Assembly: GCA_019752015.1 (NCBI GenBank)
Contig: JAIEMQ010000021.1
Coordinates: 879 to 64,878 of the forward strand
Direction: 5' to 3'
Source of the DNA: Cyanobacteriota bacterium
GTDB taxonomy: Bacteria > Acidobacteriota > Vicinamibacteria > Vicinamibacterales > UBA2999
DNA: 64,000 bases
Part shown: one piece after another, positions 1 to 64,000 of the stretch
How the letters are laid out: each line of letters starts with the position of its first letter
Numbering within the stretch: position 1 is the first letter of the stretch
Program-made: the position numbers and the translations under genes
Notes under the pieces: generated by a model
What the model saw: only the letters and a program-made list of their open reading frames with translations
Database searches by the model: none
What the model was told of the DNA's origin: nothing

Positions 1-1404
1 CTGCGCGAGGATGGGCGCCTGCAGTTCACGCTGCTTGGCGCGCACACGTTCGCGATCCTGAAGACGACGGCCATTGTCGATCGATCGTTCGCGCTCAGGA
101 AATTCGATTTCTCTCTCGACCCCGGCACAGGGCCGATGACCATCAAGGGCCGCCTCGATGGCACGCGGCTGTTGCTCGAGATGGGCGGCGCCGCGGGAAC
201 GCGCACCGAAACACGCAACCTTCCCGAGCCGCCGGCGTTGATGCTGAGCGTCGGGCGCCGCCTCGCCAGCGAGGGGATGAAGCCGGGCACCACGCGGCAG
301 TGGACGGTATTCGATCCGGCCACGATGAAGAACGCGCCCGTCAACATTGCGATCGGCCAGCGTGAAGTCGTCACCGCCGGCGCGCGCCGGCCGATTCCCG
401 CCTTCAAGGTCGACATGACCTTCAGCGGCATCACGACGACCGCGTGGGTGACCGACACCGGCGAGATCGTTCGTGAGGAAAGCCCGATGGGCCTGATCAC
501 GATCCTCGAAACGCAGGAGCAGGCGATGGCGCTCAGCGTCTCGAACCGGATGCGCGAGGACATGCTCGAAGGCGCCGCGATCGTTCCGCGGATGGCGCCG
601 AAGCAGCGCATTGTCGAGCCGCGTGACGTGAAGAGATTGCGGCTGCGTTTGATCGGCGTCGATTTGTCGAACAAGGACGTCGAGGGCAGCGGCCAGCGGC
701 TCGATGGCGAGTTCGTGGAGCTGATCGATCCGCGCGATCTGAAACCGGCACCGGCACCGCCGGATCTCGATCGTTACCTGCGCGCCGAGCCGTTCATCGA
801 AAGCGATGCGCCGGAAATCAAGGCCGCCGCCGAAAAGATGGTGATGGGCGTCACGGGCACGCGCGCGCGGGCGGAGCGGCTGACGCGCGAAGTCAACACA
901 ATGATCGACAAGAAGCCGACCGTCAGCCTGCCATCGGCGCTCGAAGTGCTGCGGACCCAGGTCGGCGACTGCAACGAGCACACCGTGCTGTACGTGGCGC
1001 TCGCGCGATCGCTCGGCATTCCGGCACGCATCAACGTCGGCCTCGTTTACGTGCGCGGCGCCTTCTATTACCACGCGTGGCCCGAGGTCTACATCGCAGA
1101 GCGCAAGGGCGAGGGACTCTGGCTGCCGGTCGATCCGACCTTCGATCAATTCCCGTCCGACGCCACGCACATCCGGCTGGCGCGCGGCGGCCTCGAGCAG
1201 CAGGCGGCGATCCTGCCGATGTTCGGCAAGGTGCGCATGGACGTGGCGGAAGTCGAGGTGGCACCCAACTCGACGCCGATTCTCGTTGGACGGCAGGCGA
1301 GCGATCCGGCGCCGCTGGCGATCGACATTCCGCGGCGCCAGGCGTGCGGCTGCTGGGCATCGCCGTGCACGGGGACCACGCCGAGCCGGGCGTACGACCG
1401 ATGA
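1..1404 (+). CDS. Transglutaminase-like cysteine protease domain protein (5' end outside the window)
   Basis: Frame 1 has no stop from nt 1, so the ORF is truncated at the window edge. Cys-His-Asp core motifs are present: 'GDCNEHTVLYVALARSLGIPAR', 'YYHAWPEVY', 'WLPVDPT'. The stop overlaps the next start (ATGA). Confidence 0.8.
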   Translation: MREDGRLQFTLLGAHTFAILKTTAIVDRSFALRKFDFSLDPGTGPMTIKGRLDGTRLLLEMGGAAGTRTETRNLPEPPALMLSVGRRLASEGMKPGTTRQWTVFDPATMKNAPVNIAIGQREVVTAGARRPIPAFKVDMTFSGITTTAWVTDTGEIVREESPMGLITILETQEQAMALSVSNRMREDMLEGAAIVPRMAPKQRIVEPRDVKRLRLRLIGVDLSNKDVEGSGQRLDGEFVELIDPRDLKPAPAPPDLDRYLRAEPFIESDAPEIKAAAEKMVMGVTGTRARAERLTREVNTMIDKKPTVSLPSALEVLRTQVGDCNEHTVLYVALARSLGIPARINVGLVYVRGAFYYHAWPEVYIAERKGEGLWLPVDPTFDQFPSDATHIRLARGGLEQQAAILPMFGKVRMDVAEVEVAPNSTPILVGRQASDPAPLAIDIPRRQACGCWASPCTGTTPSRAYDR

Positions 1405-2153
1405 TCGCCGTCGAGAATCTCGTCAAGCGGTACGGCAGCTTCACCGCGGTCGATGGCGTGTCGTTGAGCGTGGCGCCGGGGCAGATTCACGGCTTTCTCG
1501 GTCCGAACGGCGCCGGCAAGACCACCAGCATCCGCATGATCGCGGGTCTGCTGAAACCGACCGCCGGCCGCATCATCGTCAACGGGCACGATCTCGAGCG
1601 CGAGCCTGAAGCCGCGAAAGCGGCACTCGGCTTCATTCCCGATCGCCCGTTCATCTACGAGAAGTTGACCGCGGGCGAGTTCCTCCGGTTCCACGCCGGC
1701 CTCTATGGCATGCCGGAGCGCGACATCGACACGCGCATCAAGGAGATGCTGGAGATCTTCGAGCTGGGCCGCTGGCAGAACGAGCTGGTCGAAAGTTTTT
1801 CGCACGGCATGAAGCAGCGGCTCGTGATGAGCGCGGCGTTCCTGCACCGGCCGAAGGCGGTGCTCGTCGACGAGCCGATGGTCGGGCTCGATCCGCGCGG
1901 CGCGCGCCTGATCAAGGACGTGTTCCGCCGCATGACCGAGCACGGCGTGGCGATCCTGATGAGCACCCACACGCTCGAAGTCGCGCAGGAGATGTGCGAT
2001 CTGATCAGCATCATTCTCAAGGGCAAGATCATCGCGCACGGCACCGTGCCGGAGCTGCGCGCGATGGCCGGCTCGCCGAACGAAGAGCTGACACCGGTGT
2101 TCCTGAAACTCACCGGCGGCAGCGGGCTCCAGGAAATTGAGGAGATTGTGTGA
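1401..2153 (+). CDS. ABC transporter ATP-binding protein (ABC-2/DrrA-like)
   Basis: Walker A 'GPNGAGKTT', signature 'SHGMKQR', Walker B 'VLVDEP'. Start taken at ATG 1401 ('MIAVENLVKRYG'). The upstream part of the 1077 ORF overlaps the previous gene. Confidence 0.9.
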   Translation: MIAVENLVKRYGSFTAVDGVSLSVAPGQIHGFLGPNGAGKTTSIRMIAGLLKPTAGRIIVNGHDLEREPEAAKAALGFIPDRPFIYEKLTAGEFLRFHAGLYGMPERDIDTRIKEMLEIFELGRWQNELVESFSHGMKQRLVMSAAFLHRPKAVLVDEPMVGLDPRGARLIKDVFRRMTEHGVAILMSTHTLEVAQEMCDLISIILKGKIIAHGTVPELRAMAGSPNEELTPVFLKLTGGSGLQEIEEIV

Positions 2154-3865
2154 ACGGCGCAACCGCCATCACACGTCCGTTCCCGTATCTGCTGCTGCCG
2201 TCCTTCTGGGCCACGCGCAACCGCGCGCGCCGGCGTGAGAAGGGCGACAGCGCTCGCGGCATCGTGTTCGGCGGTATCGGCCTCGGCGTGATGAGCGCGT
2301 TGTTCTACGGCGCGTTCTGGGTGACCTACCAGGCCGCGCAGTACGCCGAGCTGGGCGACTACCTGATTCGCATCGGGTTGTCATGGCTGTTCCTGACGTT
2401 TCTGTCGTTCCTCGCGTTCAGCGGTGTCGTGGCCGCGCTGTCGACGTTTTTTCTCTCCGACGATCTGCGGTTGATCCTCGCCGCGCCGGTCGCGTCGCGG
2501 CGCCTGTTCTTCGCGCGCTTCGCGCGCACGGTCGCACAGGCGGGCTGGATGGTGATCGTGTTCCTGCTGCCGGTGCTGGCCGGGATCGCGTTCGCGAAAT
2601 GCGCGTCGTGGTGGTTTGTCGTGACTGCGACGATGACGGTGGTGCCGTTCGTTCTGATTCCGGTCGCGCTCGGATCGGCGATCACGCTGCTGCTCGTCAA
2701 CGTGTTTCCGGCCCGCCGCGCGCGCGACATCCTGATGCTGATGGGCCTGGTCTTCGCGATGAGCCTCGTCCTGCTGCTGCGCTTCCTGCAGCCCGAGCGA
2801 TTGCTGCGCGTGGAGTCGATGCCCGAGGTCACGGATTTCTTTGCGACGCTGCAATCACCGATCACGCCGCTCCTGCCGTCGTTCTGGGCCGGCGAAGCGC
2901 TGTTTGCCGGATTGCAGAACGGCCGCGATCTCCTGCACGTCGCCGCCTTGTGGTCGACGGCGGCGGCCGCGGTCATTGTCGTGGGGTGGGCGTTCGAGCG
3001 CTGGCACTTCACCGGCTTCAGCAAGGCGCAGGAAGCCCGCAAGGCCCGCTTCACGCAGTGGCGCGCGCTCGATTATCTCGCCGGGCTGCTGCCGCTGTCG
3101 CAGGTGCGGAAGCACCTGTTGATCAAGGACCTCAAGGTGTTCCTGCGCGACGTCAGCCAGTGGTCGCAGTTGCTGCTGCTGCTCGCGCTGGTGATGGTGT
3201 ATCTCTACAACTTCCGCGTGCTCGATCTCGAACGCATTCCGTACATGAGCGGCTTCCTCAAGAACATGTATGCGTTCCTGAATCTCGCGATGGCCGGCTT
3301 CGTGATGGCGACGGTGACAGTGCGCTTCGTCTTCCCCGCGGTGTCGGCGGAGGGCGCGGCGTTCTGGATCATCCGCACCGCGCCGATCTCGCTGCGGGAT
3401 TTTCTGTGGTCGAAGTTCTGGACCGGGCTGATCCCGGTGCTGGTGTTGACGGAGATCCTGATCGTGGCCGGCAACAACCTGCTCGGCGTCGATCCATTTC
3501 TGAAACAGATGTCGGCCGCCGCCGTGGTGTTCATGGCCTTCGCGCTGGTCGGGCTGGCGTGCGGCCTTGGCGCCCGCTATCCGCGTTTCGCGGCCGACAA
3601 CCCGAGCCAGGTGGCCGGATCGTACGGCGGCGTCGCGTTCATGATTCTCGCGGTGCTGTTCATCCTGGTGATGATCGTGCTGCTCGGCTACCCATCCAGC
3701 CTGTATCTGTTCTCGCTCTTTCGCCGCCGGCCGCTGAGCGGCAATCAAGAGATGCTGATCGCCGTGATGTTCACGATGGCGGCGATGTTGAGTATCGCGA
3801 CGTGGCTGCTCGGCATGCGCACCGGCGTCAAGGCGCTCCAGGAAATGGACCGCACGCCGTCCTAA
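2150..3865 (+). CDS. Polytopic membrane protein, putative permease partner of the ABC ATPase
   Basis: GTG start overlaps the ATPase stop (GTGA). The 571 aa product has many hydrophobic segments. Function is inferred from translational coupling only. Confidence 0.75.
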   Translation: MNGATAITRPFPYLLLPSFWATRNRARRREKGDSARGIVFGGIGLGVMSALFYGAFWVTYQAAQYAELGDYLIRIGLSWLFLTFLSFLAFSGVVAALSTFFLSDDLRLILAAPVASRRLFFARFARTVAQAGWMVIVFLLPVLAGIAFAKCASWWFVVTATMTVVPFVLIPVALGSAITLLLVNVFPARRARDILMLMGLVFAMSLVLLLRFLQPERLLRVESMPEVTDFFATLQSPITPLLPSFWAGEALFAGLQNGRDLLHVAALWSTAAAAVIVVGWAFERWHFTGFSKAQEARKARFTQWRALDYLAGLLPLSQVRKHLLIKDLKVFLRDVSQWSQLLLLLALVMVYLYNFRVLDLERIPYMSGFLKNMYAFLNLAMAGFVMATVTVRFVFPAVSAEGAAFWIIRTAPISLRDFLWSKFWTGLIPVLVLTEILIVAGNNLLGVDPFLKQMSAAAVVFMAFALVGLACGLGARYPRFAADNPSQVAGSYGGVAFMILAVLFILVMIVLLGYPSSLYLFSLFRRRPLSGNQEMLIAVMFTMAAMLSIATWLLGMRTGVKALQEMDRTPS

Positions 3866-3869
3866 CTTT

Positions 3870-4659
3870 GTAACGGGGACTGACCCCTTAACATGCGGTT
3901 TCGACGACTTTTCTGCCTGGAGCCAGCCATGTTACGTTGCAATCCTCTAGTACTTTTTCAGCGACCTGCGGATTTCGTCAACCGTAGTTCCTGCTAGCGG
4001 CTCGTCGATTGTGTGATGCCAATCCGGCAACAGGAGCAGCGGACCCGGATCGATCAATGACCGGCCATTGCCGAACCGTTCTGCCAGGCTGGACCATCGC
4101 CACTCCCTGGAACTGCGGACGATGTCGGCGCGCAGCGGATTCTGTTCGACGTAGCGAAGCAGATTGAAGTAATAGCCTTCGCTCAACACCTCACAGCTCT
4201 TGAACCTGCCCTTGTACACCGATCCATGTCCGACGGTGTGCGTTCGCTTGCGAAAATCCATTGCGTGGGTGCACGTCAGAAGGTGGAGGAACGCGGAGAC
4301 CTCCCACTCGACTTCAACCCAGAAGACGAAATGCCAATGGTTATACATGACGCAGTACGCAACGATTCTCACGGGGCATTTCGCCTTCGCCCAAGCGACC
4401 AAATGCAGAAAACCTTCGTAATCTGTCGCGCGCTTGAAGAGCGGACGTTTATCGTGCGCGCGATTGACACAATGCACGACGCAACCGGCTGGCAGATTTC
4501 TGGAATTGTGCGGCATGAACCACCTCCGGAGCGGTTGCTGAGCAAACCAATGGCCATGCACAGCTTCGGAAGCGGTGATGCAAGAGTTGATCGGCTGCGA
4601 ACCTATCGGTTGGCAGTTATTGCCGCAAAACCTGATGTTAAGGGGTCAGTCCCCGTTAC
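3870..4659. mobile_element. REP-flanked RAYT unit: Y1 (HUH) transposase gene bracketed by a perfect 25-bp inverted repeat
   Basis: 'gtaacggggactgaccccttaacat' at 3870-3894 is the exact reverse complement of 4635-4659. Each copy contains a GGGG...CCCC hairpin. The unit fills the gap between two convergent genes and is visibly lower in GC. Confidence 0.8.
3947..4561 (-). CDS. REP-associated tyrosine transposase (RAYT, IS200/IS605-like Y1 transposase)
   Basis: HUH motif 'YNHWHFVFW' and catalytic-Tyr motif 'LLRYVEQNPLRADIV'. 204 aa. Confidence 0.8.
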   Translation of the reverse strand: MHGHWFAQQPLRRWFMPHNSRNLPAGCVVHCVNRAHDKRPLFKRATDYEGFLHLVAWAKAKCPVRIVAYCVMYNHWHFVFWVEVEWEVSAFLHLLTCTHAMDFRKRTHTVGHGSVYKGRFKSCEVLSEGYYFNLLRYVEQNPLRADIVRSSREWRWSSLAERFGNGRSLIDPGPLLLLPDWHHTIDEPLAGTTVDEIRRSLKKY

Positions 4660-5285
4660 ATTGGCTTCGTCAGGACATCGATGCGGACGTAGTTGACCGT
4701 GCACGGGTCGTGATTGGCGATCGGGCGCGAGCCGCCGGCGTCGATCCACTGTTCGGTCCCTGACGGCAGCTCGATCAGCAGCGTGGGTTCCTTCGCGGTG
4801 ATCGTCTGCTCGTCGTGCTGCTCGAGCGCGATGCGCGTGATGCGCACCTGCTTGTTGGTGAACTCGTTCTCGGTCGGTGGGATGCGGCGCCTGTTCCTGG
4901 CGCCGGCGTTCTCCGTCTTCAGCCAGATGCGCAGGAAGTCGGTCGGCGCCGACGACGTATTCTCGGCGGTGTGATGTTCCTCCGGACCAGTTGAAACCCT
5001 GATCGCACCGGCCTTCACCGCGGGCCGCGTCACCGAGCGGTTGTTGTTCCCCGAGTGCTTGAACACCACGCCGTCTGAATCATTCAGGTAGACGTAAATC
5101 GTGGTCCCCGCGGCATGCGTGTGCTCCGGCAGCTTCGCGCCCGCATCGTAATGGACGCGGACCACGCGCGCGAAATTGTTCTCGAACTGCACCTCGTAGG
5201 CATCCGGCAGCGATTTCGTCGGATCCTGCATCACACCCGCTATGACCAGCGTGGCCACCGCAAATCGAAGCATCCTGTCCACCAT
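4656..5285 (-). CDS. Secreted hypothetical protein (possibly cupin-like beta protein)
   Basis: N-terminal signal-like segment 'LRFAVATLVIAGVMQ'. The His-rich stretch 'EHTHAAGTTIYVYLND' is a weak cupin hint. The stop codon lies inside the right REP copy. Confidence 0.65.
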   Translation of the reverse strand: MVDRMLRFAVATLVIAGVMQDPTKSLPDAYEVQFENNFARVVRVHYDAGAKLPEHTHAAGTTIYVYLNDSDGVVFKHSGNNNRSVTRPAVKAGAIRVSTGPEEHHTAENTSSAPTDFLRIWLKTENAGARNRRRIPPTENEFTNKQVRITRIALEQHDEQTITAKEPTLLIELPSGTEQWIDAGGSRPIANHDPCTVNYVRIDVLTKPM

Positions 5286-5307
5286 TCTTCGCTAAACTGT
5301 CCCGACC

Positions 5308-6363
5308 ATGAAGAGAGTATTACTTGCCGTCGTTCTCGCCACCGCGGCGATTTACTTACCGGCCGCGCTGGGCTCGGCCCAGCCCGCCGGAGGCGGGCAA
5401 CAAACAGATCCCTGGTTCGGGACCTTCTCGATCATCGCCTTCGATCCCGCCACCAACGAACTGGGCGTCGGGGTCCAGTCGCGGGCCTTCGGGGCCGGCG
5501 CCGCTGTGCCGTACGCGAAACCCGGCGTCGGCGCCGTCGCCACGCAGGCATCCGCGAATCGTCAATACGGCCCCAGGGCGATCGCGCTCCTCGAGCAGGG
5601 ACTCTCGCCCGCGGAAGTCGTGAAGCGCATCACCGACGAAGATCCCGGGCGCGACACCCGGCAGGTCGCCGTGATCGATACCAAGGGCCGCTCGGCGGTC
5701 TACACCGGCAAGCGCGTCATCGATCGCAACTCCGATCCGAAGGATCTCGTGCATCTCGGCGGCTATGCGGGTCACGTCACCGGTGAACACTTCTCCGCCC
5801 AGGGCAACACCCTCGCAAGTGCCGCCGTCGTCGAAGCAATGGCCGCCGCGTATCGCACCGGCAAGGGCTCAATGGCCGAGCGGCTGATGGACGCGCTCGA
5901 CGCCGGCCAGTCGAAGGGCGGCGATACGCGCGGCATGCAGTCCGCCGGCATTCTCGTCGTTCGTCCGCTCGATCCGAAATCGGAGTCCACCGTGGAACGC
6001 ATTGTCGACATCCGCGTCGACGATTCCCCTGAGCCGTTCAAAGAGCTGCGCCGCCTGCTCAATATGACGACGGGCGTCCCGAATCGGTTGATGACGCGAG
6101 CGAATGAATTATCGAAATCGGGGCAGCACGATCAGGCGATCGCCGAAGCGAAGCAAGCGCTCGAGATCAACCCGCGGGCCGAAACGACAATGTACGGGCT
6201 GGCCAGGCTGTACGCCGCCGCCGGCAACACCCGGCTGGCGCTCGAACATCTGTCGATGGCGATCGCGCGGCAACCGAAGCAATGGAAGTTCGAGGCCTCG
6301 AACGATCCGGCGTTTGAGAAGCTGCGCGCGCTGCCTGAGTTCCAGCGGTTGATCAACCCGTGA
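5308..6363 (+). CDS. DUF1028-family (Ntn-hydrolase-like) protein with C-terminal TPR region
   Basis: Signal peptide followed by 'GTFSIIAFDPATNELGVGVQSRAFGAGAAVPYAKPGVGAVATQA', typical of DUF1028 as I recall it. The C-terminus is TPR-like ('QAIAEAKQALEINP...LARLYAAAGN'). Confidence 0.75.
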   Translation: MKRVLLAVVLATAAIYLPAALGSAQPAGGGQQTDPWFGTFSIIAFDPATNELGVGVQSRAFGAGAAVPYAKPGVGAVATQASANRQYGPRAIALLEQGLSPAEVVKRITDEDPGRDTRQVAVIDTKGRSAVYTGKRVIDRNSDPKDLVHLGGYAGHVTGEHFSAQGNTLASAAVVEAMAAAYRTGKGSMAERLMDALDAGQSKGGDTRGMQSAGILVVRPLDPKSESTVERIVDIRVDDSPEPFKELRRLLNMTTGVPNRLMTRANELSKSGQHDQAIAEAKQALEINPRAETTMYGLARLYAAAGNTRLALEHLSMAIARQPKQWKFEASNDPAFEKLRALPEFQRLINP

Positions 6364-6428
6364 GGCGTCGCTAAGTTGCGGGCAGGCCGCGATTTTTAGC
6401 GAATCGCTAAGAAAAGACCGGGCTCGTA

Positions 6429-8921
6429 TCAGCTTCGGTGCAGCAGCGCCAGCGGATCGGCGACAGCCGCGCGCCTGGCTGGCAGATAAGACGCGATCGC
6501 CACGACGACGGTGACGAGCGCAACAACGAAACCATAGGTGGCCGCGTCATTCATCCGCACGCCGAACAACAGGGTTTCGAGGCTTCGCGATGCCACCGCG
6601 GCGAGCGCCAGCCCAGTGGCCAGGCCAACGCCGGCGCGGACACCGGCCGATCGGAACACGCCGCCGGCGATGCGCGCGCTGGTGGCGCCGAGCGCCATCC
6701 GAATCGCGAACTCACGGCGCCGGTTGGTGACGTCCAGGCTGACCACGCTGAAGAGCCCGAGCATCGACAACGCGAACGCGAGCGCAGCAAACAACGAGAA
6801 GACCCACGCGCTGAATCGCCACGGCGCGATCTCCTTGTTCACGACCGCACTCATTGGACCGATGCCGCTGACCAGCACGCGCGGATCACGCTGACGGGCC
6901 TGCGCCTGAATCGCGGCCGCGGCGGCGAGCGCCTGCTGTTCTCGACCCGGTTTCATGCGCACGGTCAGGCTCGTGATGGTGCCGACGGTGGATTGCGCCG
7001 GCGGATCGTACATATTGAGCGGGATCTCGTGCATGCCCTTGTCGCGAACGTTGCCCACGACGCCGACGATGGTCCGCCACACGCCCGTGACCACGCGCTG
7101 GTTCGCATTGAACGACGCGGCCTTGATGCGCTTGCCGACCGGATTCTGGCCGGGAAAGAACGCCGCCGCCGTGCTCTCGCTGATCAGTGCGACGCGCGGC
7201 GCGTTCTCGCGATCGCTCTCGTCGAACAGCCGTCCGCTGATCAGCGGAATCTTCATCGTCCGGAAATATCCGGCGTTTGCCGCCTGGTAATTGACAATCG
7301 GATTGCGATTGGCCTGCTCCGGCGTTTCCGGCTGGCCTTCACCGATCGCCCACGTTCCCTGGCCGATCGTGCCGAGCTCCATCGGTGTCAGATAGACGGC
7401 GCCCACGGACTCGACCTCGGGGAGCTGTTCAATCTGCGGAACGAATTCCTCGATCCACGTATTGATCGGACGCGACTGATCCCGCGGCTCGACCTTCAGG
7501 CGCAGCACCGCCTCGTGGTTGAAGCCGAAATCCAGCGATTGCAACGCGCTGAAACTTCGCACCACCAATCCCGCGGCGACGAGCAACACCACCGCGAGTC
7601 CAATCTGCGCGACCAGCAGCGACGAGCGCGCGCGATTCGATCGCCCACCGGTGATCGTGCGAGTGCCGTCATTCAATGCTTCGGTCACATTGACGGTGCC
7701 CGCGTGGCGGATCGGCGCGAGGCCGCACAGGAATGTGGCGATGGTCAGGACCGCGATGCTGAACAGTGCGACCGGCAGATCGATCGTCACTTCATCCAGG
7801 CGAGGAATGCCGTCCGGCGCGAGCGCGATGATCATGCCGATCAAGCCGCGGCACGCGAGCAGTCCCAGTGCGCCGCCGAGCATCGTCAACCACACGGTCT
7901 CCGCCGCCCACAACCGCGCGATGGCGAGGCGGCCGCCGCCGATCGCCCTGCGAATCGCGTCGCCGTGCGCGCGCAGTGAGACGCGCGTCAGCATCAGGCC
8001 CGACACATTCGCGCACGCGATCAGCAGCAGGATGCCGACGGCGCCGAACAACACCCACATCGCCCGTCGCGCCGGGCCGATCTGGTAGTCGAGAAACGGT
8101 GTGACGGCGATGTCGTACTTGGGGCCCCGCGTTTTCGCTTGCAGCTGCGCGTTGGCGCGCGTCCACGCATCCTGCGCCGCCTGCGGCGTCACGCCCGGCC
8201 GCAGCCGGCCGATCATGAACAGCACGCCGACGTTGCGCAGTGCGGTTGAGTAACCGTTGTTGCCCGGAACGGTTCCGAGCACGGGCGCGATGGCCTGCCA
8301 CATCGCGGTGCCTCGCGGGTAGTTGAACGCCGCCGGCATGACGCCGATGACCTCTGTGAGTTGATCGTCCAGACGTAGCGTGCGGCCAACGATGTTCGGA
8401 TCGGATCCAAACTGCCGCGTCCACAGATCGTGGCTGATCACGACCACCGGCGCGCTCGCCGGCCGATCATCGTCGGGTGAGATGGTTCGCCCGAGCTGCG
8501 GTATGGCGCCGATCAGCTCGAAGAAATGTCCGGACACTCCGATCGACGGCAGCTTGACGGGCTCGCCTTCGCCATCGAGGATTACCGTCCACGCCGACGA
8601 TCCGATCGATGCGACGGCGCCGACTTCCGGAGTTGCGGTGCCGATGTCCTGGATGTCGAGGTACGACATCTCGATCACGCGCATGTTGAGCGCCGCGCTC
8701 GACCCCCAGCCAACGACGAGCTGTTGCGGTTCGCGAATCGGCATCGGCTTGAGCAGCACCGCGTAGACGGCGCTGAAGATTGCGGTGCTCGCGCCAATGG
8801 CCAGGGCCAGCGTGGCGATGGCCGCCAGCGAATAGCCCGGTGCCAAACGCAACTGCCGCGCAGCGAGGTTGAGATCGCGCAATAGATTGTGCATGTTCAG
8901 GCCATTCGAGAAGGGCGCCAC
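6429..8921 (-). CDS. Duplicated FtsX/MacB-type ABC permease (ADOP family)
   Basis: 830 aa. The N-terminus 'LLRDLNLAARQLRLAPGYSLAAIATLALAIGASTAIFS' is characteristic of acidobacterial duplicated orphan permeases. It has two MacB-periplasmic-plus-FtsX halves. Confidence 0.85.
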   Translation of the reverse strand: MAPFSNGLNMHNLLRDLNLAARQLRLAPGYSLAAIATLALAIGASTAIFSAVYAVLLKPMPIREPQQLVVGWGSSAALNMRVIEMSYLDIQDIGTATPEVGAVASIGSSAWTVILDGEGEPVKLPSIGVSGHFFELIGAIPQLGRTISPDDDRPASAPVVVISHDLWTRQFGSDPNIVGRTLRLDDQLTEVIGVMPAAFNYPRGTAMWQAIAPVLGTVPGNNGYSTALRNVGVLFMIGRLRPGVTPQAAQDAWTRANAQLQAKTRGPKYDIAVTPFLDYQIGPARRAMWVLFGAVGILLLIACANVSGLMLTRVSLRAHGDAIRRAIGGGRLAIARLWAAETVWLTMLGGALGLLACRGLIGMIIALAPDGIPRLDEVTIDLPVALFSIAVLTIATFLCGLAPIRHAGTVNVTEALNDGTRTITGGRSNRARSSLLVAQIGLAVVLLVAAGLVVRSFSALQSLDFGFNHEAVLRLKVEPRDQSRPINTWIEEFVPQIEQLPEVESVGAVYLTPMELGTIGQGTWAIGEGQPETPEQANRNPIVNYQAANAGYFRTMKIPLISGRLFDESDRENAPRVALISESTAAAFFPGQNPVGKRIKAASFNANQRVVTGVWRTIVGVVGNVRDKGMHEIPLNMYDPPAQSTVGTITSLTVRMKPGREQQALAAAAAIQAQARQRDPRVLVSGIGPMSAVVNKEIAPWRFSAWVFSLFAALAFALSMLGLFSVVSLDVTNRRREFAIRMALGATSARIAGGVFRSAGVRAGVGLATGLALAAVASRSLETLLFGVRMNDAATYGFVVALVTVVVAIASYLPARRAAVADPLALLHRS

Positions 8922-9919
8922 TGCAGCCCGAGACTGATGATTCTCTCGATCAACTTCGCGTACGACACGCCGGCGCGTTTGGCCGACTCGGCGAAATCCT
9001 CACCCTGCGCGAGTTGTGGATTGGGATTGGCCTCAATCACGAACAACTGGCCGTCCGGCTTCATGCGCAAATCGATGCGCGCGTAGCCCGACAGATCGAG
9101 CGCGCGATAGACGCGCTTCGACAGGTGCTGCACTTCAGCGGCCTGATCGTCGGTCAGCCCCGCGAGCGCCGTATCGATGCCGTGCTTCTTCTGATACTTC
9201 ACGCTCCACTTGACGCGCTCGGTGGCGATCTTCCAGTTGTTCTCGGGCAGCTTCGCGAACGACATTTCCCAGACCGGGAACGTCTGGAGGCGATCGATGC
9301 CCATCACGCCGCAATACAGCTCGCGGCCGTCGATGAACTCCTCGACGATCGCCGGCGTCATGATGGTGTCGTGAATGAACTGCACGCGCTTGCCGAGCTG
9401 ATCGTCGCTGGTGACGACCGACGCCTGCGAAATCCCCGTCGACGATTCATACGTCAGCGACTTGACGATCAGCGGGTACTGCAGCCGTTTCGGCAGCTTC
9501 GGTTTCGCGCCGATCGGCACCACCAGGAAATCCGGCACCGGGATGCGGTGGTAAGCCATCAGTTTCTTGGCGAGCGCCTTGTCGCGCGACAGCGTCAGGC
9601 CGCGCGGGTTGCATCCGGTGTACGGCACCTTCAACAATTCGAGATACGACACGACGTTCTGATCGAACACGATGATGTCGTCGAACGCTTCGATCAGGTT
9701 GAACGTGATCGTCGGCTTGAACTCGTCCATCGTCTTCTTGATCGGCGTGAGGTCGTCGTGCACGCCGATCACGCTGATCTCGTGGCCGAGCACCTTCAGC
9801 GTGCGGACGACGTCGTATTCCATGCGCCATTCGGCGGTCTGTGCGGTGGCCTTGTCGACTTTCTCGTCCGGCGGCTCGAGTCCCTTGTGGACGAGCGCCA
9901 GCACTCGTTGTGGTTTCAC
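8897..9919 (-). CDS. ATP-grasp enzyme, D-alanine--D-alanine ligase-like
   Basis: Ddl-like layout: 'RVLALVH...' N-domain, 'DKALAKKLMAYHRIPVPDF', 'PLIVKS', 'IVEEFIDGRELYCGV', 'YARIDLRM...LFVIEANPNP'. GTG start overlaps the upstream stop (GTGA). Confidence 0.8.
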   Translation of the reverse strand: MKPQRVLALVHKGLEPPDEKVDKATAQTAEWRMEYDVVRTLKVLGHEISVIGVHDDLTPIKKTMDEFKPTITFNLIEAFDDIIVFDQNVVSYLELLKVPYTGCNPRGLTLSRDKALAKKLMAYHRIPVPDFLVVPIGAKPKLPKRLQYPLIVKSLTYESSTGISQASVVTSDDQLGKRVQFIHDTIMTPAIVEEFIDGRELYCGVMGIDRLQTFPVWEMSFAKLPENNWKIATERVKWSVKYQKKHGIDTALAGLTDDQAAEVQHLSKRVYRALDLSGYARIDLRMKPDGQLFVIEANPNPQLAQGEDFAESAKRAGVSYAKLIERIISLGLQWRPSRMA

Positions 9920-10941
9920 AGCGCGATCCGGTGGCGGCCGCTATGCAGGTAGTTCATCACCTGAACGGTCAGCAGCACGGTGAATTCCTGGAGCGTGTCG
10001 TCTTCGGTCATGGCGAGGCGCAGCTTCAGCTCGCGGCAGCGGACGATGATGTCTTCGAGGACCTTGTCGATGGTGTATTGGTAGATGCCGGTCCAGTCGG
10101 CGACGATCTTGCGGACGTGGCGCCGATGCCAGCCGAGGAACTGCGCCGCGGTCATGTTGCCGGAATCCTCGGTCGCGTCGGAAAACAGTTTTCGCAAATC
10201 GCGATCGTAGAAGGTGGGGTGATCGACGCCGTAGTGGCGGCGCTTCTTCTTGTAGTGATAGCGCAGGCTGCGATGGAGCCGGCGCAGCGGATCGACTTCC
10301 TCGCACTTGTTGAGGAGCGGCTTGCGGCCGACCAGCGACTGCATCAGATGGTCCATGTATTCGAGCTTCCTGATCGCGCGCCAGCCGGCATAACGCGTCT
10401 TCCAGTCCGACTCCGGCGTCAGCCATACCGCGAAGGTCTCGGCGAAGTCCTCGTCGGGATGACTCTGCGCGTACCATGGATCGAGATGCAGTACGTAGCT
10501 CTTGCTGTACGGCCTCGGCGCGTAGAACTCCGGATACTCCTTCGACGAGCTGCCGAACAGGCGCCGGCGCTGCGTGCGCAGCCGCAGCTGGTAGGCGTTG
10601 TCGATGGCGTGTCCCGCTTCGTGCCGCAGGATGCGCATGCACCATTCGTGCTCGCCGCCCTCGACGGCGAGCATCTGCGCCTTCTCGAGACGCTCCAGCC
10701 GCGGGTGCGCCAGATAGAACGGCACCGCCATCGACACCTGGCCGTCCGGCGTGAACCATTCATCCGAGAGATAGAAGTGCAGCGGAAAATTCAATCCGCG
10801 CGCCGCGAGCTCGCGCTTCAGTTGCTCGAGCCGCGATTCGACGACCGTGCCCTTCAGGCTGAGCGGCAGATCCGACAGACGCAGTTGCAGCAGTTCGTCG
10901 TCACTCAGGTCGGGCCAATTAGAGGAGACCGCTTTCGCCAT
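9916..10941 (-). CDS. Putative zinc metallopeptidase-like protein (HExxH)
   Basis: 'MRILRHEAGHAIDNAY' HExxH motif. 341 aa. Translationally coupled to the ATP-grasp gene. Confidence 0.7.
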   Translation of the reverse strand: MAKAVSSNWPDLSDDELLQLRLSDLPLSLKGTVVESRLEQLKRELAARGLNFPLHFYLSDEWFTPDGQVSMAVPFYLAHPRLERLEKAQMLAVEGGEHEWCMRILRHEAGHAIDNAYQLRLRTQRRRLFGSSSKEYPEFYAPRPYSKSYVLHLDPWYAQSHPDEDFAETFAVWLTPESDWKTRYAGWRAIRKLEYMDHLMQSLVGRKPLLNKCEEVDPLRRLHRSLRYHYKKKRRHYGVDHPTFYDRDLRKLFSDATEDSGNMTAAQFLGWHRRHVRKIVADWTGIYQYTIDKVLEDIIVRCRELKLRLAMTEDDTLQEFTVLLTVQVMNYLHSGRHRIAL

Positions 10942-10953
10942 CAGTCAGTCGAA

Positions 10954-11030
10954 TGGTGCGCTCGGCAGGACTCGAACCTGCGGCCCTCTGGTTCGAAGCC
11001 AGATGCTCTATCCAACTGAGCTACGAGCGC
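10954..11030 (-). tRNA. tRNA-Arg (anticodon UCG), CCA encoded
   Basis: The reverse complement reads GCGCTCGTAGCTCAGTTGGATAGAGCATCTGGCTTCGAACCAGAGGGCCGCAGGTTCGAGTCCTGCCGAGCGCACCA. It has cloverleaf arms and a C-T-TCG-A-A anticodon loop. Confidence 0.9.
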
Positions 11031-11162
11031 ACAAGGGCTTCATTATCCCTCAGACACCGGCTAAGGATTTTCCAAGAATCTTCGGCGAAACGTTTGTGCG
11101 CTTTTCGCCATTCAGGGTAGGCGGCGCGGTGGACCGCGCCGTAATCAACGCGTCCCCTGGAG

Positions 11163-12471
11163 GTGCTCGTGGAATCTTTGCGCCGAAACAAGATCTGGTC
11201 CCTCTGTGCAATTACGCTGCTGTCGCTGCCGCTGATACCGGCTTCCGGCACCGTTTACGCACAGCAAGGCAGTAACGTGATCATTGCCTGCGTTGCCAAC
11301 AACGGCTCACTGCGGTACGTCGACCACGCGTCGGAGTGCCGCAACCGCGAAGAAGTCGTGCAATGGAACATCCGCGGCCCACGCGGCCCGGAAGGCGACA
11401 GAGGTCCAGCGGGCCCGAACGGCGCGCCCGGTGCGGCCGGCGCACAGGGCCCGAAAGGTGATACCGGCGCGGCCGGCCCACAGGGTCCCACGGGTGCGCA
11501 AGGCCCGAAGGGTGACACGGGCGCGACTGGCGCCGCCGGTCCGCAGGGGCCGGCAGGTCCGCAGGGTGACACCGGCGCCACGGGCGCGCAGGGTCCGGCG
11601 GGCGCACAGGGCGCGAAGGGCGATACTGGCGCGCAAGGTCCGCAAGGCGAGATCGGTGCGGCCGGCGCGCAGGGGCCCGCGGGCGCCGCAGGTCCGCAGG
11701 GTGAGCAGGGTCCCGCAAGGTCCGCAAGGTGCGCAGGGACCTGCCGGTGAATCGATCGCGTCGAATGGCGAATTGACGGTCGATGGCGATCAGCTGAACA
11801 TCATTGTCCCGCCGGGACCGCCGGGAGTCGAGCAACTCGATGCGTCGGTCGGATCCTTTGGTGCCACGGGAACCGCGTATGGCTGCTCGATCAGTTCGTG
11901 CTACCAGACCTTCACAGCGCTGGCGACGGGCAAGATGAACGCCGTGCGGCTCAAGCACACCTCGGGCGGCGGCGCGACGCTCACGTTCAGGATTCGTGAG
12001 GGCAACGGCCTCGGTGGCAATGTCCTTTACGAGGGGACGCACTTCGCCGACTGGCAGAATGCGAAGTTCGTATTCAACGCCGTCTCGGCGCCGAATCTCG
12101 TCGCCGGGCAGGTGTACACGATTCAGGTCGTCCCGCCTTACGACTACTTCGGTCTCTACGTCGCGTTCAACGATTACAACGGCGGCGCGGCGACCATGCC
12201 CGGCTATCCAGGCGGCTATGACATGGTCTTCAGCGTGTTCGTCACGCCGAATTCGCCGGCGCCGGGGTCGAACATCTTCATGAACCAGGCCGGCAACATC
12301 GGCATCAACACCACGTCGCCGACGAGCACGCTCGAAGTCGCGAGCGGAGACGTCGAACTGTCTACGGCCGGCAGGGGAATCATTCTCCGCAGCCCGGATG
12401 GTATGAGCTGCCGTCGCGTGTCGATCGACAACGCGGGGTCCCTGGTGCTGACGGTCGTCACATGCCAGTAA
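11163..12471 (+). pseudogene. Secreted collagen-like (Gly-X-Y) repeat protein with a globular C-terminal domain, interrupted by a 1-nt frame shift
   Basis: Signal peptide, then about 45 GXY triplets in frame 0 up to 11714. The GXY repeat and the C-terminal domain ('...NQAGNIGINTTSPTSTLEVASGDVEL...') continue in frame +1. The switch maps to the CCC run at 11712-11714. A start at GTG 11169 after GGAGG is also possible. Confidence 0.7.
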
Positions 12472-12509
12472 GCTGATCCAGCGCACGCGCCGGGCGCGGA
12501 TCACTCGAC

Positions 12510-12539
12510 GCCGGCTGTCCCCAGGACAGCCGGCGTTTT

Positions 12540-12540
<1 letters not shown>
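12510..12540 (+). terminator. Rho-independent terminator
   Basis: 11-bp perfect stem gccggctgtcc/ggacagccggc with a 3-nt loop, followed by gTTTTT. It lies directly after the collagen-like gene. Confidence 0.8.
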
Positions 12541-13171
<631 letters not shown>

Positions 13172-13175
<4 letters not shown>

Positions 13176-14641
13176 TTCTTCATTCTAGCGGAGACGATTC
13201 CCCACGACGCAATCGCGGCACTGACCAGCAGGAGCGCCGCTGACAGCGGCTGCGTGGCGAACACGGTCCAGTCGCCCTGGCTGATCGCCAGCGCGCGCCG
13301 CAAGTGCTGCTCCGCGGCCGGGCCGAGGATGAGCCCGATCATCACCGGTGCGATCGGCGCACCGATCGCGCGCAGCAGGAATCCGACGACGCCGATCGCC
13401 GCCATCAGCAGCAGATCGCCGGCCGATCGATGCACGCTGTAGGCGCCGAGCGACGCGACGACGAGGATGCCGCCGTAGAGCCACGGCCGCGGAATCGACA
13501 GCAGCTTGACCCACAGACCGACGAGCGGAAGGTTGAGGACGAGCAACATCGCGTTGCCGACATAGAGGCTGGCGATGACGCCCCACACCAGCGCCGATTC
13601 ATGCTCGAACAGCAGCGGGCCCGGCTGCAGGCCGAACTGCTGAAACGCGGCGAGCAGCACTGCCGCCGTGGCGGAGGTCGGCAAGCCAAGTGTCAGTAGC
13701 GGCACCAACGTGCCGGCGGCAGACGCGTTGTTCGCGGCCTCGGGCCCGGCGACGGCTTCGATCGCGCCGCGGCCGAATTCTTCGGGGCGGCGGGCGAGAC
13801 GCTTTTCGATCGCGTACGACATCAACGTCGGCAGCTCCGCGCCGCCGGCCGGCAGCGCGCCGAGCGGGAATCCGATCGCGGTGCCGCGCAGCCACGGCTT
13901 CCACGATCGCGACCACTCGTCAGCGGTCATCAACAGCGATCCGCGAACCGGCAGCAGCTCATCGATCGCCGGTCCGCGGCTCGCGACCCATAACGTTTCG
14001 CCAATCGCGAAGAGACCGATCGCGACAATGACCGGATCGATGCCGTCGAGAAGATACGGGATGCCGAAGGTGAACCGCGCGTGTCCGCTGAGACCGTCGA
14101 TGCCGACGAATCCGAGCGTCAATCCCAACAACAGGCTGAGCCAACCCTTCAATCTCGAATCGCCGAGCATGGTCGTCACCATGACGAAGGCGAGCACCAT
14201 CAACGCAAAGTACTCCGCGGATCCGAAGGCGAGGGCGAGCTTCACCATCAGCGGCGCGGTGACGCTGAGCGCAAGGGTGGCGAGGGTGCCGGCGACGAAC
14301 GATCCGATCGCCGCGGTGGCGAGCGCCGCACCCGCGCGGCCGTTCCTCGCCATTTGATGTCCGTCGAGCGCCGTCACGATCGTCGAGCTCTCACCGGGCG
14401 TATTCAGCAGGATCGACGTCGTCGAGCCGCCGTACATCGCGCCGTAGTAGATGCCGGCGAACATGATCAGCGCCGCGGTGGGATCGAGTCCGTAGGTGAC
14501 CGGCAGCAACAATGCGACCGTCAACGCGGGGCCAATGCCGGGCAACACGCCGACGGCGGTGCCGAGCGTCGTGCCGGCGAGGCCCCACATCAGATTTTCG
14601 GGAGTCAGAGCGACCGCAAACCCCGCCAGCAAATCGCCCAT
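13172..14641 (-). CDS. tctA: Tripartite tricarboxylate transporter, large permease TctA
   Basis: 489 aa polytopic protein with TctA-like motifs: 'GVLPGIGP', '[15 protein letters not shown]', 'GPEAANNA'. Confidence 0.85.
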
Positions 14642-16011
14642 CAGGGAAAGCCGGGGAGCGCGACGCCAAGCCCGCGCGTGAAGAGGAGGAAGAGCGCCAG
14701 CGAAAACGCTGCGCCGACGATCAGATCAGCCGCGACAGAGCGAACGCTAAACGGCCGTGCGCGCAGAGTTGTCGCCGCGATCGCGAACAGCAGCGTTGAC
14801 GATGCGACGAATCCAAGACTGACGAACACCACCGGCAGGATCAGCAGCGCGCCAATGATCGCGCCGGTCATCCGCAGGCCCTGGAACCTGACCGGCAATG
14901 TGGCTCCCGCGAGCGACATCATGGTCAGAATCCAAACGCCAGCAAAACAGATTGCGATGGCATTCGGCAGCGAAGACGGCGTCAACGTGAGGGCCAGCCT
15001 GGTTGGGGACGCGCTGTTGGTCGCGGACAGACGGCGCAAGACATCTTCAATGCGCGATTGCTCCGCCAACAGGAACTGTTTCAGCGCCGGTCCCGTGAGG
15101 AATTGATCGTCCCAGCCATTCTGCGCGAGCGCCGCTCGCCATTCGGCGCTCGTCGCGACCCGGGTGATTCGAGCCGTCAGCGCCTCTTGTTCTGCGGCGG
15201 AAAGTCCGGGCGGTGCCACGATCGCGCGCCAGTTGGCGAGATCGAGCGCGATGCCCGACTCGCGCAGCGTCGGCGCGTCGATGCCGCTCACTCGCAATGC
15301 CGACGAAATCGCCAGCACCCGCAGCTCGCCGGCGGCGATCTGTCCCGCGAACTCCGCATAGCCGCTGACCGCGGCTGACAGTTGCCCGCCGAGCACCGCC
15401 GCGAGCGCGGCGCCGCCTCCGGAGAATGCGATGTAATTCACGCTCGATGCGGGCAGGCCGATTTGCTCGGCCAGCAACCGCACCAGCAGATCATCCGTGC
15501 CGCCCGCCGATCCGCCGCCCCACGACACGCTGCCCGGATTCTTCTTGAACGCTTCGAGCAAATCATTCAGCGAGCGAAACGGACTCGAGGCGGGCACGAC
15601 GATGACTTCGTATTCGCCGATGAGGCGCGCGATCGGGGTGGTGTCGGCCAGCGAGACGGGCGAGCCGTTCATGATCACGCCGCTGACCATCACCAGCCCG
15701 GTGACCATCAGCGCACCCGGGTTGCCGCGCTCCGACTGGATGAACCGCGCCAGGCCGATCGTGCCCGCCGCGCCGGGAACGTTGTCGACCTGGACGCTGA
15801 CGCCCGGCTCGATCTGCGCGAGCACGCGCTGCATGGCGCGCGCGGTCTGGTCCCAGCCGCCGCCCGGAGCGGCCGGCGCGGTGATCGCGAGTGGCTGTCC
15901 GGTGACGAGCGTTGGCAGTAACAACGAGATCGCGACGACCAGAAATCGCACCAGGGGATTGTATGCCCGGCAAGTAGTCTCCACCCGGCGAGACGCGAGC
16001 ACCCCCGGCAT
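14641..16011 (-). CDS. TctC (Bug-family periplasmic binding protein) fused in frame to a TctB-like 4-TM small permease
   Basis: The N-terminal ~320 aa is Bug/TctC-like ('[12 protein letters not shown]', 'YIAFSGGG', 'PTLRESG...[11 protein letters not shown]'). The C-terminal ~120 aa is hydrophobic and ends '...[17 protein letters not shown]', which is TctB-like. There is no stop between the two parts. The true start is probably internal (for example V in '[12 protein letters not shown]'). Confidence 0.7.
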
Positions 16012-16040
16012 GAAGCCGGCCTCCCCGGCTAGAATCTTTT

Positions 16041-16949
16041 ATGCGTTATCAGCACTACGACGTGTTCACGGACACGATGTTCGAAGGCAACCAGCTCGCC
16101 GTGTTCGAAGACGCGCGCGGATTATCGAGCGCGCAGATGCAGGCGATCACCAGGGAGATGAACTTTTCCGAGTGCACGTTCCTCCTGCCGGTCGAAGCCG
16201 CGGGCACCGACATCCGCATGCGCATCTTCACGCCAGGCCGCGAGCTGCCGATGGCGGGGCACCCCGTGATCGGCAGCACGTTCGCGCTCGCCGATCTCGG
16301 CGTGATCAAGAAGGGGCAGGCGAGCTTCGTGTTCGGCCTCAACGTCGGCCCGACCAGGGTGGAGTTGACCTGGGAAGGCGATCGCCTCTCGTTCGCGTGG
16401 ATGGATCAGCGCACGCCGGAGTTCCGCGAACCCGTCTCGCCGCGGCCGGCGATCATTCGTTCGGTGGGTCTTGATCCGTCAGCCGTCGATGCGACGGGAT
16501 TGCCGATCGAAGAGGTGTCGTGCGGCAACGCCTTCGTGCTGGTTCCGGTGAAGACGCGGGAGGCGGTCGACGCCGCCGACGCCGACGTCCCGGCGATGAA
16601 GAAGTTGCAGAGCGCGTTTCCCGGCGGCCACGTCGGCGTGCTGTTTTTCACGATGGATACCCGCGATCCGAACGTGACGGTTTACAGCCGCATGTTCGCG
16701 CCGAGCGCCGGCATTGTCGAAGATCCCGCGACCGGCAGCGCGGCCGGTCCACTGGGAAGTTACCTGGTGAAGCACGGCCTCGTGCATCGCAACGAGATGC
16801 GGGACATGGTGAACCTGCAAGGCGCGGTGATGGGCCGGCCGAGCCGCCTGCACATGCGCATCGAGGAAGAAGAGGGCGCGATCTCGCGCGTGCAGGCCGG
16901 CGGGCAGTCGGTGCTGGTCGGCTCGGGACAGATCAATCTACGGGGCTAG
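16041..16949 (+). CDS. PhzF-family isomerase-like protein
   Basis: '[46 protein letters not shown]' is a PhzF N-terminal signature. 302 aa. Confidence 0.85.
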
Positions 16950-17576
16950 CCGCGATCGCGACCACGATCCGTCCGCCTGGCGCGTGTAGAGCAGACGATC
17001 GTGCAGGCGGCTCGTGCGGCCCTGCCAGAATTCGATCGCGTCGGGCTTCAGGCGATAGCCACCCCAGTTTGCGGGCCGCGGCACTTGCGAGTCCTTGTGC
17101 TTCGCGGCCAGCTCCTCGAACTTCCGCTCGAGCAACGATCGATCGGCGATCGGCCGGCTCTGATCGGAGATCGCCGCGCCGATCTGGCTCTCGATCGGCC
17201 GTGAATGAAAATACTGATCGGATTCAGCGGCGGTCGTCTTCGTCACCGATCCGTTGATGCGCACCTGCCGCTCGAGCTCCGCCCAGAAAAACAGCAGTGA
17301 CGCGCGCGGATTGGCGGCGAGGTCGCGGCCCTTCGCGCTGTCGTAGTTGGTGTAGAAGACGAAACCGTTTTCGTCGGCCCCCTTTAGCAGTACGGTGCGC
17401 GCCGACGGCTCGCCCTTCGCGGACGCGGTCGCCAGCGTCATGGCGTTGACATCGAGCAGCTGCGATTTCAGCGCCTCGTCGAACCAGATCGTGAATTGCG
17501 CGATCGGATCGGCGTGCGCGTCCTTCTCGTCGAGCGCGCGGCTCGCGTATTCGCGGCGAAGATCGGTCAGCGTCAT
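16938..17576 (-). CDS. pdxH: Pyridoxamine 5'-phosphate oxidase
   Basis: 212 aa from '[10 protein letters not shown]...' with '[10 protein letters not shown]...[13 protein letters not shown]', '[15 protein letters not shown]'. ATG overlaps the stop of the upstream 930-aa gene (ATGA). The rest of the 404-aa ORF is a spurious extension. Confidence 0.9.
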
Positions 17577-20365
17577 GGCTTGCTCTCCGTAGCCTTGGCG
17601 GAGGAGGGTTTGACTTCCACCCAGACGCCCAGGAATCGTCGATCGGTGGACTTCGGGTCGGCGTCTCTTGGATAGAAACCCGTTTCGGCGGTGATCGTCA
17701 ACGGCACGACGCCGCTCGGGAATTGCGGCAGCTCGACTTCCGCGGCCTGCCCCGGCACGAGATCGTACGATTGCTGCCAGCCAAACGTGCTGATCGTGAC
17801 TGAGTTTGCCGCGGCGCCCGGGTGCATGCGCAGCACGACCGGCGCGGTGTGGCCCGGCGGCGTCGCGACGGTGACCTGCGATGCCTGCCCGCCGATCGTC
17901 CAGAAGCCCTGCGCCTCCGGATACAGCTGCTCGGTGTGAAAGTAGAACGTGGCGCCAGGATAGTTCGCGGCGGCGAGCACGGTCGGCACGAGTGGGCGCG
18001 AACCAGCATCGACCACGGTTGACGGCGTGATCGTGATTGCGTCGATCGCGCGCTCGACTTCGTTGGTGCCGCGCAGGCCCACAAAGCTGGCGTCGACCGG
18101 CAGCCACAACATCGTCTTCCACTGCGATCCCGGCTGCGGCTGAATCGTCCACGTCTGGACCGGCGGACCATTGCGGCCGACCTGCAGTGCCAGCGACACG
18201 CCGTCGGCGGGCAGGCGATCGTTGAACTGCACCGCGATGTCGTAGGTGCCGGCCGGCAGCGAGAAGCGGCCGTTGTGAATGACGCGCACCGGCTGCTTGT
18301 CGTTTCGCTGCATCGGCTTCACGCCAAGCACGAGCTGCGGCAGCGCATCGACCGCCGCTTCCTTACGCAACGGGTCGTAGACGATCGACGCGGGCCGCGC
18401 GCGCGCGTCGAATCCATCGAGCGCGGCGAGACGCGCCCGCGCGCCGAGATCGATCGCGTGCGTTTCGCTCCGCCCCGACGGCAGCCACGGCGCCGTGATC
18501 GCGATGGCGATCAACGCCATCGTGCACGTGGAGAACGCGATCAGCGCCGACACGCCGGCGCGCGCGTGCCGCAGGCGCGAGAGCAGCAGCGCCGCGCCGA
18601 ACGCAATCGCCAGCCACCACACCGTCAACAGCCACGCGATCGTCCAGTGCTGGCCGATGAAGCTCGGCGCCAGCGACCAGAGCTCCCAGCGCGGCGACCA
18701 GAAATCCAGCAGCGCGGACGTGCCGTCGCGCGCGTTGTTGATCAGCAGTCCGTCCTGGCCGATCGCCAGCGTGATCGCGATGCCGGCGCCGATCCACAGC
18801 AACAGATGCTGAGCGGCGCGCTGCGCCGATCCGGCCGGCACCGCGCGGAAGGCGGCGGCGATCGGCAGCATCAGCAGAGGAAGCCCCGATGCGAGCGGCC
18901 GCGCCGGAGCCGATGTGCCGCCCCACCAGATGCCGAACGCGCCGACCATCAGCAGCAGAGACGCGAATATAAAGGTGATCTCGATGGCCGGCCGGCGGAG
19001 CTCGCCACCGGATCGCCACATCTGATAAAGGCCCGTCGCAGCGAGAATGTAGACCGGCGCGTACGCGAGCAGCCCATACTCCTGATCGAACAGCAATCCG
19101 GGCGCACCGAAACGCAGATTGAGCGGAGTTGTCTGAACCAGCGATCCGTACGGCGCCATTGGTAACGGCGTTCCCCAGATCGCGTAGAAAAATGCGAACC
19201 ACCCCGCCAGTGAGATCGCATAAATGGCGACGACCGTGATCATTTGGGGCCAGCCCCCGGATGTTGCACGCCGAAGTCGAAGGAGAACGACGAGGAGAAG
19301 TGCGGCTGACATCGGCGCGTACTTGGTGCTCAGCCACGGCAGCGAGGCGATCGCTACGGCAACGGCAATCCAGCGCGCCATGCCGGCGTCCGTTCTCGCC
19401 GCACCGGTGAGCGCGAAGATCACCGCCACCGCCGCCGCGATCTCCGGATAGACCGTAAAGGTGTTGAACGTGAACGGCGCCGACAGCGCGATCGCCGCCC
19501 ATGCGAACGTGGCTGCGCCGGGCGCGTTGAGCATCGTGACCGTCCACCGCCAGGCGAGCGTAACCGCGAGGGCGCCGAGCGCGATCAGGAACCACACCGT
19601 GCCCTGGTAGCCGCCCAGCGCGTAAACCGGCGCGAGGATCACGGCGAGGCCGACCGGATGGATCGAATAGATCTCGCCATTTGATCCGCGCGTCAGGTAG
19701 TGCGGCTCCAGATCCGACGTGAAGTACTCACGGTAGTCGCCGCGCTCGTGGTTGTTCTCGATCTTCAGGTCGCCGTCGCGCCACAGGCTCTGCGCCATCA
19801 CGAGGTAATGCGGCTCGTCGCCCGACGGAAACAGAGACGTGCCGGTGAGCTTTCTCGCCGCCAGCCCCGCCACCGCCATCGTCGCAATGAAAATCACGAT
19901 CGCGATCGTCGTCACGCTCCACCGCTCGATCGCGCGCGCAGTGATGAGCCGCGATTGCCACAACGTCCACACCTGCAGCGCCGCGACGACGAGCCACACG
20001 ATGGCGCCGAGCGGACCGGACAGCGCCTGCAAGGCCGGCCATCGATCGGGAACGAAGGGCAGGAACGGCATCAACAACACGATCAACGAGAAGGCGGGCA
20101 GCACCAGATCGCCGAGCCGCGGCCGTCGCGTCGACGTGGTCGTGCCTCGAGGCGCGTTGAGATGATCGATGCCGACGAGCAGCAGCCCGCCGAAACACAT
20201 GAAGCCGACCAGCGCCTGCCACGGCGGCAGCATGGCGAACCGGATCACGCCGCTCGGAGTCACGGTCTGATCGAGCACGCCCCTCGTCACGTACAGCGCG
20301 AGGCCCGTGACGATGCACGCGGCCGCCGGCCACAGGACCGGCGTCGTGACCTTCTCACTCGACAT
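17573..20365 (-). CDS. Large polytopic membrane protein with a C-terminal soluble beta-rich domain; GT-C (ArnT/PMT)-like glycosyltransferase candidate
   Basis: 930 aa. More than 12 hydrophobic helices. Loop motif '[25 protein letters not shown]' resembles the acidic first-loop motif of GT-C enzymes. The functional call is tentative. Confidence 0.6.
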
Positions 20366-20396
20366 CCGTCAGTGATTCTACATAGGATTTCTGCCC

Positions 20397-22106
20397 ATGA
20401 CCCGAATCCTGACCACGCTGGCGATCGTGTGCGCCTTGCCGGCGTGCGCATCGAACACGCCAACCCAGCCGGCGGCGCCATCGGCCGGCACCGGCTTCGA
20501 TGTCCTGATCACCAACGGCCGCATTGTCGACGGCACCGGCGCGCCGTGGTTCCGCGGCGACGTCGGCATCACGGGCGATCAGATCGCCGAGATCGGTCAG
20601 CTGTCGGGGCGCACAGCCGCGCAGACGATCGACGCTTCGAACCTCGTGGTCGCACCGGGCTTCATCGACATGCTCGGGCAGTCGGAGTTCAACGTCCTCG
20701 CCGATCCGCGCGCCGCCAGCAAGATCACGCAGGGCGTGACGACGGAAATCACCGGAGAAGGCGCGTCGATCGCGCCGCTCAACGACGCGCTCGTGAAATC
20801 GGCGCAGCCCACCTACGACCGCTTCAGGGTCGCGCTCGACTTCCGTACGCTGAGCGAATACTTCGCGCGCCTCGAGCAGAACCGGCCGGCGATCAACGTC
20901 GGCACGTTCGTCGGCGCCGGCGGTGTTCGCGCGTATGTGATGGGCAGCGGCCAGAAGGTGGCGTCGCCGGGCGAGCTCGATGAGATGAAAAAGCTCGTCG
21001 ACCAGGCGATGCAGCAGGGCGCGCTTGGTCTCAGCACCTCGCTGCAGTACGTGCCGGGAAGATTCGCGTCGACCGACGAGATCGTCGAGCTCGCCAGGGT
21101 GGCGAAGCAGTACGGCGGCATCTACATTTCGCATCAGCGATCCGAGTCCGGGCAGATCATGACCTCGCTCGACGAAGTGTTCGCCGTCGCCGAGCGCGCG
21201 AACATTCCCGCCGAAGTCTGGCATCTCAAGACCGCCTACAAGGCGAACTGGGGACGCATGGCGGAGGTGTTGAAGCGTTTCGATGATGCGCGCGCACGTG
21301 GTCTCGATGTGACCGCGAACATGTATCCGTACGATCGCGCGTCGAACGGCCTCGATGCGTGCCTGCCGCTGTGGGTGCGCGAAGGCGGTCTCGATACCAT
21401 GCTCGGGCGCCTCAACGATCCCGCGCTGCGCGATCGCATCAAGCGCGACATGGACGATGCGAACGCGAAGGACTGGGAGAACCAGTGGTACGGCTCCGGC
21501 GGCGGCGCCGGCGTGATGATTTCGACCGTGCTCGATCCGGCGTTGCGCAAGTGGGAAGGCAAGAACCTCGTCGAGATCGGCAAGGAGATGGGGAAGGATC
21601 CGCGCGACGCGGCCATGGATCTCGTCATCGCCGATCGCGGCGAGACGTCGGTGATCATTTCGATCATGCGCGAGGACGATGTCCGGCTGGCGCTGTCGAA
21701 CCCGATGATTTCGATCGGCACCGATTCCGGCGCGCGCGCCGAGGATGGTCCGTTCTCGGAATCGAAGTCGCATCCGCGCGCGTGGGGATCGTTCACGCGC
21801 ATCCTCGGCAAGTACGTGCGCGACGAGAAGCTGATCACGCTCGAAGACGCCATCCGGCGCTTCACGTCGCGGCCGGCCGGGCGCGTCGGGATCGCCGATC
21901 GCGGCCTCCTGCGCCCGGGCATGAAGGCCGACGTGACGATCTTCAACCCGGCGACCGTGCGCGACGTGGCGACGTTCGTCGACCCGACGCATTATTCCCA
22001 GGGCATCGAGCACGTGCTGGTCAACGGCAAGGCGGTAGTTTCCGGCGGAAAAATCACCGCGGAGCGGCCAGGGCGGCCGATTCGGGGACGCGGCTATACG
22101 AAATAG
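20397..22106 (+). CDS. N-acyl-D-amino-acid deacylase (D-aminoacylase) family amidohydrolase, lipoprotein
   Basis: Lipobox 'ALPAC'. 'DVLITNGRIVDGTGAPWFRGDVGITGDQIAEIG', 'VVAPGFIDMLGQSE', 'ISHQRSE'. 569 aa. Confidence 0.85.
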   Translation: MTRILTTLAIVCALPACASNTPTQPAAPSAGTGFDVLITNGRIVDGTGAPWFRGDVGITGDQIAEIGQLSGRTAAQTIDASNLVVAPGFIDMLGQSEFNVLADPRAASKITQGVTTEITGEGASIAPLNDALVKSAQPTYDRFRVALDFRTLSEYFARLEQNRPAINVGTFVGAGGVRAYVMGSGQKVASPGELDEMKKLVDQAMQQGALGLSTSLQYVPGRFASTDEIVELARVAKQYGGIYISHQRSESGQIMTSLDEVFAVAERANIPAEVWHLKTAYKANWGRMAEVLKRFDDARARGLDVTANMYPYDRASNGLDACLPLWVREGGLDTMLGRLNDPALRDRIKRDMDDANAKDWENQWYGSGGGAGVMISTVLDPALRKWEGKNLVEIGKEMGKDPRDAAMDLVIADRGETSVIISIMREDDVRLALSNPMISIGTDSGARAEDGPFSESKSHPRAWGSFTRILGKYVRDEKLITLEDAIRRFTSRPAGRVGIADRGLLRPGMKADVTIFNPATVRDVATFVDPTHYSQGIEHVLVNGKAVVSGGKITAERPGRPIRGRGYTK

Positions 22107-22120
22107 CGTCCTAAGAGGCT

Positions 22121-23476
22121 GTGAGAGCAGTGGCGGTCTCCACCCTTCCGATGTCGGCGGTGTTGTCGGGCCTGTCGGCCGCGCTCGACATCACCGAAGG
22201 CCATCCGCGCGGGCATGCCGCGCGGACGTGCCTGATCTCCATGCGCATGGCCGATGCGCTGCGCCTGCCGCCGGATGAACAGTCGGATCTGTTCTACGCC
22301 ACGCTCCTGAAGGATGCCGGCTGCTCGTCGAATGCGGCGCGCGTGTTCCAGATGTTCGGCGGGCCCGACGAGCACGCGACCAAGCGCGCGGTGTGGCTGC
22401 GCGACTGGCGCAAGCTCGATCAGAAGGTGCGCTACGCGTTCGAGTGGGTCGAGCCCGAAGGTGATTTCCTCGCGCGCGTCGCGCAGTTCCTCAAGCTCGC
22501 CGCGATCGGGCCGGGCGGCGAGCGCGAGCTGTTCGAGATCCGCTGCGCGCGAAGCGCCGCGATCGCGCGCGCGCTCGGCATGTCCGACGCAACCGCTCAA
22601 GCCGTGCAGTCGATGGACGAGCACTGGGACGGCGGCGGCCATCCCGCGGGCCTGAGGGGCGATCGCATTCCGCTGGCCGCGCGCATCATCGGCCTCGCGC
22701 AAGTCGTCGAGATCTTCTGGGGCATTGCCGGTCCCGAACGCGCGCTCGCGATGGCGGCGGAGCGCCGCGGCCGCTGGTTCGATCCCGAGCTGGTGGATTG
22801 CCTGCAGTCGGTGTCGTCGCCGGCGTTGTGGTCGACGCTCGAGACCGGTGACCTGAACGGCGCGGTCACCGCCGCGGAACCGGAGGAGCGCGCCATCGAG
22901 GCCACCGAGGAGCGGCTCGATCAGATCGCGACCGCGTTCGCGTGGGTGATCGACGCGAAGTCGAGCTTTACGTTCGAGCATTCGGATCGCGTGTCGGCGC
23001 TCGCGGTCGGCGCCGCGGAGCAGCTCGGATTCACGTCAACCGAATTGACGCGGCTCAAGCGCGCCGCGCTGCTGCACGACATCGGCAAGCTCGCGGTGCC
23101 CAACGCGATCCTCGACAAGCCCGGCAAGCTCACCGATGCGGAGTGGGCGATCGTCAAGCAGCATCCCGCCAACACGCTGCACGTGCTGCAACAGGTCCCG
23201 GTGTTTCGCGAGCTCGCCGGAGACGCCGCCAACCACCATGAGCGTGTCGACGGGAAGGGCTATCACCGCGGACTGACCGGCGATCAGATGAGCGCCACCG
23301 CAAAGGTGCTCGCCGTCGCCGACGTCGCCGATGCGCTGATGAGCGCGCGCCCGTACCGCGGGCCGCTCTCGCTCGATCAGGTCTGCGGCCTGCTGACAGA
23401 GGGACGCGGCACGCAATTCTGGCCGGACGCCGTCGACGCCATGGTCTCACTTGATTCGAAACTGCACCGGGCTTAA
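22121..23476 (+). CDS. HD-GYP domain protein: N-terminal degenerate HD-GYP-like domain plus C-terminal canonical HD-GYP
   Basis: C-terminal half: 'FEHSDRV', 'LLHDIGKLAVP', 'HHERVDGKGYHRGL', 'DVADALMSARPYR'. N-terminal half has degenerate equivalents: 'GHPRGHAART', 'LLKDAGC', 'HWDGGGHPAGL'. Confidence 0.85.
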   Translation: MRAVAVSTLPMSAVLSGLSAALDITEGHPRGHAARTCLISMRMADALRLPPDEQSDLFYATLLKDAGCSSNAARVFQMFGGPDEHATKRAVWLRDWRKLDQKVRYAFEWVEPEGDFLARVAQFLKLAAIGPGGERELFEIRCARSAAIARALGMSDATAQAVQSMDEHWDGGGHPAGLRGDRIPLAARIIGLAQVVEIFWGIAGPERALAMAAERRGRWFDPELVDCLQSVSSPALWSTLETGDLNGAVTAAEPEERAIEATEERLDQIATAFAWVIDAKSSFTFEHSDRVSALAVGAAEQLGFTSTELTRLKRAALLHDIGKLAVPNAILDKPGKLTDAEWAIVKQHPANTLHVLQQVPVFRELAGDAANHHERVDGKGYHRGLTGDQMSATAKVLAVADVADALMSARPYRGPLSLDQVCGLLTEGRGTQFWPDAVDAMVSLDSKLHRA

Positions 23477-23486
23477 TCTGCCGGGC

Positions 23487-24227
23487 ATGCGCAAACTCGT
23501 CTCGACGCTTGTCGTGCTGGCACTGGCTGCGCCGATCTCCCACGCCCAGATGGCGCATCGGCTCAAAGGCTGGATTCGCACGACCGCCGGCACGCCGCTC
23601 GTCGCCAGGGTCCGCGCCGACAATTTGAGCGGCTTCCGCGGTGAGCCCTTCGCGGGACAGAAAGACCACGAGGTCACATCGACCGACAAGGGCGAGTGGA
23701 ACATCACCGGCATCGAGGCGGGCCTGTGGCTGTTTTCAACGTCCGCGCCGGACACCATCCCCGCGGTGTTGATCCTGCCGGTGAAATTCTCGCAGCGGCA
23801 GCAGGTGAGCGCCGTCGGCAACTCGCTGACGTGGCAGGTGCCGATGTATGCCTACCCCGCGGCGGAGCATCCGATGCTGACGGTGGCGCTGGAGCTCGTC
23901 GCCGCCGGCAAGAAGGACGAGGCCATGCAGGCGCTGACGGTCGCGCTCGGGCCGGGCATCCCGATCGACACGCGCGTCGCCGCCGGTGAGCTGTCGCTGC
24001 TGCTGCAGCAGGCGAGCCTCGCGAAGACGATCTTCTCGCTGGCGCTCAAGGATCAGCCGAAGCATCCGCGCGCCATGCTCGGCGCGGCCATGGCGTCGCT
24101 GCTCGGGCGCGACTGGGAAACCGCCGGCAAGCAGATTTGGGACGCGCGCGATCTCGTGCCGAAGGAGCAGCGCCGGGCCCTCGCCGCGGCCATCGACGAC
24201 CTTCGCGGGATCGCCCGCGTTCAGTAG
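23487..24227 (+). CDS. Secreted hypothetical protein (beta-sandwich N-domain plus helical/TPR-like C-domain)
   Basis: Start placed at ATG 23487 ('MRKLVSTLVVLALAAPISHAQ' signal peptide). No catalytic motif recognised. Confidence 0.6.
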   Translation: MRKLVSTLVVLALAAPISHAQMAHRLKGWIRTTAGTPLVARVRADNLSGFRGEPFAGQKDHEVTSTDKGEWNITGIEAGLWLFSTSAPDTIPAVLILPVKFSQRQQVSAVGNSLTWQVPMYAYPAAEHPMLTVALELVAAGKKDEAMQALTVALGPGIPIDTRVAAGELSLLLQQASLAKTIFSLALKDQPKHPRAMLGAAMASLLGRDWETAGKQIWDARDLVPKEQRRALAAAIDDLRGIARVQ

Positions 24228-25150
24228 TGCGCATCGGCATCGATGTCGGCGGCACGAAGATCGAAGGGCTCGCGCTGGCCGATGACGGGCGCCAGCTCGA
24301 TCGCCGCCGCATTGCCGCGCCCCGCGGCAATTACGGCGACACCATCAAGGCCATTGTCGGCCTGGTGACGTCGATGGAAACCGACGTGGCGCGAGCCCGC
24401 CTCGACGAAGCGCCGAAGGCGCGAAGCCGGGTCGGCATCGGCATCCCCGGCGCGATTTCTCCAGCGACCGGGCTGATCAAGAACGCCAACTCGACGTGGT
24501 TGAACGGCGAGCCGCTCGCCGACGATCTGGCGGAGGCGCTCGCGCGCCCGGTGCGGCTGGCGAATGACGCGAACTGCTTCGCGCTGTCCGAGGCGGCCGA
24601 CGGCGCCGCGGCCGGCGCGCCGGTCGTGTTCGGCGTGATCATCGGGACCGGTACGGGCGGCGGCCTCGTCGTCAACGGACGGATCGTGATCGGCGCCAAT
24701 GCGATCGCGGGAGAGTGGGGCCACAATCCGCTGCCGGCGCCGGAAGATGATGAGCGCCCGGGGCCGCAGTGTTACTGCGGGCGCAGCGGTTGCATCGAGA
24801 CGTTCCTGTCGGGCCCGGCACTCGCGCGTGACTACAGTTGGCGCGGCGGTGACGACATGTCCGCGTCGGAAATCATCGCGCGCGTCGATTCCGATCCTCG
24901 TGCCGCAGCCAGCCTCGACCGGTACGAACGCCGCTTCGCGCGCGCGCTCGCATCAATCATCAACATCGTCGACCCCGATGTCATCGTGCTCGGCGGCGGT
25001 TTGTCGAACATCACGCGGCTGTACGATCGCGTGCCGGCACTCTGGGGACCGCACGTCTTTTCCGATCGCGTCACCACGCGGCTGGTCCGGGCGAAGCACG
25101 GTGATGCCAGCGGCGTGCGCGGCGCGGCCTGGCTGTGGCCGGCATCATGA
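24227..25150 (+). CDS. ROK-family sugar kinase (N-acetylglucosamine/fructo-kinase-like)
   Basis: 'RIGIDVGGTKIE' ATP-binding motif and ROK zinc motif 'CYCGRSGCIETFLSG'. GTG 24227 overlaps the preceding TAG by 1 nt. Confidence 0.85.
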   Translation: MRIGIDVGGTKIEGLALADDGRQLDRRRIAAPRGNYGDTIKAIVGLVTSMETDVARARLDEAPKARSRVGIGIPGAISPATGLIKNANSTWLNGEPLADDLAEALARPVRLANDANCFALSEAADGAAAGAPVVFGVIIGTGTGGGLVVNGRIVIGANAIAGEWGHNPLPAPEDDERPGPQCYCGRSGCIETFLSGPALARDYSWRGGDDMSASEIIARVDSDPRAAASLDRYERRFARALASIINIVDPDVIVLGGGLSNITRLYDRVPALWGPHVFSDRVTTRLVRAKHGDASGVRGAAWLWPAS

Positions 25151-25181
25151 AACGCGCTGCGGTAACTGTTACAATCGGAAT

Positions 25182-25607
25182 ATGAAGCTACGGTTTCTTT
25201 TCGGCACCCTGGCAGTGATCTGGCTCGCCGCCGTGACGCAGTTCAGCGCGGAGCAGAGCAAGTCGGTGTGGGACGGCGTGTTTACGACGGAACAGGCGGA
25301 CCGCGGCGCGGCCACCTACAAGACGGCGTGCTCCGAGTGTCACGGGCAGGATCTCGCCGGCGACGGATTCGCACCGGCGCTGAGCGGCTCGGACTTCATG
25401 GGCAACTGGAACGAGCTGTCAGTCGGCGATCTGTTCGAGCGCATCCGCATCTCGATGCCGCCGAGCGGTCCGAGCGCGGTGACGCCGGCCCAGAAGGCCG
25501 ACATCGTGGCGCACTTGATGAACTCGAACAAATTCCCCGCGGGCACGGCGGAGCTCGAGCCCAAGACGGAAGTGCTCAAGGGCATCAAGATCGAGTTGAA
25601 GAAATAG
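25182..25607 (+). CDS. Small secreted mono-heme cytochrome c
   Basis: Signal peptide 'MKLRFLFGTLAVIWLAAV', heme motif 'CSECHG', distal 'SMPP' Met region. Only the 3' part of the 24699 ORF is real. Confidence 0.8.
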   Translation: MKLRFLFGTLAVIWLAAVTQFSAEQSKSVWDGVFTTEQADRGAATYKTACSECHGQDLAGDGFAPALSGSDFMGNWNELSVGDLFERIRISMPPSGPSAVTPAQKADIVAHLMNSNKFPAGTAELEPKTEVLKGIKIELKK

Positions 25608-25681
25608 GAATTTGTTGACCTGTTGATCTTGTGATCTCTTGATTTCAAATCATCAGAGCAAAAGGTCAACAGATCACAAGA

Positions 25682-26311
25682 TTAGGGATTTTTCCGCCAC
25701 CACGGCGTGCCGAGGTTCGTATACGGCCCGCCGTCGACCGAGATTGCGCTCGCCACTCGATAGTTGAGTGGCGAGAGCAAGTGCATCACGTGACGCACGC
25801 GCACCGACTTGCCATTGACCGTGAACGGCGCGCTGTCGAAGTGAATGTTGTAGATCCCGCCAAGATCGCCGCCCACCGGACCGAACTGCATGTAGGAAAA
25901 CCCGCGCGAGTCGGTGACCTGCCGCGCCAGCACCTTGTTTTCCTTGTGAAACGCGATCAGCTCGCGCACCTTGAAATTTCCTGACGGCCCTTCGCCTTCG
26001 GTGACCGCTTCGTAAAAGCGGCCGTCGACCTTCGACACGACTGTCGTGCCGGTGTAGGGACCCGCCGGTCCGAGCGGACTCTCCGGCATCGACCACTCGA
26101 AGGTCCACTTGCCAAGGAAATAGGTGTCGAAGTCGAACAGCGGGACCGTGTCCGTGCTCTCGGTCGGGCGGCCCAGCGCCGGCATGGCGCCCTTCGGCAC
26201 CTGCTGCAGTGTTTCTTTCGCGCCCTCCGGGCGCGAGGCTTCGCCATTCAGCGTCGAGTTGAGCGCCAGTAGAACGACAAGCCACGTCCGTTTCAGGTGT
26301 TGTATTCTCAC
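25682..26311 (-). CDS. Secreted protein of unknown function, paralogue of 63310-63930
   Basis: Shares 'GRPT...VPL(F/L)DFD.YFLG.WTF', 'FYEAV.EG', 'VTDSRG(F/Y)SY(M/T)Q', 'F.SAPFT..GK.VR..H' with the 63310 gene. Start uncertain: GTG 26311 gives a good signal peptide, and ATG 26338 is the alternative. Confidence 0.65.
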   Translation of the reverse strand: MRIQHLKRTWLVVLLALNSTLNGEASRPEGAKETLQQVPKGAMPALGRPTESTDTVPLFDFDTYFLGKWTFEWSMPESPLGPAGPYTGTTVVSKVDGRFYEAVTEGEGPSGNFKVRELIAFHKENKVLARQVTDSRGFSYMQFGPVGGDLGGIYNIHFDSAPFTVNGKSVRVRHVMHLLSPLNYRVASAISVDGGPYTNLGTPWWRKNP

Positions 26312-26324
26312 GCGCGGAGAGTAT

Positions 26325-27449
26325 ATGCGACGACTCATTCTCTTTTCGACTGCCGCGCTTGCGCTGAGCGCGATCATACCGATGAACGCGCAGGCACCCA
26401 CTCCGGTGTCCGCGCCAACCGACGGCGGCTACCGGCTCGTGCCGAACTGGCCGACACTGCCGCCCGGAGAGTTCTTCGGATTGAAGACGCCGCCACCGCC
26501 GCCCGCCGAACGTGAAGCGCAAGCCGCGGCGCGCCGCGCCACCGGCGGCGCAGGCAACACGCCTCGTCCCGCCGGCCAAGGCCCGACCAATCAGCCCGGC
26601 ATCTCGGGTCTCGCGATCGATCAGAACGATCGCATCTACGTGTTCAATCGCGGCGCCAAGCCGGTGATGGTGTTCAACACCGACGGCAAGCTCGTCGCAT
26701 TCGGCGGCGATCAGGATCTCAACGGCAAAAAGCTCGATCCGAACTGGCAACACTCGGGCACAGTCGATTGGGATGGCAATATCTACATGATCGAACGCGA
26801 CGCCCATCGCATCGTAAAAATGAACAACAAGATGGACAAAGTGCTACTGCAACTGGGTACGACGATGGAGAAGGGGAATGATGCGACGCATTTAGATCTC
26901 CCGTCAGGAATTGCAGTACTGAAGAACGGCAACATCATCGTTACCGACGGCTACGGCAATAACCGCGTCATCCTGTTCGACAAGACCGGCAAATTCATCA
27001 AACAAGCGGCAAAAGGTGCCGGCGGTCCTGGCGATAAAGGCAAAGGCATTGGCGAGTGGGATCTTCCGCACAAGCTGGCCGTTGATGCGCAGGAAAATCT
27101 CTACATCATCGACCGCGAAGGGCATCGCCTGCAGGTTTTCGACAAGAACTTGAATTATCTGCGCGAGATCAACGTGCCCGGATGGAATCCGTGGGACATC
27201 GGCATTTCACGCAAGGGTGATGACGGATTTGCGTACATCGCCGATCATGCGCTCGAACGTGTGCATAAGTTGTCGTTGAAGGACGGCAAGCTCGTCGCCA
27301 CGTGGGGCAAACAGGGATGGGGACCGGGAGAATTCGACTGGGTCCACGGCATCGTTGTCGACTCGAAGGGCGCCGTGTACGCAGCGGATACGTACGGTCA
27401 GCGCATTCAGAAATTTGTGCCGACGATGACCCGCACGAGTGTCCAGTAG
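26325..27449 (+). CDS. Secreted six-bladed NHL-repeat beta-propeller, peptidyl-alpha-hydroxyglycine lyase (PAL)-like
   Basis: Signal peptide 'MRRLILFSTAALALSAIIPMNAQA'. Six repeats of the form 'x(H/S)GxAVDxxGNIYVxDxxxHRIxxF', for example 'HSGTVDWDGNIYMIERDAHRIVKMN', 'LPHKLAVDAQENLYIIDREGHRLQVFD', 'VHGIVVDSKGAVYAADTYGQRIQKF'. Confidence 0.8.
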   Translation: MRRLILFSTAALALSAIIPMNAQAPTPVSAPTDGGYRLVPNWPTLPPGEFFGLKTPPPPPAEREAQAAARRATGGAGNTPRPAGQGPTNQPGISGLAIDQNDRIYVFNRGAKPVMVFNTDGKLVAFGGDQDLNGKKLDPNWQHSGTVDWDGNIYMIERDAHRIVKMNNKMDKVLLQLGTTMEKGNDATHLDLPSGIAVLKNGNIIVTDGYGNNRVILFDKTGKFIKQAAKGAGGPGDKGKGIGEWDLPHKLAVDAQENLYIIDREGHRLQVFDKNLNYLREINVPGWNPWDIGISRKGDDGFAYIADHALERVHKLSLKDGKLVATWGKQGWGPGEFDWVHGIVVDSKGAVYAADTYGQRIQKFVPTMTRTSVQ

Positions 27450-28525
27450 ATTCCCATTCCCGCAATAACTAGCGAGGCTGGTATCACCACGCGTTGGCGA
27501 TACCAGCCGTTTTTCATGAATGGAAATACTGCGATCATCGCCGCTGCGATGATCGTCAGCTGACCGAATTCAACGCCCAGGTTGAACGTCAGGAGCGCGG
27601 TCAGGAATTCATCGCGTGGCAGGCCGAGCTCGCGCAGCACGCCCGCGAATCCCAGGCCGTGCAGCAATCCGAACATGAACACCAGCGCGACTCGCCATGG
27701 CTTCAGCTCGCGCGTGACGATGTTCTCAACCGCGACGTAGGCGATCGACAGCGCGATCAGCGGTTCGACGGCTCGTGAGGGTAACGAGACGATGCCGTAC
27801 ATCGACAGGCCAAGCGTGATCGAGTGCGCGATCGTGAAGGCCGTGACCTGCAGCAGCAGCGGCTTCAGCCGCGCGCTGAGCAGAAAGAGGCCGAGCACGA
27901 ACAGGATGTGATCGAGTCCCTGTGGCAGGATGTGCGTGTAGCCGAGCCACAAGTACTGCCGCACGATCTCGATCCGCGTCGGCCGCGTGAACGATCGCGA
28001 CAGATCGATCACGGTGCTCCAGTTCGTGCCGTCGATCCACTCGATCGTCGACGACCCATCGGGCTGCCGGATCTCGAGCGGGTAGCGATCGCCGACGAGG
28101 CCATACAGCCACCGCAGCCGCGTGGCGTCGCGCGGCATTTGTCCAGTCAACCGGTAGCCGGTCTTCACGAACTCGACCGACGCCGCCCGGACTTCATGCG
28201 CATCGACAAACAACACGATGCGGTCCGCGAATATGCCGGTCAGATTCGCGAGGCGTTGATCGCGCTGTTCCGGCGTGATGTTTGGCGGGACGCTCCCGCC
28301 CGCGAACGTCTCGAGTCTGAGCAGCAGCCACATCGCATCGTTCGAGACATCGAGGACGAACGATCCGTCGGCCGACAGCGTCAGGCCGACGCGCGTTTTC
28401 TCGGCCTCGTGGGCGCCGATCGTGGTGCTCGCCAGCGCGACGAACAGAACGAGCGAAGCGAGCCCTGAGCGAGATGAACTTCGCCTGCGAAGTCCATCGA
28501 GTCGAAGGGACACGTGGCGTATCAT
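27407..28525 (-). CDS. HupE/UreJ-family metal permease with an N-terminal periplasmic domain
   Basis: 372 aa from 'MIRHVSLRLDG...'. Family motif 'HILPQGLDHILFVLGLFLL' plus further TM helices ('AFTIAHSITLG', 'FGLLHGLGFAG'). The upstream 615 aa of the 987-aa ORF is antisense to the 28946 gene and is rejected. Confidence 0.8.
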   Translation of the reverse strand: MIRHVSLRLDGLRRRSSSRSGLASLVLFVALASTTIGAHEAEKTRVGLTLSADGSFVLDVSNDAMWLLLRLETFAGGSVPPNITPEQRDQRLANLTGIFADRIVLFVDAHEVRAASVEFVKTGYRLTGQMPRDATRLRWLYGLVGDRYPLEIRQPDGSSTIEWIDGTNWSTVIDLSRSFTRPTRIEIVRQYLWLGYTHILPQGLDHILFVLGLFLLSARLKPLLLQVTAFTIAHSITLGLSMYGIVSLPSRAVEPLIALSIAYVAVENIVTRELKPWRVALVFMFGLLHGLGFAGVLRELGLPRDEFLTALLTFNLGVEFGQLTIIAAAMIAVFPFMKNGWYRQRVVIPASLVIAGMGIYWTLVRVIVGTNF

Positions 28526-28534
28526 ACGGCGCGT

Positions 28535-28891
28535 ATGAACGTTGTCTTTGCCGTGCTGGTGCTTGCGATCGTGCAGGCGCCGCCAAAGAAAGTCGAGATC
28601 GTCAGCGTCACCGGCTGCCTGCGCGAGCAGGGTCCGAACTGGATGCTGGTCGCGGCGACCGAGCCGGTGCCGAGCATCGCCAACCAGGCACAAGGCGCCG
28701 AGATTCCCACGACACCGCCGGCGGGCAAGAACACCTTCCGCCTGATCGGCACGAGCGAGTTCAACCTGCCGACGATGAAGGACCACACGGTGGTGATTCG
28801 CGGCCTGTTTATCACGGACAAGGTGAGCAGAATCAACGTCACCTCGGCGGTCGAAGCCGTCGCGTCCTGCACGCCCGGCGCTCCCAAATAG
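28535..28891 (+). CDS. Small secreted hypothetical protein (2 Cys)
   Basis: ATG 28535 gives the signal peptide 'MNVVFAVLVLAIVQAPP'. 118 aa. No recognisable motif. It lies directly upstream of the heme-c/PHM-like gene. Confidence 0.5.
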   Translation: MNVVFAVLVLAIVQAPPKKVEIVSVTGCLREQGPNWMLVAATEPVPSIANQAQGAEIPTTPPAGKNTFRLIGTSEFNLPTMKDHTVVIRGLFITDKVSRINVTSAVEAVASCTPGAPK

Positions 28892-28945
28892 GTTAAACTC
28901 GCCCGGAAGCTGTAACGGGTAACCCGTAACCGCAGGAGTCCGTAA

Positions 28946-30379
28946 ATGAAACGTCTCGCGTTGATCGCCATCGGTGTTGGAGCCCTCGCGTCGTTCAACG
29001 TTTCGGCACAGCCTTCCTTGACTGGCCCTCCGGGCCAGTCCCCGACGTTCGCCAGGGACGTCGCGCCGATCATGTACAGCAAGTGTGCGAACTGTCATCG
29101 TCCCGGCGAAGTGGCGCCGATGCCGCTGCTGTCGTACGAGGACGCGCGGCCGTGGGCCAAGGCGATTAAGTCCAAGGTCGTGGCGCGCGAAATGCCCCCA
29201 TGGGGCGCCGACATGTCGCAGACGCTGCCGATGCGCAACGACATCAGCCTGTCGCAGAAAGAGATCGACACGATCGCGGCGTGGGTCGATGGCGGCGCCG
29301 TCAGAGGCAACGCTTCTGAGATGCCGCCGTCGCCGAAGTTCGCGACCGGATGGACCGCCGGCACCGAGCCGGATCTCGTGCTCGCAATGCCCGTCGAGTT
29401 CGAGATTCCCGCCGAAGGCGAGCTCGGCGTGCAGATGTTCTATTCGAAGGTGCCGTGGACGGAAGACAAGTTCGCGGAGATCGTCGAGCTCAAGCCGAGC
29501 AACCGCGCCGTGCTGCATCACGCCGGCATTTTCTTCGTCGATATTCCCGAAGGCGCGTCGATCGTCGACGGCCGCATTGTCGACAAGGACGGCAAGGTGA
29601 TCGGCGATCGCGGATCGCGCGGGCTGCCGTCGACCGACAGCGGTCTTCCGGGATCGAGCAAGCTGCTGTCGTGGGTGCCCGGCCGCGGGCTCGATCACCA
29701 TCGCGCCGACATCGGCAAACGCCTGCCGGCGGGCAAGTACATCAACTGGCAGCTCCACTACAACCCGACCGGCAAGCCGGAAAAGGATCGGACCAAGCTG
29801 GGCATCTGGTTCAACAAGGTGCCGGTAACGCACGAAGTGCTGATTCGCCAGGCCGGCGATCCGCTGGCGACGACCAAGGGCGGCCTGTCGATCTATCGCG
29901 CCGAAGGCCGCGAGACCGAATACACGGCGGACCCCGGCAGCACGCGCCGCAGCCGCACCACGCCGAACATTCCGCCGTACGCGGAAAACTGGCGCCTGAC
30001 CGGCATCACGCCGGTGACCGAAGACATCACGCTCTATGCGATGTCGCCGCACATGCACCTGCGCGGCAAGAGCTTGAAGTGGGTGATCGTCTATCCGGAC
30101 GGCACCGAGAAAACGATCCTCAACGTGCCGAAGTTCGACTTCAACTGGCAGTTCAACTACGAGTTGAAGGAGCCGCTGAAGATTCCCGCGGGCAGCAAGA
30201 TCCTCGGCCTCGGGGTGTATGACAACTCGATCCGCAACAAGTGGAATCCAGGCCCGCACCTGCCGGTCTACTGGTCGGAGCAGAGCTGGGACGAGATGTA
30301 TCAGCCGTTCACCGAGTACTCCGTCGACTCGCAGGACTTGACGGTTCTCAAGCCCGTCACGCAGCAGCAACGGGACTGA
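28946..30379 (+). CDS. Secreted fusion of an N-terminal heme-c (CxxCH) domain to a PHM/DBH-like type-II copper monooxygenase domain (paralogue 1)
   Basis: 'FARDVAPIMYSKCANCHRPGEVAPMPLLSYEDARPWAKAIKSKVVAREMPPWG'. Cu-ligand-like positions are 'AVLHHAGIFF' (HH), 'WQLHYNPTG' (H), 'SPHMHLRGK' (HxH) and 'SWDEMY' (M). Also 'FDFNWQ'. Confidence 0.8.
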   Translation: MKRLALIAIGVGALASFNVSAQPSLTGPPGQSPTFARDVAPIMYSKCANCHRPGEVAPMPLLSYEDARPWAKAIKSKVVAREMPPWGADMSQTLPMRNDISLSQKEIDTIAAWVDGGAVRGNASEMPPSPKFATGWTAGTEPDLVLAMPVEFEIPAEGELGVQMFYSKVPWTEDKFAEIVELKPSNRAVLHHAGIFFVDIPEGASIVDGRIVDKDGKVIGDRGSRGLPSTDSGLPGSSKLLSWVPGRGLDHHRADIGKRLPAGKYINWQLHYNPTGKPEKDRTKLGIWFNKVPVTHEVLIRQAGDPLATTKGGLSIYRAEGRETEYTADPGSTRRSRTTPNIPPYAENWRLTGITPVTEDITLYAMSPHMHLRGKSLKWVIVYPDGTEKTILNVPKFDFNWQFNYELKEPLKIPAGSKILGLGVYDNSIRNKWNPGPHLPVYWSEQSWDEMYQPFTEYSVDSQDLTVLKPVTQQQRD

Positions 30380-30452
30380 GGAGCATCCGGCTTGAGCCGG
30401 TTTGTTCCCGGCTGTTTAGCGCTGGCCTTCGTCCAAAGCGGCGGAGGCCAGC

Positions 30453-30980
30453 ATGCGTCACGCCAGAACGCTCTGCATGGCCGCGATCCTCGCGGCCGTT
30501 TTTGCTTCACCGTCATTTGCGCAAGCCGCTGAACCGTTCCAGATCGGCGCCGTCAACATCGGCTACGTCGCCCGCACCAGCCGCACCGGCAAGGCCGCGA
30601 TCGCCGCGCTCGATGCCTTCGGGAAGCAGAAGTCGATCGAAGTGCAGAGCAAGGCCGAGGAGCTGCAGAAGCAGCAATCCGCATTCCAGAAACAGTCCGC
30701 CACGATGAGCCCGCGTGCCGTCGTCGATCTGCAGCGTGCGTTCGAGAAGTCGAAGCTCGAGTTCGATCGCCTTCAGCAGGACGCGCAGGCGGAGATCGAG
30801 GCGATGCAGACGAAGTTCGACGCCGACTTCCGCATCAAGCTGGCGCCGATCGTCGACGAGATTTCGAAGGAGAAGGGACTGCACTTCGTCTTCGGCATCG
30901 ATCAGGCCGCGATCGTGTGGTGGAGTCCCGCCGTGGATATTTCGGACGAGTGCGTGAAGCGTCTTGATGCCGCGAAGTAG
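30453..30980 (+). CDS. Periplasmic chaperone Skp (OmpH family)
   Basis: Signal peptide, then a coiled-coil-rich 175 aa protein ('...GKAAIAALDAFGKQKSIEVQSKAEELQKQQSAFQKQ...'). Confidence 0.8.
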   Translation: MRHARTLCMAAILAAVFASPSFAQAAEPFQIGAVNIGYVARTSRTGKAAIAALDAFGKQKSIEVQSKAEELQKQQSAFQKQSATMSPRAVVDLQRAFEKSKLEFDRLQQDAQAEIEAMQTKFDADFRIKLAPIVDEISKEKGLHFVFGIDQAAIVWWSPAVDISDECVKRLDAAK

Positions 30981-30990
30981 ACGCCGGAGC

Positions 30991-31016
30991 GTAGAGGCGG
31001 GACTTTAGTCCCGCCT
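30991..31016. repeat. 26-bp hairpin element, copy 1 (identical copy at 46902-46927)
   Basis: 'gtagaggcgggactttagtcccgcct' has stem ggcgggac/gtcccgcc and loop ttta. It lies between two convergent genes. Confidence 0.8.
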
Positions 31017-31019
31017 GCG

Positions 31020-31607
31020 TTACTTGACGATCTTCCCGCCGTTGCGATTGTCGATGACGAAGCGATCGCGCGACGGCATCACGACCTTCGGCAGCGTCGC
31101 GCGATCCATGACCGCATCCTCGGGCACGATCTTGTTGAGCGCGAGGATGTAGGCGGTCAGCGCATACGTTTCATCCGGCGTCAGCGTGCCCGGCTGCATG
31201 AACGGCATCGCTCGATTCGTGTAGTCGTACAACGTCGTCGCATACGGCCAGTAGTTGCCGACGGTCTTCACGAGTTTCGGATTGGTCGCGAAGTCCCAGT
31301 TCTTGCCCGACTCGCGATCGACAAGACGATCCGCGGATCCGCCGATGCCGTTGGCGCCGTGGCACGACTGGCATTTCGCGGCGTAGATCTTTGCGCCTTC
31401 AGCCGCGGTGCCTTTTCCCTCTGGCAAACCTTTGCCGTCAGGACGCACGTCGATATCGATTTTCGCGATCTCTTGCGCCGTTGCGACCCGACCAATCCCG
31501 AGCGGCTTGGCAGATTGTGGTTGAGCCATCACGCTAATTGAGCAAGCGGCCGCGATCGCGAGCACGAAAGAAAAGTATCTGTGCCTGCTGTGGCCCTGGG
31601 AACGCAT
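31020..31607 (-). CDS. Cytochrome c subunit of sulfite dehydrogenase (SorB/SoxD-like)
   Basis: Signal peptide and 'CQSCHGANG' heme motif. The start overlaps the stop of the molybdoenzyme gene by 1 nt. Confidence 0.75.
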   Translation of the reverse strand: MRSQGHSRHRYFSFVLAIAAACSISVMAQPQSAKPLGIGRVATAQEIAKIDIDVRPDGKGLPEGKGTAAEGAKIYAAKCQSCHGANGIGGSADRLVDRESGKNWDFATNPKLVKTVGNYWPYATTLYDYTNRAMPFMQPGTLTPDETYALTAYILALNKIVPEDAVMDRATLPKVVMPSRDRFVIDNRNGGKIVK

Positions 31608-32851
31608 TAGAGGCTCCCTGCGAATTTCACGCTGCCATCGGCATTCACTTTCCAGGCGCGGATGTGATTGAAGTGATACGCCGTCGACGGACCGCGGGCC
31701 GCGAGCAACACGTCGTAGGTTGGCTGCACGTAGCCTGTTTCATCGGTGGCGCGGCTCGCCAGTACGGTCTCGCCGCCCTTCCATTCGAACGGCAGACGGA
31801 ACCGCGTATGGCACTTCGGCAGCACCGGATCGTCGAGCTTCGCGAGCTGCCAGGTCCTGCCGCCATCGGCGCTGACGTCGACCCTGGTGATCCTGCCGCG
31901 GCCGCTCCACGCGATACCGCGAATCTCCCACCAGCCCGGGCCGGTCAGCTTGTCGGGGAACGACGGCTCGGTGATCAGCGACTTCGCATCCATGTCGAGG
32001 CTGAAGATGCGCGCGGTGCCATCGGGCAGCGGATCGGTGTACTTCGACGTTTCCTCGCGCGTCATGAACGGCTGATCGGCGAGCTCGATGCGGCGCAGCC
32101 ACTTCACGCTGGCGTTGCCTTCCACGCCGGGCAGGAACAGGCGGACCGGATAGCCCTGCTCGGGACGCAGCGGCTCGCCGTTCTGTCCGTAGGCAATGAG
32201 CGCGTCATCCCACGCCTTGGCGATCGGAATGCTGCGCGTCATCACGGCAGCGTCGGAGCCTTCGGCGAGAAACCAGGTGGCGTTCGGTGATGCGCCGGCT
32301 TCGCGCAGCAGCGTGGCCAGCGGCACACCGGTCCATTCGCTGGTGCTCGTCAGCCCGTCGATCTGCTGCGGCGTGAGATCGGTTTGATGGCCTTCACGTC
32401 GATAGACGCGGCCGCCGTTGCCGGAGCATTCCATCGCGCGAATGATCGATCGGCCCGGGAAGCGGCGCAGATCGTCGACGGTGAAGACCATCGGCCGATC
32501 GACCAGGCCGTGAATCGTCAGCGTGTGCTGCGTCGGATCGATCGCCGGCACGCCGCCGTGATGGCGCTCGAAGTGCAGATCGCTCGGCGTGATGATGCCG
32601 TCGAGATCCTGCAGCGGCGTGAGGCTCGACGTGCGCCGCTCGCCGAGCGACACGCGCTTCGGCCGCTCGAATGGCGAGCGCGATCCGACGTCGGTGCTGA
32701 GCGGACCTTGCACTTTCGTGGGGTCGGCGGGGACTTTCGGACGCGCCGCCTGATCCGGATTCTGGCCGGCGATCGGCAACGCCGCGCCGACGATACCTGC
32801 GGTTCCGGCTGCTAATACCCGCCGCCGCGAGATGGAATGCGGTCGATCCAT
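31607..32851 (-). CDS. Molybdopterin sulfite oxidase-family catalytic subunit (SorA/SoxC-like), Tat-exported
   Basis: ATG 32851 is preceded by GGAGGA. Twin-arginine signal 'SISRRRVLAAGTAGIVGAA'. Mo-ligand cysteine context 'IRAMECSGNGGR'. 414 aa. Confidence 0.85.
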   Translation of the reverse strand: MDRPHSISRRRVLAAGTAGIVGAALPIAGQNPDQAARPKVPADPTKVQGPLSTDVGSRSPFERPKRVSLGERRTSSLTPLQDLDGIITPSDLHFERHHGGVPAIDPTQHTLTIHGLVDRPMVFTVDDLRRFPGRSIIRAMECSGNGGRVYRREGHQTDLTPQQIDGLTSTSEWTGVPLATLLREAGASPNATWFLAEGSDAAVMTRSIPIAKAWDDALIAYGQNGEPLRPEQGYPVRLFLPGVEGNASVKWLRRIELADQPFMTREETSKYTDPLPDGTARIFSLDMDAKSLITEPSFPDKLTGPGWWEIRGIAWSGRGRITRVDVSADGGRTWQLAKLDDPVLPKCHTRFRLPFEWKGGETVLASRATDETGYVQPTYDVLLAARGPSTAYHFNHIRAWKVNADGSVKFAGSL

Positions 32852-33018
32852 GCGTCCTCCTGAAGTTGCGCGAGCGTAGCAGAAAGTCGGGTTGGACGTT
32901 CGTTTAATAGAATCGCGCCACTTTTCGTGAATTTCTGCGCTCCGGACGCTACGTTTGGGGCCAGCCCCCGGATGTCGTACGGGCTTTACAAACGCTGACA
33001 CGAAATCCCGCTAAGTCG

Positions 33019-33047
33019 TTGATAATTCTGGTTGTTAGTGTTACAAA
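33019..33047 (+). promoter_or_regulatory. Candidate sigma70-type promoter for the 33092-52402 gene array
   Basis: TTGATA-N17-TACAAA lies in a locally AT-rich island about 45 nt upstream of ATG 33092. This is a pattern match only. Confidence 0.3.
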
Positions 33048-33091
33048 ACGGCCGTGCTAGCCAGGCGGCAAACGTGTCACGTAGGCGCCGA

Positions 33092-35551
33092 ATGAAAAGA
33101 CTCACGTCAGTAATTTTCTCCGCGCTCGTGTTTGCCCTTGGTCTCTCTGTTTTTGCAGACCAGAACAAACCCGCGCCGGCAGCATCGCAGCCCGTTGCTT
33201 CACACACCGCCACCGCCATCACTGACTCACAGACTGCCCTCGTGAAGCAGTATTGCGCGACCTGTCACAACGATCGCAACAAGAACAACGCCGGCGGCTT
33301 GACGCTGCAGACGTTCGACGCGGCGAAGGTCGGCCACGACGCCCAGGTGGCGGAAGTCGCCGAGAAGATGATCAAGAAGCTGCGCTCCGGCATGATGCCG
33401 CCGCCCAGCGCGCGGCGTCCCGAGGGCGCGGTGCTGGCGTCGTTTGCCGCGTCGATGGAATCGCGGCTCGATCAGGCCGCGGCGCTCAACCCCAATCCCG
33501 GCCGCCGGCCGTTCCAGCGCCTCAATCGCGCCGAGTACACGCGCACGGTGAACGCGCTGCTGTCGCTCGACGTCGACGTCAACGCCTTCCTGCCGCCCGA
33601 CACGATCAGCGCCGGCTTCGACAACGTCGCGGATGCGCAGACGTTTTCGGCGACGCTGATGGAAGGCTACCTGCGCGCCGCGAGCCGCATCAGCACGCTC
33701 GCGGTCGGCGATCCGAAAGCCAGCGCCTCGGAATTCACCTACAAAGTGCCGCGCACCGGCTCGCAGATGCATCACGTCGAGGGCGCGCCGTTCGGCACGC
33801 GCGGCGGCGTGGCGGTGGAGCACACGTTCCCGGCGGACGGCGACTACAGCTTCCGCATGCAGCTGCACTCGATCCCGACCGGCCAGTTGTTCGGCAGCAC
33901 CGTGCGCGGTGAGTTGATCGAAGTGTCGATCGACGGCGAGCGCGCCGCGGTCCTCGAGATCAACCCGCGCATGAGCGAGGCCGATCCGAACGGCATGAAC
34001 ATCGTGACGCCGCGCGTCCACGTCAAGGCGGGCACGCATCGCCTGTCGGCGGCGTTCGTGCAGCGCTTCGACGCGGTGCCCGACGATCTGCTGCCGCCGA
34101 TCGATCACAGCCTGGCGGATTCACAGATCGGCGCGGGGTTCGGCATCACCACGCTGCCGCACCTCCGCGAGTTCGCGGTCAGCGGCCCGTTCAAGGTCAC
34201 CGGCGTGTCGGAGACGCCGAGCCGCAAGCGCATCTTCACGTGCCGGCCGACGTCGGCGAGCGAAGAGAGCACGTGCGCGGCGGAGATCATCCGCAAGATC
34301 GCGACGCAGGCGTATCGCGGTCCGCTGTCGGCGCAGGACGTCGATGGCCTGACGAAGTTCTACGCGCAGGGACGCAAGGACGGCGGCGATTTCGAGTCGG
34401 GCATCCGCATGGCGCTGCAGGCCATCCTGGCGAGCCCGCGATTCCTGTTCCGTCTCGAGGAAGCGCCGGCCACCGTGCGCGCGGGGCAGAACTACCGCAT
34501 CAGCGATCTCGATCTGGCGACGCGCCTGTCGTTCTTCATCTGGGGCGCGGGTCCCGATGACGAGCTGCTGAAGCTCGCGCAGCGCGGCACATTGCGCGGC
34601 CCCGGCGTGCTGCCGGCGCAGGTCAAGCGCATGCTCGCCGATCCGAAATCGGAAGCGCTGTCGACGCGGTTCGGCGCGCAGTGGCTGCGGTTGCAGGATC
34701 TCGAGAAGATTTATCCGGACGCGCTGCTGTTCCCGTATTACGACTTCAAGCTCGGCGAAGCGCTGCGCAAGGAAACCGAGCTCTTCTTCGACAGCATCGT
34801 CCGGGAAGACCGCAGCCTGCTCGATCTGATCACGGCGGACTACACCTTCGTGAACGAGCGCGTGGCGCGTCACTACGGCATTCCGAACATCAACGGCGAG
34901 AACTTCCAGCGCGTCACGCTCGCCGACGAGAATCGGCGCGGTCTGCTTGGCCAGGGCAGCATCCTCGCGCTGACGTCGGTGGCCGATCGCACCTCCCCGG
35001 TGCTGCGCGGCAAGTGGATCATGGAAGTGCTGCTGGCGTCGCCGCCGCCGGCGCCGCCGCCGAATGTGCCGCTGCTCGATGAGACGAAGGCGGAGTCCGC
35101 CGATGGCGGCATGCTGACGACGCGTCAACGCATGGAGCAGCATCGCGCCAACCCGCAGTGCAACTCCTGCCATCGCGTGATCGATCCGCTCGGCCTCGCG
35201 CTCGAGAATTTCGACGTCACCGGCCGCTGGAGAATCCGCGACAACGGCAACCTGGTTGATCCGGTCGGCGACCTCTACGACGGCACGAAGATGACGGGCC
35301 CGAACGGCCTGCGCGCGGCGCTGTTGAAGCACCAGGACATGTTCTTCACGAGCGTCACCGAGAGCCTGATGACCTACAGCCTCGGCCGCCGCGTCGAGTA
35401 TTTCGACATGCCCGCGATTCGCAGGATCATCCGCGACGCGGCGAAGGACGACAACCGGTTCTCGGCCTACGTGCTGGGAGTGGTGAACAGCCGCGCGTTC
35501 CAGATGGCCCGCGCGGACGCCGTGGACACGACCGACGAGAAGAATCGCTGA
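33092..35551 (+). CDS. Module 1 gene A: large secreted heme-c multidomain protein (planctomycete-type DUF1592/DUF1595/DUF1587/DUF1588/DUF1585-like)
   Basis: Signal peptide 'MKRLTSVIFSALVFALGLSVFA'. 'LVKQYCATCHNDRNK' and 'CNSCHRVIDPLGLALENFDVTG' are two CxxCH motifs. Also 'MIKKLRSGMMPPP', 'VADRTSPVLRGKWIMEVLLASPPP'. Confidence 0.85.
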   Translation: MKRLTSVIFSALVFALGLSVFADQNKPAPAASQPVASHTATAITDSQTALVKQYCATCHNDRNKNNAGGLTLQTFDAAKVGHDAQVAEVAEKMIKKLRSGMMPPPSARRPEGAVLASFAASMESRLDQAAALNPNPGRRPFQRLNRAEYTRTVNALLSLDVDVNAFLPPDTISAGFDNVADAQTFSATLMEGYLRAASRISTLAVGDPKASASEFTYKVPRTGSQMHHVEGAPFGTRGGVAVEHTFPADGDYSFRMQLHSIPTGQLFGSTVRGELIEVSIDGERAAVLEINPRMSEADPNGMNIVTPRVHVKAGTHRLSAAFVQRFDAVPDDLLPPIDHSLADSQIGAGFGITTLPHLREFAVSGPFKVTGVSETPSRKRIFTCRPTSASEESTCAAEIIRKIATQAYRGPLSAQDVDGLTKFYAQGRKDGGDFESGIRMALQAILASPRFLFRLEEAPATVRAGQNYRISDLDLATRLSFFIWGAGPDDELLKLAQRGTLRGPGVLPAQVKRMLADPKSEALSTRFGAQWLRLQDLEKIYPDALLFPYYDFKLGEALRKETELFFDSIVREDRSLLDLITADYTFVNERVARHYGIPNINGENFQRVTLADENRRGLLGQGSILALTSVADRTSPVLRGKWIMEVLLASPPPAPPPNVPLLDETKAESADGGMLTTRQRMEQHRANPQCNSCHRVIDPLGLALENFDVTGRWRIRDNGNLVDPVGDLYDGTKMTGPNGLRAALLKHQDMFFTSVTESLMTYSLGRRVEYFDMPAIRRIIRDAAKDDNRFSAYVLGVVNSRAFQMARADAVDTTDEKNR

Positions 35552-35590
35552 TTGCAGATTGCAGATTGCAGATTGCAGATTGCTGATTAG
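35550..35590. repeat. Heptanucleotide tandem repeat (GATTGCA)x4 plus GATTGCT plus a partial copy
   Basis: It starts inside the stop codon of gene A1 and ends at the Shine-Dalgarno (aggaga) of gene B1. Confidence 0.9.
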
Positions 35591-35599
35591 GAGAGCCCG

Positions 35600-37012
35600 A
35601 TGGAGTTCCTGACGAAAAAGCACATCTCACGCCGCACGATGCTGCGCGGCCTCGGTGTCACGATGGCCCTGCCGGTGCTGGATGCGATGTCGCCTGCCGC
35701 GACCGCGTTCGCCCAGACCACCGCCGCGGCGAAGAAGGTGCGCTTGACGGCGATCGAGATGGTGCACGGCTCCGCCGGCGCCACCCAGTTCGGCCTCGGC
35801 AAGAACTTCTGGTCGCCGGCTGAAGTCGGCACCGCGTTCGACCTGAGCCCCGGATCGCTCTCGTCGCTCGAGCCGTTCCGCGATTACCTGACGATCGTCA
35901 GCAACACCGACGTCAGGAACGCGGAAGCGTTCTCGCTGCCGGAAATCGGCGCCGATCACTTCCGCTCGAGCGCGGTGTTCCTGACGCAGTCGCATCCCAA
36001 GAAGACGCAGGGCTCGGATGTGCTCGCCGGCACGTCGCTCGATCAGCTCTACGCGCAGAAGTTCGGACAGGACACGGCGATTCCGTCGATGCAGCTGTCG
36101 ATCGAGACGGTCGATCAGTCCGGCGGCTGCGCTTACGGGTACAGCTGCGCCTACACCGACAGCATCAGCTGGGCGACGCCCGAGCAGCCGCTGCCGATGA
36201 TCCGCGACCCGCGCGCGATTTTCGATTCACTGTTCGGCGTCGGCGCCACCGCGGCCGAGCGCGCGCAGAGCCGCCGCGCCGACAAGAGCATCCTCGACTG
36301 GGTCACCGCGGAAGTGTCGCGCCTCAGCAAGGATCTCGGCGCCTCGGATCGCCAGCGCCTGAATCAATACCTGACCGAGATTCGCGAGATCGAGCGCCGC
36401 ATCCAGAAGATCGAGGCGCAGAACTCGAGCGGCGACGTGCGCGAGCTGCCGGACGCGCCGGTCGGCGTGCCGGATGATTTCGCCGAGCACGTCAAGCTGA
36501 TGTTCGATCTCCAGGTGCTCGCCTACGCATCGGACACGACGCGCGTGTTCTCGTTCAAGATGGGCCGCGACGGGTCGGCGCGCGTCTATCCCGAGAGCGG
36601 CGTGCGCGGCGCGTTCCACCCGGCGTCGCACCACGGCGAGCGCGAGGATCGCGTCACCGACTTCATGAAGATCAACCGCTATCACGTCAGCATGGTTCCG
36701 TACTTCCTCAAGAAGCTGAAGGAGACGCCGGACGGCGACGGCCAGAACCTGCTCGACAACACGCTGGTGATCTACGGATCGCCGATGGGCAACTCGAACG
36801 TCCACAACCACAAGCGCTGCCCGCTGTTCCTCGCCGGCAAGGCCGGCGGCGCGCTGCGCGGCAACCTGCACCTCAAGGCCGCCGACGGCACGCCGATGGC
36901 CAACGTGTTCCTGACGGTGATGCAGGACATTGGTCTCGATCTGAAGAGCTTTGGTGACAGCACCGGCCGGTTTGAGTTGAAGAGTGTTCCGCCGGCGACG
37001 GCGGCGTTCTAA
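35600..37012 (+). CDS. Module 1 gene B: Tat-exported DUF1552-like ('HxxSHH') protein
   Basis: Twin-arginine signal 'HISRRTMLRGLGVTMALPVLDAM'. 'FHPASHHGERED', 'TIVSNTDVRNAEAF', 'GSPMGNSNVHNHKRCPLF'. Confidence 0.85.
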   Translation: MEFLTKKHISRRTMLRGLGVTMALPVLDAMSPAATAFAQTTAAAKKVRLTAIEMVHGSAGATQFGLGKNFWSPAEVGTAFDLSPGSLSSLEPFRDYLTIVSNTDVRNAEAFSLPEIGADHFRSSAVFLTQSHPKKTQGSDVLAGTSLDQLYAQKFGQDTAIPSMQLSIETVDQSGGCAYGYSCAYTDSISWATPEQPLPMIRDPRAIFDSLFGVGATAAERAQSRRADKSILDWVTAEVSRLSKDLGASDRQRLNQYLTEIREIERRIQKIEAQNSSGDVRELPDAPVGVPDDFAEHVKLMFDLQVLAYASDTTRVFSFKMGRDGSARVYPESGVRGAFHPASHHGEREDRVTDFMKINRYHVSMVPYFLKKLKETPDGDGQNLLDNTLVIYGSPMGNSNVHNHKRCPLFLAGKAGGALRGNLHLKAADGTPMANVFLTVMQDIGLDLKSFGDSTGRFELKSVPPATAAF

Positions 37013-37022
37013 GAGGACTGTC

Positions 37023-38786
37023 ATGCGTAGGTTGATTGCAGTCACATCGGTTTTGGCGATCACGCTTGCGATCGTCGTCAACGCCGCGGCCACCGCACCC
37101 GTTGCGGATGCGGCGATGTCGCGCGACCGCGAGACCGTCAAGACGCTGCTGAAGAACGGCGCCGACGTCAACGCGGCGCAGGGCGACGGCATGACCGCGC
37201 TGCACTGGGCGGCGAGAAACGGCGACGCCGAGCTGACGCAGATGCTGCTGTTCGCCGGCGCGAACGTCAAAGCAACCACGCGGCTCGGCGGCTACACGCC
37301 GCTCTTGATGGCGGCGGATCAGGGTCATGCCGCGGTGATCAAGACGCTGCTCGTGGGCGGAGCGGATGCAAAAGCCGCGAACCTGCTGGGCACGACGCCG
37401 TTGATGCTGGCGGCGGCGTCCGGCAACGCGCAGGCCGTCACGACGCTCGTCGAGAACGGCGCCGAGATCGAAGCCAAGGAAAAGACGTTCGGCCAGACAC
37501 CGCTGATGTTCGCCGCGGCATCGAATCGCGTTGAGGCGATCAACGCGCTGTTGAAGCTCGGCGCGAACGTCAAGGCGACGTCGAAGGTCAACAACGTCGG
37601 CAATCTCAGCTCGCAGCAGCAGGAATTCCTTGCGAGCGCCTCCGGCAGCGGGAATCAGGCCGGCGGCAACGGGACGGGTCGGAACGGACAGGTCGTCGCT
37701 CCGGGTGCGCAGGCTCCGCCGCAGGGTGGCGGCGGTGGTGGCGGCGGCCGATTTGGCGGCGGCGGCAAGCCCGGCATCGATCGCGGCTACTTCTACAACG
37801 AGCTGATCGGCACGCAGGGCGGCCACTCGGCGCTGATCCTTGCCGCGCGCGGCGGCTTCACCGAGGCGGTGAAGGCGCTCGTCGCCGGCGGCGCCAGCGT
37901 CAATCAGATCAGCGAGGGCGACCACACCAGCCCGCTGTTGATCGCCGCGATCAACGGTCACTTCGATCTCGCGAAGTGGCTGCTCGATCAGGGCGCCAAC
38001 CCGAGCGCGGCCGCCGACAACGGCGTGACGCCGCTCTATGCGGCGCTGAACGTGACCTGGGCGCCGCGCGCGCTCTATCCGCAGCCGCGCGCGTTCAACC
38101 AGCAGCAGATTACCTACCTCGATTTCATGAAGGCGCTGCTCGAGAAGGGCGCCGATCCGAACCTGCGCCTCAGCAAGAAGGTGTGGTACTCGGAATACAA
38201 CTTCGATCTCGCCGGCGTCGACGAAGCCGGCGCGACGCCGTTCTGGCGCGCCGCGTTCGCCGGCGACGTGGCGGCCATGGCGCTGTTGTACGAGCACGGC
38301 GCCGATCCCAATATTTCGACAATGCGTCCGATCGGACGACGCGCGTTGGGTGATGCCGGCGCTGCGCGTGAAGTGAAGGATGTGTCGGGCCTGGATCCGA
38401 TTGCGCCCGGCGGCCCCGGTGTTCCGCCGCTGCAGGCCGCGGCCGGCGTCGGCTTCGGTGAAGGCTTCGCCGCCAACTCGCACATTCATTCGCCGGCGGG
38501 CTTCCTGCCCGGCATCAAGTTCATGGTGGAAGTGGCGGGCGCCGACGTCAACGCCGTCGATCACGATGGCAACACGGCGCTGCATCACGCCGCCGCGCGC
38601 GGCGACGTCGAGAGCATCCTGTATCTCGTCTCGAAGGGCGCCGACGTCAAGAAGGTGAATCGCGAAGGCCAGACCGTTGCCGACATGGCGAACGGCCCGG
38701 TGCAGCGCGTGCAGCCGTGGCCCGAGGCGCTGACGCTGCTCGAGAAGCTCGGCTCCAGGAACAATCACAAGTGCGTTAGCTGCTGA
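37023..38786 (+). CDS. Module 1 gene C: secreted ankyrin-repeat protein with a Gly-rich linker and C-terminal NNHKCVSC
   Basis: Sec signal 'MRRLIAVTSVLAITLAIVVNAAA'. Repeated 'G.TALHWAA..G....(V/L)LL..GA(D/N)VNA' units. G-run 'GGGGGGGRFGGGGKPG'. Ends '...NNHKCVSC'. Confidence 0.85.
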   Translation: MRRLIAVTSVLAITLAIVVNAAATAPVADAAMSRDRETVKTLLKNGADVNAAQGDGMTALHWAARNGDAELTQMLLFAGANVKATTRLGGYTPLLMAADQGHAAVIKTLLVGGADAKAANLLGTTPLMLAAASGNAQAVTTLVENGAEIEAKEKTFGQTPLMFAAASNRVEAINALLKLGANVKATSKVNNVGNLSSQQQEFLASASGSGNQAGGNGTGRNGQVVAPGAQAPPQGGGGGGGGRFGGGGKPGIDRGYFYNELIGTQGGHSALILAARGGFTEAVKALVAGGASVNQISEGDHTSPLLIAAINGHFDLAKWLLDQGANPSAAADNGVTPLYAALNVTWAPRALYPQPRAFNQQQITYLDFMKALLEKGADPNLRLSKKVWYSEYNFDLAGVDEAGATPFWRAAFAGDVAAMALLYEHGADPNISTMRPIGRRALGDAGAAREVKDVSGLDPIAPGGPGVPPLQAAAGVGFGEGFAANSHIHSPAGFLPGIKFMVEVAGADVNAVDHDGNTALHHAAARGDVESILYLVSKGADVKKVNREGQTVADMANGPVQRVQPWPEALTLLEKLGSRNNHKCVSC

Positions 38787-38790
38787 TGCG

Positions 38791-41292
38791 ATGAAGAGAG
38801 CTCTCCCCGCAATTGGATTAGTCATCACGGCGTCGGCCGTCGCACTGGTTGCCGCCGGCAGTCAGCAGCCATCCGCGTCCGCCTTCGCGGCCCAGAACGC
38901 CCCGGCCGCTTCGGCGAGACAGGCTCCGTCAATTCAGCCGGCGATTGCGCACGCGACGGCCGGACCCACGATGACGGTCGCCGACCAGAACGCACTCGTC
39001 AAGCAGTACTGCGTCGGCTGCCATAACGATCGCAACAAGGATCGAACGAGCGGCCTGTCGTTCCAGTCATTCGATGCGGCGGCGATCGGCGATCACGCCG
39101 ATGTCGCGGAGAAGATGATCCGCCGCCTCCGGTCGGGCATGATGCCGCCGGTCGGGGCGAAGCGTCCCGATCAGGCGACCATCAACAGCCTCGTCAACGC
39201 GTTCGAGACGCGCATCGATCGCGCCGCCGCGCTCAATCCGAATCCCGGCTGGCGTCCGTCGCAGCGTCTCAATCGCGCGGAGTATCAGCGCGCGGTAAAG
39301 GATCTGCTGGCGGTTGATGTGGACGTCAACCAGTTCCTGCCGGCCGACACGCTGAGCGACGGTTTCGACAACATTGCCGACACGCAGACGATTTCATCGA
39401 CGTTGATGGAAGGCTACCTGCGCGCCGCGAGCCAGATCAGCCGGCTCGCCGTTGGCGATCGCAACGCCTCGCCGACGTCGACGACCTGGAAGGTGCCGCG
39501 CACCGCGTCGCAGATGCGTCACGTCGAGGGCGCGCCGCTCGGCACGCGCGGCGGCCTGTCGGTGCTGCACGTCTTCCCGGCCGACGGCGAGTACTTCTTC
39601 AAGATCATGCTGCACATGGGACCGACCGGCGACCTGTTCGGCGGCCCCTATCGCGGCGAGCAGATCGAGGTCTCGATCGACGGCGAGCGCGTCGCGTTGA
39701 TGGACATCAACCCGCGCATGAACGAGCAGGACCCGAACGGCATGACGATGCAGACGCCGAACGTCAACATCAAGGCCGGCCAGCATCGCGTGTCGGCGGT
39801 GTTCGTGCAGCGCTTCGACGGTCCCGCCGACGACCTGATCATGCCGATCGAGCACACGCTCGCAGACACCAACATCGGTGAGGTGTTCGGCACGACGGCC
39901 CTCACGCACTTGCGCGACTTCACGGTCGCCGGACCGGTGAGCGTCACCGGCGTGTCCGAAACCGAGAGCCGCCGCAAAATCTTTACCTGCCGCCCCACGA
40001 ATGCGCTCGAAGAGTCGGCCTGCGCCGCCGACATCGTCCGCAAGCTGGCGTCGCAGGCGTATCGCGGCACGGTCCCGGCGGACGACCTCAAGGACCTGAT
40101 GTCGTTCTACGAGCGCGGCCGGAAGCAGAGCGATTTCGAAGGCGGCATCCGCATGGCGGTGCAGGCGGTTCTCGCCAGCCCGCGCTTCCTGTTCCGCATC
40201 GAGCAGACGCCGTCTTCGTTGAAGGCGGGGCAGACCTATCGCATCAGCGATTCCGATCTCGCCTCACGCCTGTCGTTCTTCATCTGGGGCTCGATGCCCG
40301 ACGCGGAATTGTTGAAGACCGCGTCGCAAGGCACGCTGCGCACGCCGGTGGTGTTCGAGAAGCAGCTGAAGCGGCTGCTCGCCGATCAGCGTTCGACGGC
40401 GCTGTCGACGCGCTTTGCATCGCAGTGGCTGCGCCTGCAGGACGTCGACAAGGTGCGCCCCGATCATCATTTCTATTCCTACTGGGACACCACGCTGTCG
40501 CAGGCGATGGTCCGCGAGACGGAGCTGTTCGTCGACAGCCTGATTCGCGAGGATCGCCCGGTCACCGATCTGCTGACCGCCGATCACACGTTCGTGAACG
40601 AGCGGCTCGCGAAGCATTACGGCATCCCGAACATCCTCGGCGATCAGTTCCGCCGCGTCACGATCGACGACGTCAATCGCCGCGGCGTGCTCGGCCAGGG
40701 CAGCGTGCTGCTGCTGACCTCGATCGCCGATCGCACGTCGCCGGTGTTGCGCGGCAAGTGGGTGATGGAAGTGCTGCTCGGCTCGCCGCCGCCGCCGCCG
40801 CCGCCCAACGTGCCGCTGCTCGAAGAGACCAAGGCGGTTGACGAAGGCAAGACGCTGTCGACGCGCGAGCGCATGGAGATGCACCGCAAGAACCCGTCGT
40901 GCAACTCGTGCCATCGCGTGATCGATCCGCTCGGCCTGGCGCTCGAGAATTTCGACGTTACCGGCGTGTGGCGCATCAAGGACAACGGCGCTGCTGTCGA
41001 TCCGGTCGGCGATCTCTACGACGGCACCAGGCTCGATGGCCCGATCGCGCTGCGCAATGCGCTGCTCAAGCACCAGGACGTCTTCATGCTCAGCTTCACC
41101 GAGAGCCTGATGACGTATGCGCTCGGCCGCCGCGTCGAGTCGTACGACATGCCGGCGATCCGGCAGATCGTGCGCGATGCGAAGGCGAAGAATTACCGGT
41201 TCTCAGCATTTATTTCGGGCGTCGCCAACAGCGCCGCCTTCCGCATGGGGCGCGTCGCTCCGGCGGAAACCACGAACGCGGAATCACGTTAA
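38791..41292 (+). CDS. Module 2 gene A: heme-c multidomain protein (paralogue of 33092-35551)
   Basis: 'LVKQYCVGCHNDRNKDR', 'MIRRLRSGMMPPV', 'IADRTSPVLRGKWVMEVLLGSPPPPPPPNVP', 'CNSCHRVIDPLGLALENFDVTG'. Starts 4 nt after gene C1. Confidence 0.85.
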   Translation: MKRALPAIGLVITASAVALVAAGSQQPSASAFAAQNAPAASARQAPSIQPAIAHATAGPTMTVADQNALVKQYCVGCHNDRNKDRTSGLSFQSFDAAAIGDHADVAEKMIRRLRSGMMPPVGAKRPDQATINSLVNAFETRIDRAAALNPNPGWRPSQRLNRAEYQRAVKDLLAVDVDVNQFLPADTLSDGFDNIADTQTISSTLMEGYLRAASQISRLAVGDRNASPTSTTWKVPRTASQMRHVEGAPLGTRGGLSVLHVFPADGEYFFKIMLHMGPTGDLFGGPYRGEQIEVSIDGERVALMDINPRMNEQDPNGMTMQTPNVNIKAGQHRVSAVFVQRFDGPADDLIMPIEHTLADTNIGEVFGTTALTHLRDFTVAGPVSVTGVSETESRRKIFTCRPTNALEESACAADIVRKLASQAYRGTVPADDLKDLMSFYERGRKQSDFEGGIRMAVQAVLASPRFLFRIEQTPSSLKAGQTYRISDSDLASRLSFFIWGSMPDAELLKTASQGTLRTPVVFEKQLKRLLADQRSTALSTRFASQWLRLQDVDKVRPDHHFYSYWDTTLSQAMVRETELFVDSLIREDRPVTDLLTADHTFVNERLAKHYGIPNILGDQFRRVTIDDVNRRGVLGQGSVLLLTSIADRTSPVLRGKWVMEVLLGSPPPPPPPNVPLLEETKAVDEGKTLSTRERMEMHRKNPSCNSCHRVIDPLGLALENFDVTGVWRIKDNGAAVDPVGDLYDGTRLDGPIALRNALLKHQDVFMLSFTESLMTYALGRRVESYDMPAIRQIVRDAKAKNYRFSAFISGVANSAAFRMGRVAPAETTNAESR

Positions 41293-41318
41293 GGCAGAAG
41301 GCAGAAGGCAGAAGGCGA
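41291..41318. repeat. Heptanucleotide tandem repeat (AAGGCAG)x3 plus AAGGCGA
   Basis: It starts within the TAA stop of gene A2 and ends just before the Shine-Dalgarno (agaggag) of gene B2. This is the same junction position as the 35550 repeat, but the unit sequence differs. Confidence 0.9.
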
Positions 41319-41331
41319 AAAGAGGAGCCCG

Positions 41332-42735
41332 ATGGAGTTTCTGACGAAGAAGCATATTTCTCGACGCACGGTGTTGCGTGGCCTCGGCGTGACGATGGCG
41401 CTGCCGATGCTGGAAGCCATGACGCCGGCTTTGACGGCACAGGCCAAGGCGGGCAAGGTCCGTCTCGCGGCCATCGAGATGGTCCACGGGTCCGCGGGCG
41501 CGACCAAGTTCGGCCTGCAGAAAAACCTGTGGTCGCCCGCGGCGGTCGGCAAGGGCTTTGACCTTTCGGTCACGGCACTGTCGCCGCTCGAGCCGTTCCG
41601 CGACGACCTGACGATTGTCAGCAACACCGACGTCAGGAACGCGGAAGCGTTCGAGCTGCCGGAAATCGGCGGCGACCACTTCCGCTCGAGCGCGGTGTTC
41701 CTGACGCAGTCGCACCCGCGGCAGACGCAGGGCTCCGATGTTCGCGCCGGCGTGTCGCTCGATCAGATCTACGCGCAGAAGTTCGGGCAGGAAACGCCGA
41801 TCCCGTCGATGCAGCTGTGCATCGAAGCGGTCGACCAGGCGGGCGGCTGCTCGTATGGTTACTCGTGCGTTTACACCGACACGATCAGCTGGGCCGACAA
41901 GGCATCGCCGCTGCCGATGATTCGCGATCCGCGCCTCGCCTTCGATCAGTTGTTCGGCGTCGGCGCCACGCCCGAGGAGCGCGCCCAGCGCCGCGCCGAA
42001 GACAAGAGCATCCTCGATCTGATCAGCGCGCAGCTGAATCGCCTCAACCGCGAGATCGGCGCCGCCGATCGCGTCCGCATCGCCAACTATCTCGACGAAG
42101 TCCGCGAGATCGAGCGCCGCATCCAGAAGGTCGAGGCCTACAACAAGAGCGGCGAAGTGCGCGAGATTCCGATGGCACCGGTCGGCGTGCCGGATTCATT
42201 CGACGAGCATGTCAAGCTGATGTTCGATCTGCAGGCGCTGGCGTTCGCGTCGGATACGACGCGGGTGTTCTCGTTCAAGATGGGCCGCGACGCCTCGAGC
42301 CGCGTCTATCCGAACAGCGGCGTGACCACCGGCTTCCACCCGGCGTCGCATCACGGCGATCGCGAGGACCGCATCCTCGACTTCGCGAAGATCAACCGCT
42401 ATCACGTCGGCATGCTGCCGTACTTCCTCAAGAAGCTGAAGGACACGCCGGACGGCGACAGCAACCTGCTCGACAACACGCTGGTCGTCTACGGCTCGCC
42501 GATGGGCGACTCGAACATCCACAACCACAAGCGCTGCCCGCTGTTCTTCGTGGGCAAGGCTGGTGGCGCGCTGAAGGGCGGCCTGCATCTCAAGGCCGCC
42601 GAAGGCACGCCGATGGCCAACGCCATGCTCGCGGCGCTGCAGGGCATTGGCGTCACCGATGCGCAGTCGTTCGGCGACAGCACGCGGGCGATGGATCTCA
42701 ATGAACTCCAGACAACCACGGTGGCGGCGGAGTAA
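41332..42735 (+). CDS. Module 2 gene B: Tat-exported DUF1552-like protein
   Basis: 'MEFLTKKHISRRTVLRGLGVTMALPMLEAM', 'FHPASHHGDRED', 'GSPMGDSNIHNHKRCPLF'. Confidence 0.85.
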   Translation: MEFLTKKHISRRTVLRGLGVTMALPMLEAMTPALTAQAKAGKVRLAAIEMVHGSAGATKFGLQKNLWSPAAVGKGFDLSVTALSPLEPFRDDLTIVSNTDVRNAEAFELPEIGGDHFRSSAVFLTQSHPRQTQGSDVRAGVSLDQIYAQKFGQETPIPSMQLCIEAVDQAGGCSYGYSCVYTDTISWADKASPLPMIRDPRLAFDQLFGVGATPEERAQRRAEDKSILDLISAQLNRLNREIGAADRVRIANYLDEVREIERRIQKVEAYNKSGEVREIPMAPVGVPDSFDEHVKLMFDLQALAFASDTTRVFSFKMGRDASSRVYPNSGVTTGFHPASHHGDREDRILDFAKINRYHVGMLPYFLKKLKDTPDGDSNLLDNTLVVYGSPMGDSNIHNHKRCPLFFVGKAGGALKGGLHLKAAEGTPMANAMLAALQGIGVTDAQSFGDSTRAMDLNELQTTTVAAE

Positions 42736-42738
42736 ATC

Positions 42739-44412
42739 ATGCGCAGCCTTGGTGTTCTCAGCCTGACCGTGCTCCTCTCCGCCGCGATTTTCGCGGCGGA
42801 TGGGTCCCCGATCGCGAACGCCGCGATGAACGGCGATCGTGACAGCGTCCGCGCGCTGCTGAAGAAGGGCCTCGACGTCAACGAGGCGCAGGGCGACGGC
42901 TCGACGGCGCTGCACTGGGCGGCGATCAAGGGCGACGCCGAAATGGCGAAGATGCTGATCTTCGCCGGCGCCAACGTTCGCGCGACGACGCGCATCGGCG
43001 CCTACACGCCGCTGTATCTCGCCGCCAAGGGCGGCTATTCCGACGTCGTCGCCGTGTTGTTGACGGGTGGCGCGGATGCCAAGGCCGTCACGTCGAACGG
43101 CACCACGCCGCTGATGATCGCGGCCGCGGCGGGAGACACCAGGTCGATCAATTCGCTCATCGAGAACGGCGCGGACATCAACGCGACTGAAACGAAAGGC
43201 GAAACGCCGCTGATGTTCGCGGCCGGATTCAATCGCCTTGATGCGGTGAGGCTGCTGCTCGCGAAGGGCGGCGATTACACGGCCACGACCAAGGTCGTCG
43301 ATCTGTTCGCGCTGACCGCTCCCGAAGAGGAAGCCATGCTGCGCGGCGCCGGCGGCAATGGCGGCGGCGCGCGTCCGGCGGGCAACCGGCCGGCCGATGT
43401 CGCGGGCGCGACGCGTGCGTATCGCTACAACGAGCTGATCAGCTCGCAGGGCGGACTGAGCGCGTTGCTGTTTGCCGCGCGCCAGGGCTACACCGACGTC
43501 GTGATGGCGCTCCTCGATGCCGGCGCGGACGTCAATCAGCTGAACGCCGGCGACAAGACCAGCCCGCTGCTGATGTCGATCATCAACGGCCACTTCGATC
43601 TGTCGATGAAGCTGATCGAGCGCGGCGCGAACGTGAATGCCGCGGCGTTCAACGGCGTGGCGCCGCTGTTCGCGGTGCTGAACCTGCAGTGGGCGCCGAA
43701 GTCGCTCTATCCGAGCCCGAAGGCGTATCAGCAGCAGAAGACGACGTATCTCGAGCTGATGCAGGCGCTGCTCGCCAAGGGCGCCGATCCGAACGCGCGC
43801 GTCGGCCGCAAGGTCTGGTATCAGGCCTACAACTCGGATTACGCCGGCTTCGACGAAGCGGGCGCGACGCCGTTCTTCCGCGCCGCGTATGCGAGCGATG
43901 TGGCGGCGATGAAGCTGCTCGTGGCGCACGGCGGCGATCCGAACATCGGCACGTTCAAGCCGGCGGGCCGGCCGTTCACCGGTGAGGGCACGCGCCAGAT
44001 CACGGACACGTCAGGCCTGCCGCCCGTTCCGTATGGCGGCCCCGGCATCCTGCCGCTGCATGCCGCGACCGGCGTCGGCTACGGCGAGGGCTTTGCCGCC
44101 AACTCGCATCGCTACGCGCCGACCGGCTTCCTGCCGGCGATCAAGTTCCTGGTCGAGGAGATGGGCGCGGATGTCAACGCCGCCGATCACGAAGGCAACA
44201 CGCCGCTGCACCTCTGCGCGTCGCGCGGCGACAACGACTGCATCAACTACCTCGTCTCGAAGGGCGCCGATGTGATGCGCGTCAATCGCGAAGGGAACAC
44301 CACCGTCGATATGGCCAATGGCCCCGTGCAGCGCACGCAGCCGTATCCGGAAACGATCAAGCTGCTCGAAGGCCTGGGCGCGAAGAACAATCACCGGTGC
44401 ATCACGTGCTAA
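42739..44412 (+). CDS. Module 2 gene C: secreted ankyrin-repeat protein ending NNHRCITC
   Basis: Sec signal, ankyrin units ('AQGDGSTALHWAAIKGDAEMAKMLIFAGANV'), Gly-rich linker 'GAGGNGGGARPAGN', C-terminus '...NNHRCITC'. Confidence 0.85.
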   Translation: MRSLGVLSLTVLLSAAIFAADGSPIANAAMNGDRDSVRALLKKGLDVNEAQGDGSTALHWAAIKGDAEMAKMLIFAGANVRATTRIGAYTPLYLAAKGGYSDVVAVLLTGGADAKAVTSNGTTPLMIAAAAGDTRSINSLIENGADINATETKGETPLMFAAGFNRLDAVRLLLAKGGDYTATTKVVDLFALTAPEEEAMLRGAGGNGGGARPAGNRPADVAGATRAYRYNELISSQGGLSALLFAARQGYTDVVMALLDAGADVNQLNAGDKTSPLLMSIINGHFDLSMKLIERGANVNAAAFNGVAPLFAVLNLQWAPKSLYPSPKAYQQQKTTYLELMQALLAKGADPNARVGRKVWYQAYNSDYAGFDEAGATPFFRAAYASDVAAMKLLVAHGGDPNIGTFKPAGRPFTGEGTRQITDTSGLPPVPYGGPGILPLHAATGVGYGEGFAANSHRYAPTGFLPAIKFLVEEMGADVNAADHEGNTPLHLCASRGDNDCINYLVSKGADVMRVNREGNTTVDMANGPVQRTQPYPETIKLLEGLGAKNNHRCITC

Positions 44413-46898
44413 AGAGACTCCTGCCAGTGGCCGCGCTCGGCGCGGTGTTGTCCGTTACCGTCGCCGCGCAGCAGTCAGCAAAGGCGCCCGTCAAGCCGGC
44501 GGTTTCGCATCCGCCGGTGGCGGCGAACCTGCTCGCCGCCGAGCAGACCGCGCTCGTCAAGACCTACTGCGCGACGTGCCATACCGATCGCACCAAGGAT
44601 CGAACCGGCGGCGTGTCGTTCCAGGGGTTCGACGCGGCAAAGCTCGAAGAGAACGGCGAAGTCACCGAGAAGATGATCAGGAAGCTCCGCGCCGGCATGA
44701 TGCCGCCGCCGGGTGCGAAGCGGCCTGAGCCGGCGGTGCTGCAGGCGCTGGCGACGTCGTTTGAATCGCGGATGGATCGTCATGCCGCGCTCAATCCGAA
44801 TCCGGGCTCGCGTCCGTTCCAGCGGCTCAATCGCGCCGAGTATCAGAACGCGGTCCGCGATCTGCTGAACGTCGACGTCGACGTGACCACCTACCTGCCG
44901 CCCGACACGATCAGCCACGGCTTCGACAACGTCGCGGATGCGCAGAGCTTCTCGCCGACGTTGATGGACGGCTACCTGCGCGCCGCCAGCCAGATCAGCC
45001 GGCTGGCGATCGGCGATCGCAACGCCTCCGCATCCTCGGTCACCTACAAGATTCCGCGCGCCGCGTCGCAGATGCGCCGCGTCGACGGCGCGCCGATGGG
45101 CACGCGCGGCGGCACGTCGGTCGTCCACACGTTCCCGGCCGATGGCCACTACGTGCTGAAGGCGTCGCTGCACTACGAGCCGCTCGGCGGCCTCGCCGGC
45201 CGGAACACGATGACGGCCTACGACATCAAGGAGCAGGTCGAGTTCTCGGTCAACGGCGAGCGCGTGGCGATCATGGATCTCAACACGCGCATGAGCGAGA
45301 CCGATCCGAAGAACAGCCTCGAGCTGATCACGCCGCCCGTGCACATCAAGGCCGGGCCGCAGCGCGTCACCGCCGCGTTCGTGCAGAAGCTCGACGGGCC
45401 GGTTGACGATCTGCTGATGCCGCTCGAGAACACGCTGGCCGACGTCAGCATCACGTGGGGTGTGACGATGCTGCCGCACCTGCGCGACTTCATCGTGCAG
45501 GGCCCGCTCGACGTCACCGGCGTGTCGGACACGCCGAGCCGCCTGAAGGTGTTCTCGTGCCGCCCGACCGCGAAGGCCGAAGAGGAAGCGTGCGCGGCCG
45601 AGATCATCAAGAAGCTCTCGACGCAGGCGTTCCGCGGCGCGCCGACCGCCGCTGACCTGCAGGATGCGATGAAGTTCTACGAGCAGGGCCGCAAGAAGGG
45701 GGGCTTCGAGGCCGGCATCCGCCTCGCCACGCAGTCGATCCTGATGAGCCCGCGCTTCCTGTTCCGCCTCGAGGAACAGCCCTTCGACTCCGCTCAGGGC
45801 AAGCCCGCCGGTGTCCGCAACGCCGCGTATCGGATCACCGACGAAGACCTCGCGTCGCGCCTCTCGTTCTTCCTGTGGGGCACGGTGCCGGATGCCGAGC
45901 TCGTTCGCGCCGCCAGCGTCGGCTCGCTGCGCACCAGCGCCGGGATCGAGAAGCAGGTCCGCCGCATGCTGGCCGACAGGCGTTCCGAAGCGCTGTCGAC
46001 GCGATTCGGATCGCAATGGCTGCGCCTCCAGGACCTCGACAAGATTTTCCCGGACTACCTGATCTATCCGCAGTACGACGACACGCTCGCCAAGGCGATG
46101 AAGAAGGAGACGGAGCTCTTCTTCGATTCCATCGTGCGCGAGGATCGCAGCCTGATCGATCTCATCACCGCCGACTACTCGTTCGTGAACGAGCGGCTGG
46201 CGATTCACTACAACATCCCCAACATCACCGGCAGCGCCTTCCAGCGCGTCACGATGCCGGCATATCGGCGCGGCCTGCTCGGCCAGGGCAGCATCCTGAC
46301 CCTGACCTCGGTGGCCGATCGCACCTCGCCGGTGCAGCGCGGCAAGTGGGTGATGGAAGTGCTGCTGGCATCGCCGCCGCCACCGCCGCCGCCCAACGTG
46401 CCGACGCTCGATGATTCGGTGAAGGCCAACGAGGGCGGCAAGATGCTGACGACGCGCGAGCGCATGGAGCAGCATCGCGCCAACCCGAGCTGCAACTCGT
46501 GTCACCGCGTGATCGATCCGCTCGGTCTCGCGCTCGAGAATTTCGACGTCACCGGCGCCTGGCGCATCAAGGACAACGAAGTGCCGGTCGACGTGACCGG
46601 CGATCTCTACGACGGCACGCGCATGGAAGGTCCGGCCGGCCTGCGCGCGGCGCTGCTCACGCACCAGGACATGTTCCTGACCGGCTTCACCGAGAGCCTG
46701 CTGACCTATGCGCTCGGCCGCCGCGTGGAATACACCGACATGCCGATGGTGCGCGCCATCGTCCGCGACGCGGCGAAGAAGGACAACAAGTTCTCGGCGT
46801 TCGTGCTGAGCGTGGTCAACAGCAACGCGTTCAGGATGGGCGTCGCCGACACCGGCAAGAGTGAGAGACGCGCGACCGACGTCGCGCCGCAGCGATAG
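44397..46898 (+). CDS. Module 3 gene A: heme-c multidomain protein (paralogue)
   Basis: 'LVKTYCATCHTDRTKDR', 'MIRKLRAGMMPPP', 'VADRTSPVQRGKWVMEVLLASPPPPPPPNVP', 'CNSCHRVIDPLGLALENFDVTG'. Start at GTG 44397 or GTG 44406; either overlaps the end of gene C2. Confidence 0.85.
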   Translation: MHHVLKRLLPVAALGAVLSVTVAAQQSAKAPVKPAVSHPPVAANLLAAEQTALVKTYCATCHTDRTKDRTGGVSFQGFDAAKLEENGEVTEKMIRKLRAGMMPPPGAKRPEPAVLQALATSFESRMDRHAALNPNPGSRPFQRLNRAEYQNAVRDLLNVDVDVTTYLPPDTISHGFDNVADAQSFSPTLMDGYLRAASQISRLAIGDRNASASSVTYKIPRAASQMRRVDGAPMGTRGGTSVVHTFPADGHYVLKASLHYEPLGGLAGRNTMTAYDIKEQVEFSVNGERVAIMDLNTRMSETDPKNSLELITPPVHIKAGPQRVTAAFVQKLDGPVDDLLMPLENTLADVSITWGVTMLPHLRDFIVQGPLDVTGVSDTPSRLKVFSCRPTAKAEEEACAAEIIKKLSTQAFRGAPTAADLQDAMKFYEQGRKKGGFEAGIRLATQSILMSPRFLFRLEEQPFDSAQGKPAGVRNAAYRITDEDLASRLSFFLWGTVPDAELVRAASVGSLRTSAGIEKQVRRMLADRRSEALSTRFGSQWLRLQDLDKIFPDYLIYPQYDDTLAKAMKKETELFFDSIVREDRSLIDLITADYSFVNERLAIHYNIPNITGSAFQRVTMPAYRRGLLGQGSILTLTSVADRTSPVQRGKWVMEVLLASPPPPPPPNVPTLDDSVKANEGGKMLTTRERMEQHRANPSCNSCHRVIDPLGLALENFDVTGAWRIKDNEVPVDVTGDLYDGTRMEGPAGLRAALLTHQDMFLTGFTESLLTYALGRRVEYTDMPMVRAIVRDAAKKDNKFSAFVLSVVNSNAFRMGVADTGKSERRATDVAPQR

Positions 46899-46901
46899 TT
46901 T

Positions 46902-46927
46902 GTAGAGGCGGGACTTTAGTCCCGCCT
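46902..46927. repeat. 26-bp hairpin element, copy 2 (identical to 30991-31016)
   Basis: 'gtagaggcgggactttagtcccgcct' occupies the A3-B3 junction, the position held by heptamer repeats in modules 1 and 2. Confidence 0.8.
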
Positions 46928-46940
46928 ACTGGGAGCACCT

Positions 46941-48344
46941 ATGTATCTGACGCAGAAGCAGCTGTCCCGCCGCACCGTCCTCAAGGGTGTCGGCGTCACC
47001 ATGGCGTTGCCGTTCCTCGAGGCCATGGTTCCGGCGCGCGCCTCGGCCCAGGCCGCGCGCGGCCGCGTCCGGTTTGCCGCGATCGAAATGGTCCACGGTT
47101 CCGCCGGCAGCACGGCGTTCGGCATCAAGAAGAACATGTGGGCGCCGGCGGCCGTGGGACGCGAGTTCGACCTGACACCGAGCGCGCTGTCGCCGCTCGA
47201 GGCGTTCCGCGACCACATCACCATCGTCAGCAACACCGACGTGAGAAACGCCGAAGCGTTCACCGCTCCTGAAATCGGGGGCGATCACTTCCGGTCGAGC
47301 GCGGTGTTCCTCACGCAGATGCATCCGAAGCAGACGCAGGGCAGCGATGTGCTGGTCGGCACCTCGATCGATCAGTACTACGCGCAGCGCAACGGCCAGG
47401 CCAATGCGATTCCGTCGATGCAGCTGTGCATCGAGAACGTCGACCAGGCGGGCGGCTGCTCCTACGGTTATTCCTGCACCTATACGGACTCGATCAGCTG
47501 GGCGGCGCCCGATCAGCCGCTGCCGATGATTCGCGATCCGCGCACGGTGTTCGATCAGCTGTTCGGCGTCGGCGCCACGCCGGCGGAGCGCAAGGAGCGC
47601 CGCGCCGAGGACAAGAGCATCCTCGACTGGCTCGGCGACGCCGTGACGCGCATGAACAAGAACCTCGGCGCCAGCGATCGCGCGCGCCTCGCCGATTACC
47701 TCGAAGACGTCCGCGAGATCGAGCGCCGTATCCAGCAGGTCGAGGCCGCCAACGCCAAGGGCGAGCCGCGCGAGCTGCCCGGCGCGCCGGTCGGCGTGCC
47801 CGACTCGTTCGAAGAGCACGTCAAGCTGATGTTCGATCTCCAGGCACTGGCGTTCGCGTCGGATACGACGCGCGTGTTCGCGTTCAAGCTCGGCCGCGAT
47901 GCGTCAAACCGCGTCTACGCCGACAGCGGCTACAAGGCGGCGTTCCACTCGGCCTCGCATCACCAGGATCGCGACGATCGCATCACCGAGTTCGCGAAGA
48001 TCAACCGCTACCACGTCAGCATGATTCCGTACTTCCTCAAGAAGCTGAAGGACACGCCGGACGGGGATGCGACGCTGCTCGACAACACGCTGCTCGTCTA
48101 CGGATCGCCGATGGGCAACTCGAACGTCCACAATCACAAGCGCTGCCCGCTGTTCCTCGCCGGCCACGCCGGCGGCGCGCTGAAGGGCGGACTGCACCTG
48201 CGCGCCGCCGACGGCACGCCGATGGCCAACGTGATGTTGTCGGTGGCGCACATGCTCGGCATGAACGACTTCAAGCAGTTCGGCGACAGCACCAGCGCGT
48301 TCGATCTCAACACGGTGCCGGCGACGACTGCAGCCGCGGAGTAA
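46941..48344 (+). CDS. Module 3 gene B: Tat-exported DUF1552-like protein
   Basis: 'MYLTQKQLSRRTVLKGVGVTMALPFLEAM', 'FHSASHHQDRDD', 'GSPMGNSNVHNHKRCPLF'. Confidence 0.85.
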   Translation: MYLTQKQLSRRTVLKGVGVTMALPFLEAMVPARASAQAARGRVRFAAIEMVHGSAGSTAFGIKKNMWAPAAVGREFDLTPSALSPLEAFRDHITIVSNTDVRNAEAFTAPEIGGDHFRSSAVFLTQMHPKQTQGSDVLVGTSIDQYYAQRNGQANAIPSMQLCIENVDQAGGCSYGYSCTYTDSISWAAPDQPLPMIRDPRTVFDQLFGVGATPAERKERRAEDKSILDWLGDAVTRMNKNLGASDRARLADYLEDVREIERRIQQVEAANAKGEPRELPGAPVGVPDSFEEHVKLMFDLQALAFASDTTRVFAFKLGRDASNRVYADSGYKAAFHSASHHQDRDDRITEFAKINRYHVSMIPYFLKKLKDTPDGDATLLDNTLLVYGSPMGNSNVHNHKRCPLFLAGHAGGALKGGLHLRAADGTPMANVMLSVAHMLGMNDFKQFGDSTSAFDLNTVPATTAAAE

Positions 48345-48347
48345 CAG

Positions 48348-50054
48348 ATGCGTAGAGTGTTTGGAATCGTTGCCATCGCAGTCGCGTTGTCGGCCGGCAT
48401 CAATGCCGCTGAGTCGCCGGTCGCTGATGCCGCGGCGCGCGGCGATCGCGACGCGGTCAAGGCCCTGCTCAAGAACGCGGCCGACGTCAATGCCGCGCAG
48501 GGCGACGGCATGACCGCGCTGCACTGGGCGGCGATGAACGGCGATCTCGAGCTCGCGCAGATGCTGATCTTCGCCGGTGCGAACGTCCGTGCGACGACGA
48601 GGCTTGGCACGTATACGCCGCTGTATCTTGCCAGCCAGCAGGGTCACGGCGACGTGATCCGGGCGCTGGTGAAGGCGGGCGCGGATGTCAAAGCCGGCAC
48701 GCCGAACGGCACGTCACCACTCATGGTGGCCGCGGCCTCCGGTGACGTGGCGGCGGTGCGCGCGCTCGTGGAGTCCGGCGCCGATGTGAACGGCAAGGAC
48801 GGCGTGCGCGGCCAGACGCCGATCATGTATGCGGCGGCGTCGAATCGCGCCGCGGTGATCGAATACCTCGCGTCGAAGGGCGCCGATCTCACAGTCACCA
48901 ACAAGGTCTCCGACCTCGCCAACCTCTCGCGCGAAAGCGCGGGCTTTGGCGGCAATCCCCAGGGCGCGATTCCCGGTGGCGGCCAGGGCGGTCCCGGCGG
49001 CGGCGCTCCCGCCGCGGGCGGCCGTCGCGCGCCGATGCCGGGCGTCGATCGCAACTACCAGCTCAACGAGCTGATCATGGCGCAGGGCGGCCTGACGCCG
49101 CTGCTGTATGCGGTGCGCCAGGGCTACATGGAATCCTCCGAGGCCCTCATCAAGGCGGGCGCGGACGTCAATCAGCCGTCGGCGGGCGACAAGACTACAC
49201 CGCTGATCATGGCGATCATCAACGGTCACTTCGATCTCGCGAAGACGCTGCTCGATCGCGGCGCGAACGCGACCGTGGCGGCCGGCAACGGCGCCGGTGC
49301 GCTCTATGCGGTGCTGAACGTCGAATGGGCGCCGAAGGCGCTCTATCCGCAGCCGCAGGCGCACAAGCAACAGAAGATGAGTTATCTCGAGCTGATGAAG
49401 GCGCTGATCGACAAGGGCGCCGACGTCAATGCCCGAACGAAGATGAAGATCTGGTACTCGGGCTACAGCTTCGATCTGTCGGGCGTCGACGAGATCGGCG
49501 CCACGCCGTTCTGGCGCGCCGCGTATGCGAGCGACATCGCGGCCATGAAGATGCTCGTCGCCGCCGGCGCCGATCCGAACCTGCCGACCATGAAGCCGGC
49601 CGGCCGCGCCCGCTTTGGCGACATGCTCGAAGCGCGCGAAGTGATCGATCAGTCAGGCCTGCCGCCCGTTCCGGTCGGCGGCCCGTCAATCACGCCGCTG
49701 CAGGCCGCCTCGGGCGCCGGCTACGGCGAAGGCTTCGGCGCCAATTCGCATCGCTTCGCGCCGACCGGCATGCTGGCGGCGGTGAAGTATCTCGTCGAGG
49801 ATCTCGGCGCCGACGTCAACGCCGCCGATCACGAAGGCAAGACCGCGCTGCACCATGCGGCGTCGCGCGGCGACAACGAAATGATTCTCTACCTGGTGTC
49901 GAAAGGCGCCAACGTCAAGGCCGTCGATCGCGAGGGAAGAACGACGGTGGACATGGCCAACGGGCCCGTGCAGCGCATTCAACCGTTTCCCGAGACGATT
50001 GCCCTCCTGGAAAAGCTCGGAGCAAAGAACAACCATAAGTGCATTTCCTGCTAG
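48348..50054 (+). CDS. Module 3 gene C: secreted ankyrin-repeat protein ending NNHKCISC
   Basis: Sec signal 'MRRVFGIVAIAVALSAGINAAES', ankyrin units, Gly-rich linker 'GGGQGGPGGGAPAAGG', C-terminus '...NNHKCISC'. Confidence 0.85.
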   Translation: MRRVFGIVAIAVALSAGINAAESPVADAAARGDRDAVKALLKNAADVNAAQGDGMTALHWAAMNGDLELAQMLIFAGANVRATTRLGTYTPLYLASQQGHGDVIRALVKAGADVKAGTPNGTSPLMVAAASGDVAAVRALVESGADVNGKDGVRGQTPIMYAAASNRAAVIEYLASKGADLTVTNKVSDLANLSRESAGFGGNPQGAIPGGGQGGPGGGAPAAGGRRAPMPGVDRNYQLNELIMAQGGLTPLLYAVRQGYMESSEALIKAGADVNQPSAGDKTTPLIMAIINGHFDLAKTLLDRGANATVAAGNGAGALYAVLNVEWAPKALYPQPQAHKQQKMSYLELMKALIDKGADVNARTKMKIWYSGYSFDLSGVDEIGATPFWRAAYASDIAAMKMLVAAGADPNLPTMKPAGRARFGDMLEAREVIDQSGLPPVPVGGPSITPLQAASGAGYGEGFGANSHRFAPTGMLAAVKYLVEDLGADVNAADHEGKTALHHAASRGDNEMILYLVSKGANVKAVDREGRTTVDMANGPVQRIQPFPETIALLEKLGAKNNHKCISC

Positions 50055-52402
50055 GCCACGGATTTCCACAGATTAAACACAGACAATTCCTTGGGCTGGT
50101 CACGTTACTGGCCCTCGGTGTGTCTGCGCCCGCGCTCGCACAAGCCTCGGAATCCGAGGCTCGTGCGGGAACCGCATCGTCATCAAGCGTGATTGACGGC
50201 CCCGCGCCGTCCGATCAACCGAACGTGCTGGTCCGCGACGGTAATTTCAAGTCGACGATTCGCGCCATCAAGCTGCGCGCGCCGCTGCAGTTCGACGGCC
50301 GCCTCGACGACGAGGTCTACCGGCAATATCCCGGCTTCGAGGGGATGCTGCAGGCGTCACCGAAGTACAACGAGCCGTCGACGGAGCAGACCGAGATCTG
50401 GGTGATGTTCGACGGCGACAACATCTACATCGCCGCGAAGTGCTGGGACACCGCGCCGCCGGAGAAGTGGATCGCCAACGAGCTGCGCCGCGACACCAAC
50501 CAGATGCGCCAGAACGATCATTTCGGCGTCGGCTTCGACACCTTCTACGATCGCCGCAGCGGCTACATGTTCTACGCCAATCCGATCGGCGGCTTCTCCG
50601 ATTATTCAGTGGTCGACGAAGGCGCGCCGAACAGCGACTGGAACCCGGTGTGGATCGCGAAGACCGGCCGCTTCGACGGCGGCTGGACCATCGAGATGCA
50701 GTTCCCGTTCAAGTCGCTGCGCTACACGTCCGGCAGCGATCAGGTGTGGGGCATCCAGTTCCGCCGCTCGATCCGTCACAAGAACGAATGGACCTACTGG
50801 ACGCCGGTGCCGCAGAACATGGCCGGCCCGGGCGCGCTCAATCGCGTCTCGGCGTACGGCACCGTCGTCGGGCTCGACCTGCCGCCGGCGGGCCGCAATG
50901 TCGAGCTGAAGCCGTATGCGCTCGGCAAGATGACCACCGATCGCCTGACCAACCCGCCGACGTCGAACGATCGCGACGGTGATTTCGGCGGCGACGTGAA
51001 GTACGGCGTGACCGCGAACCTGACCGCCGACCTGACCGTGAACACCGACTTCGCGCAGGTCGAGATCGACGAGCAGCAGGTCAACCTGACGCGCTTCAAT
51101 CTGTTCCTGCCGGAGAAGCGCGAGTTTTTCCTCGAGGGACGCGGGCTGTTTGATTTCGGCCGCGGCGGATCCTCGAGCGGCGGCAACTTCGGCGGCGGCG
51201 GCAGCTCGGATACGCCGTACCTGTTCTACACGCGCCGCATCGGCCTCAACCGCGGCCGCGTGGTGCCGATCGATGCCGGCGGGCGGCTGACCGGAAAGAT
51301 CGGCGGCTTCGGCGTCGGCGTGATGAACATCCGGAGCGGCGGCGAACAGGTCTCGGCCAGCCCCGCTACCAGCTTCACGGTGCTGCGCGTCAAGCGCGAC
51401 ATCCTGCGCCGCAGCACCATCGGCGCGATGCTCACCAATCGCAACCAGCTGTCGTCGAACCTGCCGGGCAGCAACCAGGCGTTCGGTGTCGATGCCGCGC
51501 TGGCTTTCTATCAGAACGTCGCGCTGGGCGGCTATTACGCGCGCACCGAGACGACCAACCTCGCGGGCGACAACCAAAGTTATCTCGGCAAGTTCGACTG
51601 GTCGCCGGATCGCTACGGCGTCAGCGCCGAAGTGCTCAAGGTCGGACGCGAGTTCAATCCCGAGGTCGGCTTCCTGCGGCGCACGGACTTCACGCGATCG
51701 TACGGGTCGGCGCGCTTCAGCCCGCGGCCGAAATCATCGCGCTTGGTCCGCAAGTACACCTCGCAGGCGAGCTACGAGTATTACGAGAACGGCCGCGGCG
51801 ATGTGGAATCGCGACAGGCCACCGGCCGCTTCAACGTCGAATTCAACAACAGCGACGTCTTCAACATCGAGGCGAACGCCAATTACGACCTGCTGCTGAC
51901 GCCGTTCACGCCGTCGCCGGGCCATCGCATCGCGGCCGGCGGGTATTACTACAACGACGTGCTGCTGTCCTACAACATGGGACAGCAGCGGCGGCTGTCC
52001 GGCAACATCGGCGCGCAGTTCGGCGGGTATTACAACGGCACGATCAAGTCGCTGAGCTTCTCTCAGGCGCGCTATGCGATCCTGAAGCAGTTCTCCGTCG
52101 AGCCGCGCCTGTCGATCACGCGCATCGATCTGCCGGCCAGCTCGTTCACGACCAGGCAGATCGGCGCGCGCACCGACTACGGCTTTTCGCCGCGCATGTT
52201 CGCCAGCGCGCTGCTGCAATACAGCTCCGCCGACCACACCTTCAGCAGCAATGTCCGGTTTCGCTGGGAGTACCGGCCGGGCAGCGAGGTGTTCGTGGTC
52301 TGGAGCGACGAGCAGAATTCGAATCCGCTCGATCCGCGCGATCGATTGGCGCTGCGAAACCGCGCCTTCGTGGTGAAGATGACGCGGCTGTTCCGGTTCT
52401 AG
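50039..52402 (+). CDS. Putative outer-membrane protein: N-terminal CBM9/DOMON-like domain plus a large beta-rich domain (DUF5916-like)
   Basis: 787 aa. Signal 'LGLVTLLALGVSAPALAQA'. 'LQFDGRLDDEVY...' resembles a CBM9-like N-domain. Alternating beta-strand-like sequence with aromatic C-terminus '...MTRLFRF'. GTG start overlaps gene C3 by 16 nt. The family name is from memory. Confidence 0.7.
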   Translation: MHFLLGHGFPQIKHRQFLGLVTLLALGVSAPALAQASESEARAGTASSSSVIDGPAPSDQPNVLVRDGNFKSTIRAIKLRAPLQFDGRLDDEVYRQYPGFEGMLQASPKYNEPSTEQTEIWVMFDGDNIYIAAKCWDTAPPEKWIANELRRDTNQMRQNDHFGVGFDTFYDRRSGYMFYANPIGGFSDYSVVDEGAPNSDWNPVWIAKTGRFDGGWTIEMQFPFKSLRYTSGSDQVWGIQFRRSIRHKNEWTYWTPVPQNMAGPGALNRVSAYGTVVGLDLPPAGRNVELKPYALGKMTTDRLTNPPTSNDRDGDFGGDVKYGVTANLTADLTVNTDFAQVEIDEQQVNLTRFNLFLPEKREFFLEGRGLFDFGRGGSSSGGNFGGGGSSDTPYLFYTRRIGLNRGRVVPIDAGGRLTGKIGGFGVGVMNIRSGGEQVSASPATSFTVLRVKRDILRRSTIGAMLTNRNQLSSNLPGSNQAFGVDAALAFYQNVALGGYYARTETTNLAGDNQSYLGKFDWSPDRYGVSAEVLKVGREFNPEVGFLRRTDFTRSYGSARFSPRPKSSRLVRKYTSQASYEYYENGRGDVESRQATGRFNVEFNNSDVFNIEANANYDLLLTPFTPSPGHRIAAGGYYYNDVLLSYNMGQQRRLSGNIGAQFGGYYNGTIKSLSFSQARYAILKQFSVEPRLSITRIDLPASSFTTRQIGARTDYGFSPRMFASALLQYSSADHTFSSNVRFRWEYRPGSEVFVVWSDEQNSNPLDPRDRLALRNRAFVVKMTRLFRF

Positions 52403-52440
52403 TCCGGCACGCTGGGCGGAGTCACCACCAACAGCACGCG

Positions 52441-52728
52441 TGCCTTCCGCCGGTCGTCCTTGCGGAGCTGCTCAGCGCACCGCAACTGCGCCCGGACGTT
52501 GCGGGCCTCTTCAAGGCCCTGCCCCGGCTCGAGGCTGGCGATGGTTACCGGGAGCGGAGCGGCGAACTGCGCCGCGCGTTGCTGAAGCGGGCGGTCAAGG
52601 CGCGCCTCGCCGATTGCTTCATTGCCCAAAGCTGTATCGATCACCGTGTGCCGCTGGTGACCGGCGACGGCGATTTTCGCCACTTCCGGAAGCACGGTCT
52701 CGTCCTGATTGCGGCAGAGCCGGCGTAG
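52441..52728 (+). pseudogene. N-terminally truncated PIN-domain (VapC-like) toxin remnant
   Basis: Frame +1 reads '...PPVVLAELLSAPQLRPDVAGLFKALPRLE...YRERSGELRRALLKRAVKARLADCFIAQSCIDHRVPLVTGDGDFRHFRKHGLVLIAAEPA*'. There is no ATG, GTG or TTG start upstream of TTG 52579, no N-terminal acidic 'D(T/S)xV' segment and no antitoxin gene. Confidence 0.5.
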
Positions 52729-52838
52729 TCGAGGCGTTTCACGAAATTAGGCAATCCGGCCCATTCGATATACCGTGGAGCCTGCAGCGGCGCCTTGCCG
52801 GTGCAAATTCGTCTACCTCTATCGGGCGGGATACTCAC

Positions 52839-53048
52839 ATGGCGGCAGCAGTCTCAGGAACGATTAAGCGCATCGTCAGCGACAAGGGCTTTGGGTTCGT
52901 GGCAGCGGATGACGGCACCGAATACTTCTTCCACAACTCGGCGGTCTCCGGGGCACGGTTCGACGAGCTCCGCGAGGGGCAGAAAGTGACCTTCGAAAAG
53001 GGGCAGGGTCCGAAGGGGCCGCGCGCCGAGAACCTCCGGCCGGTCTAG
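52839..53048 (+). CDS. Cold-shock domain protein (CspA family)
   Basis: 'GTIKRIVSDKGFGFVAADDGTEYFFHNSAV' carries the RNP1/RNP2-like motifs. 69 aa with a long 5' leader. Confidence 0.9.
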   Translation: MAAAVSGTIKRIVSDKGFGFVAADDGTEYFFHNSAVSGARFDELREGQKVTFEKGQGPKGPRAENLRPV

Positions 53049-53063
53049 GCCGGGCGCGACGAT

Positions 53064-53786
53064 CTAGCGGTCGTCCCGCAACGCCGCCGCCAGGCTGGCG
53101 CCCGTGGGACGGCCGTCGATCGAGATGTATTCGTAGCTCATTTTGAAGCTGGATCGGCCGAACATGCGCACCCGGCCGGTCGACGTCATTTCCACCGGGA
53201 CGACGTGTCCGCCGACGTGCGCGAATTTCCAGGACACATCGACATCACGCAGCCAGAACGACGGGCTCTTCACGAGCCGGCCCTGAATGCGCGTCACGAC
53301 ACCGGTGTCGGGCTCGAGCAGCACGCTGCCGGCCACGAGGCCTTCCGACTTCTTCGCCGGCTTGAGCAGAATGCGCTGCAGTCCGCCGTCGGTCATCCCG
53401 CCATCCTCGAAGAAATAGTTTTTCGATTCGAGCGACGCGCGCAGCCGCTTGCCGTTCGCGATCAGACCCTGCTCGCCTTCGAGCATGCCGCGCAGCACCT
53501 TGTTGCGGATGTATTCGGAGCCGCCCTCGCGAATCACCTCGAAGGTAAAACCGCGGCCCGGGCGATATTCCGTCCACGCTTCGAGCCAGCCGTGCCGATC
53601 TTCGCCGGCGCCGCCTTCCAGCCTGCGCATCGCGCGGTAAGTGGGCGGCATAACCGTGTTGGACCTGGCGAGGATTCGTTCGAACGATGGTGTGGCTGAG
53701 CCGGCCGCCGAGAGGTCTCCCTGAATCCACAACAACGTGAAGCAGGTTGCCAGAATTGGCCCGGCCACGAACGGTGCGCGTCTCAC
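53064..53786 (-). CDS. Secreted hypothetical protein
   Basis: Signal-like 'FVAGPILATCFTLLWIQGDLSAAG'. 240 aa. No motif recognised. Confidence 0.6.
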   Translation of the reverse strand: MRRAPFVAGPILATCFTLLWIQGDLSAAGSATPSFERILARSNTVMPPTYRAMRRLEGGAGEDRHGWLEAWTEYRPGRGFTFEVIREGGSEYIRNKVLRGMLEGEQGLIANGKRLRASLESKNYFFEDGGMTDGGLQRILLKPAKKSEGLVAGSVLLEPDTGVVTRIQGRLVKSPSFWLRDVDVSWKFAHVGGHVVPVEMTSTGRVRMFGRSSFKMSYEYISIDGRPTGASLAAALRDDR

Positions 53787-53836
53787 ACCATTTTCTTGTG
53801 CAGATCACGTACCAAAGCGCGGTATAGAAGAGCCGC

Positions 53837-54589
53837 ATGGCCACATTAGCGGACATCACCGAGGGCCACTCGAAGCGGATCAGCAAGATCACGCAGCTTC
53901 GTGATGCGCGTCTACAGGAGGCTGCGGCGGCGCGCGATCATCGGCTGCGGGCCGTGCCGGCAGCGGCGGCACTTTACGAGCGGTTCGACGAGCAGGTTGC
54001 CAGCGCGCGGAGCACGCAGCTGGCCACGGATGCCAAGGCAGAAACCGCGAGAGCCGCGACGTTGCAGGAGACGAGCGACGCGCGGTCTGAAGCGCTTTCG
54101 CAGGCGCACCGCGCGCGGCGAGACGCGGACGTCGCGGCGTTCGAGCAACGGCGCATTGTCGAAGAAGCGGCTGAGCGCGAATTCATCCTCGCGATCGGTG
54201 CGGCGGCGGCGCAGCCGAACACGGCCGCGGCGCAGAAAAAGCGCGCGCAGAAGCTCGAGCAGGCGAAGAAGGATTTCGACGCGGCGCTCGCCGCCGCGCA
54301 GGAGGCATTCCGCAAGGCGCGAGATGCCGCGATGATCGCGGAGAGCAAGGGCTCGCGCGACGCGGAGCGCGCGTTTGCGGCGGCGGCGAAGGTCAGCGAA
54401 TCATCGGCAAAGGCCGCGCGCGCCGGCGCTGAACAAGCCCTCGCGAAGGCGCTGGCGGCATTGCCCCCGGCCGCGGATGCGCTCGCGGCGTGGCGGTCGG
54501 CAACGACGACGATCGTTGCCGACTACAAGCGCGCCGAGAACGAAGAATTTGAGCGGTTTCATCAGGAAGTGCAAACCCTCGAAGGCTAG
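53837..54589 (+). CDS. Ala/Glu/Arg-rich coiled-coil hypothetical protein
   Basis: 250 aa low-complexity helical sequence. The coding call rests on ORF length and strand context only. Confidence 0.5.
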   Translation: MATLADITEGHSKRISKITQLRDARLQEAAAARDHRLRAVPAAAALYERFDEQVASARSTQLATDAKAETARAATLQETSDARSEALSQAHRARRDADVAAFEQRRIVEEAAEREFILAIGAAAAQPNTAAAQKKRAQKLEQAKKDFDAALAAAQEAFRKARDAAMIAESKGSRDAERAFAAAAKVSESSAKAARAGAEQALAKALAALPPAADALAAWRSATTTIVADYKRAENEEFERFHQEVQTLEG

Positions 54590-54591
54590 AC

Positions 54592-54620
54592 GCCCGGTTG
54601 GTGCTTCGCACCAACCGGGC
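54592..54620. terminator. Strong GC hairpin between convergent genes (no U-tract)
   Basis: 'gcccggttggtgc ttcg gcaccaaccgggc' is a 13-bp perfect stem. A related smaller hairpin, 'ttggtgc caa gcaccaa', lies at 54632-54648. Confidence 0.4.
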
Positions 54621-54654
54621 GGGGGGCGTCGTTGGTGCCAAGCACCAATCGGGC

Positions 54655-57600
54655 CTACTTGCCTTCGACGACTGGCTTCTTGATGCGCTGCAGCATGTTG
54701 TTGAACGGCGGCAGCTGGCTGCCGATCGTCTTGTCCAATCGATCGGTCTCGGCCTTCAGCTCGGCGACGAGGTCGTTGAAGATCGGCTCGACGTTGCCCG
54801 TCGGCCGTCCTTCGCCTGACACCGCCACCCGCAGCAACGAGGCGAGGCGGTTGTTGGTCTTGATCGGGAAGTTGAGCGGATCCTGTCCGCTCTGATTCCT
54901 CACCTGATAGACGTCTTCTTCGATCGTCGACAGCGCCCTGGCGAGCTGCTCACCGGCGGTCCGCACTTCGGCGGGCGCATCCTTGATGCGATCGGCAATG
55001 TCGGTCTTGATGCGGCGGATCCTGATCACCGCGAGGTTCGCCTCGTTGACCTTGTCGCGGATGCGGCTGGCGAGATTCCACTGGAACATCAAGTCCGCAT
55101 CGCTGATCGGGCGCAGCGGGTGCTTGAGCACCTGGAACGATTGCGTCTGCGTCACGCCGTCCGCGGTCAGGCGGACCGAATAGGCGCCTGGCAGCACGGT
55201 CGGGCCGTTCTGCGTCGCGCCCCACAGGATCATTCCCGGGAAGGTCACGACGCCCGTGGAATTGAGATCCCACGTGAAGCGGTTGACGCCGGCCGCCATC
55301 GGCGCGCCCTGCGGCCCGCGCGGGAAGTCGTCATCGCCGCCGCCGGCGGCGGCCTCGCCGGGCTTGCGCGGCGGGTTGCCGTTCACCGAGCGAACGACCT
55401 GTCCCTTCGCATCGAGGAAATCGAGCGTCAGCTGCTTCGGCTGGTTCTTCAGGTAATACGTGACGATCGGGCGATCGAGGCCGCGCGTCGAATTGGCCGG
55501 TTTGAACACCGTGACGTCGGTCAAGGGGGCGGCGCCGAACTGGCGCAGCGCGGCGATGTCGTCGAGGACGTAGAAGCCGCGGCCGTGCGTGCCGATCGCC
55601 AGCGCGTTGTCCTCGACCACGAGATCGGTCGTCGGCGTATCGGGCAGGCCGTTCTTCAGCGGCAGCCATTGTTCGCCGTCGTTATATGAAACGTAGACCG
55701 CGTGCTGCGTCCCCGCGTAGAGCATGCCGCGGCGAACGGTGTCCTCGCGAACCGTGTGCACGTAGTCGTTCGCGGGAATGCCGTTGACGATCTTCTTCCA
55801 CGTCTTGCCGTAATCGCTGGTCTTGAAGATGTACGGCGCGCGATCGCCGAGCAGCATCCTCTTCACCGCCACATAGGCGGTGCCGTTATCGAAGGACGAG
55901 CCGTCGATCTGGCTGACGCGGCCGAGATCGGGCATCTCGGATGGGGTGATGTTGGTCCAGTTCCTCCCGCCGTCGCGCGTGACCTGGATGATGCCGTCGT
56001 CCGATCCCGCCCAGATCAGGTTGACGTCCTTCTTGCCTGGCCCGAGTGAGAACACCGTCCCATAAATTTCAGGACTGTTCATGTCGTGCGTGATCGGTCC
56101 GCCCGAATCGCCCATCGTCTTGGGATCGTGACGCGTCAGATCGCCGCTGATCGCCTCCCACGTATCGCCGCCGTTGGTCGACTTCCAGACGCGCTGCGAG
56201 CTCGTGTAGAGCACGTTCGGATCGGCGTAGGAGAGGATGATGGGATAGGTCCACTGCCACCGTTCCTTGACCTCGCCCGAGTTCTCTCCGGAGAAGAAGC
56301 GCGGATACGCGCCGACCTCTTTCAGCTCGCCGGTGCGGCGGTTGAGGCGCGTCAGGAACGAGCCGTTGTTGGCGCCGGCCCAGAAAATGTCGGGGTCGGT
56401 GGCATGCGGCGCGATGTAGGCGGGCTCGCCGCCGCCGACCTGATACGGCGCGACCGCCGGGTTGCCGCCAAATCCGCCGCCGCCGGTATTGCTCGGCACG
56501 CACAGCGTGCTGTTGTCCTGCTGCGCGCCGCAGACATGGAAGGGGAGGTGTGCCGTCGTGATCACGTGATACCACTGCGCGGTCGGGAAATCCTGCGCGC
56601 TCCAGTTCGGCACGCGCGACGCGATGTCATACGTGATCGCGCCGCCGCCGTCGTTGCCGTCGATCACGTGCATCGGGTCATCAGGATCCACCCAGAGGTC
56701 GTGGTGATCGCCGTGCGTGTTCTGCCCCACCTGCACCGTCGTCTTGCCGCCGTCGGTCGATCGGAACAGTCCCGTGTTCTGCATGTAGACGACGTCCTTG
56801 TTGCTTGGATCGCCGAAGACGTGCGTGTAATAGAACGCGCGCTGGCGGATCGCGCGGCTCTCGTTGATCAGCTTCCACGACGTGCCGGCATCGTCGGAGA
56901 CGAACAGGCCGCCGTTCTCGTTTTCCACGAGTGCGTAGACGCGATTCGAATCCGACCTGGTGTTCGCGATACCGATGCGCCCGACCAATCCCTGCGGCAG
57001 GCCGGTGTTGCGGGTGATCTCGGTCCACGTATCGCCGCCGTCGGTCGACTTGAAGAGGCCGCTGCCGGGACCGCCGCTCGACATCTGGTATTCGATGCGG
57101 TACGCCTCCCACAACGCCGCATAGAGCACGTTGGGATTATTGGCGTCGACGACAATGTCCACGGCGCCGGTCTTGGCGTCCCTGAACAGCGTCTTCTTCC
57201 ACGTCTTGCCGCCGTCGGTGGTCTTGAAGACGCCGCGCTCGTCGCTCGGACCGTAATAGACGCCGAACGCCGCGACCCACACGACGTCGGGGTTGGTGGG
57301 GTGGATGCGAATCTTCGAGATCGCATCGACGTTCCTGAATCCCATGTGCGCCCACGTCTTGCCGGCATCGATGGACTTATAGACGCCGTCGCCGGGCATG
57401 ATGTTGCCGCGGATGCAGGACTCGCCCGTGCCGATCCACACGACGTTCGGATTGGCCTCGGCAACCGCGACCGCACCGACCGACGAGCTCGTAATCTGGC
57501 CGTCGGTCACGGGCACCCAGTTGTTGCCGGCGTCCGTGGTCTTCCACAGACCGCCGCCGACCGCGCCGAAATAGGCTTCGCGCGGGCGTCCTTTCACGCC

Positions 57601-57783
57601 GGCCACGGCGATCGATCGTCCGCCTCGATCGGGTCCGATGCTGCGCCAGCGATACGCGTTCAGCAGCGCTGGATCGATTGCCTGCTGACGCGCCTCGAGC
57701 CGCGCGAGATGTGAATCGCCAAGAGAGAAGAGAGCCAATAGAGCCAGCGCAGCCGTGCGCCCGATGCGCCACGAGTTGATCAT
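54655..57783 (-). CDS. Secreted sortilin/VPS10-like double beta-propeller with BNR/Asp-box repeats (GH74-like architecture)
   Basis: 1042 aa. Multiple Asp-boxes: 'SIDAGKTW', 'TTDGGKTW', 'STDGGDTW', 'SDDAGTSW', 'STNGGDTW', 'TRDGGRNW', 'TSDYGKTW'. Confidence 0.85.
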   Translation of the reverse strand: MINSWRIGRTAALALLALFSLGDSHLARLEARQQAIDPALLNAYRWRSIGPDRGGRSIAVAGVKGRPREAYFGAVGGGLWKTTDAGNNWVPVTDGQITSSSVGAVAVAEANPNVVWIGTGESCIRGNIMPGDGVYKSIDAGKTWAHMGFRNVDAISKIRIHPTNPDVVWVAAFGVYYGPSDERGVFKTTDGGKTWKKTLFRDAKTGAVDIVVDANNPNVLYAALWEAYRIEYQMSSGGPGSGLFKSTDGGDTWTEITRNTGLPQGLVGRIGIANTRSDSNRVYALVENENGGLFVSDDAGTSWKLINESRAIRQRAFYYTHVFGDPSNKDVVYMQNTGLFRSTDGGKTTVQVGQNTHGDHHDLWVDPDDPMHVIDGNDGGGAITYDIASRVPNWSAQDFPTAQWYHVITTAHLPFHVCGAQQDNSTLCVPSNTGGGGFGGNPAVAPYQVGGGEPAYIAPHATDPDIFWAGANNGSFLTRLNRRTGELKEVGAYPRFFSGENSGEVKERWQWTYPIILSYADPNVLYTSSQRVWKSTNGGDTWEAISGDLTRHDPKTMGDSGGPITHDMNSPEIYGTVFSLGPGKKDVNLIWAGSDDGIIQVTRDGGRNWTNITPSEMPDLGRVSQIDGSSFDNGTAYVAVKRMLLGDRAPYIFKTSDYGKTWKKIVNGIPANDYVHTVREDTVRRGMLYAGTQHAVYVSYNDGEQWLPLKNGLPDTPTTDLVVEDNALAIGTHGRGFYVLDDIAALRQFGAAPLTDVTVFKPANSTRGLDRPIVTYYLKNQPKQLTLDFLDAKGQVVRSVNGNPPRKPGEAAAGGGDDDFPRGPQGAPMAAGVNRFTWDLNSTGVVTFPGMILWGATQNGPTVLPGAYSVRLTADGVTQTQSFQVLKHPLRPISDADLMFQWNLASRIRDKVNEANLAVIRIRRIKTDIADRIKDAPAEVRTAGEQLARALSTIEEDVYQVRNQSGQDPLNFPIKTNNRLASLLRVAVSGEGRPTGNVEPIFNDLVAELKAETDRLDKTIGSQLPPFNNMLQRIKKPVVEGK

Positions 57784-57951
57784 TTCGGGGGTCCTCCGAC
57801 CAGCGAAAGTCTACCAAGGGCTACGGCACGGGTCGTAACAACATGTAAGCCCTCCGTTACCCACCACGGCCATCGCGCTACACATCGCCCCCCTTTCGGG
57901 CCCGAAAAAAGCTGGCATAGCCGTTGCTCTATAGGGCTGCGGGAGGAGCGC

Positions 57952-58782
57952 ATGAAGAAACTATTCGTCGGCGGCACAATCGCAAAAACGTTGCTGTATA
58001 TGCTGTTGACGGCTGCATGCACTCGCGCCGAAGCGGTCGAAAACATTCCGGCCGGCACTGAAGTCACCGTGGTCACGCAGGACGGCACGCGCGTTCGCGG
58101 CAAGATCGCGAAGGTCGACGCCAACGTCGTGACGCTGACCGGTGAGCGCCCCAACACCTCCACCGAAATCACGCGGACGTCGATCGCGGAAGTCAAGCGC
58201 GTCGACAACGACGACGTGAACGATCGTGAGGCCGCGCCGGCAGCCGCATCGACGGCGCCGGTCAGCCGCGCGATCACTGTTCCCGACAACACGGTTCTCG
58301 ACGTCACGCTCAACACCGCGCTGGCGTCCGATACGAGCGCGGTCGAGCAGCGCGTCAACGGCACGCTGGCGTCGCCGGTTGTGATTGACGGGACGACCGT
58401 CATTCCGTCCGGCGCGAGCTTGTCGGGTCAGGTGACGAATGTTGACGACTCGGACAAGGTCAAGGGCCGCGCGGAGCTGTCGTTCCGCTTCACGAGATTG
58501 ACCACCGGCTCGGTGACGTATGACATCGATACCAAGCCGCTCGCGTATGTCGCCGAGGGCACCAAGAAAGAAGACGCCGTGAAAATCGGCGCGGGCGCCG
58601 CGGCCGGCGCGGTGATCGGCGCGATCACCGGCGGCAAGAAGGGCGCTGCGATTGGGTCCGCGGTTGGCGCGGGCGCCGGCACCGGCGTCGTGCTCGCCAC
58701 CGACGGCAAAGAAATCCGGCTTGCGGAAGGACGCAAGCTCAAGGTCTCGCTTACAACTCCGCTAACTATCCGCACCAAATAA
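57952..58782 (+). CDS. Secreted/lipoprotein-like hypothetical protein with a C-terminal glycine-zipper segment
   Basis: Signal 'MKKLFVGGTIAKTLLYMLLTAAC'. C-terminal 'GAGAAAGAVIGAITGGKKGAAIGSAVGAGAGTGVVLA'. Confidence 0.65.
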   Translation: MKKLFVGGTIAKTLLYMLLTAACTRAEAVENIPAGTEVTVVTQDGTRVRGKIAKVDANVVTLTGERPNTSTEITRTSIAEVKRVDNDDVNDREAAPAAASTAPVSRAITVPDNTVLDVTLNTALASDTSAVEQRVNGTLASPVVIDGTTVIPSGASLSGQVTNVDDSDKVKGRAELSFRFTRLTTGSVTYDIDTKPLAYVAEGTKKEDAVKIGAGAAAGAVIGAITGGKKGAAIGSAVGAGAGTGVVLATDGKEIRLAEGRKLKVSLTTPLTIRTK

Positions 58783-58917
58783 CCCACCAACTGCCGCGGG
58801 AGCCACCAAAGGCTCCCGCGCCTCGCCTTTTGTAACGAAGACTGACATCGCACACCCCGTTTTTGATGACGCTTCTGCGTACTTGCGACGTGCCATGTAC
58901 GCAGGAAGTGGAACATC

Positions 58918-60720
58918 ATGTTGAAGACCGTGCGACCGCCCCTCGAGGAATACGCCGCCCGCCAACGCGATCGTGAAGCCGCCGCCTACGCGCGTGAGCG
59001 CACGCACATCCAGTTAGGCAATGCCAAGGTCGCGATCTTCATAGCGGCGGTGATCTACACCGGCTACGCGCTGACGCGCGATCCGTCCGCGATCGTGTAC
59101 GGCATTGGCGCCGCCGCGTTCATCGCGCTGTCGATCTGGCACGAGGTGGTGATGCGTGCGCTGGCGAGAGCGCAGGCCGCCGTCACGTATTACGCCGACG
59201 GCATCGCGCGCATCGAAGACCGCTGGATGCGCGACACGCCCAGCGGCGAGCGTTTCCGCGACCGTAATCATCCCTACGCCGACGATCTCGACGTGTTCGG
59301 TTCCGGCAGTTTGTTCCAGCTACTCTCGTCGTGCCGGACGCCGATGGGGGAAGATCGCCTGGCGCGATGGCTGCTGCACGCGTCGCCGATCCCCGAGATT
59401 CGCGAGCGGCAGGCGCGCGTCGCGGCGTTACGAAGCCGGATCGATCTCCGTGAGCGGATCGCGGTCGTCAATGCCGGACGCCGGCGATCGATGCACGCCG
59501 GGCGATTGATCGCGTGGGCGGAGGAGCCGGCGTCGATGCCGCCGATTCGCATCGTGATCGTCGCGTTGGCGCTGGCGTTCGCCGCCTCGTTCACCTGGTA
59601 CGTCAAAGGCGGTCCCGGTATCTACGTTGCGATCGGGTCCGTCATCAATGTCCTGGTGCTCTCCTGGCTCTTCAAGCGCGCCGATGCGATTGCCGAGCGG
59701 CTGTCGTCGGCCACGGAATCCGCCGCGCTCGGTTTGTTCGCGAACGTGATCAAGGAGATCGAGCTCGAGTCGTTCGATGATCCTGCGCTGACTGGATTGG
59801 CGCGTCGATTCACGGCCGACGTCGCGGCGTCGCGCGGGCTGGCGCGGCTCGCGCGCATTGCGGACTGGGCCGACTCGCGCCACAACGTGTTCCTGAAGCT
59901 GTCCGAGATCCCGTTGCTGTTCACGCCGCAATTGGCCTACGCCGCCGAATCATGGCGCCGTCTTCATGGGCGCCGGCTGCGCGACTGGGTGGATGCGATC
60001 GGTGAAATGGAGGCGCTGCTGTCGCTGTCGGGATACTCGTACGAACATCCCGCCTATCCATTCGCCGAGCTGATTGAAGGCGGCGGCCCGCGGTTCGATG
60101 CCGCGGAAGTGTCGCATCCCTTGCTGCCTGCGAGCGCAGTGAGCAATTCACTGCAACTCACTCAAGACCTCGAGACCTCAGGACCGCAAATCCTCCTCGT
60201 ATCCGGATCCAACATGTCCGGCAAGAGCACGTTGATGCGGACCGTCGGCATGAACGCGCTGATGGCGCTGGCGGGCGCGCCCGTGCGCGCCGAGCGATTG
60301 CGGCTGACGCCGCTGCAGATCGGCACGTGCCTGCGTCACACCGATTCGCTGCAGGAACATCGCTCCGGTTTCTATACCGAGGCGCTCCGCATTCGATCGA
60401 TTTGCGATCTGCTCGATGGCCCGCTGCCCGTGCTGTTCCTGTTCGACGAGCTGCTGAGCGGCACCAACTCGAAGGATCGCCGGGTCGCCGCGGAAGGCGT
60501 GGCGCGCACCATGCTGGAGCGCGGCGCGATCGGGATGGTGACGACGCACGACCTGGCGTTGACGGAGATCGCGGCAATCTTCCCGGGCCGCGTCACGAAC
60601 GTGCACCTGCAGGACAAGGTCGAACACGGCCAGATGACGTTCGACTACAAGCTCCGCGACGGCGTCATCACCCATAGCAACGCGCTTGAATTGATGCGTA
60701 TGATCGGACTCGACGTATGA
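58918..60720 (+). CDS. Membrane-anchored MutS-related ATPase (no mismatch-binding domain recognised)
   Basis: Four hydrophobic helices in the N-terminal half. MutS ATPase motifs 'GSNMSGKSTLMRTVG', 'LFLFDELLSGTNSKDR', 'MVTTHDLAL'. Confidence 0.8.
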   Translation: MLKTVRPPLEEYAARQRDREAAAYARERTHIQLGNAKVAIFIAAVIYTGYALTRDPSAIVYGIGAAAFIALSIWHEVVMRALARAQAAVTYYADGIARIEDRWMRDTPSGERFRDRNHPYADDLDVFGSGSLFQLLSSCRTPMGEDRLARWLLHASPIPEIRERQARVAALRSRIDLRERIAVVNAGRRRSMHAGRLIAWAEEPASMPPIRIVIVALALAFAASFTWYVKGGPGIYVAIGSVINVLVLSWLFKRADAIAERLSSATESAALGLFANVIKEIELESFDDPALTGLARRFTADVAASRGLARLARIADWADSRHNVFLKLSEIPLLFTPQLAYAAESWRRLHGRRLRDWVDAIGEMEALLSLSGYSYEHPAYPFAELIEGGGPRFDAAEVSHPLLPASAVSNSLQLTQDLETSGPQILLVSGSNMSGKSTLMRTVGMNALMALAGAPVRAERLRLTPLQIGTCLRHTDSLQEHRSGFYTEALRIRSICDLLDGPLPVLFLFDELLSGTNSKDRRVAAEGVARTMLERGAIGMVTTHDLALTEIAAIFPGRVTNVHLQDKVEHGQMTFDYKLRDGVITHSNALELMRMIGLDV

Positions 60721-61820
60721 AGTGCGCCGGGAGATGCATTCTGGTCGGGAGCCTGATTCTGGGTGGGAGCCACACTCTTGCCGGGAATCAAAGCAGCCCG
60801 CGTGTCGGCATGCTCGAACAGGCGGGATGGGCCGCGATCAAGGCGGGCAATCACAAAGCCGCGGCCGAGGCCTTTGCCGAGGCGACCAAACTCGAGCCGA
60901 AGAATGCCTCACTCTGGCTCGGCGCCGGTTACACGGAATTCCTGCTGCGCCACGATGCGGAAGCGAAGGCCTACCTGCAACGCGCCCTGGATCTCGATCC
61001 GAAGCTGTCGCTCGCGCGCGCGCAGCTCGCCCAGGTCGTCAAACGCCAGGGCGATCTGGCCGAGGCGATCCGTCTCTACGAGATCGTCGCCACCGAGCTG
61101 CCGGACGAGAAGGGCGTGGCCGATACGCTCGATCGCTGGAAGCGCGAGCGCGAGCTGCACGAGCGGATGCGCGTCGAGGTTGGCGATCACTTCACCGTCT
61201 CGTTCGAAGGACCCGAGGATGCGGAGATGGCCGCGCAGGCGCTCGAATCGCTCAATCGCGCGTTCTGGCGCATCACCGATGTCTTCGGCACGTTCCCGGC
61301 GCGCAAGATCCCCGTGGTGCTCTACAGCGGCGAACAGTTTCGCGACATCACGCGCTCACCGCAATGGGCCGCGGCTGCGTTCGACGGCATCATCCGCGTG
61401 CCGATGCGCGGCGCCGGCGAGAAAGGCGAGGACCTCGATCGCGTGCTCGCCCACGAGTTCTCGCATGCCATGATTCGCTCGCTGGCGACGCGCGGCCTGC
61501 CGACGTGGCTGAACGAAGGGCTCGCGTCAGCGCTCGAGGCGCCGGACGATCTGTCGTGGACCGACAAGACGATGGCGACGGTCGCGAAGGCGCCGTCACT
61601 GGCAGTGCTGTCGACGTCGTTTGCCAGGCTGAATGGCCGCGACGCGCAGGTGGCCTACGCGGCCAGCACCCGCGCGGCGAAGCGGCTGCTCGACGAGGCC
61701 GGCGGCGTCGCGATCGCCAATCTGCTGCGCGATCTCGGCGACGGCAAGGAATTCGAAGCGGCCTTCCTGCATCGCATCCAGAAATCGCTCGTCGACTTCG
61801 AATCGTCCCTTTCCCAATAG
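60717..61820 (+). CDS. Secreted TPR protein with an HExxH (peptidase-MA-like) domain
   Basis: ATG overlaps the MutS-related stop (ATGA). TPR-like 'AAAEAFAEATKLEPKNASLWLGAGYTEFLLRHDAEAKAYLQRALDLDP'. 'VLAHEFSHAMIRSL'. Confidence 0.75.
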   Translation: MKCAGRCILVGSLILGGSHTLAGNQSSPRVGMLEQAGWAAIKAGNHKAAAEAFAEATKLEPKNASLWLGAGYTEFLLRHDAEAKAYLQRALDLDPKLSLARAQLAQVVKRQGDLAEAIRLYEIVATELPDEKGVADTLDRWKRERELHERMRVEVGDHFTVSFEGPEDAEMAAQALESLNRAFWRITDVFGTFPARKIPVVLYSGEQFRDITRSPQWAAAAFDGIIRVPMRGAGEKGEDLDRVLAHEFSHAMIRSLATRGLPTWLNEGLASALEAPDDLSWTDKTMATVAKAPSLAVLSTSFARLNGRDAQVAYAASTRAAKRLLDEAGGVAIANLLRDLGDGKEFEAAFLHRIQKSLVDFESSLSQ

Positions 61821-61845
61821 CCTATAATCCGGTTCGGGAGGCGGT

Positions 61846-63309
61846 ATGAGACTCCGTCCTGCGGTCGTCGTCTTCGCCGGCGTCGTTGGTTTCCTGTGGT
61901 CCTCGCCCGTGACCGCGCAGACGCCGACATTCAGCAAGGACGTCGCACCGATCCTCTACAAGAACTGCTCCCAGTGCCATCGGCCCAACGAAGTGGCGCC
62001 GATGTCGCTGATGACCTACGACGAGGTCCGCCCGTGGGCCCGATCGATCAAGTCGAAGGTTGTGAAGAAGGAAATGCCGCCGTGGGGTGTCGGCCGCTCG
62101 ACGCTCGATTTCAGCAACGATCGCCGGATGAGCGACAAGGAGATCGCGACGCTGGTCGCGTGGGTCGACGGCGGAGCGCCGCGAGGCAGGGATGCCGATC
62201 TGCCCTCGCCGCCGAGTTATCCGGGCGGCTGGAAGTTCAACGTCGAGCCCGACGTCGTCGTGAAGATGCCGGTCGAGTTCAAGGTCGAGCCGCGCTCCGA
62301 GTACCCGATGCTGGACTTCTACGTGCCGGTGCCGTGGACCGATGGAATGAAGCTGATCCAGATGTCGGAAGCGCGGCCGTCGAACAAGGCCGTCGTCCAT
62401 CACATCACGGTGAGCCTCGTCACGTTTCCTCCAGGCACTGAAGTGATCGACGGCCAGCCGTTCACGACCGACGCGTCGGGCAAGAAAGTGCCGCTCGATC
62501 GGCGACTGGCCCGCATCACCGAGCAAAGATTGCCCGCGGAGCTCCAGATCCCGCGTGAACCCGGCGAGAAGCCGGATCGCCTGAGCTCGGTCGGCGGCTT
62601 CACGACGCTGCTGGCGTATGTTGCGGGTCGCGGCTTTGATGATCATCCCGACGGCGTTGGCACGCCCGCCCTGCCGGGCCAGTACATCAACTTCAACATG
62701 CACTACACGCCAACCGGCCGCGTTGAATACGATCGATCCGAGGTCGGATTCTGGTTCGTGAAGGGGGAGCCGAAGAAGTTCCACTTCCGCACGCCGATCA
62801 ACGAGCGCCAGGCCGTCAACGGCAAGATCGTCCGCGGAGAAATCCCCGATGCGGCGGACGTCGAAGCCGGGCGCGTGTCACAGGGCGCCACCGCCGCCAC
62901 TATCTCAGCGTTCAGCGGCCTGCCGCCGATCCCGCCGCACGAAGCCAACTTCACGGTAACATCGGAGTTGAAGATCACGCAGGACATCACCATCAACGGC
63001 TTCTATCCGCACATGCACGTGCGGGGCAAATCGGCCGAGTACAAGATCGTTTTTCCCGATGGCCGCGAGCAGCTCTTGTTCGACGTGCCGCGCTATCGCT
63101 TCGACTGGCAGGAGCGCTATGTCCTGGCCGCGCCGCTCAAGATTCCGAACGGCAGCCTGCTGAAATACAAGGGCGTGTTCGACAACTCCGCGGAGAACCC
63201 GCTCAATCCCAATCCCGACAAGGAAGTGTATTGGTCGGAACAGAGCTGGGATGAGATGAGCCTCGGCTGGATCGAGTACACGCTCGACAAACAGAAACTG
63301 AAGAAATAG
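61846..63309 (+). CDS. Secreted heme-c (CxxCH) plus PHM/DBH-like copper monooxygenase fusion (paralogue 2)
   Basis: 'FSKDVAPILYKNCSQCHRPNEVAPMSLMTYDEVRPWARSIKSKVVKKEMPPWG'. 'AVVHHITVSL', 'FNMHYTPTG', 'YPHMHVRGK', 'SWDEMS', 'YRFDWQ'. Confidence 0.8.
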   Translation: MRLRPAVVVFAGVVGFLWSSPVTAQTPTFSKDVAPILYKNCSQCHRPNEVAPMSLMTYDEVRPWARSIKSKVVKKEMPPWGVGRSTLDFSNDRRMSDKEIATLVAWVDGGAPRGRDADLPSPPSYPGGWKFNVEPDVVVKMPVEFKVEPRSEYPMLDFYVPVPWTDGMKLIQMSEARPSNKAVVHHITVSLVTFPPGTEVIDGQPFTTDASGKKVPLDRRLARITEQRLPAELQIPREPGEKPDRLSSVGGFTTLLAYVAGRGFDDHPDGVGTPALPGQYINFNMHYTPTGRVEYDRSEVGFWFVKGEPKKFHFRTPINERQAVNGKIVRGEIPDAADVEAGRVSQGATAATISAFSGLPPIPPHEANFTVTSELKITQDITINGFYPHMHVRGKSAEYKIVFPDGREQLLFDVPRYRFDWQERYVLAAPLKIPNGSLLKYKGVFDNSAENPLNPNPDKEVYWSEQSWDEMSLGWIEYTLDKQKLKK

Positions 63310-63350
63310 GTGCCTGAAGTGCCTATGGTGCCTAAAGTGCCTGAGGTGCT
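63310..63350 (+). repeat. 9-nt tandem repeat (GTGCCTNNN)x4 plus a partial copy
   Basis: 'gtgcctgaa gtgcctatg gtgcctaaa gtgcctgag gtgct' lies at the junction or N-terminus of the 63310 gene (VPE-VPM-VPK-VPE-VL). Confidence 0.85.
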
Positions 63351-63930
63351 GGGCTGCGTCCTGGCGCTGATCGTTGCCATCGATGCACAGGTGCCACTCA
63401 AAGAGCCGCCGAAGGGCCTGATGCCCGACCTCGGACGGCCGACGCGCTCGGACGATGAAGTTCCGCTGCTCGATTTCGATCGCTATTTCCTCGGCAACTG
63501 GACATTCACCGCCGACGCTCCCGACAGCGTGCTCGGCCCGGGCGGCGAGATCTCCGGCACCGGTTCTTATCGCAAACTCAGCGAGGGATTCTACGAGGCC
63601 GTCTGGGAAGGCAAGAGCGAGCGCGGCCCGTTCAAGATCACCGAGACCATTGCCTATCACCGCGAGCAGAAGATGGCGTTCCGCCACGTGACGGACAGCC
63701 GCGGCTATTCGTATACGCAGATGGCCGAAGTCGGCGGCAATATCGGCGGCGATTACCGGTTGTTCTTCAAGAGCGCGCCGTTTACCTACAAGGGCAAACA
63801 GGTGCGGCTGAACCACACCGTCTACCTTGCGGCGCCGCTGACGTTCCGGATCGATCTGGAAGTGGCCGAGGGCTCAGGCGCGTTCGTGCACCTGAGCCCG
63901 TGGCGGTATCGGCGACGCGGCGGCGCGTAA
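63310..63930 (+). CDS. Secreted protein of unknown function, paralogue of 25682-26311
   Basis: Begins immediately after the TAG of the monooxygenase-like gene. ATG 63325 ('MVPKVPEVLGCVLALIVAIDAQ') is an equally good start. Shared motifs are listed under 25682. Confidence 0.7.
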   Translation: MPEVPMVPKVPEVLGCVLALIVAIDAQVPLKEPPKGLMPDLGRPTRSDDEVPLLDFDRYFLGNWTFTADAPDSVLGPGGEISGTGSYRKLSEGFYEAVWEGKSERGPFKITETIAYHREQKMAFRHVTDSRGYSYTQMAEVGGNIGGDYRLFFKSAPFTYKGKQVRLNHTVYLAAPLTFRIDLEVAEGSGAFVHLSPWRYRRRGGA

Positions 63931-64000
63931 GCTTACGCGCTCGCCCAACTAAATAGTGTTGTAGACGATTGTCAGAAAATCGTTCGGCGTCATGAAGCCC

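Follow-up and report, generated by a model that had tools for sequence, protein, structure and literature searches.

The cluster of five genes at positions 25682 to 30379 of the window (the whole 64,000-nucleotide stretch of DNA analyzed here, labeled Cyanobacteriota and read in this analysis as coming from a water or soil acidobacterium) encodes homologs of both halves of PAM, the enzyme of animals and green algae that contains a PHM domain (PDB 1PHM/1OPM) and a PAL domain (PDB 3FVZ; full length, 5WM0). With slightly better than even confidence, we regard the locus as a probable periplasmic two-enzyme system, a hydroxylase plus a lyase, for oxidative N-dealkylation (amidation-like). If this is true, the locus would represent a bacterial version of the two-step chemistry of PAM that has no need for vitamin C.

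Organization and transcription of the cluster

All five open reading frames that the sequence-only reading had placed within 4.7 kb were confirmed by translation. They specify a putatively secreted DUF1579-like protein (25682 to 26338, minus strand; identified by translation and starting at an ATG at 26338 or a GTG at 26311), a putatively secreted, PAL-like NHL propeller (26325 to 27449, plus strand; assigned by Pfam and by alignment to a PAL profile), a HupE/UreJ_2 permease whose N terminus carries a periplasmic domain of about 150 amino acids (27407 to 28525, minus strand; PF13795), a small, putatively secreted protein with two cysteines (28535 to 28891, plus strand; translation and alignment A5), and a putatively secreted heme-c/PHM-like monooxygenase of 477 amino acids (28946 to 30379, plus strand; Pfam and alignment A1). 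A hydrophobic, signal-peptide-like N terminus is present in all four soluble proteins, as judged by reading the sequences.

The strand order across the cluster (minus, plus, minus, plus, plus), the divergent starts, which are separated by 9 to 13 nt, and the 43-nt overlap between the 3' ends of the NHL and HupE genes indicate that the cluster is not one operon; it comprises at least three transcription units. A GC hairpin that resembles a terminator and leads into a run of T residues (30387 to 30400, plus strand; located by consensus scan only) begins 8 nt 3' of the monooxygenase stop codon and likely forms the 3' end of a transcript covering the small-protein and monooxygenase genes. Contigs 85 to 95% identical to the monooxygenase gene are present in soil and sediment metatranscriptomes, suggesting that its close relatives are transcribed.

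A second heme-c/PHM-like gene occurs at 61846 to 63309 (plus strand), and its product is 41% identical to the first. Directly 3' of it, as the sequence-only reading had noted, lies a second DUF1579-like gene (63310 to 63930, plus strand; 50% identity to the first), and this pair has no PAL-like or HupE-like neighbor.

A cytochrome c domain fused to a two-copper core

In the protein encoded at 28946 to 30379, a class I cytochrome c domain (C47xxC50H51; Met83 lies within an MPPW motif) is fused N-terminally to a PHM/DBH-type two-copper core. As a single sequence, this protein gave subthreshold matches to PF13442 and PF03712 (the latter at 21.2 bits against a 23-bit cutoff) and no match in the PDB. 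The profile of A1, an alignment of 37 diverse sequences of the monooxygenase family, retrieved PHM (E = 1.2e-7) and DBH (E = 2.6e-7) as its top PDB matches, which span both core domains; PHM chain residues 24 to 277 are covered.

The profile aligns H191, H192, and H271 with the CuH-site ligands H107, H108, and H172 of PHM, and H369, H371, and M451 with the CuM-site ligands H242, H244, and M314. Within A1, the heme motif, H191, and H271 are invariant, H192 is conserved in at least 90% of sequences, and the CuM ligands are likewise kept in at least 90%, the sole exception being a frameshifted sequence. This bacterial family is very large: clustering at 50% identity gives 15,769 groups. A protein as the electron donor is suggested by the CxxCH/Met cytochrome c fusion.

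The residues by which PHM binds the carboxylate and backbone of its peptide substrate, R240, Y318, and N316, are not kept; the residues aligned with them, S367, F455, and Q453, fall in columns that vary across A1, and the position two residues ahead of the first CuM histidine is variable in this alignment. R373, which lies in an HxHxRG motif, is near-invariant and specific to the family and might stand in for the carboxylate-binding residues of PHM.

A PAL-like propeller with candidate catalytic residues

The NHL propeller matches PF01436 (1.8e-26) and PF17170 (9e-17), and its single sequence matches PAL (3fvz) at 1.3e-21. The profile of A3, the alignment of the NHL propeller family, aligns with rat PAL (3fvz) at an E value of 2.5e-34 and in a single stretch, with profile positions 90 to 367 against chain positions 26 to 324. 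Following the numbering of 5wm0, the candidate zinc ligands H143, H249, and H341 align with H585, H690, and H786 of PAL, at spacings of 106 and 92 residues versus 105 and 96 in PAL. The candidate catalytic residue Y210 (DGY motif, blade 3) aligns with Tyr654, the candidate substrate-binding residue R109 aligns with Arg533, and R264 (DR motif, blade 4) aligns with Arg706. Catalytic and substrate-binding roles of Tyr654, Arg706, and Arg533 in PAL were reportedly described by Chufan et al. in 2009.

The PAL assignment of the sequence-only reading is strengthened by this mapping, which locates both the histidine triad and the catalytic Tyr/Arg residues: R109, H143, Y210, H249, R264, and H341 are all invariant in A3, including in the 41%-identical ortholog from locus L070. 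The hydrophobic-pocket residue M784 and the structural Ca2+ ligand D787 of PAL are replaced by W339 and G342. In the same profile output, the alternate-blade histidine pattern is absent from the generic NHL proteins TRIM71 and Thin. Judged by its sequence, the propeller is specifically PAL-like.

The permease and two predicted barrels

PF13795 covers residues 191 to 338 of the permease (1e-49), and about 150 extra residues separate this domain from the putative signal peptide. Directly after the hydrophobic leader (cleavage site judged by eye) is H39, which is invariant in eight orthologs, its context being A-H-[ED] in seven and P-H in L070. Also invariant in the eight are the transmembrane motifs H198..D205-H206, H234, E254, E267-N268, and H289. 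This predicted organization resembles that of the anglerases, whose architecture was published in Nat Commun in 2025 (PMC12537917). The profile of A6 matched no PDB chain at an E value of ≤10 and gave no sequence relation of the N-terminal domain to Ang-1 (9GCE) or Ang-2. For HupE/UreJ-2 permeases that carry a His1 periplasmic domain, binding of Cu2+ with a Kd of about 60 to 70 nM has been published (PMC12537917), which by analogy lends some literature support to the earlier suggestion that the cluster may have its own metal supply.

The DUF1579-like protein matches PF07617 weakly (E = 8e-5; 23.0 bits versus a curated cutoff of 25.2), and its paralog at 63310 to 63930 scores 20.3 bits. Its AF2 model (pLDDT, 85.7) predicts a nitrobindin-like 10-stranded beta-barrel, and Foldseek matched this model to OssO (7.6e-6) and nitrobindin 2A13 (TMt, 0.77; E = 4e-5). 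No His, Cys, or Met is invariant in A4, the alignment of DUF1579-like proteins, and nitrobindin-type heme binding is unlikely given that there is no conserved proximal histidine. Among 81 loci, about 30 have a homolog of this gene next to that of the monooxygenase (down to 36% identity), and the predicted barrel is the family-wide partner of the enzyme.

The small protein (28535 to 28891) has no match in Pfam or NCBIfam, and its cysteines, C28 and C112, are invariant in A5. The AF2 model (pLDDT, 84.8) predicts an OB-fold-like five-stranded barrel, whose fold matches to OB domains are weak (E values of at least 0.017).

Co-occurrence of the five families

The five families occur together in eight loci: that of the window, L001, L002, L007, L070, and L082 to L084. 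Their co-occurrence beyond this genome, which the sequence-only reading had proposed to examine, extends to seven other loci that differ in gene order (three arrangements) and in their flanks (at least three contexts), and the association exceeds chance. Locus L070 has 46.7% G+C, versus about 65% in the window, and different flanks. Its order is HupE on the minus strand and then monooxygenase, DUF1579, NHL, and small-protein genes, all on the plus strand; the five lie within 4.7 kb, and their products share only 33 to 56% identity with those of the window. The flanks of L001 also differ, and its DUF1579-like gene is on the strand of the NHL gene, opposite to the arrangement in the window. In L002 and L082 to L084, the surroundings (ROK kinase, cytochrome c, SoxCD, and PSD genes) are arranged as in the window, and these four loci are therefore not independent of it. 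In L003, divergent PAL-like paralogs (25 to 30% identity) whose catalytic set is complete or nearly so directly follow the monooxygenase gene.

Across 81 loci (80 monooxygenase-centered loci from a genome scan, plus L001), a PAL-like gene lies within 10 kb in only 6 and a HupE-like gene in 8. Given the scarcity of PAL-linked loci, and given that the close sisters L008 to L011 have a DUF1579-like gene as their sole partner, the hydroxylase clearly needs no adjacent lyase. Sequence comparison revealed no residue that separates PAL-linked from unlinked monooxygenases. Neither outcome that the sequence-only reading had named as refuting (a propeller without the PAL active-site residues together with no co-occurrence beyond this genome) was observed, and those of its proposed checks that were run came out in its favor. 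The proposal that the five genes constitute one PAM-like system is upheld in part: eight complete loci favor it, but the link of the PAL-like and HupE-like genes to the monooxygenase is confined to one narrow lineage plus L070, and the genes fall into separate transcription units.

Proposed pathway and alternative explanations

In the pathway that we favor, the heme-c-fused dicopper monooxygenase, for which homology is established, would use O2 to hydroxylate a C-H beside nitrogen, most likely in an N-substituted glycine at its alpha-carbon. Both electrons would pass from a periplasmic electron-transfer chain through the fused cytochrome c to the CuH site, replacing ascorbate. The stand-alone PAL-like propeller, whose homology is likewise established, would then bind the carbinolamide through a Zn-bound hydroxyl and an Arg-bound carboxylate and cut the N-C bond, yielding an amide (or amine) and glyoxylate. 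The putative His1-domain HupE/UreJ_2 permease would capture and import a metal, most likely copper, for the enzymes, which would parallel cases in which metallation of a periplasmic cuproenzyme depends on an importer. For the DUF1579 barrel, the probable role is either to bind or present a hydrophobic substrate or to serve as a monooxygenase subunit, and the OB-like two-cysteine protein may be a second accessory. Candidate substrates are N-acylglycines, other glycine conjugates, and glycine-ended peptides. A PAM-like two-step pathway had been proposed from the sequence; the PAL residues and the co-occurrence count in its favor, but the absence of the PHM carboxylate residues counts against it.

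That absence is also an argument for the strongest alternative, which we consider possible but unlikely, in which two independent modules happen to be neighbors. The monooxygenase and the DUF1579-like barrel, sometimes with the small OB-like protein, would hydroxylate a perhaps hydrophobic substrate without a lyase step, and a separate PAL-like and HupE-like pair would form a metal-dependent hydrolase/lyase-plus-permease acting on a different target. Such a division fits with the adjacency of DUF1579-like and monooxygenase genes in about 30 loci and in both loci of the window, with the NHL and HupE genes always being present or absent together, and only in a narrow set of loci, and with the failure to find specificity residues that distinguish linked from unlinked monooxygenases. 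But it makes a striking coincidence of the adjacency of homologs of the very pair of enzymes that PAM combines in a fusion, an adjacency that survives rearrangement in L070 (47% G+C) and is re-created with divergent paralogs in L003, and the propeller retains the carboxylate-binding Arg of PAL together with its Zn/Tyr set.

Considerably more doubtful is a role in protein modification, in which the monooxygenase, alone or together with the lyase, would post-translationally modify the co-encoded barrel, the two-cysteine protein, or some other protein or peptide that is exported. Peptides are the substrates of PAM itself, and two small, putatively secreted proteins are co-conserved with the enzyme; however, none of the co-encoded proteins has a C-terminal Gly (they end in ...RKNP, ...GAPK, and variants), the models of both small proteins predict well-folded barrels, unlike what is expected of precursor peptides, and no precursor-like short open reading frame was noticed.

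We give very little credence to a copper-handling locus for uptake or detoxification, with the monooxygenase-like protein as a periplasmic copper buffer or oxidase and a noncatalytic NHL protein. A putative His1-domain HupE/UreJ_2 permease of the Cu2+-binding type does adjoin a two-copper protein, but the complete PHM and PAL catalytic sets are strictly conserved, the huge monooxygenase family mostly lacks a permease neighbor, and CopA-, CusF-, CopC-, and CueO-type genes were not seen in the locus. Equally improbable, and already disfavored, is a functionally meaningless chance adjacency kept by synteny among close relatives, which would suit the wider gene order shared by L002 and L082 to L084 but not the flanks of L001 and L070, which are unrelated to the window, or the retention of all five genes in L070 despite its different order, G+C content, and 33 to 56% identity.

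Comparison with known systems

The putative N-dealkylation system resembles PAM in that its PHM-like core keeps the six copper ligands (H107, H108, H172, H242, H244, and M314), its six-bladed propeller has counterparts of the Zn triad, Tyr654, Arg533, and Arg706, its proteins are predicted to be exported to an oxidizing compartment, and its genes are physically linked. Unlike PAM, which is one polypeptide, the enzymes of the cluster are encoded by separate genes in different transcription units of a bacterial host; a cytochrome c fused to the PHM-like core presumably replaces ascorbate; equivalents of R240, Y318, and N316 are missing, and M784 and D787 are replaced; and the enzymes are accompanied by further conserved partners (a predicted nitrobindin-like barrel, the OB-like small protein, and the permease).

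The monooxygenase shares its two-domain copper core and ligand set with DBH, tyramine beta-monooxygenase, and MOXD1 (noncoupled binuclear copper monooxygenases; PF01082/PF03712; PDB 4ZEL), and its profile matches DBH (E = 2.6e-7) as well as it does PHM. In contrast to these enzymes, it has a heme c domain in place of DOMON. All three work without a lyase, as most bacterial members of the family seemingly do.

Like the anglerase (Ang-1/Ang-2)-HupE/UreJ-2 proteins (PMC12537917; 9GCE), the permease has about 150 amino acids of periplasmic domain, a linker at around residue 180, and a PF13795 transmembrane domain in which His, Asp, and Glu residues are conserved; a signal peptide and a His at the mature N terminus are putative further parallels. 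Its N-terminal domain is without detectable sequence similarity in the PDB and would be a third, acidobacterial type. Published anglerase neighborhoods do not include PHM- or PAL-like genes (PMC12537917). The DUF1579-like protein shares a predicted 10-stranded barrel with nitrobindin/THAP4 and the OssO/OlmO spirocyclases (2A13, 3IA8, 2FR2, and 7SFP; TMt up to 0.77), from which it differs in lacking a conserved proximal His and in its low identity (10 to 18%).

In its proposed chemistry, the cluster has a bacterial parallel in the MdgH/MdgL demethylation of methylguanidine, a two-step N-dealkylation by a hydroxylase and then a dedicated hemiaminal lyase (PMC12508155). MdgH/MdgL differ in being cytoplasmic, in pairing a 2-OG/Fe dioxygenase with a non-PAL lyase, and in being unrelated in sequence; apart from PAL, no further dedicated lyase of this type was known to their authors (PMC12508155).

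Layout of the gene cluster

The five genes that the sequence-only reading had proposed for the cluster are real and lie where it had placed them, as confirmed by a check of open reading frames and family matches; at a GC content of ~65%, the window abounds in spurious ORFs. They encode a DUF1579-like protein (25682-26338, minus strand; a weak, sub-threshold DUF1579 match), an NHL propeller (26325-27449, plus strand; PF01436 at 1.8e-26 and PF17170 at 9e-17), a HupE_UreJ_2 permease (27407-28525, minus strand; PF13795 at 1e-49, restricted to residues 191-338, with an extra N-terminal domain), a small protein of 118 aa without any family match (28535-28891, plus strand), and a 477-aa monooxygenase (28946-30379, plus strand) whose matches to a cytochrome c family and the copper type II monooxygenase C-terminal domain fall below threshold.

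The resulting strand order is - + - + +. In two gene pairs, divergent start codons are 9 to 13 nt apart or overlap (26311-26338 and 28525-28535), and the convergent NHL and HupE genes overlap by 43 nt at their 3' ends (27407-27449), indicating at least three transcription units; with start codons so close together, promoters must sit within neighboring coding sequence. A terminator-like hairpin occurs 3' of the monooxygenase stop codon. A consensus scan returned promoter-like hexamers on the minus strand at 26349-26320 and 28548-28521. GC content dips to 60% at 26001-28000, a segment that takes in the latter half of the NHL gene together with the HupE-like gene's 3' end, with flanks of ~65%.

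A predicted PAL-type active site in the NHL propeller

The link between the NHL propeller and PAL, the lyase of the animal amidating enzyme PAM, was the weak point of the sequence-only reading and is now its strongest part; six PAL active-site residues appear, by alignment, to have invariant counterparts in the NHL protein. Compared with the PDB, the single NHL sequence matches PAL (3fvz) in one piece at 1.3e-21, ranking below TRIM71 and Thin, whose scores are gathered from repeated blades. A family profile built from 15 orthologues, including that of locus L070 (41% identical), matches PAL at 2.5e-34 in a single stretch covering 299 of 329 PAL residues.

Counted along the alignment to full-length rat PAM (5wm0), PAL residues R533, H585, Y654, H690, R706, and H786 pair with R109, H143, Y210, H249, R264, and H341 of the NHL protein, respectively, all of which are invariant in the 15-orthologue alignment. 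In the PAL structure of Chufan et al. (2009), these residues are said to be the Zn triad, the catalytic Tyr, and the carboxylate-binding Arg. The three His, spaced much as in PAL, fall at the 'xHG' position in blades 2, 4, and 6; at those blade positions, TRIM71 has no His and Thin has one. The NHL protein differs from PAL in having W339 in place of M784 and G342 in place of the Ca2+ ligand D787. A few NHL homologues carry the automatic JGI name 'peptidylamidoglycolate lyase'.

The haem-c/PHM-like monooxygenase

That the haem-c protein is PHM-like also holds. Its single sequence found nothing in the PDB, PHM included, whereas the best matches to its family profile were PHM (1.2e-7) and dopamine beta-hydroxylase (DBH; 2.6e-7), with both catalytic domains spanned. 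The HH pair (H191/H192) aligns to PHM H107/H108, H271 to H172, the HxH motif (H369/H371) to H242/H244, and M451 to M314, and this residue-by-residue pairing of ligands, together with the profile matches, sustains the PHM/DBH assignment. Conserved positions were taken from 37 diverse members that are 31 to 79% identical to the window protein; they comprise the copper core (H191/H192, H271, H369-x-H371, and M451) and, in the haem domain, C47, C50, H51, and the M83-P-P-W motif. The peptide-carboxylate residues of PHM (R240, Y318, and N316) are not retained by the family, as judged from the 37-member alignment and the alignment to PHM. The residue two positions before the first CuM His is variable, and R373, within HxHxRG, is a near-invariant, family-specific Arg.

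The family comprises 15,769 clusters in a 50%-identity library (E <= 1e-3), and at least 5,996 matches were obtained in a cluster database at 90% identity, most of them from Acidobacteriota/Vicinamibacterales, with annotations of only 'cytochrome c' or 'hypothetical'. In other members, fusions include an N-terminal AhpC/TSA redoxin domain and C-terminal alpha/beta-hydrolase, GDSL lipase, ankyrin, CBM48, and EF-hand domains, with BlaR1-type fusions also seen (P0130-P0273). Among distant relatives, three to five diverged haem-c/PHM-like copies stand in tandem (loci L042, L046, L050, L052, L057, and L058), with no DUF1579-, PAL-, or HupE-like neighbor. These varied fusions and arrays point to a family that has diversified, with many substrates.

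A second monooxygenase locus is present in the window as first described, with a paralogue at 61846-63309 (41% identical) and, directly after it, a DUF1579-like paralogue at 63310-63930 (50% identical to the cluster copy). A gene for a protein combining TPR and a peptidase-MA-like zinc protease (60717-61820, plus strand) stops 26 nt before this second monooxygenase and could hint at peptide substrates for it.

The permease, the DUF1579-like barrel, and the small protein

The permease shares the layout of the anglerases (PMC12537917), with a His (H39) straight after a hydrophobic leader; signal peptides and the cleavage site exposing this His were judged by eye. H39 and the transmembrane His, Asp, and Glu are invariant among 8 orthologues. 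Anglerases bind Cu2+ with a Kd of ~60 to 70 nM and Ni2+ more weakly (PMC12537917, 2025). A HupE-like profile had no match in the PDB, and the N-terminal domain, without a detectable sequence relative there, is therefore not assignable to Ang-1 or Ang-2.

In its family alignment, the DUF1579-like protein has no invariant His, Cys, or Met, and its profile found nothing significant among PDB sequences. It models as a 10-stranded barrel (pLDDT of 85.7) that resembles, in a fold search, nitrobindins, Rv2717c, and the OssO/OlmO spirocyclases (TMt up to 0.77), and on this model it may be read as a ligand-binding or small-molecule-handling barrel. A role as a haem protein or metal chaperone is not favored. 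Some Blastocatellia loci encode the barrel with an extra N-terminal domain of ~60 aa (L039, 13229-13891; L061, 4829-5467; L062, 5481-6194; L076, 4254-4898). The small protein, with two invariant Cys, models as an OB-like five-stranded barrel (pLDDT of 84.8); a fold search gave weak OB-fold matches only, from which its function cannot be drawn.

Co-occurrence of the five families

Co-occurrence was scored with family HMMs on the neighbors of the monooxygenase in 80 loci, found by searching one-genome-per-species contigs with a set of closer monooxygenases, and in locus L001. The DUF1579-like gene adjoins the monooxygenase in ~30 loci, down to 36% identity, and the small protein is near it in 13 to 20. 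Within these 81 loci, PAL-like and HupE-like genes are restricted to L001-L007, whose monooxygenases are at least 71% identical and of which several are truncated at contig ends, and to L070. In the loci examined, these two genes are always found together. This distribution speaks for the main rival reading, in which the monooxygenase and barrel form one module, the propeller and permease another, and the two simply lie side by side in this lineage.

Three further loci, reached from NHL homologues, also carry all five genes, and the families do co-occur beyond this genome, the set being complete in the window and in L001, L002, L007, L070, and L082-L084. L002 and L082-L084 share the wider synteny of the window and do not count as independent; the independent complete loci are L001 and L070. 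In L001 the flanks differ, the DUF1579-like gene shares the strand of the NHL gene (opposite to the arrangement in the window), and an inserted PIN/VapB (VapBC) toxin-antitoxin pair (7641-8245) separates the NHL gene from the HupE gene, the cluster being otherwise intact. L070, at 46.7% GC and with other flanks, runs from the permease (minus strand) to the monooxygenase, DUF1579, NHL, and small-protein genes (all plus strand), and its proteins are 33 to 56% identical to those of the window. Its monooxygenase groups with those of L008-L011, which lack PAL- and HupE-like neighbors (quick tree, branch supports not read), implying an ancient linkage that was in places lost or moved. No residue separates PAL-linked from unlinked monooxygenases, a comparison that supports neither side. 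Overall, we regard separate modules as a rather improbable account.

In L003, two further divergent PAL-like paralogues (25 to 30% identity) directly follow the monooxygenase, one with the full catalytic set and the other with Lys for R109. A metallo-beta-lactamase-fold gene occupies the NHL/HupE junction of L082 (8074-9186), the same junction as the insertion in L001. In L002, the closest relative (monooxygenase 92% identical), the HupE-like gene is split over two overlapping frames (8441-9523) by a frameshift or a long-read assembly error; this bin is labeled 'Acidimicrobiia', and its genes are 78 to 92% identical to Vicinamibacterales-type genes, so the label is probably wrong.

Neighboring genes and expression

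An OmpH/Skp gene and SoxCD-type genes lie downstream of the cluster. The SoxCD-type sulfite dehydrogenase (31020-33001, minus strand) consists of a molybdopterin subunit (TIGR04555, 1e-153) and a cytochrome c subunit, a pair whose synteny with the cluster extends to L002 and L082-L084. The SoxCD, OmpH, and cytochrome c neighbors were considered as parts of the system and set aside, because their synteny is limited to close relatives and neither L001 nor L070 has them; the SoxCD pair is probably not part of it. Farther along (33032-52402, plus strand), PSCyt/PSD multidomain haem proteins of 839, 833, 833, and 787 aa are arranged head to tail, alternating with proteins of ~467 and 560 to 600 aa. 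In L070, too, a PSD/PSCyt and DUF1552 (HXXSHH) pair (15957-19824) lies ~3 kb away from the cluster. Such families are very common in these genomes, and their proximity may be due to chance.

The exact sequence is present in drinking-water metagenomes. In soil and sediment metatranscriptomes, contigs at 85 to 95% identity give good coverage of the monooxygenase gene and thin coverage of the other four; close monooxygenase relatives thus seem to be transcribed in the environment.

Proposed function and relation to PAM

What the sequences establish is homology, conservation of catalytic residues, and conserved linkage. The most likely reading, at slightly better than even confidence, is a periplasmic hydroxylase and lyase pair performing PAM-type chemistry; its chemistry, direction of electron flow, choice of metal, and substrate are what we infer. 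The dicopper enzyme would hydroxylate a carbon next to nitrogen, receiving electrons through its own cytochrome c domain and not from ascorbate, and the PAL-like Zn propeller would then cleave the N-C bond. That the propeller retains the Arg and Tyr points to an intermediate of the alpha-hydroxy-carboxylate (hydroxyglycine) type. Copper is plausibly secured by the His1-domain permease, and the barrel and OB-like protein would be accessories, perhaps binding a hydrophobic substrate. Three other readings are less likely: copper handling, with which the anglerase layout of the permease would be compatible; protein modification; and chance adjacency, set against the independent loci L001 and L070. 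As for co-encoded substrates of PAM type, which would end in Gly, none of the proteins has Gly at its C-terminus.

More specifically, and only tentatively, the locus may be a genuine bacterial alpha-amidating (N-dealkylating) system, in which a periplasmic, cytochrome-c-driven, ascorbate-independent PHM and a stand-alone PAL act on glycine-ended peptides or N-acylglycines. If so, its products would be amidated peptides or primary fatty-acid amides (or it would serve glyoxylate/nitrogen salvage), and the locus would be the counterpart of eukaryotic PAM in prokaryotes, or even its source. The monooxygenase would then be the first functionally anchored member of an uncharacterized bacterial dicopper monooxygenase family of >15,000 clusters, a foothold in copper enzymes that are abundant and environmentally transcribed in soil and freshwater. 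The locus would also provide the first connection between the copper-capturing 'anglerase' permeases and one particular copper enzyme.

PAM depends on ascorbate, copper, and O2 and, in standard accounts, is the sole enzyme making C-terminal peptide amides. A bacterial PHM-like/PAL-like pair, encoded by separate genes and taking in electrons through a built-in cytochrome c, would offer a prokaryotic system in which ideas on how PAM chemistry arose could be tested, and an ascorbate-independent, bacterially expressible biocatalytic route to amidated peptides or fatty amides. No description of such a pair, or of a haem-c/PHM fusion, was found in the full-text literature searched, which is not proof of absence. 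The authors of a 2025 paper on a bacterial hydroxylase/lyase demethylation system state that, besides PAL, they know of no other dedicated lyase of this type (PMC12508155). What is new here, as far as sequences can tell, is an apparent version of the two-step PAM system that differs from the animal one in being split, bacterial, cytochrome-fused, and equipped with new accessory proteins.

Follow-up and report, generated by a model that had tools for sequence, protein, structure and literature searches.

Organisation of the two gene clusters

The window, by which is meant the whole stretch of 64,000 nucleotides that was analysed, holds two genes whose products join a c-type heme domain to a core resembling that of peptidylglycine alpha-hydroxylating monooxygenase (PHM) and dopamine beta-monooxygenase (DBH). 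They are called copy 1 and copy 2 here, and each sits in a cluster with the neighbours given below.

25682..26401, minus strand, DUF1579-like calycin barrel, the copy in cluster 1, divergent from the PAL-like gene, true start probably near 26310-26340
26325..27449, plus strand, PAL-like six-bladed NHL beta-propeller with a signal peptide, 374 aa
27407..28525, minus strand, HupE_UreJ_2 membrane protein, 372 aa, with an N-terminal extracytoplasmic region of ~190 residues, divergent from the pair formed by the small-protein gene and copy 1, start approximate
28514..28891, plus strand, small secreted protein of about 125 aa, 54 bp upstream of copy 1, start uncertain with an alternative ATG at 28535
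28946..30379, plus strand, copy 1, heme c-PHM-like protein, 477 aa
60717..61820, plus strand, TPR and Peptidase_MA_2 (HExxH) protein, 26 bp upstream of copy 2
61846..63309, plus strand, copy 2, heme c-PHM-like protein and paralogue of copy 1, 487 aa
63310..63930, plus strand, DUF1579-like calycin barrel, 206 aa, its start codon abutting the copy 2 stop codon

The sequence-only reading of this DNA had called copies 1 and 2 paralogous open reading frames, and both are present with the boundaries that it gave and are true paralogues, sharing 41% identity over 463 residues (E 6e-123). Two other frames, 25674-26807 and a long antisense frame at 27407-30370, were rejected as high-GC artefacts overlapping real genes. 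Both proteins have the same architecture, a signal peptide followed by a CxxCH...MPPW monoheme domain and a core of ~330 residues, which in copy 1 could be divided as follows.

About residues 1-21, signal peptide, recognised by sequence inspection
About residues 33-120, monoheme domain with C47-x-x-C50-H51 and M83PPW
About residues 145-300, CuH subdomain with H191, H192 and H271
About residues 300-340, clade-specific insert of low confidence
About residues 340-465, CuM subdomain with H369, H371 and M451

Copy 2 keeps the heme and copper ligand positions of copy 1, and the N-terminal stretch F..DVAPI...C..CHRP.EVAPM...MPPWG is common to the two. All of the motifs cited in the sequence-only reading were found in the translations, namely (copy 1/copy 2) the HH pair in AVLHHAGIFF/AVVHHITVSL, the third CuH histidine in QLHYNPTG/NMHYTPTG, the HxH pair in PHMHLRGK/PHMHVRGK, the methionine ligand in SWDEMY/SWDEMS and an additional motif, FDFNWQ/YRFDWQ.

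Relationship to PHM and DBH

The match to PHM and DBH was reached by a family profile only, as a phmmer search of the PDB with the single sequence of copy 1 returned nothing meaningful (best E 0.16). A profile built from 32 family sequences matched human DBH (4zel) with an E of 2.1e-7 and rat PHM (1opm/1phm) with an E of about 3e-7, and its positions 149-427 aligned to PHM 28-282 as one colinear stretch spanning both subdomains. In this alignment the HH pair fell on VHHM, HY on QVHY, HxH on HTHHLGK and EM on DEMC. An AlphaFold2 model (pLDDT 82.8, pTM 0.82) was compared with the PDB using Foldseek, and matches 1-31 were all to DBH or PHM, with E-values from 3.5e-12 to 6.5e-9, a probability of 1.00 and target-normalised TM scores of up to 0.67. 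The likeness to PHM and DBH is far above chance, and the proposal that a double beta-sandwich core of the PHM/DBH type follows the c-type heme domain is borne out by both the profile match and the modelled fold.

The two Pfam families to which the sequence-only reading pointed gave a mixed outcome. PF03712 (Cu2_monoox_C) scored copies 1 and 2 at 21.2 and 15.9, below its gathering threshold of 23, and PF01082 (Cu2_monooxygen) had no match in either. Two relatives (P0234 and P0262) pass PF03712 with 25.4 and 29.1 but miss PF01082, for which they score 22.5 and 25.2 against a threshold of 30. For the heme domain, Cytochrome_CBB3 likewise scored copies 1 and 2 below gathering (23.3 and 17.7 against 27). 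Since these scores lie under the curated thresholds, the proteins are placed as a distant branch of the PHM/DBH superfamily and not as members at those thresholds. No NCBIfam model was found for copy 1 or copy 2.

Distribution of the family and conservation of the predicted metal ligands

The family is very large (15,000 or more clusters at 50% identity) and is found mostly in Acidobacteriota, often in several copies per genome as judged from assemblies that recur among related loci. Its members bear only the database names "cytochrome c" or "hypothetical". A literature search found no paper on bacterial fusions of heme c with PHM, nor any on DUF1579 or on these Pfam accessions in bacteria.

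Conservation was counted in 270 family sequences, with denominators that vary by position. C47, C50, H51, M83, H191, H192, H271, H369, H371 and M451 are each at least 98.9% conserved. The CuH ligands H191, H192 and H271 are kept in 266/267, 265/266 and 264/266 sequences and the CuM ligands H369, H371 and M451 in 260/261, 259/262 and 249/250. The sequence-only reading had claimed conservation of six copper-ligand positions, and all six fall on ligands of PHM in the alignment and hardly vary across the family. What is expected of a c-type cytochrome is also there, with a signal peptide, the near-invariant C47/C50/H51 and a distal M83 in MPPW.

Two further residues of PHM, Q170 and Q272, have conserved counterparts as well. 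Q402, the counterpart of PHM Q272, is glutamine in 256/257 sequences, and Q269, the counterpart of Q170, in 190/266. The residues that anchor the glycine carboxylate in PHM fare differently: R240 falls on S367, a variable position occupied by S, M, T or F, and Y318 falls on F455, which is variable across the family, as is Q453 at the position of PHM N316. This makes a peptidyl-glycine substrate in the literal sense doubtful, although the PAL-like partner described below retains the counterpart of R706. It fits this pattern that the sequence-only reading had assigned no substrate.

Recurrent partners

The recurrent partners are the nitrobindin-like DUF1579-like barrel and the small secreted protein with two cysteines. 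Of 82 genome loci that were fetched, 29 have a DUF1579-like gene next to the enzyme gene. Such a gene is also present in both clusters of the window and in nearly all loci of copy 2 orthologues, and the link was found again when the search was started from the DUF1579 side. The barrel at 63310..63930 was modelled as a beta-barrel of the nitrobindin/OssO type and probably carries or processes a hydrophobic ligand. The small protein has two invariant cysteines, one in a 'GC' near the mature N-terminus and the other 1-8 residues before the C-terminus; it had no match in Pfam, NCBIfam or the PDB. Profiles of the small protein and of the DUF1579-like barrel found no sequence relatives in the PDB, and NCBIfam held no model for the barrel, the small protein or the HupE-like protein. 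The gene for the TPR and Peptidase_MA_2 protein occupies the equivalent position in most close orthologue loci. As every partner begins with a hydrophobic, export-like N-terminal segment, the partners should share the periplasm.

A nearby SorAB-like pair, an OmpH gene and a cytochrome c gene (24699-25607) were considered as partners and rejected, being conserved in neither of two related loci (L001 and L002).

The PAL-like neighbour of copy 1

Copy 1 is the third gene downstream of the PAL-like gene, whose product matches the Pfam families NHL and DUF5128 and, in NCBIfam, only ScyF, far below threshold. A profile of the PAL-like protein matched PAL (3fvz) in one colinear stretch of 225 positions with 116 bits (E 8.8e-34), the longest and highest single colinear match, whereas generic NHL proteins matched just in repeated short stretches. 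H143, H249 and H341 align to PAL H585, H690 and H786, Y210 to Y654 and R264 to R706; the alignment begins past PAL R533. We take the three PAL histidines to be the zinc ligands, Y654 to be catalytic and R706 to bind substrate. These residue numbers reportedly go back to Chufan et al. (2009), and with a single index offset of 491 each of the five lands on a residue of the expected type in 3fvz. The set of three histidines, tyrosine and arginine is invariant in 120/120 PAL-like homologues, two of which have been named 'peptidylamidoglycolate lyase' by JGI.

A PAL-like gene is adjacent in 9 of the 82 loci, seven of the nine being close relatives with synteny of the window type that they may share by descent. 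In locus L065 the operon is rearranged to hemeCu-DUF1579-PAL-small, with overlapping genes and a divergent HupE gene. In locus L004 extra PAL-like genes lie directly downstream, and these are paralogues with just 26% identity. Copy 2 has no PAL-like neighbour.

It is possible, though not probable, that copy 1 and the PAL-like gene lie together by shared ancestry only and that the enzymes are stand-alone hydroxylases, acting without a lyase step on small hydrophobic molecules that the DUF1579-like barrel delivers. The limits of the adjacency (the copy 1 clade, L065 and L004) would be in keeping with this, as would the missing carboxylate anchor and the fact that copy 2 and most loci do without a PAL-like gene whereas the barrel is widespread. 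Against it, the two families are joined in three distinct arrangements, the window type, the overlapping operon of L065 and the divergent paralogues of L004, and a pairing of PHM with PAL has a known biochemical logic.

Proposed function and alternatives

The reading that we favour, and consider probable, is of a periplasmic monooxygenase of the PHM/DBH type in which the heme feeds the copper sites, with copy 1 possibly acting in a split oxidative N-dealkylation of the PHM plus PAL type. The enzyme would be exported by the Sec pathway and carry three redox metals, one covalent heme c and two uncoupled coppers. The heme would be held by CxxCH, its sixth ligand being Met83 of MPPW. The heme domain would draw electrons one at a time from the pool of periplasmic cytochromes and pass them to CuH (His191, His192 and His271). 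CuM (His369, His371 and Met451) would bind O2 and hydroxylate a C-H bond of the substrate as in PHM and DBH. The tethered heme would thus take over the role of ascorbate or cytochrome b561, and the architecture makes it reasonable that heme is the electron donor in place of ascorbate. The enzyme is envisaged as acting together with the nitrobindin-like DUF1579-like barrel and the small two-cysteine protein. The description of a 'self-contained' hydroxylase in the sequence-only reading is probably too strong, as the barrel and the small protein are conserved partners and copy 1 also has a PAL-like lyase and a HupE-like protein.

In the copy 1 clade, hydroxylation adjacent to an amide nitrogen may be followed by cleavage by the PAL-like zinc lyase, a two-step oxidative N-dealkylation, so that copy 1 and the PAL-like gene would form a bacterial counterpart of animal PAM that is split over two genes and driven by heme. 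More tentatively, Acidobacteria might run a periplasmic amidation or N-dealkylation powered by the respiratory chain, in which a heme-fed PHM-like hydroxylase and a separate PAL-like lyase are aided by the calycin barrel as carrier and by the two-cysteine protein. Possible substrates include N-acyl amino-acid lipids and secreted peptides. The small protein was considered as a glycine-extended precursor substrate and ruled out, as it ends in Cys-x(1-8) without a C-terminal glycine.

An unlikely alternative is that the PHM-like fold merely scaffolds the coppers of an electron-transfer oxidoreductase, such as a periplasmic reductase of O2, nitrite/NO, superoxide or peroxide, or an electron sink. 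Cytochrome c domains are tethered to copper sites in some copper nitrite reductases, the CuM of PHM binds nitrite, azide and CO in crystals (entries that are among the Foldseek matches), and the substrate-anchoring residues of PHM are not conserved here. Many relatives also have an N-terminal redoxin domain (AhpC-TSA/Redoxin), a fusion that hints at peroxide or thiol redox chemistry and is not explained by the monooxygenase model; these domains, however, carry a monothiol CPxS/A-N motif without a clear peroxidatic signature. Against this alternative, the full catalytic signature of PHM is kept, including the methionine ligand of CuM and the counterparts of Q170 and Q272, the ligand-binding barrel suggests an organic substrate, and a PAL-like lyase in the cluster is sensible only with a hydroxylated organic product.

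A copper-handling protein (for sequestration, for sensing redox state or for reducing Cu(II) to Cu(I) for uptake, together with the HupE-like permease and the two-cysteine protein) is very improbable. In its favour, the two invariant cysteines could bind Cu(I), and every orthologue locus of the window type, as well as L065, has a HupE_UreJ_2 gene as divergent neighbour. Against it, such genes are confined to the copy 1 clade (9 of the 82 loci and the window), and in the commonest partner, the barrel, no His, Cys or Met is conserved. The two-subdomain core, conserved second-sphere glutamines and PAL-like partner also exceed what a metal binder needs, and several copies per genome suit diversified enzymes better than a homeostasis factor.

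Comparison with known systems

The monooxygenase reading invites comparison first with PHM, the catalytic core of PAM (1PHM/1OPM). Both have two beta-sandwich subdomains with CuH ligands HH...H and CuM ligands HxH...M, the order matching position by position, and counterparts of Q170 and Q272 are conserved in the bacterial family. The differences are also substantial: sequence identity is about 13-15%, spacings between ligands are longer, there are clade-specific inserts, the R240/Y318 anchor is not conserved and the disulfide pattern of PHM is not evident. The bacterial proteins are moreover predicted to be periplasmic and to carry an N-terminal covalent c-heme domain, and their sequences give no sign of ascorbate dependence.

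DBH, grouped with tyramine beta-monooxygenase and MOXD (4ZEL), is the best match both by profile and by Foldseek, and it too has an accessory domain N-terminal to the dicopper core. In DBH this is a DOMON domain, whereas the bacterial cytochrome c domain is an unrelated fold with a predicted covalent heme c, and the bacterial proteins have no dimerisation domain.

As in bifunctional PAM and prokaryotic PALs (e.g. Exiguobacterium PAL), the copy 1 cluster holds an NHL propeller that keeps the Zn-His triad, the catalytic tyrosine and the arginine of PAL. The two candidate activities are, unlike those of PAM, on separate genes interleaved with the HupE-like and small-protein genes, and no glycine-extended precursor is evident. 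Activity in vitro is on record for bacterial PALs, whose natural function has been described as unclear (PMC10900485).

The proposed model also resembles cytochrome-fed copper enzymes, in that a heme domain would give single electrons to a copper site and replace a small-molecule reductant. Copper nitrite reductases fused to cytochrome c are one such case and the cytochrome domain of cellobiose dehydrogenase, which feeds LPMOs, is another. The copper domains in these systems, a cupredoxin trimer and the histidine brace of LPMOs, are unrelated to the present one and so is their chemistry.

Implications

PHM, DBH and TBM serve as the textbook examples of non-coupled dicopper monooxygenases and depend on ascorbate. 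To our knowledge they have been studied almost only in animals, and the path of electrons from one copper to the other is still under debate. If a very large branch in bacteria brings its own heme donor, it would offer an electron entry point that can be tracked spectroscopically, and it is plausible that the bacterial heme-PHM-like proteins can be expressed in bacteria. Should the link to PAL hold, it would explain why bacteria carry active PALs and would provide an enzymatic route to amidation or oxidative dealkylation that needs no ascorbate and is of interest in biocatalysis. Prokaryotic PALs would gain their missing physiological partner, and both the pairing of PHM with PAL and a supply of electrons from heme to copper for this class of enzymes would exist outside the eukaryotes. 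As the family is abundant in soil Acidobacteriota and often present in multiple copies, an unrecognised oxidative activity in the turnover of soil carbon or nitrogen may be at stake.

Two paralogues and their gene models

The sequence-only reading had placed in the window two paralogous genes for a heme c domain fused to a region like the copper monooxygenases PHM (peptidylglycine hydroxylating monooxygenase) and DBH (dopamine beta-hydroxylase). Both were recovered in the ORF listing with exact coordinates, and all the motifs quoted for them were found in the translations.

28946..30379, + strand, copy 1, heme c-PHM-like protein, 477 aa
61846..63309, + strand, copy 2, heme c-PHM-like protein, 487 aa

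The two proteins are 41% identical over 463 residues (BLASTP, E 6e-123). Both genes are overlapped by long antisense ORFs, e.g. 27407..30370 (-), which are artefacts of a GC content of 63-67%; homologues of the + strand products number in the thousands. ORF 27407-30370 (-) was rejected as a real gene, being the HupE-like gene read through the antisense of copy 1. ORF 25674-26807 (-) was likewise rejected as a high-GC artefact that overlaps a DUF1579-like gene (other frame, 25682-26401) and the antisense of the PAL-like gene.

Elsewhere in the window a three-gene module occurs in three tandem copies (33032-50054, +); it seemed unusual that an ankyrin protein consistently accompanies the DUF1592/DUF1552 pair as its third member.

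33032-35551, 38791-41292, 44397-46898, + strand, DUF1592-family PSD/PSCyt cytochrome-like protein, about 835 aa
35600-37012, 41332-42735, 46941-48344, + strand, DUF1552 'HXXSHH' protein, about 468 aa
36984-38786, 42739-44412, 48348-50054, + strand, ankyrin-repeat protein, 557-600 aa

Fold and cofactor ligands

Searches with the individual window proteins gave little. In Pfam nothing exceeded the gathering score: Cytochrome_CBB3 reached 23.3 and 17.7 bits in copies 1 and 2 (gathering 27) and Cu2_monoox_C 21.2 and 15.9 bits (gathering 23), so that of the predicted copper domains the C-terminal one was matched below threshold, while the N-terminal Cu2_monooxygen was undetected in either protein. 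No NCBIfam model matched, nor did single-sequence phmmer against the PDB.

An alignment of 32 diverse family members was more informative. Its most conserved positions coincide with the proposed ligands of heme (C47, C50, H51, M83-P-P-W), of the CuH site (H191, H192, H271) and of the CuM site (H369, H371, E450-M451). The profile matched human DBH (4zel, E 2.1e-7) and rat PHM (E about 3e-7) in the PDB, with both subdomains within one colinear stretch and the following correspondence.

Family vvHH, PHM VHHM, ligands H107/H108
Family qvHY, PHM QVHY, ligand H172
Family pHmHlrGk, PHM HTHHLGK, ligands H242/H244
Family dEM, PHM DEMC, ligand M314

The AlphaFold2 model built from this alignment (mean pLDDT 82.8, pTM 0.82) has a helical N-terminal domain followed by two beta-rich domains. 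Foldseek matches 1-31 in the PDB are all DBH and PHM (E 3.5e-12 to 6.5e-9, probability 1.00, target-normalised TM up to 0.67), and unrelated beta-sandwiches appear only at E>3e-5; the PHM-type fold proposed from sequence is thus borne out. So is the claim that all six copper-ligand positions are conserved, as these align to the PHM ligands and, like the rest of the ten heme and copper ligand positions, are each at least 98.9% conserved among 270 family sequences. Two second-sphere glutamines of PHM likewise have conserved counterparts: Q402, which corresponds to Q272, is retained in 256 of 257 sequences, and Q269, which corresponds to Q170, in 190 of 266. In contrast, the glycine-carboxylate anchor of PHM is unconserved in the family, R240 being replaced by S367 (variable S/M/T/F) and Y318 by F455. 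From the fold, the profile match, the ligand conservation and the unconserved anchor it follows that the heme-Cu protein truly belongs to the PHM/DBH superfamily, as a distant member that is fused to a monoheme cytochrome c, and that it is not a peptidyl-glycine-specific PHM.

Neighbouring genes

Four genes are linked to copy 1, and the resulting five-gene set recurs in orthologue loci.

25682-26401, - strand, DUF1579-like barrel
26325-27449, + strand, NHL beta-propeller (PAL-like)
27407-28525, - strand, HupE_UreJ_2 membrane protein
28514-28891, + strand, small secreted protein

At locus L065, where the enzyme is 56% identical, the same five families are packed differently: heme-Cu, DUF1579-like, NHL and small-protein genes abut or overlap on the + strand, with the HupE-like gene divergent. 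Counted with iterated profiles over 83 sources (82 fetched genome loci and the window), DUF1579-like genes occur in 30, mostly directly downstream of the heme-Cu gene, small-protein genes in 24 and HupE-like genes in 10. The HupE_UreJ_2 protein has an N-terminal region of roughly 190 residues without a family match, and its predicted mature N-terminus would begin with His (…TTIGA|HEAE…), possibly a feature for binding metal.

The OmpH gene downstream of copy 1 (30453-30980) faces a convergent SorAB-like pair (31020-33001, -), which in the related loci L001 and L002 is not conserved beside the heme-Cu gene.

31607-33001, - strand, molybdopterin oxidoreductase with Mo-co dimerisation domain
31020-31607, - strand, monoheme cytochrome c

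Copy 2 is preceded by a TPR/Peptidase_MA_2 gene and immediately followed by a barrel gene.

63310-63930, DUF1579-like gene

Close copy-2 orthologues were examined in 46 metagenome loci: wherever the flank exists, the barrel gene lies directly downstream, and the peptidase gene is mostly upstream. Starting from distant DUF1579-like homologues (36-41% identical), a heme-Cu gene was again found upstream and a small-family gene downstream. The AlphaFold2 model of the DUF1579-like protein (pLDDT 92.9) is a calycin-type beta-barrel closest to nitrobindins, Rv2717c and the OssO/OlmO spirocyclases (TM 0.62-0.74). With none of its His, Cys or Met residues conserved, it probably binds or processes hydrophobic ligands rather than carrying heme. 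Two Cys are invariant in the small protein, whose sequence ends in Cys-x(1-8); a C-terminal Gly was looked for and is absent, and no relatives were detectable in the PDB or Pfam.

The PAL-like neighbour

The orthologue profile of the NHL protein matched rat PAL (the amidating lyase, 3fvz) over a single 225-position stretch (116 bits, E 8.8e-34), whereas generic NHL proteins such as Thin and TRIM71 owed their scores to the sum of short repeat matches, none above 51 bits. Five window residues align with 3fvz chain indices.

H143, index 94
Y210, index 163
H249, index 199
R264, index 215
H341, index 295

An offset of 491 converts the indices to H585, Y654, H690, R706 and H786, of which we take H585/H690/H786 to be the zinc triad, Y654 the catalytic Tyr and R706 the substrate Arg; these roles and numbers reportedly go back to Chufan et al. 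2009. All five match in residue type under the one offset, which serves as an internal check. All 120 homologues compared retain the set unchanged, as does L065. At locus L004 three tandem NHL propeller genes (3362-6916, +) lie directly downstream of a copy-1 orthologue (77% identical), and two of the three, with ~26% identity to the window protein, carry the complete His/Tyr/His/Arg/Arg/His set. Two homologues in JGI are named "peptidylamidoglycolate lyase". PMC10900485 makes use of an Exiguobacterium PAL and cites a patent.

Distribution and domain variants

The heme-Cu family comprises at least 5,996 clusters at 90% identity and 15,769 representatives at 50% identity (E≤1e-3), 2,098 of the latter at E≤1e-30, with database names such as "cytochrome c", "mono/diheme cytochrome c family protein" or "hypothetical". 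At least 598 relatives were confirmed among GTDB species representatives; the best 80 of these are nearly all Acidobacteriota (Vicinamibacterales, Blastocatellia, Bryobacteraceae, Solibacteraceae and Terriglobia), with two Planctomycetota. Several assemblies recur among the relatives listed and the window itself has two copies; genomes thus carry the family in multiple copies. The closest genome locus among the matches listed, L003 (CAWCGQ010000001.1; copy 1 92% identical, gene order identical), is labelled 'uncultured Acidimicrobiia bacterium'; since all other close relatives are Vicinamibacterales/Acidobacteriota, this bin label may be wrong.

Many relatives (P0201, P0234, P0262, P0125, P0242, P0268, P0240) carry an extra N-terminal AhpC-TSA/Redoxin domain, in which a monothiol C-P-x-S/A-N motif replaces CxxC, and P0125 (1251 aa) exemplifies tandem duplication of the whole unit. 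Further modules in some relatives are BlaR1-type peptidase M56, CBM48, GDSL lipase, 3-keto-disaccharide hydrolase and EF-hand.

Precomputed PF03712 matches already exist for some relatives (P0074) and others reach the gathering score, so the fold assignment was within anyone's reach. No paper on the heme c plus PHM-like architecture was found in the literature searched, an absence that is not proof. The regular fusion to heme c with every ligand conserved, the barrel and the small protein as conserved partners and the PAL-like link all seem unreported.

Proposed mechanism

Export signals, motifs for heme attachment and copper ligation, the fold, conservation across the family and linkage of the genes form the observed basis for a mechanism. 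Rival readings are that the protein is a stand-alone hydroxylase with the PAL neighbour there by descent, an electron-transfer oxidoreductase, or a copper-handling protein. Under the proposed hydroxylase-lyase mechanism the periplasmic cytochrome pool would supply the heme with electrons, the heme would reduce CuH, and CuM would activate O2 and then hydroxylate a C-H bond. The DUF1579-like barrel would present or process a hydrophobic ligand, with a role in metal delivery a possibility for the small and HupE-like proteins. For the copy-1 clade, the PAL-like zinc lyase would then cleave the product of hydroxylation, amounting to oxidative N-dealkylation.
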